DNA of 30,045 nt, from positions 1-30,045 of the forward strand of contig DASYTP010000009.1 in NCBI GenBank assembly GCA_036002145.1. The letters are read 5' to 3'. Within the stretch, counting starts at the first letter, position 1. Every line of letters starts with the position of its first letter. Of this stretch, positions 1 to 30,045 are shown in pieces. The DNA is from Bacteroidota bacterium (lineage in GTDB: Bacteria > Bacteroidota > Ignavibacteria > UBA10030 > SZUA-254). The notes under the pieces are model-generated. The model saw only the letters and a list, made by a program, of their open reading frames with translations, ran no database searches and was not told the origin of the DNA. The translations under genes and the position numbers were made by a program.

Positions 1-1631
1 GTGCAATGACGCGGGATGGAACGTTCCCGGTCGGAACAGCACAATGGGAGAAGCGCAATATTGCTGTTGACATCCCCGTATGGGAGCCCGACATCTGTAT
101 CCAGTGCAATAAATGCATGTTGGTGTGTCCGCACGCGACGATTCGCGTGAAAGTGTACGACCTGAAGGAATTGCACGACGCCCCGGCGACCTTCAAGTCG
201 ATGGATTACAAGGGGCTCGAGTACAAAGGGATGAAATACACAATCCAGGTTGCCGCGGAAGATTGCACGGGCTGCGGCCTGTGTGTCGAGGTTTGTCCTG
301 CGAAGAGCAAGTCCGAGACCCGCATCAAAGCCATCAACATGAAGCCGCAACCTCCGCTGCGCGACGCCGAGCGGGTCAATTACGATTTCTTTCTTCAAAT
401 CCCTGAGCTCGACAAGCGCGATATAAAGTACGACAATGTCAAGGGCTCGCAGTTCATTCAGCCGCTGTTCGAATACTCAGGCGCCTGTTCCGGCTGCGGT
501 GAAACGCCGTATGTCAAACTCGCCAGCCAGTTATTCGGCGACCGCGCGATTATTGCAAACGCGACGGGTTGTTCCTCGATTTACGGGGGAAATCTTCCAA
601 CGACTCCTTGGACTACGAATCGCGAAGGCAGAGGTCCAGCCTGGTCGAATTCGCTGTTCGAAGATAACGCCGAATTCGGACTCGGTATGAGGTTGACGAT
701 CGACAAGCATAACGAGATGGCTCGTGAATACGTGCAGCTTCTGTCACCGGAAATCGGGGGAGAGCTTGCAAACGCGATCCTCGAAGCAGATCAATCGGAC
801 GAGGCGGGAATTTACGAGCAGCGTGAGCGCGTAAAGCTCCTCAAGGAAAAACTGAACGCGACCGGTTCACCCGAAGCAAGAAACCTGTTGGCCATCGCCG
901 ACAACCTCGTCAAACGGAGTATCTGGCTCATGGGGGGCGACGGTTGGGCATATGACATCGGCTACGGCGGGCTCGACCACGTGCTCGCATCAGGGCGCAA
1001 CGTGAATATCCTGGTTCTCGATACCGAAGTCTATTCGAACACCGGCGGACAAACATCCAAATCGACTCCCCGCTCCGCCGTTGCAAAATTTTCTGCCGCG
1101 GGCAAAGGCACGCCGAAAAAGGACCTTGCCCTTCTGGCGATGTCCTACGGCAACGTCTATGTCGCCAAGGTTGCCATGGGCGCCAACGACACGCAAACGA
1201 TCCGTGCATTCCTCGAGGCGGAAGCGTACGACGGACCTTCCCTCATCATCGCCTATAGTCACTGCATCGCGCACGGCATCAACATGGCGAAAGGGATGAC
1301 AAATCAGAAAGTCGCAGTCGACACCGGCTACTGGCATCTCTTCCGTTACAATCCGATGCTCGAGAAGAAGGGTGAAAACCCCTTCAAACTCGATTCCAGG
1401 CCGCCGAAGCTTCCCTTGAAGGAATTCACGCAGCTGGAGACGCGATTCAAGATGCTGGAGAAAAGCCATCCGCAGCGTGCGAAGGAATTGGCGGCACTGG
1501 CACAGGAGGATGTGTATGTGCGATGGAAGGTGTACGAACATCTTGCGCATTCCAACGGCGGCAACGGGAAAGCGGCGGAAGAAAACACAACGGGCAAATC
1601 CCCGGACAATGTTCCTGCTCAATCGCACTAA
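1..1631 (+). CDS. nifJ: Pyruvate:ferredoxin (flavodoxin) oxidoreductase, C-terminal part (5'-truncated by window edge)
   Basis: Two ferredoxin motifs CIQCNKCMLVCP and CTGCGLCVEVCP; TPP-domain motifs FEYSGACSGCGETPY, NATGCSSIYGG, NSLFEDNAEFG, GGDGWAYDIG, EVYSNTGGQ, CIAHG. The frame is open upstream of the ATG at 6. Confidence 0.97.
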   Translation, partial: AMTRDGTFPVGTAQWEKRNIAVDIPVWEPDICIQCNKCMLVCPHATIRVKVYDLKELHDAPATFKSMDYKGLEYKGMKYTIQVAAEDCTGCGLCVEVCPAKSKSETRIKAINMKPQPPLRDAERVNYDFFLQIPELDKRDIKYDNVKGSQFIQPLFEYSGACSGCGETPYVKLASQLFGDRAIIANATGCSSIYGGNLPTTPWTTNREGRGPAWSNSLFEDNAEFGLGMRLTIDKHNEMAREYVQLLSPEIGGELANAILEADQSDEAGIYEQRERVKLLKEKLNATGSPEARNLLAIADNLVKRSIWLMGGDGWAYDIGYGGLDHVLASGRNVNILVLDTEVYSNTGGQTSKSTPRSAVAKFSAAGKGTPKKDLALLAMSYGNVYVAKVAMGANDTQTIRAFLEAEAYDGPSLIIAYSHCIAHGINMAKGMTNQKVAVDTGYWHLFRYNPMLEKKGENPFKLDSRPPKLPLKEFTQLETRFKMLEKSHPQRAKELAALAQEDVYVRWKVYEHLAHSNGGNGKAAEENTTGKSPDNVPAQSH

Positions 1632-1664
1632 GAACAACAACCTTCACAAAAACTGGAGAACTTT

Positions 1665-1805
1665 ATGACTTTCGCTATCTTCACGTTCGTCATTCTGATA
1701 CTTTATATCGTCATCGGAGAGATAAAGGTTAAAAAGCTCGAGATAAAACAGAAAGAGCTGCAGTGGAGGATTGAATCGCTCGAGAATTCAGTTACGAGGA
1801 GCTAA
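1665..1805 (+). CDS. Small 46-aa single-TM protein with charged tail (absent from ORF track)
   Basis: GGAG at 1655-1658, ATG at 1665, TAA at 1803-1805. [46 protein letters not shown]: 17 hydrophobic residues, then a heptad-like charged tail. It fills the nifJ-DHODH-like gap almost exactly. Confidence 0.6.
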
Positions 1806-1813
1806 GAACCGCC

Positions 1814-2803
1814 ATGAACCTTACGACAAATTACCTCGGACTTAAGCTGAAGAACCCAATCGTCCCTTCGGCGGGCCCGCTCTCTCATACGCTCGACACC
1901 ATGAAGCGACTCGAGGATGCCGGGGCGGCGGCCATCGTCATGTACTCGTTGTTCGAAGAGCAAATTGAGCACGAAAAGGAAGAGATCGAATTCTATCTCT
2001 CGTACGGTACGGAAAGTTTTGCCGAAGCGCTCACCTACTTTCCGGAATCCGGGCAGTACAATCTTGGCCCCGACAAGTACGTCGAGCTTCTTCACAAGGC
2101 AAAGCAGGCTCTGGGCATCCCCGTCATCGGGAGCCTTAACGGCATATCGGTTGGTGGATGGATGAAATATGCGAAAAGTATCGAGCAGGCTGGGGCGGAT
2201 GCCCTTGAGGTAAACGTATATTATATCCCAACCGATCCACGCCTCACGGGCGCCGACGTGGAGGACCGTTACGTCGAAATCCTTCATACCATAAAGCAGA
2301 GCGTCGCTATTCCGGTCGCGATGAAATTGAGTCCGTTCTTCAGCTCATTCGCCCACATGGCGAACCGCCTGGTCGACGCCGGCGCGGACGGGTTGGTCCT
2401 CTTCAACAGATTTTATCAGCCGGATATCAACCTCGAATCACTCGACGTCGAACCGGGCATTACACTCAGCACGTCACACTCGATGAGGCTGCCGATGCGA
2501 TGGATCGCCATCCTTTTCGGAAGAATCAACGCCAGCCTTGCCGCGACGAGCGGCATCCACACTGCTGGGGATGCGCTGAAGATGCTCATGGCCGGCGCGG
2601 ATGTGACGATGATGTGCTCTGCGCTTCTGAAAAATGGAGCGCAACATATCACAAAAGTGCTGTCAGATATGCAACAGTGGATGATCGATCATGAGTACCT
2701 CTCGGTTGAACAGATGAAGGGAAGCATGAGCCATAAATCCGTGGCGGATCCTGCTGCATTCGAACGGGCAAATTACATGAAGGCGCTTCAGAGCCTCAAG
2801 TGA
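1814..2803 (+). CDS. Dihydroorotate dehydrogenase-like FMN protein (nifJ-associated type)
   Basis: [55 protein letters not shown]; class-1 DHODH-like barrel without the NxSCPN catalytic loop. Confidence 0.9.
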
Positions 2804-4279
2804 ATGACGGTATTGAATCTTCCTGATGCTGAGTCGAGAGACTCGCTGCTCCTGGAGCTGACGCCATTTGTTCTCTATACGGCAGGTCTGGGCCCGGACT
2901 ACAGGGTCTTGAGGATGACGGACAACGTCGAGCGCCTGACGGGTTTTGCCGCCCGTCAATTCATTGACACTCCGGATCTCTGGGCGTCAAGGCTACACCC
3001 GGACGATTGTGAAATGACATTGAAGAGTATAGAGCAATTGTCATCGTCGTTTCCCAAATCCCTGGAATATCGATGGCGTTGTGCAGACGGGGAGTATCGG
3101 TGGTTTCTCGATACGCTGAATTTCCTCCGGGATGAGCGCGGAGAACCCGTTGAATTAAATGGTTGTTGGTTTGACATCACGAAACGGAAATCACTTGAAG
3201 AATCGATGCGGAAACTCTCCTCCATCGTTGAATCCTCCGACGATGCCATCATGAGTTTCACGCTCCAGGGAGCCATCCAAAGCTGGAATGCAAGCGCCGA
3301 GCGGATTTACGGCTATACGGCGTCGGAGGTGATCGGCCAATCCATTTATCAATTGCTGTCAGCCGGTCAGCGAAGTGAATTCGATGCGATCCTCGCGGCG
3401 GTGCAACGGGGCATTGGTGTCCGCCATCAGGAATCGGTGCATCAAACGAAGGATGGAAATGTTGTGGATGTAGCTCTTACGATATCGCCGATGCGTGACG
3501 TTGCCAACCGGATTTCCGGCGCCTCGATCATTGCACGCGATACGTCCGAACATAAACGCCTTCACGAGGAATTGACGCAAGCCAGTCGCAGGTACACGGA
3601 GGACCTGCAGCACCTCACGCGCGCCATTCAGCGAGCGCAGGAGGAGGAACGCCGCCGGATTTCGCGTGAACTGCATGATGATCTGAATCAGCGATTGAGC
3701 AATCTCAAACTCGGCATCGAGGTCCTTGTCCGCAAACATCCAAAGAACCCCCGCGGGCTCTCAAAATCTCTTACAGAGTACGCCCAACAGGTCGACAAGA
3801 TGATCCGGGATGTTCGCACCATGGCATCCGGTTTGAGGCCCGCCATTCTCGATGATTTCGGATTGATAGTTTCGCTACAGTTGTTGTGCCGGGACTTTGA
3901 AAAACTCCACCGCTGCGAGACGACGTTTTCGATGTGTGAGTGCACGCCAAACCGGTTCAGCGCTGATGTTCAAATCGCGTTTTACCGTGTCGCACAAGAG
4001 GCGATGGCCAACGTTGCCAAGCATAGCGCTGCGACTTGTTGTGATGTCAAACTACAGTGCGACGAATCTCTTTTCAAAATGATCATCCAAGACAATGGCA
4101 AGGGGTTTGAATTGACGGAAGTCCTATCGCGGGAAACTTCCCGGCGCGGTTTGGGATTGACCGGAATGAGAGAGCGCGTTGAAATGATGGGCGGTGAATT
4201 CCACATCGTGTCGAACCCGGGAAAAGGGACAATAATGAAAGCTCAGATTCCACTTTCGATATGCTCGGAGTCAAGATAG
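2804..4279 (+). CDS. Soluble PAS-PAS sensor histidine kinase, HisKA_3 (NarX/NreB-like)
   Basis: PAS_3-like HPDD..YRWRCADGEYRWF; second PAS SSDDAIM..WNASAERIYGY; H-box ERRRISRELHDD; QEAMANVAKHS, DNGKGF, GLGLTGMRERV; no TM segment. Confidence 0.93.
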   Translation: MTVLNLPDAESRDSLLLELTPFVLYTAGLGPDYRVLRMTDNVERLTGFAARQFIDTPDLWASRLHPDDCEMTLKSIEQLSSSFPKSLEYRWRCADGEYRWFLDTLNFLRDERGEPVELNGCWFDITKRKSLEESMRKLSSIVESSDDAIMSFTLQGAIQSWNASAERIYGYTASEVIGQSIYQLLSAGQRSEFDAILAAVQRGIGVRHQESVHQTKDGNVVDVALTISPMRDVANRISGASIIARDTSEHKRLHEELTQASRRYTEDLQHLTRAIQRAQEEERRRISRELHDDLNQRLSNLKLGIEVLVRKHPKNPRGLSKSLTEYAQQVDKMIRDVRTMASGLRPAILDDFGLIVSLQLLCRDFEKLHRCETTFSMCECTPNRFSADVQIAFYRVAQEAMANVAKHSAATCCDVKLQCDESLFKMIIQDNGKGFELTEVLSRETSRRGLGLTGMRERVEMMGGEFHIVSNPGKGTIMKAQIPLSICSESR

Positions 4280-4923
4280 TATTAGCGGATGATCACGCCG
4301 TTCTCCGAAGAGGTTTGAGACAACTCCTTGAGAGCGTCCCGGAATTCTCCATCGCCGGAGAAACCGACAATGGAAAAGAGGCTGTCGCGCTTGTGAGGCA
4401 ACATCGTCCGGACGTCGCGATCCTTGATATTTCGATGCCGGAAATGAGCGGTATTGAGGCCGCTAAAATCATCAAGGAAAACAACCCTGAGACGAAGATC
4501 CTGATACTCACGATCCATGACGATCAGGATTATGTTGTTCAGGTGATGCAGGCCGGTGCGGACGGCTACATCATTAAGAACTCAAGTCCCGAGGATATTA
4601 TCGAGGCCGTCCGGTGTGTCGCTGCTGGTCAGGAATATCTCGGTCAGGGTGTGTCCAGTATGATTGCCGAAAAATTCATCAGGGGCATCAAAGAGGCCAG
4701 CGGGGAGTACCGGCGAAAACTGCCCCACTTGACAAAAAGGGAAGTCGAAATTCTAAGATATGTCACACAGGGACTTACAAGCAAAGAGATATCGGACAAA
4801 CTCTCGCTCAGCGTCCGCACGGTGCATAGCCACAGAATGAATATCATGCAAAAGCTGAATATCCACGAGACCGCCGGACTTGTTACCTATGCAGTCAAGC
4901 ATGGACTCGTGAAGCTTGATTGA
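4261..4923 (+). CDS. NarL/LuxR-family response regulator
   Basis: LADDH, ILDISMP (phospho-Asp), GYIIK, C-terminal LTKREVEIL..TVHSHRMNIMQKL HTH; overlaps the kinase stop codon. Confidence 0.95.
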   Translation: MLGVKIVLADDHAVLRRGLRQLLESVPEFSIAGETDNGKEAVALVRQHRPDVAILDISMPEMSGIEAAKIIKENNPETKILILTIHDDQDYVVQVMQAGADGYIIKNSSPEDIIEAVRCVAAGQEYLGQGVSSMIAEKFIRGIKEASGEYRRKLPHLTKREVEILRYVTQGLTSKEISDKLSLSVRTVHSHRMNIMQKLNIHETAGLVTYAVKHGLVKLD

Positions 4924-5029
4924 CGCCTGGCTCACCCCCTCCGAACGATCACTCCTTAAATATCCTCGACCGTTGTACCTAAGTAGTACGCTCTATAAAC
5001 AGGAGCAAAAAAATACGCAATTTACCCGA

Positions 5030-5063
5030 TTGAATGGCTGCCAGGAAAAGATTATGTTATGAT
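5030..5063 (+). promoter_or_regulatory. Putative sigma70 promoter
   Basis: TTGAAT (5030-5035)-N17-TATGTT (5053-5058), with an overlapping extended -10 TGnTATGAT (5055-5063) in an AT-rich intergenic stretch. Confidence 0.4.
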
Positions 5064-5092
5064 CGAATAAGGATCCCTGGGTTGATCGACAG

Positions 5093-5341
5093 ATGAAAAA
5101 CATACGGGCTTTCAAAGGATCAAGATTCGTCAGTTCAGAGTTTGCCCCCTCGCGTGAGAAGCGTTACAGGCTGACCCGCGCTGATCTTTTAAGTTTGATC
5201 TGGACCATGGAACACGATCGGATACTCAATGCACCAATCGAGAAGATCGCGATGTTGAAGCAAATCCTGGTGACAGAGTACAAATTATTACCATCCTGCG
5301 GGCGAAGGAGTAAACACACCGGGGTACGCGTGCATGGATAA
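5093..5341 (+). CDS. Hypothetical 82-aa protein
   Basis: Same-strand ORF downstream of the putative promoter; its stop overlaps the ATG at 5334; weak RBS; no recognisable domain. Confidence 0.4.
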   Translation: MKNIRAFKGSRFVSSEFAPSREKRYRLTRADLLSLIWTMEHDRILNAPIEKIAMLKQILVTEYKLLPSCGRRSKHTGVRVHG

Positions 5342-5762
5342 GGAAACCAAAAATTGCCGGTCATTTTCCGGCGCAATAACGGTGCTTATTGCAGATAATG
5401 ACAAGGCACTCCGGTCAAATTTAAGATCGTTACTCAGACATGAGAATGCCCGGGTTGTGGCGGAAGTTGGAACGAGCAGGCGTGCAATAGTTGAAGCCGG
5501 GCTGCGGAAGCCTGATTTGATATTGATGGACTTTGCACTCTTGGAGGCAACTGCGCCGGAGATCGTAGGTCTCGTCGGGAAAGTTTCCCCAAAAACAGAG
5601 ATTACATTCATCACTCTGCACGACGAAAGCATATATGCGGACCTCACACAGGTAATGCATGTCCGCGGATTTATTGCAAAGCAGTCGTTAAACAGCGAGC
5701 TCCCCCGGGTCCTTCAAAATCTCAGGAAGATAAAGTATGCTCCCCGGTCAATGGTGGATTAG
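5334..5762 (+). CDS. Single-domain response regulator receiver (NarL-like REC, no output domain)
   Basis: VLIADND, PDLILMDFAL (phospho-Asp), FITLHD, GFIAKQ (conserved Lys). Confidence 0.8.
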   Translation: MDKETKNCRSFSGAITVLIADNDKALRSNLRSLLRHENARVVAEVGTSRRAIVEAGLRKPDLILMDFALLEATAPEIVGLVGKVSPKTEITFITLHDESIYADLTQVMHVRGFIAKQSLNSELPRVLQNLRKIKYAPRSMVD

Positions 5763-5775
5763 AGGAGCAGGGTGC

Positions 5776-5824
5776 GGCTGTCGCAACTCCAGAAAAAGGA
5801 GAGGTGACAAGAGTTGCGGCAGCC
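5776..5824 (+). other. Intergenic 14-bp hairpin with purine-rich loop
   Basis: GGCTGTCGCAACTC (5776-5789) pairs with GAGTTGCGGCAGCC (5811-5824) with one G-U; the 21-nt loop contains AAAGGAGAGGTGA. Confidence 0.7.
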
Positions 5825-5896
5825 CTCCATGTTTCACGTAACAGCGCTTCAGAACAGTCGGAACTATCAGAGATTATCGTGTTCACATCCCGATTA

Positions 5897-6925
5897 ATGC
5901 ACAATACATGGGGAATTGTCCTCGCCGGCGGCAATGGCAATAGGCTGCAACAATTCACCCGGCGGCTTTACGGCGACGAACGACCGAAGCAATACTGTGC
6001 GTTTACCGGAACGCGTTCGATGCTCGGTCATACCATTGATCGTGCGGAACGCGTAATACCAAGAAACAATATCTTGACGATCATAGACAGGTCTCATCTC
6101 CGATACTCTCAGATCGAGCTCAGGGAGCGTCCGGCGGAAACTGTTATCGTTCAGCCGGTGAATCGTGACACAGGCCCGGGTATCCTGCATCCTCTTCTTC
6201 ATATCTGCAGGAAAAACCGTGATGCATTGGTCGCGATCTTTCCGTCGGATCACTTTATCCTCGGAGAGGAGCGTTTTGCAGAAATCATGTCGGCGGCTCT
6301 TTCCCTGGCCGGATCTTCGCTTCAGACTCCTATTCTCCTTGGAGCGGCGCCGGATCGATGGGACACATCGTACGGATGGATAGACAAAGGTGTACGGACC
6401 GAAGATCACAAAGGCATGAGTATGTATCAAATTGGAAGATTTTGGGAAAAACCCGGGCCCGATTTGGCGCAAGCGCTATACCTCCGCGGATGCTTGTGGA
6501 ATACGTTGGTCATCATCGGCAGTGCCATGACCTTAGTGCAGATGTTTCGGCAATGGACACCACAACTGTTCAACCAGTTTGAGGAGATCCGAATCAGTTT
6601 CGGCTCACCTCGCGCGACAGAGACAGTGAAAGAAGTGTACTCCAGACTTCACCCGGTGAATTTCTCGACATCAATCCTCGAACCCGTCGCCGATCGTTTC
6701 CAGGTCCTTCCCCTGAGTGGGGTATATTGGGCAGACTGGGGCAGCGAGCAACAGATCATTTCGGATTGCAGGCGCTTCGGACTGGCGCTGCGAAAAGAGG
6801 AACCCGCCGCCTGTCACCTTCATGAAGGGAGGGAATTCACGCCGCGTCAAACGGAAGCTCTGAAGATAAAGTACAACAAATTTACGGAAGGTTTGGCGTA
6901 TGAGAAAAATCAAGAAAATCGTTAA
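5897..6925 (+). CDS. Sugar-phosphate nucleotidyltransferase, ManC/GDP-mannose pyrophosphorylase-like, no cupin domain
   Basis: VLAGGNGNRL..PKQY, RDTGPG, FPSDH, FWEKP, WADWGS. ATG 5897 is preferred to GTG 5804 because the family N-terminus begins there. Confidence 0.85.
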   Translation: MHNTWGIVLAGGNGNRLQQFTRRLYGDERPKQYCAFTGTRSMLGHTIDRAERVIPRNNILTIIDRSHLRYSQIELRERPAETVIVQPVNRDTGPGILHPLLHICRKNRDALVAIFPSDHFILGEERFAEIMSAALSLAGSSLQTPILLGAAPDRWDTSYGWIDKGVRTEDHKGMSMYQIGRFWEKPGPDLAQALYLRGCLWNTLVIIGSAMTLVQMFRQWTPQLFNQFEEIRISFGSPRATETVKEVYSRLHPVNFSTSILEPVADRFQVLPLSGVYWADWGSEQQIISDCRRFGLALRKEEPAACHLHEGREFTPRQTEALKIKYNKFTEGLAYEKNQENR

Positions 6926-6963
6926 CAATACGAAGCAGGGTTGCCTTTTGGGGCGATAGGGAA

Positions 6964-7044
6964 CGGCCTCGTCCCAGCTTGTCCCATTGGGGAAAAGTCC
7001 TTGGAGTCTCCATTCGCTGGTCGAAGAAGAGTGGGGCGAGGCCG
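6964..7044 (+). other. Long-range stem-loop upstream of lipoprotein gene
   Basis: CGGCCTCGTCCC (6964-6975) pairs with GGGGCGAGGCCG (7033-7044) with one G-U, enclosing small hairpins. Confidence 0.55.
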
Positions 7045-7066
7045 ATTGTTTATTCATGGAAGGAAT

Positions 7067-7570
7067 ATGACGATGAAATTCGCATTGTTCGTTGTTACAT
7101 TGATATCAGGATGCATGACCTCGTCGCCGCAAGTTGTACCTGTCCTCGTTGAAGGAGGTAACAGAGAATTACTGGTGGGGGAATGGGCGGGTGAATACAG
7201 CAGCTCCTCAAACCAGAGGAGCGGCAGTATTACCTTCAAGCTCGACCAGGGAAAAGATACTGCATTCGGCGATGTTCTGATGATCGCGCGCGGCTCGAAT
7301 CAGCGGTATTTTCCCGAGGATTATTCTCAAATTCCGAGGACGGATCCATTCGCGTCGCGAGTATTGGCAATTAAATTTGTTCACGTTGCCGGCGACAGTG
7401 TGCACGGACTCCTTGATCCTTACTGGGATCCGGACCGGAAGAGTACGGTTGTCACAACGTTTAAAGGGAAAGTGTTGACAAACCGAATCACCGGGACCTT
7501 CAACGGATACGACGTTTCGACGGGATACACCTTCTCGGGACGCTGGCAGGTTACGCGCAAGAATCCGTAG
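7067..7570 (+). CDS. Hypothetical lipoprotein, beta-rich
   Basis: GGAAGGA RBS then ATG 7067; signal MTMKFALFVVTLISG-C with lipobox LISGC; W-x-G-x-Y..G-x-I-x-F beta-strand pattern. Confidence 0.75.
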   Translation: MTMKFALFVVTLISGCMTSSPQVVPVLVEGGNRELLVGEWAGEYSSSSNQRSGSITFKLDQGKDTAFGDVLMIARGSNQRYFPEDYSQIPRTDPFASRVLAIKFVHVAGDSVHGLLDPYWDPDRKSTVVTTFKGKVLTNRITGTFNGYDVSTGYTFSGRWQVTRKNP

Positions 7571-7583
7571 GAACTCCGTGTCA

Positions 7584-7656
7584 TGTCAAATACTTCAACA
7601 GTCTGTGTTGAGAACTTCATCGATGCTCCAACTCATCGCTGTTGCAATACGTTACA
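7584..7656. promoter_or_regulatory. Two TGT-N11-ACA candidate enhancer sites for a sigma54 activator
   Basis: TGTCAAATACTTCAACA (7584-7600) and TGTTGCAATACGTTACA (7640-7656), upstream of a -24/-12-like element. Confidence 0.4.
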
Positions 7657-7802
7657 CGATCCGCGGCGCATTTTCCATTCCGGTGTTTATTTTCTGAACA
7701 GTCCAGCCTGATAGATTTCTCCACCACAATTATTCGATACTGCAAGTGCATTGCGCGTCAGCTGTTGCCGGCATGAACTCCGGGAAGTTTGACGGATGAA
7801 CC

Positions 7803-7818
7803 TGGCATGCTTTTCTCA
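7803..7818 (+). promoter_or_regulatory. Degenerate sigma54 -24/-12 promoter
   Basis: TGGCATG-CTTT-TCTCA: good -24 element, but the -12 has TC instead of GC; about 50 nt upstream of ATG 7871. Confidence 0.35.
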
Positions 7819-7870
7819 TACTTTCAGTGTGAAGAATGAATATTAATAGAGAACATAAGGAATAATCGCC

Positions 7871-8530
7871 ATGACAGTCCTCTTTGTAATTGCAACTATC
7901 ACTATCTTTCTCACTGTTGATTGGCTGGTCAGACGATACAGGGGCCAGCCGTTTATTCCGGCAGAAAAAATCCGCGGGACATATCCGGTTCGATTGCCCG
8001 ATGGGGTCTTTTTCGCGCCATCGCACACGTGGCTGAATCTCTACCCCTCCGGGACCCTTCGCCTCGGCGTTGATGACTTCATTGCCCGCCTCGTGGAGAG
8101 CCCGGAGATACTCCTTCTGAAATGCCCCGGCGATCACTTCCAAAAAGGGGATCCGCTCATCCAGCTGAAGGAAGGAAATCATGCGCTCACCATTCGATCT
8201 CCCCTTGAAGGAGAAATCGTGGCGATCAATGAAGAGTTGACCGCCGACCCATCGCTCCTGAGAGAGCGCATGTTCAGCAGCGGGTGGGGGTACATAATCA
8301 AGCCAAGCAGGATCGATGAAATAAAGACGATGCTCATCGGAAGCGAAACACGCTCATGGATCAGGAACGAATTTCAACGGCTGCGAGACCTCTTCGCTCA
8401 ATTGAACAACAAGGGATCGCTGGCACCCGCCTGCCTGCAGGATGGGGGGCCGCCGATTGCAGGAGTGTTACGTACGATGGACGACGTCGTATGGAAGCGG
8501 CTCGATAATGAATTTCTTCAAGTGGCGTAG
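7871..8530 (+). CDS. Membrane-anchored GcvH-fold protein lacking the lipoyl-lysine
   Basis: N-terminal TM then RRYR; HTW..LGVDDF..GD..SPLEGEIVAINEEL..GW H-protein signature; Asn103 at the ESVK Lys position; C-terminal QDGG. Confidence 0.85.
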   Translation: MTVLFVIATITIFLTVDWLVRRYRGQPFIPAEKIRGTYPVRLPDGVFFAPSHTWLNLYPSGTLRLGVDDFIARLVESPEILLLKCPGDHFQKGDPLIQLKEGNHALTIRSPLEGEIVAINEELTADPSLLRERMFSSGWGYIIKPSRIDEIKTMLIGSETRSWIRNEFQRLRDLFAQLNNKGSLAPACLQDGGPPIAGVLRTMDDVVWKRLDNEFLQVA

Positions 8531-8546
8531 CTGAAAGGAATCGACA

Positions 8547-9317
8547 ATGCGAAAAAGCAAAGCTCTTCTGATCGATACAACACTTTGCATCGGTTGCAAT
8601 GCGTGCCAGGAAGCATGCAAGAAAGAGTTCAATCTCCGGGAAGGGGAAGAAAAGAAACTTTCTCCAACAGCGTACACGGCGCTTGAAGAACACGACGGCA
8701 TTTTTGTGCGGAGGATGTGCCAGCACTGCGTCGAGCCGACATGCGTGTCGGTCTGCCCGGTCGGCGCATTCACGAAAACCCCTGAAGGACCGGTACTCTA
8801 CGATGAGTCAAAATGTATCGGGTGCAGGTATTGCATCCAGGCCTGCCCGTTCCAGGTCCCGCGATATGAATGGAACAGCACCCATCCGCGAGTGCAGAAA
8901 TGCAGGCTCTGCGTAGATCGCCTGAAGCAAGGTTTGCAACCGGCGTGCTCCGAAGCCTGTCCGACCGGGGCCACCAAGTTCGGCGACCGGGATGACTTGA
9001 TCCGCGAAGCCTACGAGCGCATCAAATCAGAACCGCAAAAATATGTCGACAGGATTTACGGCAAGGAAGAAGTAGGGGGCACATCGGTGCTGTATCTTTC
9101 CAGCGTGCCGTTCGAGCAGCTCGGCTTCAAGACAACTCTTGAGAATGTGGCGCTGCCGATGTACACCTGGAATGCGCTATCGAAAATCCCATCCGTGGTG
9201 GGGGTCGGCAGCGTGTTCCTCTACGGAATCTGGTGGATCACCAACCGGAGGATGGAGTTGCAAAAGTCGAATCATACGAACAACCATCAACAACGGAATT
9301 CTGAGGCGCGATCATGA
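8547..9317 (+). CDS. 4x[4Fe-4S] electron-transfer subunit, HybA/FdnH/DmsB-like, C-terminal TM, no Tat signal
   Basis: CIGCNACQEAC, CQHCVEPTCVSVCP, CIGCRYCIQACP, KCRLC..ACSEACP; IYGKEEVGGTSVLY; C-terminal hydrophobic helix then NRR. Confidence 0.93.
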   Translation: MRKSKALLIDTTLCIGCNACQEACKKEFNLREGEEKKLSPTAYTALEEHDGIFVRRMCQHCVEPTCVSVCPVGAFTKTPEGPVLYDESKCIGCRYCIQACPFQVPRYEWNSTHPRVQKCRLCVDRLKQGLQPACSEACPTGATKFGDRDDLIREAYERIKSEPQKYVDRIYGKEEVGGTSVLYLSSVPFEQLGFKTTLENVALPMYTWNALSKIPSVVGVGSVFLYGIWWITNRRMELQKSNHTNNHQQRNSEARS

Positions 9318-10510
9318 AACGCTATCTGACATCTCTCACGTTCTGGAAAGTAGTTGCAACACTCATCATGGCAACCGGATTGTATGCGACCTACGTACGT
9401 TTCACACAGGGTCTGGGAGCCACCACGAATCTCAGCGATCAATTTCCGTGGGGATTGTGGATCGGCTTCGATATCCTGTGCGGGGTCGGACTCGCGGCGG
9501 GAGGGTTCACGCTCGCGGCCATCGTGCACATTTTCCATGTCAAACGGTTCGAGCCGATTTTGCGCCCCGCCATCCTGACTGCGTTCCTCGGGTATCTCCT
9601 GGTCATCGTGGCATTGATGTATGACCTCGGCAGGCCGCTGCAGATCTGGCATGCAATCGTTATGTGGAACCCTCACTCGGTCATGTTCGAAGTCGCGTGG
9701 TGCGTCATGCTGTACACCACGGTACTCGCGCTTGAGTTCTCGCCCATCGTCCTTGAGAAATTCAGGATGACGAAGACGTTAAAACTCTTCAAACGAATTG
9801 CGCCCCCCTTGATTATCATCGGAGTCCTCCTTTCGACACTTCATCAATCGTCCCTCGGCTCCCTCTATCTCATCGTCCCCGAGAAGTTGTATTCGCTCTG
9901 GTATTCACCGTACCTGCCCGTATTTTTCTTCTTCTCCGCCGTCGCAGCGGGCTGCGCCATGATTATCTTCGAATCGTTCCTGAGTTCACGGGCATTCAAA
10001 AAAGGATTGGAGATGAACCTCCTGACGGAGATCGGACGGGTAAGCGTCGTGGCTCTTGCCGTATACCTGACGATGAAGATCATCGACCTTCTCAACCGCT
10101 CGGCGATGCCCCTGCTCTTCGTACCACGCATCGAGACCTACCTCTACTGGTTCGAGGTGAGCGCCGGGATCATCGCCCCCCTTGTGTTGCTGAGCATCCC
10201 GAGAGTCCGCGAGAATAAGATTGGATTGTTCCTGAGCTCGGTGCTGATTATCGTCGGGTTCATTCTCAATCGCATGAACCTGAGTATCACGGGGATGGAA
10301 GCATGGTCGGGCGTATCGTACTTCCCGTCGTGGATGGAGATTGCCGTCACCATATCAATTGTCACTGCCGGTTTCATCGTCTTCAGGTTGGCGGCGAGAT
10401 ATCTTCCGCTCTTTCAGCATGATTCGGGAGAGCCGGCACTGACGAACATTAGCGCGTTTGACGAGGAGCTTGTTCTCATTTCACAGCCACATGAAGCGGA
10501 GTTGCAATGA
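9314..10510 (+). CDS. NrfD/HybB-family integral membrane quinone-interacting subunit
   Basis: PWGLWIGFDILCGVGLAAGGF, DLGRP, SVMFEVAWC, LHQSSLGSL; about 10 hydrophobic segments; ATGA overlap with the upstream gene. Confidence 0.93.
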   Translation: MKRYLTSLTFWKVVATLIMATGLYATYVRFTQGLGATTNLSDQFPWGLWIGFDILCGVGLAAGGFTLAAIVHIFHVKRFEPILRPAILTAFLGYLLVIVALMYDLGRPLQIWHAIVMWNPHSVMFEVAWCVMLYTTVLALEFSPIVLEKFRMTKTLKLFKRIAPPLIIIGVLLSTLHQSSLGSLYLIVPEKLYSLWYSPYLPVFFFFSAVAAGCAMIIFESFLSSRAFKKGLEMNLLTEIGRVSVVALAVYLTMKIIDLLNRSAMPLLFVPRIETYLYWFEVSAGIIAPLVLLSIPRVRENKIGLFLSSVLIIVGFILNRMNLSITGMEAWSGVSYFPSWMEIAVTISIVTAGFIVFRLAARYLPLFQHDSGEPALTNISAFDEELVLISQPHEAELQ

Positions 10511-11271
10511 ACGTTTCACCGGACGATAGAACCGGGTTCCCGATCGTTCCGCCTCAGTTTCGATGCGTCTGGATGACCGCCGGGCTCCTTGCGTATCAAT
10601 TGTGCGACCGGAACTTCGATTGTGAGAATTGCCTTCTCGATAAGGCAATGCGGATGCACTTCATCCAGCATCAGGATGCGCCGGAACTTCAACGAGAAAC
10701 GAAGTCCGCCGCAACGAGATCGGAAGCTCACGAATACTTGTACAGCAGAAATCATTGGTGGATCCACAAACTCTCTGAGAACAGTTTTCGGATAGGAATC
10801 GAACCGACGCTGTCTTCCCTGCTGTTGTCCCCGAGAGAGATTGTCCTTCCACGGGCGGGTGAGCCACTCCGGCTGGGAAGGTTCAGCTGCTGGATCATTA
10901 TCGACAATGATGCGTTTCCTCTCGCCTCGCCCGTCTCCGGAACAGTGTTGCGAACAAACAAGCTTCTCCAGTCGAATCCTCAAATTCTCTGCACCCATCC
11001 CCTCACGCAAGGATGGCTCTTTGAAGTGGAATCAAGAACCGACGAGACGCAAGTGTCGTCCTGGATGACCAGGCGCCATGCAGACAAGAAATATCAGGCC
11101 GATTTCTCCCGCTTCAATGAGTCATTGAGTTCACTGCTGAGGAGCGATCACCCCCGTATCGGCACCACGATTCAGGATGGGGGGCAGATCTTCCTTCATG
11201 CCTCCAAGGCCGTCGGAACTCAGAAATACGTCGAGTTGCTGTTCGAAGCGTTCGGCCACGAACTTTCTTGA
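10507..11271 (+). CDS. Soluble GcvH-fold protein with N-terminal 4-Cys motif, lacking the lipoyl-lysine
   Basis: CVWMTAG..LCDRNFDCENC; HWW..IGI..SPVSGTV..N..L..GWLF; Asn134 at the Lys position; QDGG near the C-terminus; ATGA overlap. Confidence 0.85.
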   Translation: MNVSPDDRTGFPIVPPQFRCVWMTAGLLAYQLCDRNFDCENCLLDKAMRMHFIQHQDAPELQRETKSAATRSEAHEYLYSRNHWWIHKLSENSFRIGIEPTLSSLLLSPREIVLPRAGEPLRLGRFSCWIIIDNDAFPLASPVSGTVLRTNKLLQSNPQILCTHPLTQGWLFEVESRTDETQVSSWMTRRHADKKYQADFSRFNESLSSLLRSDHPRIGTTIQDGGQIFLHASKAVGTQKYVELLFEAFGHELS

Positions 11272-11510
11272 CCGCATTCTTGGCTGTTTGGGACATTCTT
11301 CTTCGGGATTTAGAATTTGTTTCGAATTTAGGTATTAGTGTTTTTCCCCAAGGGACTCCTTCGGAGGGATTTTGCTAGAAATCCTCGCTCCATCCAATGA
11401 AAGTAATCCGGGCTCTTCTCATCCTTAAGAATTTCCGCCATTATTTTTCGCAGAATTGACAACGAATCCATGAAATTCGGAAGATTCGTCGCGTGCTGAA
11501 TAATTAAACA

Positions 11511-11526
11511 TGGCACGAGAATTGCC
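11511..11526 (+). promoter_or_regulatory. Sigma54 -24/-12 promoter
   Basis: TGGCACG-AGAA-TTGCC matches TGGCACG-N4-TTGC with exact GG-N10-GC spacing, in an intergenic region. Confidence 0.8.
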
Positions 11527-11541
11527 CAAAATAGTGGTGAA

Positions 11542-13167
11542 ATGAGGCTTCCAATCCTCCATAGGTTGAGTGTTCGGGTGCTGGTGGGTTCCATTGCCAT
11601 CATGCTTACCTTCTTCGGCCTGTATTCTTACTTCACCGTCCGCTTCTACAACGATAAACTGATGGACCAGGTACTGTCGAGTGCAAACCGGATGAGCGAC
11701 GTCATCAAGCAATCGACTCATTACAGCATGCTGCTTAACCGCAGAGAGGATGTCTACCACATCATCACGATGATTGGAAAAGAACCCGGGGTGGAAGGCA
11801 TCCGCATCTACAACAAACGCGGTGAAATCATGTTCTCGACCGATAAACAGGAAGAACATACCGCCATCGATATGCACGCCGAGGCATGTTATGTCTGTCA
11901 CGAGCAGGAAAAACCTTTGTCGTCGCTGCCCATGAGCAACCGGACGCGCATTTTCGAGAGTGGAAACAGCCATCGCGTGCTCGGGGTCATCAATCCGATC
12001 CGCAATGAGCCGTCCTGCTCAGATGCCGAATGTCATGCACACCCGCCGGAGCGCACCGTTCTGGGGGTGCTCGACGTCAGAATGTCGTTAAAGAATCTTG
12101 ATGCCACAGTACATCAGGCGCAAAACACGATGGCGGTCTATGCCATCGCCGCCATTCTTGTCGTCGGGATCATTGTCGTCCTGTTCCTGTCATCCACCGT
12201 CCTCACACCGACACGACGCTTGATGGCGGGCGCGCAGCAGATTTCATCGGGAAACCTCTCGTACCACATCAGCGTCAACGCAAGGAACGAGCTGGGGAAG
12301 CTCGCGAAGGCATTTAATGAAATGACCCGATCGCTGAAGGGCGAAAAAGAGCAGAACCAGCGGTGGGCCGATACGCTCCAGCAGCGCGTCCGTGAAAAAA
12401 CCGACGAGCTGAATGCCATTCACAAACAGATCGTCCACATCGAGAAAATGGCATCGCTCGGAAAACTTGCGGCCACCATAGCGCACGAAATCAACAATCC
12501 TCTCGAGGCCATCTTGACCTATGCAAAGCTCATCGCCCGTCGCATACGAAAGGATGAGACGCAGGTTACGACAAACCGGCAAACCCTGGAGGACATTGAG
12601 CTCATTGCCCGCGAAACGGATCGGTGCGGCAACATTGTGAAGAACCTCCTGCTGTTCTCGAAAAAACAGACGGGCGAGTTCGCCATCGCTTCGCTGAAGA
12701 GCATCATCGATCATGCCTCACAGCTCGTTCAGCACCACTGCAGAATTTCGAACGTTGAGTTGAAGATACAGTTGCCGGAAGGGGACATTTCTCTTATGTG
12801 CGACGAGAACCAGCTTGATCAAGCCCTCGTCGCGCTTTTCGTAAACGCAGTCGAGGCAATGCCGGGCGGCGGCACGATTCGTGTCGAAGCGAAGAGCGCA
12901 TCTCATAACAATGTGCTCCTGACGATTTCGGATACGGGCATGGGGATTTCTGAAGCTGATCTTCCCTTCATTTTCGAGCCGTTCTTCACAACGAAAAAAG
13001 ATGGCCGGGGAGTGGGATTGGGGCTGTCAGTCGTCTATGGAATTCTGGAGCGACACGGCGGATCCATCTCAGTGGTGTCCGCAGTCGGAAAAGGAACGAC
13101 GTTTACCCTGAGTTTCCCACGCGTTCCACACGAACTTCCACATGCTGCCGAGAATGCACATCAGTGA
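11542..13167 (+). CDS. Membrane sensor histidine kinase with periplasmic heme-c motifs, HAMP, HisKA, HATPase
   Basis: Two TMs; periplasmic CYVCH and CSDAECH; HAMP NELGKLAKAFNEM; H-box AHEINNPL; N-box FVNAVEAM, DTGMG, FFTTK, GVGLGL. Confidence 0.95.
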   Translation: MRLPILHRLSVRVLVGSIAIMLTFFGLYSYFTVRFYNDKLMDQVLSSANRMSDVIKQSTHYSMLLNRREDVYHIITMIGKEPGVEGIRIYNKRGEIMFSTDKQEEHTAIDMHAEACYVCHEQEKPLSSLPMSNRTRIFESGNSHRVLGVINPIRNEPSCSDAECHAHPPERTVLGVLDVRMSLKNLDATVHQAQNTMAVYAIAAILVVGIIVVLFLSSTVLTPTRRLMAGAQQISSGNLSYHISVNARNELGKLAKAFNEMTRSLKGEKEQNQRWADTLQQRVREKTDELNAIHKQIVHIEKMASLGKLAATIAHEINNPLEAILTYAKLIARRIRKDETQVTTNRQTLEDIELIARETDRCGNIVKNLLLFSKKQTGEFAIASLKSIIDHASQLVQHHCRISNVELKIQLPEGDISLMCDENQLDQALVALFVNAVEAMPGGGTIRVEAKSASHNNVLLTISDTGMGISEADLPFIFEPFFTTKKDGRGVGLGLSVVYGILERHGGSISVVSAVGKGTTFTLSFPRVPHELPHAAENAHQ

Positions 13168-13221
13168 GAAGAATAGGACCACAATTTCGCAACCTGAAAA
13201 TCACAGACCGGAGAATGGAAT

Positions 13222-14316
13222 ATGATATCTAACGCCGAGCCGTTCAGAAGCCAAACCGATCGTTTCAGAGGGCTGAAACATATGATCGGAAATACGCCGT
13301 TGCTGGCGATTCATTGTACGTTCAGGGGGAGTCGCCGCGTCATCTACGCAAAAGCCGAGCATGTCAACATGACCGGAAGTATCAAGGACCGCATGGCATT
13401 CCACATACTCCAGCGAGCGTACGCGGATGGGAAACTTCGTCCGGGGGACACCATCGTTGAAGCAACAAGCGGCAACACGGGAATCTCGTTCGCCGCGATC
13501 GGCAAAGCCCTGGGCCATCCGGTTGTCATCTTCATGCCCGACTGGATGAGCCAGGAACGGACGAATCTCATCCAAAGTATGGGTGCAAAAATTAATCTCG
13601 TGACCCGAGAAGAAGGGGGGTTCCTGGGCAGCATTCGCATGGCGGAGGAATTCGCACGCACGCACGATCATATATTTCTGCCCCAACAATTCTCGAATGG
13701 GGCAAACGTCGAAGCACACGCGGAAACGACGGGACCGGAGATCTGGTGGCAACTATCTTTTCAATCCTTAGTCCCCGACGCGTTCGTCGCTGGAGTTGGG
13801 ACCGGCGGCACGATCATGGGTGCAGGTCGCTTCCTTCGCAGCCGGAATTCCACTACGCGGATTTATCCGTTGCAGCCGGCAGAATCCCCCACGTTGACGA
13901 CCGGGCATAAAATAGGTCATCATAGAATCCAGGGGGTGTCGGACGAGTTTATTCCCCCTATTGTGGCGCTCAACGAGCTCGATCGCGTCATCAGCGTTCA
14001 TGATGGCGATGCGATCCTCATGGCTCAGAAACTTGCCTCCCGGCTGGGGCTCGCCGTAGGTATTTCCTCAGGAGCGAATTTTATAGGTGCTCTGATGGTT
14101 CAGGACGAGCTTTCGAGCGATGCCGTCGTCACGACTGTTTTTCCGGATGACAACAAGAAATACCTGAGCACCGATCTGCTGAGGGAGGAATCGATCATGA
14201 AAGATTATCTCTCACCCGGGATCGAGCTGCTCAGCTACCAAGCCTTTAAACGGGTCTGTCACACGTGCTGCGACCTCTATGATTGCACGCAGCATATTGC
14301 TTCTGAAATAATCTGA
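13222..14316 (+). CDS. PLP-dependent cysteine synthase family protein (CysK/CysM-like) with Cys-rich tail
   Basis: IGNTP, GSIKDR (PLP Lys), [26 protein letters not shown]; C-terminal [10 protein letters not shown]. Substrate is uncertain. Confidence 0.9.
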
Positions 14317-14340
14317 TAACGTTACAATACGAGGATACCA

Positions 14341-15687
14341 ATGAATTCTACATCTTCTCTCCTGATTATCGACGATGAAAGCATTGTGCGCGATTCACTT
14401 TCGAAGTGGTTCCACGAGGATGGATTCCACGTCGGCACGGCGGAGAACGCTGCCGCCGCCCTCCGCCACCTCCAAGAACAGCGGTGGGATATAATTCTCC
14501 TCGACATCAAAATGCCCGGCATGGACGGGATGGAACTTCAGCGAAGGATCATGGAGATCGATCCGCACGCGACGATTATTTTTATCACTGCCCATGCATC
14601 CGTTGAAACGGCGGTAGAGGCGTTAAAGCGGGGAGCATTCGATTACGTCACCAAGCCGGTGGACCCCGATCACCTGTCCCACCTTGTGCGTAATGCTCTC
14701 AAGCAGCGCGGATTAGCGCTGGAAAATGTCAAACTGAAAGAACACGTGACAGAGTTCTCCAGGATCGACGACCTCATCGGTGAATCTCCCCAGATGAAAA
14801 AAGTCTATGAGCTGATTCAAACCGTTGCGCCAACCGATACGACGGTGATGATCCGCGGTGAGAGCGGAACCGGGAAAGAGCTCATCGCGCGCGCGATACA
14901 CTCCCACAGCCGGCGAAAGTATTTCCCGATCGTGACGGTAAATTGCGGGGCATTACCGGAAGGCATCCTTGAGAGTGAGCTGTTCGGTCATGAACGGGGA
15001 GCGTTCACGGGGGCACAATATCAGCGAAAAGGCAGACTTGAGCTCGCCGATGGTGGAACGCTCTTCCTCGATGAAGTCGGTAACATCAACATGAAGACGC
15101 AGATGGACCTCTTGCGCGTTATTGAGACACAACAGTTTTCCAGGGTTGGCGGAAATGCAATTCTCAATACGGACTTCCGAGTCATTTGCGCCACGAATAA
15201 AGATCTCGAAAAGGCGGTCGCCGATGGAACGTTCAGAGAGGATCTTTATTATCGACTCAACGTATTCTCTATCGCGATTCCGCCATTGCGCGAGCGCAAG
15301 TCCGATATTCCATCAATTGCAAACTATTTTGTAAAAAAATATTCACAGGCGATGGGAAAACAGATAGCCGCTGTCTCTTCCGGGGCAATGGACGTATTGA
15401 TCCGCTACGACTGGCCCGGGAACGTCAGGGAACTGGAGAATGCGATTGAGCGGGCGATCGTCATCGGGAAACCGCCTTGTATCCGCCCGGAGGACCTCCC
15501 TTTTCTCTCCCCGGCAAGAAACTCGGCAAACGGCTCCGGGACGCTTGCCTTGGTCGAAAGAGAACATATTGCCGCCGCGTTGACTGAGAATCGTTGGAAC
15601 ATTTCACGATCGGCGGAAATTCTCGGCATCGATCGCGTCACGCTCTATAACAAGATCGCAAAGTACGGGCTCCAGAGACCCGCGTGA
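14341..15687 (+). CDS. Sigma54-dependent response regulator (NtrC/AtoC/ZraR family; REC-AAA+-Fis HTH)
   Basis: IIDDE, LLDIKMP, GESGTGKE, ESELFGHERGAFTGA, LFLDEV, DLYYRL, WPGNVRELEN, C-terminal HTH. Confidence 0.97.
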   Translation: MNSTSSLLIIDDESIVRDSLSKWFHEDGFHVGTAENAAAALRHLQEQRWDIILLDIKMPGMDGMELQRRIMEIDPHATIIFITAHASVETAVEALKRGAFDYVTKPVDPDHLSHLVRNALKQRGLALENVKLKEHVTEFSRIDDLIGESPQMKKVYELIQTVAPTDTTVMIRGESGTGKELIARAIHSHSRRKYFPIVTVNCGALPEGILESELFGHERGAFTGAQYQRKGRLELADGGTLFLDEVGNINMKTQMDLLRVIETQQFSRVGGNAILNTDFRVICATNKDLEKAVADGTFREDLYYRLNVFSIAIPPLRERKSDIPSIANYFVKKYSQAMGKQIAAVSSGAMDVLIRYDWPGNVRELENAIERAIVIGKPPCIRPEDLPFLSPARNSANGSGTLALVEREHIAAALTENRWNISRSAEILGIDRVTLYNKIAKYGLQRPA

Positions 15688-16259
15688 CAAGTTTGATTCA
15701 CATTATTAACGCTTCACACCTGCCCGACAGCGATTTGCAGCCCATCGCTGACGCTGTCGAGCGTGTTTTTCGCCGTCCGGTCAGGCTGCAGCGGAGACCT
15801 CTTGATTATGAGCGAGCGTTTGACGACTCCCGTGGACAATTCAGCTCGGGTATTCTCCTTGGGCAACTGCTGGCCGACGACAACCTCATCGGGAGAAAAG
15901 AAATTGTTGTTGTGGATGTCGACTTATTCATTCCCGTGCTCACGTTTATCTTCGGCGAGGCACAATTTGAAGGAGCAGCTGCCATAGTTTCCGCCTACAG
16001 ACTCTCCGACGAGTTTTACGGCCTGCCAACGGATCACGCAAAACTTCTGACGCGTCTTGAAAAGGAAGTCGTCCACGAGCTCGGGCATACTTTTGGGCTC
16101 TATCACTGCCATCAGTTCGAGTGCGTCATGCGCTCTTCGACGTATGTTGAAGAAATCGACCTCAAACAATCGACCCCCTGCCTGGAATGCCGGCGCCTGC
16201 TTGACCGGAAGAATGAGAACTCCTCTCTGCCAGAGATAAGACTTCAGGAAAGTTTATGA
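15684..16259 (+). CDS. amzA: Archaemetzincin-family Zn metalloprotease
   Basis: HELGHTFGLYHC (HExxHxxGxxH), then C-x4-C-x-M..IDxK..CxxC; GTGA overlap with the regulator stop. Confidence 0.9.
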   Translation: MTSLIHIINASHLPDSDLQPIADAVERVFRRPVRLQRRPLDYERAFDDSRGQFSSGILLGQLLADDNLIGRKEIVVVDVDLFIPVLTFIFGEAQFEGAAAIVSAYRLSDEFYGLPTDHAKLLTRLEKEVVHELGHTFGLYHCHQFECVMRSSTYVEEIDLKQSTPCLECRRLLDRKNENSSLPEIRLQESL

Positions 16260-16711
16260 GTATCATTTTCAGCCGTCAATGCGAGTATGCCATTCAAGCA
16301 GTCCTCTATCTCGCCCTGCATCCGCAGAATGAAAAGACCTCCATCAGGGAACTTACAAAGGTACTGAAGATTCCCTATCACTTCCTGGCGAAGATTCTTC
16401 AAAAGTTAACCCACAAAGGACTCCTTCATTCTCAAAAGGGTCTGGCAGGCGGATTCTCTCTTGCGCGGCCGGCCGCGAACATCACCCTTTTCGAAATCAT
16501 CGAGGCGATCGATGGCAATGGCCTCATGCACAACTGCATACTCGGATTTCCGGAGTGCTCAGAGTCAGACCCGTGCGCGCTGCACGACCAGTGGCTCAAG
16601 TCGCGCGACGGCATATATCAGCTGTTGGCAAACGATACAATCAATCATCTTGCCTCACGAATGAAGAAGCCACAATACCTGACTGAGATACTACAAACAG
16701 GTTGCCCCTAA
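16256..16711 (+). CDS. Rrf2-family transcriptional regulator with probable Fe-S ligands
   Basis: EYAIQA, LAKILQKL..G..GGF.L..I.L.EII.AIDG; C94, C101, C107, H110 in IscR-like spacing. Confidence 0.93.
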   Translation: MSIIFSRQCEYAIQAVLYLALHPQNEKTSIRELTKVLKIPYHFLAKILQKLTHKGLLHSQKGLAGGFSLARPAANITLFEIIEAIDGNGLMHNCILGFPECSESDPCALHDQWLKSRDGIYQLLANDTINHLASRMKKPQYLTEILQTGCP

Positions 16712-16722
16712 CGGGGCTCTTT
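16704..16722 (+). terminator. Weak intrinsic terminator overlapping the Rrf2 stop
   Basis: GCCCC-TAAC-GGGGC followed by TCTTT; short stem and poor U-tract. Confidence 0.3.
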
Positions 16723-16891
16723 GTGGAATTATCACTTTACTGATTCGGCAATCTATTTTGGATAATGCTGAAGTCCCGGAGGGACGACCTGTTTGTAGCT
16801 TTCCGGCGAAACAATGTATTCAAGCTCCTTTAGGAGCGGCCTATTTCTGTTCCTCTATTGAATCAGTCAATAAGATTTTCGGGGGTTGTAC

Positions 16892-16928
16892 TCGGATAAA
16901 ATTGTCTTATTTTGGCACGCCGATTGTA
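16892..16928 (+). promoter_or_regulatory. Sigma54-like promoter with adjacent Rrf2-type operator candidate
   Basis: TGGCACG-CCGA-TTGTA (16913-16928), immediately preceded by the imperfect palindrome TCGGATAAAATTGTCTTA (16892-16909). Confidence 0.55.
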
Positions 16929-17119
16929 CCTTAGTACGCGAACGATGGTGACAATGTAAAATAACCGAACGAAATTTGGATTCTGACAATTGGTCTCTCT
17001 CAAAAATGAGAAAAGAATTGCAAACGCTTATCATAATTGATAAGGAACGCTTATCATTTCAGCGAACTCCTTCTGACAAAAGTGAATTGGCTGCCGGCAC
17101 GACGAATGGAGTGCCAAAA

Positions 17120-18274
17120 ATGGCCGTAAGAAAGCTCGCTCCGGAATTACGCCGAAGGAAGAGTAGCTGGAGCCGGGAGTCCGTTTGGTACAAACGACTG
17201 ATGTTGCGATTGAGAGAAGATTCACAATTTCTTCGCACGGTCATCCAGTCGGCGTTCTTGCTGCTGTGCGTATGGATTGGCGTTGAGTTTTACCTCTTCA
17301 CTCGTTGGGGGACGTCGGGTGGGCAGGCTTCGTACTTCCCTCGCCCGCCAGGGGCTGAAGGATTTCTTCCGATCAGCGCTCTCATCAGTTTGAAGTACTG
17401 GCTTGGAACCGGGATTGTCAACGAAGTCCATCCTGCCGGACTTTTTATCTTCATCGCTGTTGTCCTTGTCGGCCTGGCATTGAAGAAGGCGTTTTGCAGC
17501 TGGCTGTGTCCGATCGGAACATTGAGCGAGTCTCTCTGGCTGTTTGGAAAGAAGGTCTTCGGGAAGAACATCGGGGTCACAAAATGGCTCGATTATCCAC
17601 TGAGGTCATTAAAGTACTTGCTGCTCTTCTTTTTCGTTTACTCCATTGCGCAGATGGACACGGCCTCGATGAAGGCATTTATTTACAGCCCGTATAACAA
17701 AATGGCCGACGTAAAGATGTGGCTCTTCTTTGCAAATATCACCACGTTCGCGACCTGGTCGATCATTATCCTCGTGGTGTTTTCTCTTATTATCAAAAAC
17801 TTCTGGTGCCGATTCCTTTGCCCTTACGGGGCATTGCTCGGCGCACTGAGCTGGCTGAGTCCGCTGAAGATCACAAGGAACAAGTCGACATGCATCGACT
17901 GTGAATTATGCACCAAGGCGTGTCCTTCTCAAATCAGAGTTCACAAGGCAGGCCAATCCCGTTTCCCGATTTCATCGGGATTCGGGCAAGTCTGGAGCGA
18001 TGAGTGCATGAATTGCCTGCAGTGCGTTGAAGTTTGCCCGGTCAAGAACACGCTTGACATACGAACATCACTGACGCATACGCCTGTCCCGAATTGGATT
18101 TTTGGGACACTCGTCGCCGGAGTATTCATCGCTATCACGGGTCTTGCAATGATGACAGGACATTGGAAGAACGGCATCGCACAGGATGAGTATTCGAAGC
18201 GGTTCGAGAATATCGATTCACCACTGTATCAGCACAACCGGGGCAGCGTGCCACGGTACAACGAATCCGATTAA
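17120..18274 (+). CDS. Membrane polyferredoxin, NapH/MauN/NosH-like
   Basis: FCSWLCPIG and WCRFLCPYG (CxxxCP), CIDCELCTKACP, CMNCLQCVEVCP, several TMs. Start placed at ATG 17120 (GGAG at 17108-17111). Confidence 0.88.
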   Translation: MAVRKLAPELRRRKSSWSRESVWYKRLMLRLREDSQFLRTVIQSAFLLLCVWIGVEFYLFTRWGTSGGQASYFPRPPGAEGFLPISALISLKYWLGTGIVNEVHPAGLFIFIAVVLVGLALKKAFCSWLCPIGTLSESLWLFGKKVFGKNIGVTKWLDYPLRSLKYLLLFFFVYSIAQMDTASMKAFIYSPYNKMADVKMWLFFANITTFATWSIIILVVFSLIIKNFWCRFLCPYGALLGALSWLSPLKITRNKSTCIDCELCTKACPSQIRVHKAGQSRFPISSGFGQVWSDECMNCLQCVEVCPVKNTLDIRTSLTHTPVPNWIFGTLVAGVFIAITGLAMMTGHWKNGIAQDEYSKRFENIDSPLYQHNRGSVPRYNESD

Positions 18275-18294
18275 TAACTAGCAGGAGACAACTT

Positions 18295-18783
18295 ATGGCA
18301 GAATATACCGTCACAGGATATTACGAAACAGACCACGACCGGCTCGATGAATTGTTTAAGCATTTTCAGCAGCTCAAACGAACCGATTTCACGAAGGCAA
18401 GACTCTGCTTCAAGGAATTTAAGTTCGGACTGCAACGACACATCATCTGGGAGGAAGAAATCCTCTTCCCGCTCTTTGAGCAAAAGACCGGTCTTGTGCA
18501 CGGCGGACCGACAGAAGTCATGCGCCGAGAGCACCGGCTCATCGGCAAATATCTCGAAGATATTCACGAGAAAGTCAAAGCACAGAACCCTGACAGCGAT
18601 GACGATGAACTTATGCTCCTCTATACCCTCCTGGCGCATAACCAGAAAGAAGAACAGATCCTCTACCCGGCGATCGACAGAGCCATCACAGAACCTGAAC
18701 GGGGGAATGTTTTCTCCACGATGAAGAATATGCCGGAAGAGCGGTACAGTTACTGTTGTACACCGGAAAACCGGAAGAAGTAA
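18295..18783 (+). CDS. Hemerythrin/HHE cation-binding domain protein
   Basis: DHDRLDELF, HIIWEEEILFP, EHRLI, HNQKEEQILYP; GGAG RBS. Confidence 0.9.
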   Translation: MAEYTVTGYYETDHDRLDELFKHFQQLKRTDFTKARLCFKEFKFGLQRHIIWEEEILFPLFEQKTGLVHGGPTEVMRREHRLIGKYLEDIHEKVKAQNPDSDDDELMLLYTLLAHNQKEEQILYPAIDRAITEPERGNVFSTMKNMPEERYSYCCTPENRKK

Positions 18784-18841
18784 ACTCCGCTCAATGTTGA
18801 ATTACATTTGAAAAGATTTTTCACGATAGATACACTGTGCC

Positions 18842-20737
18842 ATGTCCGAAAAGTATTCCGTTCAAATACCCGATATTGAGTTCTGGAAGAACCTTGTCCC
18901 CTGCCAGATCGGATGTCCGATTCACACCGATGCCGGGCGGTACGTTCAGTTGATCGCCGAGCAAAAGTACAAAGACGCATACCTCACTGCGCGCTCACCC
19001 AATCCTTTTGCGAGCGTGTGTGGTCGTGTTTGCGCTGCCCCGTGCGAAGACTGGTGCCGGCGCGGAAAGATCGACGCACCGGTGAGCATCCGCGCGCTCA
19101 AGCGGTTTGTCACGGAAAAATACGGGGTGGAATCTCTCGAGCCTGATACGCTGGACATCCTGTTCCAAGGGGGCAACGAATCGGGGAACAAATGGCCCGG
19201 GCATCTTCCTGTTCAGGTTGAATCCCGAAGAATCATCGTCAAAGACAAACGAGTCGCGGTTATCGGTTCCGGTCCGGCCGGGCTTTCGTGCGCGCATGAT
19301 CTTGCACTCATGGGCTACAAGGTGACTGTCTTCGAATCAACGGGAATTGCAGGTGGCATGCTGCGGCACGGTATTCCGGAGTATCGCCTTTCCCGCAGTC
19401 TGATCGATAAAGAGATCGATAAGATTTCCTTCCTTGGGGTTGAGATTCGTTATCATTCGCCCTTGACTGAAAATTTCGGGATCAAGGAACTGAAAGCTCA
19501 AGGGTTTGGAGGAGTGTTTGTCTCCGTAGGCACGCAGAAAGGACGCGACCTCAATGTCGAAGGATCCAATCTCGACGGGGTCATCAAGGCGATTGATTAC
19601 CTCATCAACATCAACAATGGTTATCGGGTAAATCTTGGCAGAAAGGTGTTGGTTATCGGAGGCGGATTCGTCGCGTTCGATGCAGCGCGTACCGCGATTC
19701 GCGGTGAGCGGGAAGCCTCGGATATACATGCAGCAGTGGACGCGGCACGCACGGCGAAACGAGGCGGCGCCACCGAAGTCCACGTCGCAAGCCTCGAATC
19801 GTTCGAAGAAATGCCCGTTCTCCGCACCGCACAGGGTCATGAGGAGTTCGAAGAGGCGAAAAAAGAAGGCATCGTCTTCCACCCTCAACGTGGACCGAAA
19901 CGATTCATCGGCGAGGCGGGAAAATTGAAAGGGATCGAGTTTATCGGCGTCAAGCGAACGTACGACGAACTTGGACGGTTCAATCCCCAATATGATGAAC
20001 ACCTCTCGGAAATATTCGACGCAGATACGGTTATTGTGGCTATCGGACAACAAACGGATCTTTCGTTCATCAAGCCCGCTGACGGGATCGAAACGACGCC
20101 GGGCGGACTGATCAAGATACGACCTGAAACCCTTGCGACAACAGCCGCAGGCGTTTATGCCGGAGGCGATGTTGCCTTCGGTCCCCGTAATATTATCGAC
20201 GCAGTCGCGAACGGCAAGAAAGCGGCTCTCTCGATCGATGAATACCTCCGGGGACAAAAACCCGAGACATTCTACAACCTGGATATCCACAAAATTCAAA
20301 CCCGGCGATTTACGAGACCTGAAGACTATGAGCAGCATCCGCGGGAAGCGCCGCCGACAATAGACCTGAACCGGCGGACGGGGATTTCGGAAGTTGAGAC
20401 CGGATACACGGAGGAGCAGGCCCGACATCAGGCGGAGCGCTGTCTGCACTGCCACGTGCAGACCATTTACGATGCCGATAAATGTGTGATGTGCAATCGC
20501 TGTGTCGATATATGCCCGGAATACTGTTTGAAACTCGTTCCGCTCGAACAGCTCGAAGTTGACGGTCAGACAAAATCACAACTCATCGGGCAATACGGAC
20601 TCGATCCGTTTCAACCCGCATCAGCAATGCTTAAGGATGAAGAAACCTGCATCAGGTGCGGGCTGTGTGCTCTGCGCTGCCCGACAGATGCGATGACGAT
20701 GGAAGTGTTTTACTACGAGCAAAAAGAAGTCGTATGA
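18842..20737 (+). CDS. GltD/NfnB/DsrL-like FAD-dependent NAD(P)H oxidoreductase with C-terminal 2x[4Fe-4S] ferredoxin
   Basis: N-terminal CQIGCP..NPF..CGRVC.APCE..C; GSGPAG; GGMLRHGIPEYR; VIGGGFVA; AGGD..GP..IIDAVANGK; RCLHC, CVMCNRCVDICP, CIRCGLCALRCP. Confidence 0.92.
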   Translation: MSEKYSVQIPDIEFWKNLVPCQIGCPIHTDAGRYVQLIAEQKYKDAYLTARSPNPFASVCGRVCAAPCEDWCRRGKIDAPVSIRALKRFVTEKYGVESLEPDTLDILFQGGNESGNKWPGHLPVQVESRRIIVKDKRVAVIGSGPAGLSCAHDLALMGYKVTVFESTGIAGGMLRHGIPEYRLSRSLIDKEIDKISFLGVEIRYHSPLTENFGIKELKAQGFGGVFVSVGTQKGRDLNVEGSNLDGVIKAIDYLININNGYRVNLGRKVLVIGGGFVAFDAARTAIRGEREASDIHAAVDAARTAKRGGATEVHVASLESFEEMPVLRTAQGHEEFEEAKKEGIVFHPQRGPKRFIGEAGKLKGIEFIGVKRTYDELGRFNPQYDEHLSEIFDADTVIVAIGQQTDLSFIKPADGIETTPGGLIKIRPETLATTAAGVYAGGDVAFGPRNIIDAVANGKKAALSIDEYLRGQKPETFYNLDIHKIQTRRFTRPEDYEQHPREAPPTIDLNRRTGISEVETGYTEEQARHQAERCLHCHVQTIYDADKCVMCNRCVDICPEYCLKLVPLEQLEVDGQTKSQLIGQYGLDPFQPASAMLKDEETCIRCGLCALRCPTDAMTMEVFYYEQKEVV

Positions 20738-20807
20738 TTGTCACTGATTTCACAGAAACAAACGCAGATTACAGATTACGCGGATTCTTCACTGGAGTTG
20801 ATGCCGT

Positions 20808-21362
20808 ATGAAGCTTTTTAATAAAAATACTGCAACAGAAACTACGAAGAAAGAGCCTGGATTACACGTGATTTCGAGACGATCATTCTTTCAAAGACTC
20901 GGTCTTGGCGCGTTGCTGACAGGCATGGCAGGGTTTGCATTTCAATCGTTTCGCTCACTCGTGCCGAATGTCCTCTATGAACCGGCGTTGAGATTCAAGG
21001 TCGGTTCGCCGTTGAGCCTCGCCGAAGGGATGACGTTCCTGGAAGACCGGCGTCTGTATATTTTCAAAGAGGGAAAGTCGTTCTATGCGATTTCGGGCGC
21101 CTGCACACATCTCGGCTGCACGGTGAAGTACACGAAGCTGAATCAACCCAAACGGGTCGATATCAACGGCGAAAAGAAGGATGTGAAGTTCGAGTTCCAC
21201 TGTCCTTGTCATGGATCGAAATTTTATGCCGATGGAACAAATTATGCGGGTCCCGCGCCGCGCCCCCTTCACTGGTACAAACTCGAAGTCGCTCCTGAAG
21301 ACGGGCAATTGGTTGTCAATATGAATGAAGAAGTTGAACAGAATTTTCGACTCACCGTGTAA
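20808..21362 (+). CDS. qcrA: Rieske [2Fe-2S] subunit of a cytochrome bc-type complex
   Basis: Tat motif SRRSFF plus TM; CTHLGC and CPCHGSKF; GPAPRPL. Confidence 0.95.
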   Translation: MKLFNKNTATETTKKEPGLHVISRRSFFQRLGLGALLTGMAGFAFQSFRSLVPNVLYEPALRFKVGSPLSLAEGMTFLEDRRLYIFKEGKSFYAISGACTHLGCTVKYTKLNQPKRVDINGEKKDVKFEFHCPCHGSKFYADGTNYAGPAPRPLHWYKLEVAPEDGQLVVNMNEEVEQNFRLTV

Positions 21363-21378
21363 CTCGAATGGAGTGGGC

Positions 21379-22704
21379 ATGTCAATTGTAACCGCGGCAA
21401 AACATATTTACAACAAACTCATCTGGACATGGAGTCCCGGCAGCGACAAAGAAGCCGGGGATGCCATCGTAAAAAACCTCCTTTTGCATTGGTTCCCCAA
21501 CAAGATCACGAAAGGGAGCCTTTCATGGAAATATTCGATGTGGCTGGGGACAATCTCCTTTGTGCTGTTCATGATTCTCGTGGTCACCGGCCTCGTTCTG
21601 ATGTTCCTCTACGTCCCTTCGGTCGAGCGCGCCTACACCTCCGTGAAGGATATAGAATATGTCGTCTCATTCGGGTGGCTGCTACGGGGGATGCACCGGA
21701 TTGCCGCTCATTTGATGGTTGCCGCCGTTTTCCTGCACATGGTAAGAGTGTTCCTGACAGGAGGATTCAAGAACGGAAGCGCGGCTGGTGCAAACCGTCC
21801 CTTGAACTGGATCGTTGGAATTGTCCTGCTCGTCGTCACGCTGCTCCTGTCGTTCACAGGCTATCTCCTCCCCTGGGATCAGCTTGCGTATTGGGCTATT
21901 ACCGTCGGAACAAACATCGCGAGTGCTGCACCCCTCGTTGGAAATTGGTTGCGCTTTTTCCTCCTTGGAGGGAGTTTCATCGACCAGAATGCTCTTATCA
22001 GATTCTATGTGCTGCACGTATTCTTCCTCCCGGTGATCGTCCTGTTCCTCTTTTCCTACCACATGTGGCGGATACGAAAAGACGGCGGTCTCGCCGTGGT
22101 CGATCATGAAGCGCTTGAGCAGAAGCCGGAGAAGATAGCGCCGGTGAAATCCAAAACGTATTCACTCCTCGGCATCACGAATGGCGCAACCGTCCACGTC
22201 CGGACGACAATGGTGGATGAAGAGAAAAATTCAGTCCCGTCGGCCCCGAATCTTACGCGACGCATCTGGCTTGTGACGCTCCTGACGTTCATCGGTGTCA
22301 CTGTATTGACGTTTATGTTCCGTGCACCGCTCGAAGCGCCTGCAAATCCAGCAGTCACCCCAAATCCCGCGAAGGCGCCCTGGTACTTCCTCTGGCTCCA
22401 GGAGATCGTCACCGATACGACAATCAAGCTGGGTTCATTCACGGTCAACGGCGCGCTTGTGGGCGGAATATTCCTCCCCGGGATCCTTCTGGTGCTCGCA
22501 ATGTGGTGGCCCTATCGTGACCGTTCGGGCATCAATGCCGTCGGGGTCTGGTTCGCACCGGAGAGGAAGCGGCAGAACATGATCTTCATCGGAATTTGCA
22601 TGCTGGTGGTCATCTTCACCATCATCGGCACGTATTTGCGGGGGCCGTTCTGGAACTTCTATTGGCCGTGGGAGCAGTGGCCCGAAACGCCGGTGAGATT
22701 TTAG
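21379..22704 (+). CDS. qcrB: Cytochrome b, b6-like N-terminal domain fused to a subunit-IV-like domain
   Basis: GMH-x13-H and LH-x14-H heme ligands; SFTGYLLPWDQLAYWA; NPAKAPWYF (PEWY equivalent). Start at ATG 21379 after GGAG. Confidence 0.93.
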   Translation: MSIVTAAKHIYNKLIWTWSPGSDKEAGDAIVKNLLLHWFPNKITKGSLSWKYSMWLGTISFVLFMILVVTGLVLMFLYVPSVERAYTSVKDIEYVVSFGWLLRGMHRIAAHLMVAAVFLHMVRVFLTGGFKNGSAAGANRPLNWIVGIVLLVVTLLLSFTGYLLPWDQLAYWAITVGTNIASAAPLVGNWLRFFLLGGSFIDQNALIRFYVLHVFFLPVIVLFLFSYHMWRIRKDGGLAVVDHEALEQKPEKIAPVKSKTYSLLGITNGATVHVRTTMVDEEKNSVPSAPNLTRRIWLVTLLTFIGVTVLTFMFRAPLEAPANPAVTPNPAKAPWYFLWLQEIVTDTTIKLGSFTVNGALVGGIFLPGILLVLAMWWPYRDRSGINAVGVWFAPERKRQNMIFIGICMLVVIFTIIGTYLRGPFWNFYWPWEQWPETPVRF

Positions 22705-22753
22705 AGGCGTGGGATATGAGATGTGAGCAAAACAACTTCCTGAAAACGTTGCT

Positions 22754-23983
22754 ATGAATCATAAGACGATAAGAGAGAAACTTGGGTTCGTTAAGAAAGA
22801 TCAAATCATCGTGAGTGGGGCGGGCATTTTCGTCCTTCTGCTCGCAGGATTTGTCTATTACGATTATCTGAACCCCGAATGGAAAGGTTACCAGGCAGAT
22901 TTTAAAGATCTGGTGTCCGAAAAATTCGGCGAAGACCGCGCGACCACGATTCCTTCCGGACTCCAGCAGGTATATATGAAGGAGCTGGGAATTGCCGATC
23001 GCTGTGTTACCTGCCATCAAGCTGTGGAGTGGAAAGGATTGGAGACTTCAGAAGAACCGTTCCGGACGCATTCGAAAGAAATTCTCGCCAGCCATCCCAT
23101 TGGGAAATTCGGATGTACGTCGTGTCACGGGGGGCAGAGTTATGCGACAGACGTCGATGCGGCACACGGGTTGATCCCCGACTGGGAAGACCCCGTGCTC
23201 GGCCAGGAACTTGGAACGTTCTACTCCGTTTCCAGGAGAGAAGCCCTCATGCAAATGAAATGTAATTCATGCCACCGGTACGATAAAGAAACTAGAGGCG
23301 CCGATTATATCAACCGGGCAAAGAAGTTCGTGACGGAAAAAGGTTGCCGCGCCTGTCATGTCATCAACGGACGGGGAGGAACGGTCGGACCGGATCTTAC
23401 ATGGGAAGGAGACAAATCGCCCGAACAGTTTAACTACGAGCGCATCAAGGGACTGCATTCGGAGTTTACCTGGCACGTCGCGCATCTCAAGAACCCGAAA
23501 GATCTGGTTCCGGAAAGCGTGATGCCGAACTTTAATTTTTCGAGCCCGGATGCTCAGGGACTCGCCTTGCTCGTGATGAGCTGGAAAAAGGCAAATATTC
23601 CGGTAAGCTATCTCCCGGGCAACAACTTCAAAGACGTGCCGTCGAAAGAGGAACTGGAGAAAGAGGAACGGATGAAAACCGGACCCGGTGCATTTTTCGT
23701 AAAGAAGAACTGCTTTGTGTGTCACTCGGTTTCCACGCTTGGCGTGGACGCGGCGTCACAAATCGGTCCCGACCTCTCCGTTGCGGTTGAGGACGTGCAA
23801 TCGAGGTTTGGCAGGACGCTGGATGATTTTCTTGCCAAGCCGACCGGCACGATGAGCGTCGTGCTCTCGACGATGATCATCTTGACGGAGGAAGAACGGA
23901 AAGAGGCGATCGAGAAGCTGCACCATGCGTATGAGCTCAAGCAACAGGAAATCAAACGGCTACAAGGAGGAAATAAGAAATGA
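22754..23983 (+). CDS. Membrane-anchored pentaheme cytochrome c
   Basis: N-terminal TM; five CxxCH motifs: CVTCH, CTSCH, CNSCH, CRACH, CFVCH; GPDL motifs after the last two. Confidence 0.93.
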   Translation: MNHKTIREKLGFVKKDQIIVSGAGIFVLLLAGFVYYDYLNPEWKGYQADFKDLVSEKFGEDRATTIPSGLQQVYMKELGIADRCVTCHQAVEWKGLETSEEPFRTHSKEILASHPIGKFGCTSCHGGQSYATDVDAAHGLIPDWEDPVLGQELGTFYSVSRREALMQMKCNSCHRYDKETRGADYINRAKKFVTEKGCRACHVINGRGGTVGPDLTWEGDKSPEQFNYERIKGLHSEFTWHVAHLKNPKDLVPESVMPNFNFSSPDAQGLALLVMSWKKANIPVSYLPGNNFKDVPSKEELEKEERMKTGPGAFFVKKNCFVCHSVSTLGVDAASQIGPDLSVAVEDVQSRFGRTLDDFLAKPTGTMSVVLSTMIILTEEERKEAIEKLHHAYELKQQEIKRLQGGNKK

Positions 23984-24045
23984 ATACAAAGACAACTAGG
24001 ATAAAATTCACTGGACCATTACAAATATCATAAGGAGTCACAACC

Positions 24046-25920
24046 ATGAAAATCAAATTCGCATTGCTGATCCTGCTTGCGGTTGCAACAGTGATCCTTG
24101 TCAGCTGCGGCGGCGAGAAACGAGGGCGTGGAGGCCGTCCCGAGGCGCGATCCGATGTCCAGGAGGCCGCGATGAAGACATACGTGGCGCCGGGAGATAT
24201 GGATAAATATTATGCGTTCAAATCCGGCGGGCACTCCGGGCAGGTGTACATCTATGGCATTCCATCGATGCGCCACCTGGCCACCGTCCCGGTGTTCACT
24301 CCCTATCCTGCCACCGGGTATGGGTTCGATAAGGATTCGAAAGAAATGCTCGGTGGATTTACCTGGGGCGACGCACACCATCCTTCATTAAGTGAAACGA
24401 ACGGTGACTATGATGGACGCTGGCTGTTCATCTCCGACAATGCCAACAACAGGATGGCCCGTATCGATTTGCGCGACTTCAAGACAAAGCAAATACTGGG
24501 ACCGATCCCGAACGTCTCGGGCAACCACTGCTCATCGTTCGTTACGGAGAATACAGAGTATGTGCTTGCCGGTTCACGCTTTTCGGTTCCTCTCCCGAAA
24601 GGAACATACGAGAAGATTGAGGATTACGCGACAAAGTACAAGGGAATCGTCGCCGGTATTGCCGTCGACAAGCAAACCGGAACCATGTCTCTCGGCTGGG
24701 AAGTGCTGATGCCGCCGTTCGATTATGATTTAGGGGACGCGGGAAAAGGTCCGAGCAAGGATTGGGGATTCTGGACATGCTATAACAGCGAGCGCGCAAC
24801 AGGGAAGTTGGAAGTTACATCAACTCAGAAAGATCGTGATTATGTCGCCGCGGTCAACTGGCCCTCGGCGGAGCAGGCGATCAGGGATGGCAAGTTCAAA
24901 ACGATCGGCGGCGTGAAAGTCATCGATCCAAAGGATGCCGAGGGGGTTGTCTATCTCCTCCCGGCTGCGAAATCTCCTCACGGCGTCGATGTGAGTCCGG
25001 ACGGAAAATATATAGTCGCCAGCGGAAAGCTCCAGAGCATTACGACCGTCTTTAACATCGAAAAAATGTTGACGGCGATTCAGAAGAAAGATTTCACCGG
25101 CAACGAAGATGGAATCCCGGTTCTCAACTATGATGCAGTCAAGGATGCGGAAGTGAACGTCGGTCTTGGTCCGCTTCATACACAGTTCGATGACAAGGGA
25201 TATGCTTACACGTCGCTCTTTGTCGAGAGCGCTATTGCAAAGTGGAAGCTCGGCACATGGGAAGTCGTTGACAAGATACCGGTCTCCTACAATATCGGTC
25301 ACCTCTGCGCTTCCGAAGGCGATACCAGGCATCCCACCGGCGAATACCTCATCGCATTGAACAAGCTTTCGCACGGGCGCCATCTGAGCGTCGGCCCTTC
25401 ACAGCCGGAATCGTCACAGCTCATCGATATCAGCGGTGAAAAGATGTCGCTCCTGTACGATGCCTTCACGGAGCCGGAACCGCACTATGCGCAGATGATC
25501 AAGGCGGACAAACTCAAACCTATCGAAGTCTATCCGAAGGAAGAGAACAAGAGTGCCGAAGCAATCTGGGACGTCAAGGATGCGAAAGTTGCGCGCAACG
25601 GCAAGAACGTTGAAGTGCATATGATGGCCCAGCGATCAAACTTCGAGCCGAATACGGTGGAAGTGAACAAGGGCGATCATGTGACAATCTACCTGACGAA
25701 CATCGAGCAGACTACCGATGAGCTTCATGGATTCGGATTGAACGAATACAACATCAACGTTGTCGTCGATCCGGGAGAGACGAAGACCATTGATTTTGTC
25801 GCCGACAAAGCAGGCGTGTATCCGTTCTACTGCACGAACTTCTGCTCGGCGCTGCATCAGGAGATGCAAGGATATCTGCTCGTCAAGGGCAGCGGGGGAA
25901 AAGACGTCGCAGTGAAATAA
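24046..25920 (+). CDS. nosZ: Clade II (Sec-type, lipoprotein) nitrous oxide reductase
   Basis: Signal with lipobox LVSC, no Tat RR; CuZ His motifs DAHH, GNH, PHG, LHT, IGH, EPH; CuA motifs ELHG and CTNFCSALHQEM. Confidence 0.98.
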   Translation: MKIKFALLILLAVATVILVSCGGEKRGRGGRPEARSDVQEAAMKTYVAPGDMDKYYAFKSGGHSGQVYIYGIPSMRHLATVPVFTPYPATGYGFDKDSKEMLGGFTWGDAHHPSLSETNGDYDGRWLFISDNANNRMARIDLRDFKTKQILGPIPNVSGNHCSSFVTENTEYVLAGSRFSVPLPKGTYEKIEDYATKYKGIVAGIAVDKQTGTMSLGWEVLMPPFDYDLGDAGKGPSKDWGFWTCYNSERATGKLEVTSTQKDRDYVAAVNWPSAEQAIRDGKFKTIGGVKVIDPKDAEGVVYLLPAAKSPHGVDVSPDGKYIVASGKLQSITTVFNIEKMLTAIQKKDFTGNEDGIPVLNYDAVKDAEVNVGLGPLHTQFDDKGYAYTSLFVESAIAKWKLGTWEVVDKIPVSYNIGHLCASEGDTRHPTGEYLIALNKLSHGRHLSVGPSQPESSQLIDISGEKMSLLYDAFTEPEPHYAQMIKADKLKPIEVYPKEENKSAEAIWDVKDAKVARNGKNVEVHMMAQRSNFEPNTVEVNKGDHVTIYLTNIEQTTDELHGFGLNEYNINVVVDPGETKTIDFVADKAGVYPFYCTNFCSALHQEMQGYLLVKGSGGKDVAVK

Positions 25921-25943
25921 CCACTTACGGAAGAAGGGCAAGG

Positions 25944-26591
25944 ATGCAAAAGTTCTTGATGGCTGAAACAAGATTTTTTGAGACGCCGATCGATTTACGC
26001 AGCAGGGTGTTGATACTTCTCGCAGCGTTACTGCTTGTTCCGGCGTTCTTCTATCCATTATGGAACATGACGCTGTTCTCCAACCAATTTCCGGATGGAC
26101 TGGTCCTGAATATTTATTCGTCCAAACTGGAAGGCGGGAAAACACCAAACCGGGACGATCTCAAGGAGATCAACTCGCTCAATCATTACATCGGCATGCG
26201 GGCGCTGAAGGAGGATGATTTCACGGAGTTCAAATGGATTCCGTTCGTGATCGGCGGCACAATCCTCCTCGCCTTGAGGGTGATTGTACTCGGTAAGATG
26301 TCAAAACTCGTCGACCTGTTTGTCCTGTTCACCTATTTCGGGGTATTCTCCCTCTGGAGTTTTTATCACAAGCTGTATCTCTACGGGCACGAGCTTGATC
26401 CAACCGCCGCCGTGAAGGTGCCTCCCTTCACCCCTCCGATGTTCGGGCACACGACGATGGCGAATTTTGAGGTATACAGCTATCCCGAGGTCGGCTCGTA
26501 CTTCATGGCAAGCATGCCGCTGCTGTTACTGGCAGCAATCTGGCTATCAAGAAAAACCTGGATGAAGGAACGGAAGGCTGCCGGTGGGTAA
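25944..26591 (+). CDS. nosB: NosB membrane protein of clade II nos clusters
   Basis: PLW..L...QFPDGL.LNIY, INSLNHYIGM, YGHELDP.A.VKVPPFTPP; four hydrophobic segments; directly after nosZ. Confidence 0.88.
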   Translation: MQKFLMAETRFFETPIDLRSRVLILLAALLLVPAFFYPLWNMTLFSNQFPDGLVLNIYSSKLEGGKTPNRDDLKEINSLNHYIGMRALKEDDFTEFKWIPFVIGGTILLALRVIVLGKMSKLVDLFVLFTYFGVFSLWSFYHKLYLYGHELDPTAAVKVPPFTPPMFGHTTMANFEVYSYPEVGSYFMASMPLLLLAAIWLSRKTWMKERKAAGG

Positions 26592-27969
26592 CAGACTCAA
26601 CAAAGTGCTCTGCGCGATGGGTTTGGTGCTTAGTCTTTCGCATGGAATTCTTCGTTCACAAGGCCAGTCGCTCCAGTCGCGCATTGACATTGCCAGACCG
26701 GGCGATACTCTCACAGTGCAGAAGGGAGTTTACAACGGCAACCTGAGTATCACCAAACGGCTGATACTCACCGGTATCGGTCACCCGGTCATCCGCGGCG
26801 ATGGGTCAGGAAGCGTCATCACGATTCTGGCGGATTCGTGCGTCATCCGTGGATTCAACATCGAGCATGGCGGGAAGATGCTTGTGAACGAGGACGCGGG
26901 TATTCTTGTAAAATCCCGGGGGAATCGCCTCGAGGAAAACGCGGTACGGGACGTTCTCTTCGGCATGTATTTTTTTCATGCCGACAACAACATTGCGCGG
27001 AACAATCTCATCTCGGGAAGAAAAGAGCTCGGGCTGGGCGAACGGGGAAGCGGCATTCACATCTGGAACTCGCACGCCAACATATTCGTCAAGAATGCCA
27101 TAACCGACGTGCGCGACGGCTTCTACATCCAGAATGCGAATAGAATGCTCATCGAAGACAACGAAGTGTGGGGTGTGCGGTACGGATTGCACTATATGTA
27201 TGCCGACTCCAACACTTTTATCGGCAATAAATTCCATGACAATGTCGCGGGCGCAGCCATCATGTACTCGAAGAACATCCTCATGCGGCGTAACCTGTTC
27301 ACGCACAATCGGGGGTTTTCCTCCTTCGGCATCCTGCTTCAGGATTGCCATCACTCTCTGGCAGATTCCAATATCATCGGCGATAACGTAACCGGATTAT
27401 TCTTCGAGGCATCCACCGACAATCTCTTCCGCCATAACGTTATCGCACAGAATGACGACGCGCTGCAGATGTTCCAGAATTCCACCAACAATACGATCAC
27501 GGAAAACAATTTTATCGATAACCTGAACCCGCTGGTACTTGTGGGAAAACGGACCGACACACGCTGGAGCTCCAACGGAAAGGGGAATTATTGGAGCTCA
27601 TACGATGGGTATGACCTCGACGGGGATGGCGCCGGCGATGTCCCGATGAAGATCCAGAATGCCTTCCAGTACCTTGAAGGAAGAAACACGAACGTCCGGC
27701 TGTATCTCTATAGTCCGGTCTCGCAGGCGGTCGCCGCCGCAACAACTGCATTCCCGATTATCGACATCAATCAGGAAACGGACGAACACCCGCTGATGAA
27801 ACCGGTCGAGCTGCAATCGCTCGCACACATCATTGCCGGGCGCCGGCCGGGCATCGATGAGGGCGTCTCATTGCAATCGCTCGCTTCCATCCGGGTAGCC
27901 GGTCCGATGACAGGTTTTCTTATCGGCCTCATTCTGGTAATTCGCACATTACGAAAAGGTATCGCATGA
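26584..27969 (+). CDS. nosD: NosD maturation protein (beta-helix)
   Basis: Signal peptide; PGDTL.V..G.Y.GN, RGSGIHIWN, RYGLHYMY, GNYWSSYDGYDLDGDG.GD.P. Confidence 0.95.
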   Translation: MGNRLNKVLCAMGLVLSLSHGILRSQGQSLQSRIDIARPGDTLTVQKGVYNGNLSITKRLILTGIGHPVIRGDGSGSVITILADSCVIRGFNIEHGGKMLVNEDAGILVKSRGNRLEENAVRDVLFGMYFFHADNNIARNNLISGRKELGLGERGSGIHIWNSHANIFVKNAITDVRDGFYIQNANRMLIEDNEVWGVRYGLHYMYADSNTFIGNKFHDNVAGAAIMYSKNILMRRNLFTHNRGFSSFGILLQDCHHSLADSNIIGDNVTGLFFEASTDNLFRHNVIAQNDDALQMFQNSTNNTITENNFIDNLNPLVLVGKRTDTRWSSNGKGNYWSSYDGYDLDGDGAGDVPMKIQNAFQYLEGRNTNVRLYLYSPVSQAVAAATTAFPIIDINQETDEHPLMKPVELQSLAHIIAGRRPGIDEGVSLQSLASIRVAGPMTGFLIGLILVIRTLRKGIA

Positions 27970-28715
27970 TACAGGTGGAACATTTCACGAAAAAGTTCGG
28001 ATCGTTCATTGCCGCGGAAAATATATCCTTTGAAGTGAAAGAGGGAGAGGTGTTCGCACTTCTCGGTCCGAACGGAAGCGGTAAGACGACCACGATGAAG
28101 GCGATCGCCGGGCTCAATATCCCCACGTCCGGTCGAGTTCTTATCAACGGCGTGGATGCACACCAGGGACCAAAAGGGGCCAGAAATTTTCTCAGCTACC
28201 TGCCGCAGCGGGTTGTGTTTCCGGAGAACCTGACGGCACGGGAAGTGATGCGCTTCTACGGCCGCCTTCGCAATCTCCCGGTCGCGGCAGCCGATGATGC
28301 GCTCGCGAAAGCAGGGTTCAACGCCAGCCCGCCGAACGGGCAGCGTTGCTCCGATAAGCTGGTGAGCGAATTCTCAGGCGGGATGATTCAGCGACTCGGA
28401 TTGGCGGTAGTTGCGCTTCCTAATGCGCCGATTCTGTTGCTCGATGAGCCAACGGCAAATCTCGATCCTCAGGGGGTCAAGCATTTCCGGGAATTTATCC
28501 TGGAACAAAAGGAACAACGCAAGACTATCATCTTCTCGACCCACCTCCTGCAGGAAGCAGAACAACTGGCCGACCGCGTCGGTGTTTTCGTGGGAGGAAA
28601 ATTTGTCGCACAAGAATCCGTTGAGAATCTTCGCCGTGTGTATCGGGCGACGGGGGGAAGTATAGAGGACATGTATTTACAGTATGTCGGAGAAAGGAAG
28701 CATGAGAATGGTTAA
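27966..28715 (+). CDS. nosF: NosF ABC transporter ATPase
   Basis: GPNGSGKTT, FSGGM, LLLDEP, STH; between nosD and nosL/nosY. Confidence 0.93.
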   Translation: MIQVEHFTKKFGSFIAAENISFEVKEGEVFALLGPNGSGKTTTMKAIAGLNIPTSGRVLINGVDAHQGPKGARNFLSYLPQRVVFPENLTAREVMRFYGRLRNLPVAAADDALAKAGFNASPPNGQRCSDKLVSEFSGGMIQRLGLAVVALPNAPILLLDEPTANLDPQGVKHFREFILEQKEQRKTIIFSTHLLQEAEQLADRVGVFVGGKFVAQESVENLRRVYRATGGSIEDMYLQYVGERKHENG

Positions 28716-29196
28716 GTGTCCGCCGGAGCTCCGCCGCAGGCGGACGCCTTTGGCGAAGTTAGTTGGTGAGTGGTTAATTGTGTTCATATTCGTGAGCTTT
28801 GCCGGGTGTGGATCATCGGAAATTAAGCCGGTGGATGTTTTTCCAGAGGATAACTGCTCGAATTGCCGCATGGCGATTTCTGATCAATCTTTCGCATCTG
28901 AAATCATCACAACTCAGAACGAGATCCTTAAATTTGACGATATCGGGTGCCTGGAACAATACCGGCAACAGTCCGACGAACTCGACATCGCCGCGACATT
29001 CCTTATGACCTATGAATCGAAACAGTGGCTGCCTCTCGAGAAAAGTTTCATCGTGAAGACAGGCATCAAGACTCCCATGGGCTCCGGGAAGGTTGCGTTC
29101 GCCGATTCACTCAAAGCAACAGAGTGTTCTTTGAAATATCCTGTAACGGCAATGACGAGCAGCGGTCATGGCTGTTGCCTGAAGGAGAGCGATTGA
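28702..29196 (+). CDS. nosL: NosL copper-chaperone lipoprotein (start uncertain: 28684, 28702 or 28708)
   Basis: Lipobox FAGC, CSNCRM (CxxCxM), FDDIGC, TPMGSG..AF. Confidence 0.9.
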   Translation: MRMVKCPPELRRRRTPLAKLVGEWLIVFIFVSFAGCGSSEIKPVDVFPEDNCSNCRMAISDQSFASEIITTQNEILKFDDIGCLEQYRQQSDELDIAATFLMTYESKQWLPLEKSFIVKTGIKTPMGSGKVAFADSLKATECSLKYPVTAMTSSGHGCCLKESD

Positions 29197-29197
29197 C

Positions 29198-30028
29198 ATG
29201 AGCATGAACACCGTAATGACCATTGCCCGACAGGAACTCATCGTCAACATCCGCAACAAATGGACAATCATCTTTGCTGTCATCTTCGGGGCGTTGGTTG
29301 TTGCTATTTCCTACTTCGGAATCATGGCAGAAGGATTCTCCGGGATGCAGAATTTTACCCGCACCTCTGCGAGCATGTTGAACCTCGTCCTCTACATAGT
29401 TCCCCTCGTCGCATTGACGATGGGGACGCTGAGCTTCACAGGCGACAAAGGATCGACGGAATTGCTTTTTTCGCAGCCGATCTCACGGGCCGAAGTGCTG
29501 TGCGGAAAACTCCTCGGCGTATTTTCTTCGATGGCGCTGTCTACACTCGGGGGGTTCACCGTCGCCGGCGCAATCATCGTCGGCAACACCGGCACGGATG
29601 GTCTCCCGCAATATGTATCGTTCGTGCTTCTCTCCCTCGTGCTCTCGATGGTCTTTCTGAGCATCGCCGTGCTCGTAGCGACATGCAGCCGCCGGAAGTC
29701 AAAAGCGTTCGGCATCTCGCTGTTCCTGTGGTTCTTCTTTGTCCTGTTCTATGATTTGCTCGCGCTCGGCGGGACGCTGCTGCTCAAGGGACAATCATCA
29801 AATTATTTCTTGTTCCTCTCGCTGTTCGGAAACCCGGTCGATATGGTGCGGGTCGCATCGTTGATTCTCCTCGACAACGTTACCATCTTCGGAGCCGCAG
29901 GAGCAGCCCTGCTAAGGTTCCTCGGCGGGGAGACATTGAGTATTGTCCTTCTCGTTGGAATGCTCTTGCTCTGGACGGTGATCCCGCTCTTCACCGCACA
30001 ACGGATGTTAAAGGGACAGGATATTTAG
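29198..30028 (+). CDS. nosY: NosY ABC transporter permease
   Basis: IARQEL..IRNKW, SMLNLVLYIVPLVAL, ELLFSQPISR, NPVD..R; about six TMs. Confidence 0.93.
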   Translation: MSMNTVMTIARQELIVNIRNKWTIIFAVIFGALVVAISYFGIMAEGFSGMQNFTRTSASMLNLVLYIVPLVALTMGTLSFTGDKGSTELLFSQPISRAEVLCGKLLGVFSSMALSTLGGFTVAGAIIVGNTGTDGLPQYVSFVLLSLVLSMVFLSIAVLVATCSRRKSKAFGISLFLWFFFVLFYDLLALGGTLLLKGQSSNYFLFLSLFGNPVDMVRVASLILLDNVTIFGAAGAALLRFLGGETLSIVLLVGMLLLWTVIPLFTAQRMLKGQDI

Positions 30029-30045
30029 CCGTCATGAATGAAAAA

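Follow-up and report, generated by a model that had tools for sequence, protein, structure and literature searches.

The question raised by this locus is what an NrfD/Fe-S module without an enzyme, a histidine kinase with c-haem motifs, a sigma-54 activator, two H-protein folds incapable of carrying lipoate and an archaemetzincin could accomplish together. The genes lie in a window of 30,045 nucleotides (the whole stretch of DNA analysed) from a member of the Ignavibacteria, and a sequence-only reading had put them forward as an undescribed system that senses or relays redox or sulfur status. No published description of the cassette was indeed found in the searchable literature, and to our knowledge no role has been assigned to its distinctive parts, namely the large family of lipoate-incapable H folds, the bacterial archaemetzincins and the enzyme-less NrfD/Fe-S module. 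On balance, with chances judged slightly better than even, the window holds one variant of a conserved cassette under sigma-54 two-component control, a redox-sensing circuit that would switch a quinone module; the most likely task of the cassette is to monitor the respiratory redox state and act on it.

All eight genes claimed, here g1 to g8, are present on the forward (+) strand with open reading frames that match their earlier description. The three reported overlaps, of four nucleotides each, were recovered (ATGA at 9314, coupling g3 to g2; ATGA at 10507; GTGA at 15684), a fourth, ATGA at 16256, couples the Rrf2 gene g9 to g8, and g2 starts only 16 nt past the stop codon of g1. Elsewhere, the window contains the 3' part of a gene for single-chain pyruvate:ferredoxin oxidoreductase (PFOR) together with a DHO_dh-like gene (6..2803, +; Pfam matches), an unrelated two-component system and a nos cluster.

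The gene-neighbourhood survey that had been proposed as a check covered 80 related loci, 47 of them with full flanks and spread over at least seven phyla, and revealed that the genes are kept together across phyla as a unit, the CysK-like gene excepted. Among the 47, the kinase was found in 45, the activator and the NrfD subunit in 43 each, the Fe-S subunit in 42, extra GcvH-like genes in 41 and the archaemetzincin in 36; de novo gene families across the surveyed loci disclosed no further constant partner. When the sensor domain of the kinase was used as the query, every paralogue examined bar one (L129) adjoined an Fe-S/NrfD module with GcvH-like genes, a pattern that also holds in a family of the order lacking g4, and the adjacency of kinase and module genes is very tight and often co-directional. 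Of the sampled genomes that belong to the window's order, over half have the cassette in some form, and the cultured Ignavibacterium album is among its carriers.

The excepted gene, g6 (13222..14316, +), encodes a CysK-family PLP enzyme (PALP 227 bits) in which the PLP fold and the SIKDR motif are present, with a cysKM score of 307 bits, under the cut-off of 344. Its position between the kinase and regulator genes, along with a four-Cys motif in g4, had favoured a redox/sulfur relay, with the CysK-like enzyme and the GcvH-fold "adaptors" as its sensors of sulfur status. The survey contradicted this: g6 was rejected as a cassette member, being found in 0/80 related loci (0/47 with full flanks), the CysK-like gene of a same-genus relative lies elsewhere, away from kinase and regulator, and the orthologues in four relatives, at 70–73%, are not beside either gene. 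Judging from these neighbourhoods, g6 is a lineage-specific insertion, which leaves the sulfur-status idea without basis; with no recurrent sulfur-metabolism gene in the neighbourhood either, a sulfur relay is highly improbable.

The redox module itself is encoded by g2 and g3. The product of g2 (8547..9317, +; Fer4_11 91.6 bits) is a HybA/HmcB-like four-cluster ferredoxin with 16 cysteines in four groups, enough for four [4Fe-4S] clusters, the first cluster cysteine being residue 14; its best NCBIfam matches, HmcB (263 bits) and HybA (204 bits), both fall under the equivalog cut-offs. A C-terminal hydrophobic stretch is followed by NRRMELQK, and this TM anchor and basic tail are conserved. 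The N-terminus, MRKSKALLIDTTLC, is devoid of a twin-arginine signal and no Tat-bearing partner was found in the neighbourhood, so that the location of the g2 product is uncertain. The adjoining g3 (9314..10510, +) encodes an NrfD-family quinone-interacting membrane subunit of the 10-helix HybB/HmcC subgroup (Pfam NrfD 89.2 bits against a cut-off of 25.8; HmcC 335 and HybB 286 bits, both under equivalog cut-offs), with ten hydrophobic cores, a Lys/Arg bias of 17.9 versus 6.3 and a predicted N-in/C-in topology.

The cluster proved, as claimed, to be free of gcvP/T, lipoate ligase, molybdopterin and NiFe subunit genes, and no catalytic subunit (hydrogenase, molybdoenzyme or multihaem cytochrome) was found in it or in the 80 loci of the same type. 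The general statement that no catalytic subunit is involved applies to the window variant, which has none known, but not throughout, for related clusters sometimes carry added redox subunits. Across clusters, the module takes the form of Fe-S plus NrfD, of Fe-S plus NrfD plus a multihaem cytochrome, or of QrcABCD; its composition changes, whereas the regulator and H-fold genes stay. In the sister Qrc-type clusters, GcvH-like genes flank proteins scoring above the cut-offs for QrcA (208 bits; cut-off 180) and QrcD (578 bits; cut-off 570), and the full Qrc features are reached in loci such as L115. The same test on the window gave QrcC at 75 of 400 and QrcD at 162 of 570, with no QrcA and no QrcB.

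NrfC-type subunits without a signal are normally co-exported with a Tat-bearing partner. The module could thus be an incomplete enzyme, its Tat-less Fe-S subunit being exported with a Tat-bearing catalytic or QrcB-like subunit encoded elsewhere to give an ordinary respiratory reductase or oxidase, in which case the lack of a catalytic subunit in the cluster would be apparent and not real. The Qrc-type sister cluster speaks for this arrangement, having a QrcB-like protein with TRRDILK next to a QrcC-like protein without a signal, as do a cytochrome/Mo-like/Fe-S cluster on contig C71 of the window's genome and the 68% completeness of that assembly. However, the g2 orthologues form one group without a Tat signal and a sister group with one. 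In the former, none of the roughly 25 loci, which come from several phyla, has such a neighbour; the latter has its own signal (RRxFLK) and also no catalytic neighbour. The Fe-S gene on C71, moreover, is a separate paralogue, and that complex has its own Fe-S subunit. Such an enzyme is considered distinctly unlikely.

The same operon encodes the two H-protein-fold proteins. The type A protein, g1 (7871..8530, +; Pfam GCV_H 47 bits), is membrane-anchored, with an N-terminal TM helix followed by RRYR and a C-terminal DGG tail that is kept in 40 of 49 type A copies; the type C protein, g4 (10507..11271, +; GCV_H 43 bits), is soluble and carries, besides its DGG tail, an N-terminal motif (C20/C33/C39/C42) that is invariant in the family alignment. 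The absence of a lipoyl lysine holds for the pair, Asn occupying that position in both (N103 in g1, N134 in g4). N103 was aligned with the lipoyl Lys of the pea and E. coli H proteins, and the column contains G/E/D/N in the g4 family and is variable in type A. The AF2 model of g4 matched 22 solved H proteins (E ≤ 2.8e-6, TMt 0.75–0.91), with a TM of 0.84–0.91 for the AF2 core. Scores of 35–49 bits were obtained for g1 and g4 against NCBIfam gcvH, under the cut-offs of 116–117; no gcvT or gcvP was found in the window, and the genome has a canonical gcvH (133 aa) on another contig, C48. The g4 family is sizeable, comprising 485 clusters (50% identity) at E ≤ 1e-30. Receiver-GcvH fusions were seen in sister clusters, the same architecture forming one cluster in the protein atlas, and these fusions tie the H fold to the phosphorelay.

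The kinase, g5 (11542..13167, +), has a HAMP-HisKA-HATPase core and a periplasmic PDC/Cache-like sensor domain. The notion of a heme-c kinase agrees with its motifs, CYVCH (C116xxC119H120) and CSDAECH lying between TM1 and TM2; CxxCH and Cx4CH vary little or not at all among 64 homologues and are kept in all variant clusters, and g5 is predicted to attach haem. In its AF2 model (pLDDT 81), the sensor matches those of WalK, KinD and CitA; the match to PF21563 is marginal (14.4 bits against a cut-off of 27, E 0.047) and DUF3365 gave none.

The NtrC-type sigma-54 enhancer-binding response regulator, g7 (14341..15687, +; Response_reg + Sigma54_activat + AAA_lid_14 + HTH_8), forms with g5 a pair that has the domains of an NtrC-type sigma-54 two-component system and −24/−12 promoters nearby, at 11511, 7803 and 16913. 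The first (11511..11526, +; TGGCACGAGAATTGCC, one mismatch to consensus) serves the kinase-regulator-protease operon, and 14 related loci have an equivalent site 29–107 nt before the kinase gene. The second (7803..7818, +; TGGCATGCTTTTCTCA, TGGCAT-N6-TCTCA, its −12 element non-canonical) precedes the g1–g4 operon; in 16 related loci, a TGGCAY-N6-TTyCA element precedes the first GcvH-like gene by 60–100 nt, and sigma-54 elements also stand before g4 in loci with divergent operons. Canonical sites were rarely found before Qrc-type operons. The third (16913–16928, +; TGGCACGCCGATTGTA) is upstream of g10. Site number is not above chance (2 in the window against 0.92 expected, with 29 of 100 shuffles reaching 2), and the sigma-54 promoters described earlier are supported because of their placement and conservation rather than their number. 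No activator-binding site common to the three promoter regions of the window was found.

These promoters bear on a further alternative, in which the Fe-S/NrfD pair is the input of the kinase and not a respiratory enzyme. It would bring the two periplasmic haems into equilibrium with the menaquinone pool, whose redox state kinase activity would then report, and the H folds would relay or gate on the cytoplasmic side. Window-type and Tat-bearing clusters encode no c-haem protein apart from the kinase, with no cytochrome or QrcB match in 80 loci, and the kinase's sensor domain takes the place of the periplasmic c-type cytochrome that is the usual neighbour of orphan HybA/HybB-like pairs (bioRxiv 10.1101/2023.11.02.564894). 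The tight, often co-directional adjacency of kinase and module and the existence of receiver-GcvH fusions point the same way. Against it, the module operon has sigma-54 promoters in front of it, as expected of an output, the sister variants are ordinary quinone:cytochrome complexes, Qrc included, and the Fe-S subunit of the window has no export signal. A sensor wired in this manner is regarded as possible yet somewhat unlikely. The earlier proposal of quinone-linked sensing or relay is best modified: the extra redox subunits of related clusters, taken with the sigma-54 promoters before the module operon, give a regulated module for electron transfer between quinone and periplasm, equipped with a sensor of its own, no lower a likelihood than a device that only senses.

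The likely reach of the regulator extends to neighbouring genes. The PFOR and DHO_dh-like pair flanks the cassette in 9–11 loci, an operon for the alpha, beta and gamma subunits of Fd-OFOR comes after the protease gene in 14–15 other loci, and 14 of 15 inspected loci had sigma-54-type promoters ahead of the OFOR or PFOR operon. The PFOR and DHO_dh-like genes are likely members of the regulon in this clade, and in the Ignavibacteria, 2-oxoacid:ferredoxin oxidoreductase operons are likely targets of the cassette's regulator. A possible local target is g10, which encodes a NapH/NosR-like Fer4_5 membrane ferredoxin (16913..18274, +, including the promoter) and also comes after Rrf2 in L001, L017, L033 and L044. 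The Rrf2 regulator, g9 (16256..16711, +; Rrf2 113.8 bits), carries three cysteines in a C-x6-C-x5-C motif and was found in 9 of the 47 full-flank loci, confined to the closest sub-clade.

The zinc protease, g8 (15684..16259, +), is an archaemetzincin (Peptidase_M54) translationally coupled to g7, scoring 148.9 bits with NCBIfam archmetzin, over the cut-off of 145. Its catalytic HExxHxxGxxH motif (H131/E132/H135/G138/H141), the one given for archaemetzincins in PMC13325395, and the four cysteines of the structural zinc site (C142/C147/C166/C169) are invariant in 46 sequences. Tuning of the two-component system, as put forward in the sequence-only reading, is a putative role for it.

From the gene content, its conservation, the motifs, promoters, folds and predicted topology, we infer haem attachment, the signal, the regulatory targets and the parts of the H folds and the protease in the favoured circuit as follows. 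The PDC-type kinase g5, with its two c-haem attachment motifs, would sense whether the periplasmic and quinone-linked electron-transfer chain is oxidised or reduced and would phosphorylate the NtrC-type activator g7, which would turn on the sigma-54 promoters of the kinase operon, of the g1–g4 operon and, in the Ignavibacteria, of the neighbouring 2-oxoacid:ferredoxin oxidoreductase genes. The g1–g4 operon would supply a minimal QrcCD/HybAB-type module, a four-cluster ferredoxin seated on a haem-free 10-helix NrfD subunit and exchanging electrons between menaquinone and periplasmic carriers; no periplasmic redox partner besides the kinase is encoded near the window cluster. The lipoate-free H folds may serve as accessory or regulatory subunits facing the cytoplasm rather than carry a cofactor, and the archaemetzincin may act on a component of the circuit.

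A bolder version, rather unlikely in our estimation, makes Fe-S/NrfD a dedicated wire that sets the kinase haems from the menaquinone pool, the H folds signalling adaptors, one form of which is fused to receivers, and the conserved disordered DGG loop the cleavage site of the archaemetzincin. If true, the wire would be a new mode of quinone-pool sensing distinct from the thiol chemistry of the ArcB type, the H folds would constitute a new class of signalling adaptor and the archaemetzincin family would gain its first physiological substrate.

The cassette provides a defined genetic context for lipoate-incapable H folds, bacterial archaemetzincins and an enzyme-less NrfD/Fe-S module, and suggests a redox switch with possible control over the ferredoxin-dependent oxidation of 2-oxoacids in the Ignavibacteria and other facultative anaerobes.

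Among known systems, the lipoate-carrying GcvH, LbpA and GcvH-L share the barrel-sandwich fold of g1 and g4, which differ in having no lipoyl lysine, in their added N-terminal TM or Cys4 segments, in a C-terminal helical tail with the DGG loop and in the absence of gcvT/P, lipoate ligase or sHdr genes nearby. The haem-c sensors of Geobacter (GSU0582 and GSU0935, PAS-like) and sCache_haem (DUF3365) have, as in g5, a PDC/Cache-like extracytoplasmic fold with CxxCH (PMC12889525), whereas g5 has two motifs, the second being Cx4CH.

By published description, the nearest analogue is BccR/GSU0599/cbcBA of Geobacter sulfurreducens, with a REC-sigma54-HTH activator beside a two-motif c-haem kinase. The sigma-54 regulator BccR (GSU0598) adjoins GSU0599, which is reported to have a periplasmic PAS-like two-motif c-haem sensor, and activates the quinone oxidoreductase CbcBA at low potential; a divergent sigma-54-dependent operon encodes hypothetical proteins, a response receiver and the inner-membrane quinone oxidoreductase (bioRxiv 10.1101/2021.04.15.440034; PMC3831638). 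A divergent BccR-like layout was found in L055, L056, L071, L074, L079 and L080. The membrane module of the BccR system is, however, a dihaem cytochrome b with a seven-haem cytochrome c instead of Fe-S/NrfD, and neither an archaemetzincin nor an H-fold protein is reported there, the comparison being one of published descriptions.

For g2 and g3, the best-scoring families are HybA/HybB of E. coli hydrogenase-2 and HmcB/HmcC of Desulfovibrio Hmc, which likewise pair a tail-anchored four-cluster ferredoxin with a 10-helix NrfD subunit; the window differs in lacking a hydrogenase, the 16-haem cytochrome and HmcDEF, and g2 in lacking a Tat signal. The QrcABCD menaquinone reductase of sulfate reducers seats a four-cluster periplasmic Fe-S protein on a haem-free, menaquinone-reactive NrfD-type subunit, as is proposed here, whereas the window is without QrcA and QrcB and g2 carries, unlike QrcC, a HybA-like anchor at its C-terminus. 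True Qrc complexes occur in the same order with the same H-fold genes and the same kinase family, and the cassette ties NrfD/Fe-S modules, H folds and bacterial archaemetzincins to menaquinone complexes of the Qrc type beyond the sulfate reducers.

Nine closely packed genes on the + strand (7871-16711), named from their Pfam and NCBIfam assignments, form the cassette region of the window. They encode, in order, an N-terminal transmembrane helix followed by an H-protein fold (g1, 7871-8530), a ferredoxin resembling HybA/HmcB that has 16 cluster cysteines and a transmembrane helix at the C-terminal side (g2, 8547-9317), an NrfD-family subunit nearest to HmcC/HybB (g3, 9314-10510), a second H-protein fold (g4, 10507-11271), a HAMP histidine kinase (g5, 11542-13167), a CysK-family PLP enzyme (g6, 13222-14316), a REC-sigma54-HTH activator (g7, 14341-15687), an archaemetzincin (g8, 15684-16259), and an Rrf2 regulator (g9, 16256-16711). 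A sequence-only reading had described overlaps at 9314 (ATGA), 10507 (ATGA), and 15684 (GTGA) and a pair of lipoyl-less H folds, and both descriptions were borne out; alignment to solved H proteins places Asn at the lipoyl-lysine position (N103 in g1, N134 in g4). A canonical gcvH of 133 residues is encoded on another contig of the same genome. The Rrf2 gene is coupled to the protease gene by a fourth overlap (ATGA at 16256), an arrangement confined to the closest sub-clade, and its product carries a C-x6-C-x5-C motif, as typical in Fe-S-binding members.

The neighbourhood survey that the same reading had called for showed most of this gene set to be conserved as a unit. A profile of g4 homologues recovered 80 loci in Ignavibacteriota/Bacteroidota, Acidobacteriota, Eisenbacteria, Desulfobacterota, Planctomycetota, Gemmatimonadota, and KSB1, and genes were counted by tblastn with the window proteins in only the 47 loci whose 10-kb flanks were complete. 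The kinase was found in 45 of these 47, the activator and NrfD in 43 each, the Fe-S subunit in 42, further GcvH-like genes in 41, the archaemetzincin in 36, Rrf2 in nine, and CysK in none. In de novo clustering of all ORFs of the loci, every family outside the cassette was limited to 15 loci or fewer, the commonest of these being subunits of 2-oxoacid:ferredoxin oxidoreductase (OFOR). The same layout was seen with independent gene calls and precomputed Pfam hits in one Acidobacteriota chromosome and one Ignavibacteriota contig. Among 121 sampled genomes of the window's order, 69 contain a g4-family match (E<=1e-25) and 98 the kinase sensor domain, and the g4 profile matched 485 clusters at 50% identity (E<=1e-30); the family was not found in the control genomes, and homologue searches returned MAGs only. 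Genomes whose g4 locus lacks Fe-S/NrfD genes encode such pairs elsewhere, on flanks too short for classification. In one Ignavibacteriota MAG (L109, 8008-8802, the place of locus L004), the Fe-S gene was called in two pieces of 150 and 94 aa, probably through a frameshift or an assembly error.

The CysK-like enzyme, which had been counted as a component of the system, was rejected as a cassette member, being absent from all full-flank loci and having its orthologues at unrelated places. Four relatives, one from the same genus, encode orthologues at 70-73% identity, none of which adjoins a kinase or activator gene, and in other loci these two genes abut or overlap; g6 is an intruder in the cassette. 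The g6 protein bears a C-terminal extension of ~45 residues with a Cys-rich stretch at its end, and the orthologues keep most of the length.

Four variants of the cassette were distinguished. In the window type, the Fe-S subunit has no signal peptide; in the Tat-bearing type, it carries RRxFLK and a third, membrane-anchored H-fold gene follows NrfD. The cytochrome type comprises Fe-S (Tat), NrfD, a multihaem cytochrome c, the kinase, and a receiver-GcvH fusion. The Qrc type, reached by tracking the kinase sensor domain rather than g4, places kinase, archaemetzincin, and activator beside GcvH-like, QrcA, QrcB, QrcC, QrcD, and GcvH-like genes, a layout present in 18 of the 20 regions sampled; QrcA and QrcD pass NCBIfam equivalog cut-offs, and a Tat signal is found on the QrcB-like protein and none on the QrcC-like protein. 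No known catalytic subunit accompanies the window type; sister variants carry a multihaem cytochrome c or QrcABCD. CxxCH and Cx4CH are kept in all kinase paralogues. Judged by the gene content of the four variants and these kinase motifs, the predicted dihaem kinase, the sigma-54 activator, the H-fold proteins, and usually the protease are constant, and the NrfD-family quinone module is variable. The receiver-GcvH fusions show, by their domain architecture, a putative part for the H fold in signalling. A separate cytochrome c/molybdopterin-like/Fe-S cluster of Qrc or ACIII type lies away from the window on contig C71 of its genome (~2373-5957).

The g3 NrfD protein has ten hydrophobic cores, and its Lys/Arg bias is alike in the window's group (17.9 vs 6.3) and the Tat-bearing group (25.1 vs 7.0), from which an N-in/C-in topology is predicted for both; an inverted NrfD topology as the reason for the Tat-less Fe-S subunit was rejected on the same grounds. 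The transmembrane anchor and basic tail of g2, kept in both groups, point to an Fe-S domain on the periplasmic side, like that of HybA, for the signal-less form as well. The AF2 model of g4 has an H-protein core and a C-terminal helical tail with a low-confidence loop bearing DGG, a motif shared by the three non-fused H-fold types; C20, C33, C39, and C42 are invariant in the family alignment, and no Pfam family matched the Cys4 head or the DGG tails. The modelled kinase sensor is PDC/Cache-like (pLDDT 81), matching WalK, KinD, and CitA, and g8 lacks none of the catalytic and zinc-site residues of archaemetzincins.

The near-consensus sigma-54 element at 11511 has equivalents ahead of the kinase gene in 14 loci, and TGGCAY-N6-TTyCA precedes the first H-fold gene in 16, the window (7803) included; in divergent arrangements, a sigma-54 element stands before g4. 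Sigma-54-type promoters also occur on Fd-OFOR operons or pyruvate:ferredoxin oxidoreductase (PFOR) genes downstream of the protease gene. In ten loci, where the promoter region was read downstream of the M54 gene, GGCAY-N5-TTGY is conserved ahead of Fd-OFOR operons; one of the ten, L023, which has both the cassette and such an operon, is from a MAG labelled Ignavibacterium album. A near-identical TGGAATGATTMTTGYA element upstream of the single-chain PFOR gene in four loci resembles a sigma-54 promoter in which A replaces C at -22. Nine loci have TTCYCA-N6-7-GxTAA, which may bind the activator or IHF, at a distance of 64-79 nt (76-79 nt in six) ahead of a sigma-54-like site, most such sites preceding OFOR operons. 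No common activator-binding motif was found among the window's three promoter regions, and under a strict pattern canonical sigma-54 sites precede Qrc-type operons in only 1 of 20 loci. The PFOR and DHO_dh pair of the window (6-2803) is part of the same synteny. The genes that separate this pair from the cassette (2804-7570), for a PAS kinase, a regulator of LuxR type, a stand-alone receiver, a nucleotidyltransferase, and an orphan ORF of 209 aa, occur in this genome only, the pair directly abutting the cassette in relatives. Farther downstream (16913-30028), genes for a NapH/NosR-like Fer4_5 protein, a hemerythrin, a flavoprotein of GltD type, Rieske and cytochrome b, and a multihaem cytochrome c, and then nosZ, nosD, nosF, and nosY, stand in this order behind a sigma-54-type promoter; a link between the cassette and the nos cluster was rejected, since all related loci are free of nos genes.

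The simplest account, and a somewhat probable one, is that the cassette is a redox-responsive sigma-54 circuit controlling a dedicated quinone module; the same circuit would also control ferredoxin-linked 2-oxoacid oxidation in this lineage. As the earlier reading had supposed, no description of the cassette was found in full-text literature searches on the protein families involved, and a review of the NrfD family mentions neither kinases, H proteins, nor such a module. Orphan HybA/HybB-like pairs sit beside periplasmic cytochromes (bioRxiv 10.1101/2023.11.02.564894), whereas in the window type the kinase is, from its motifs, the sole predicted c-haem protein. On that footing, the quinone module might instead wire the kinase sensor to the quinone pool, a proposal that we regard as rather unlikely. 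For the sigma-54 circuit, the nearest published system in logic is BccR-CbcBA of Geobacter (bioRxiv 10.1101/2021.04.15.440034), compared here by its published description, in which GSU0599, the kinase neighbouring BccR, has been reported to carry a c-haem sensor with two motifs (PMC3831638).
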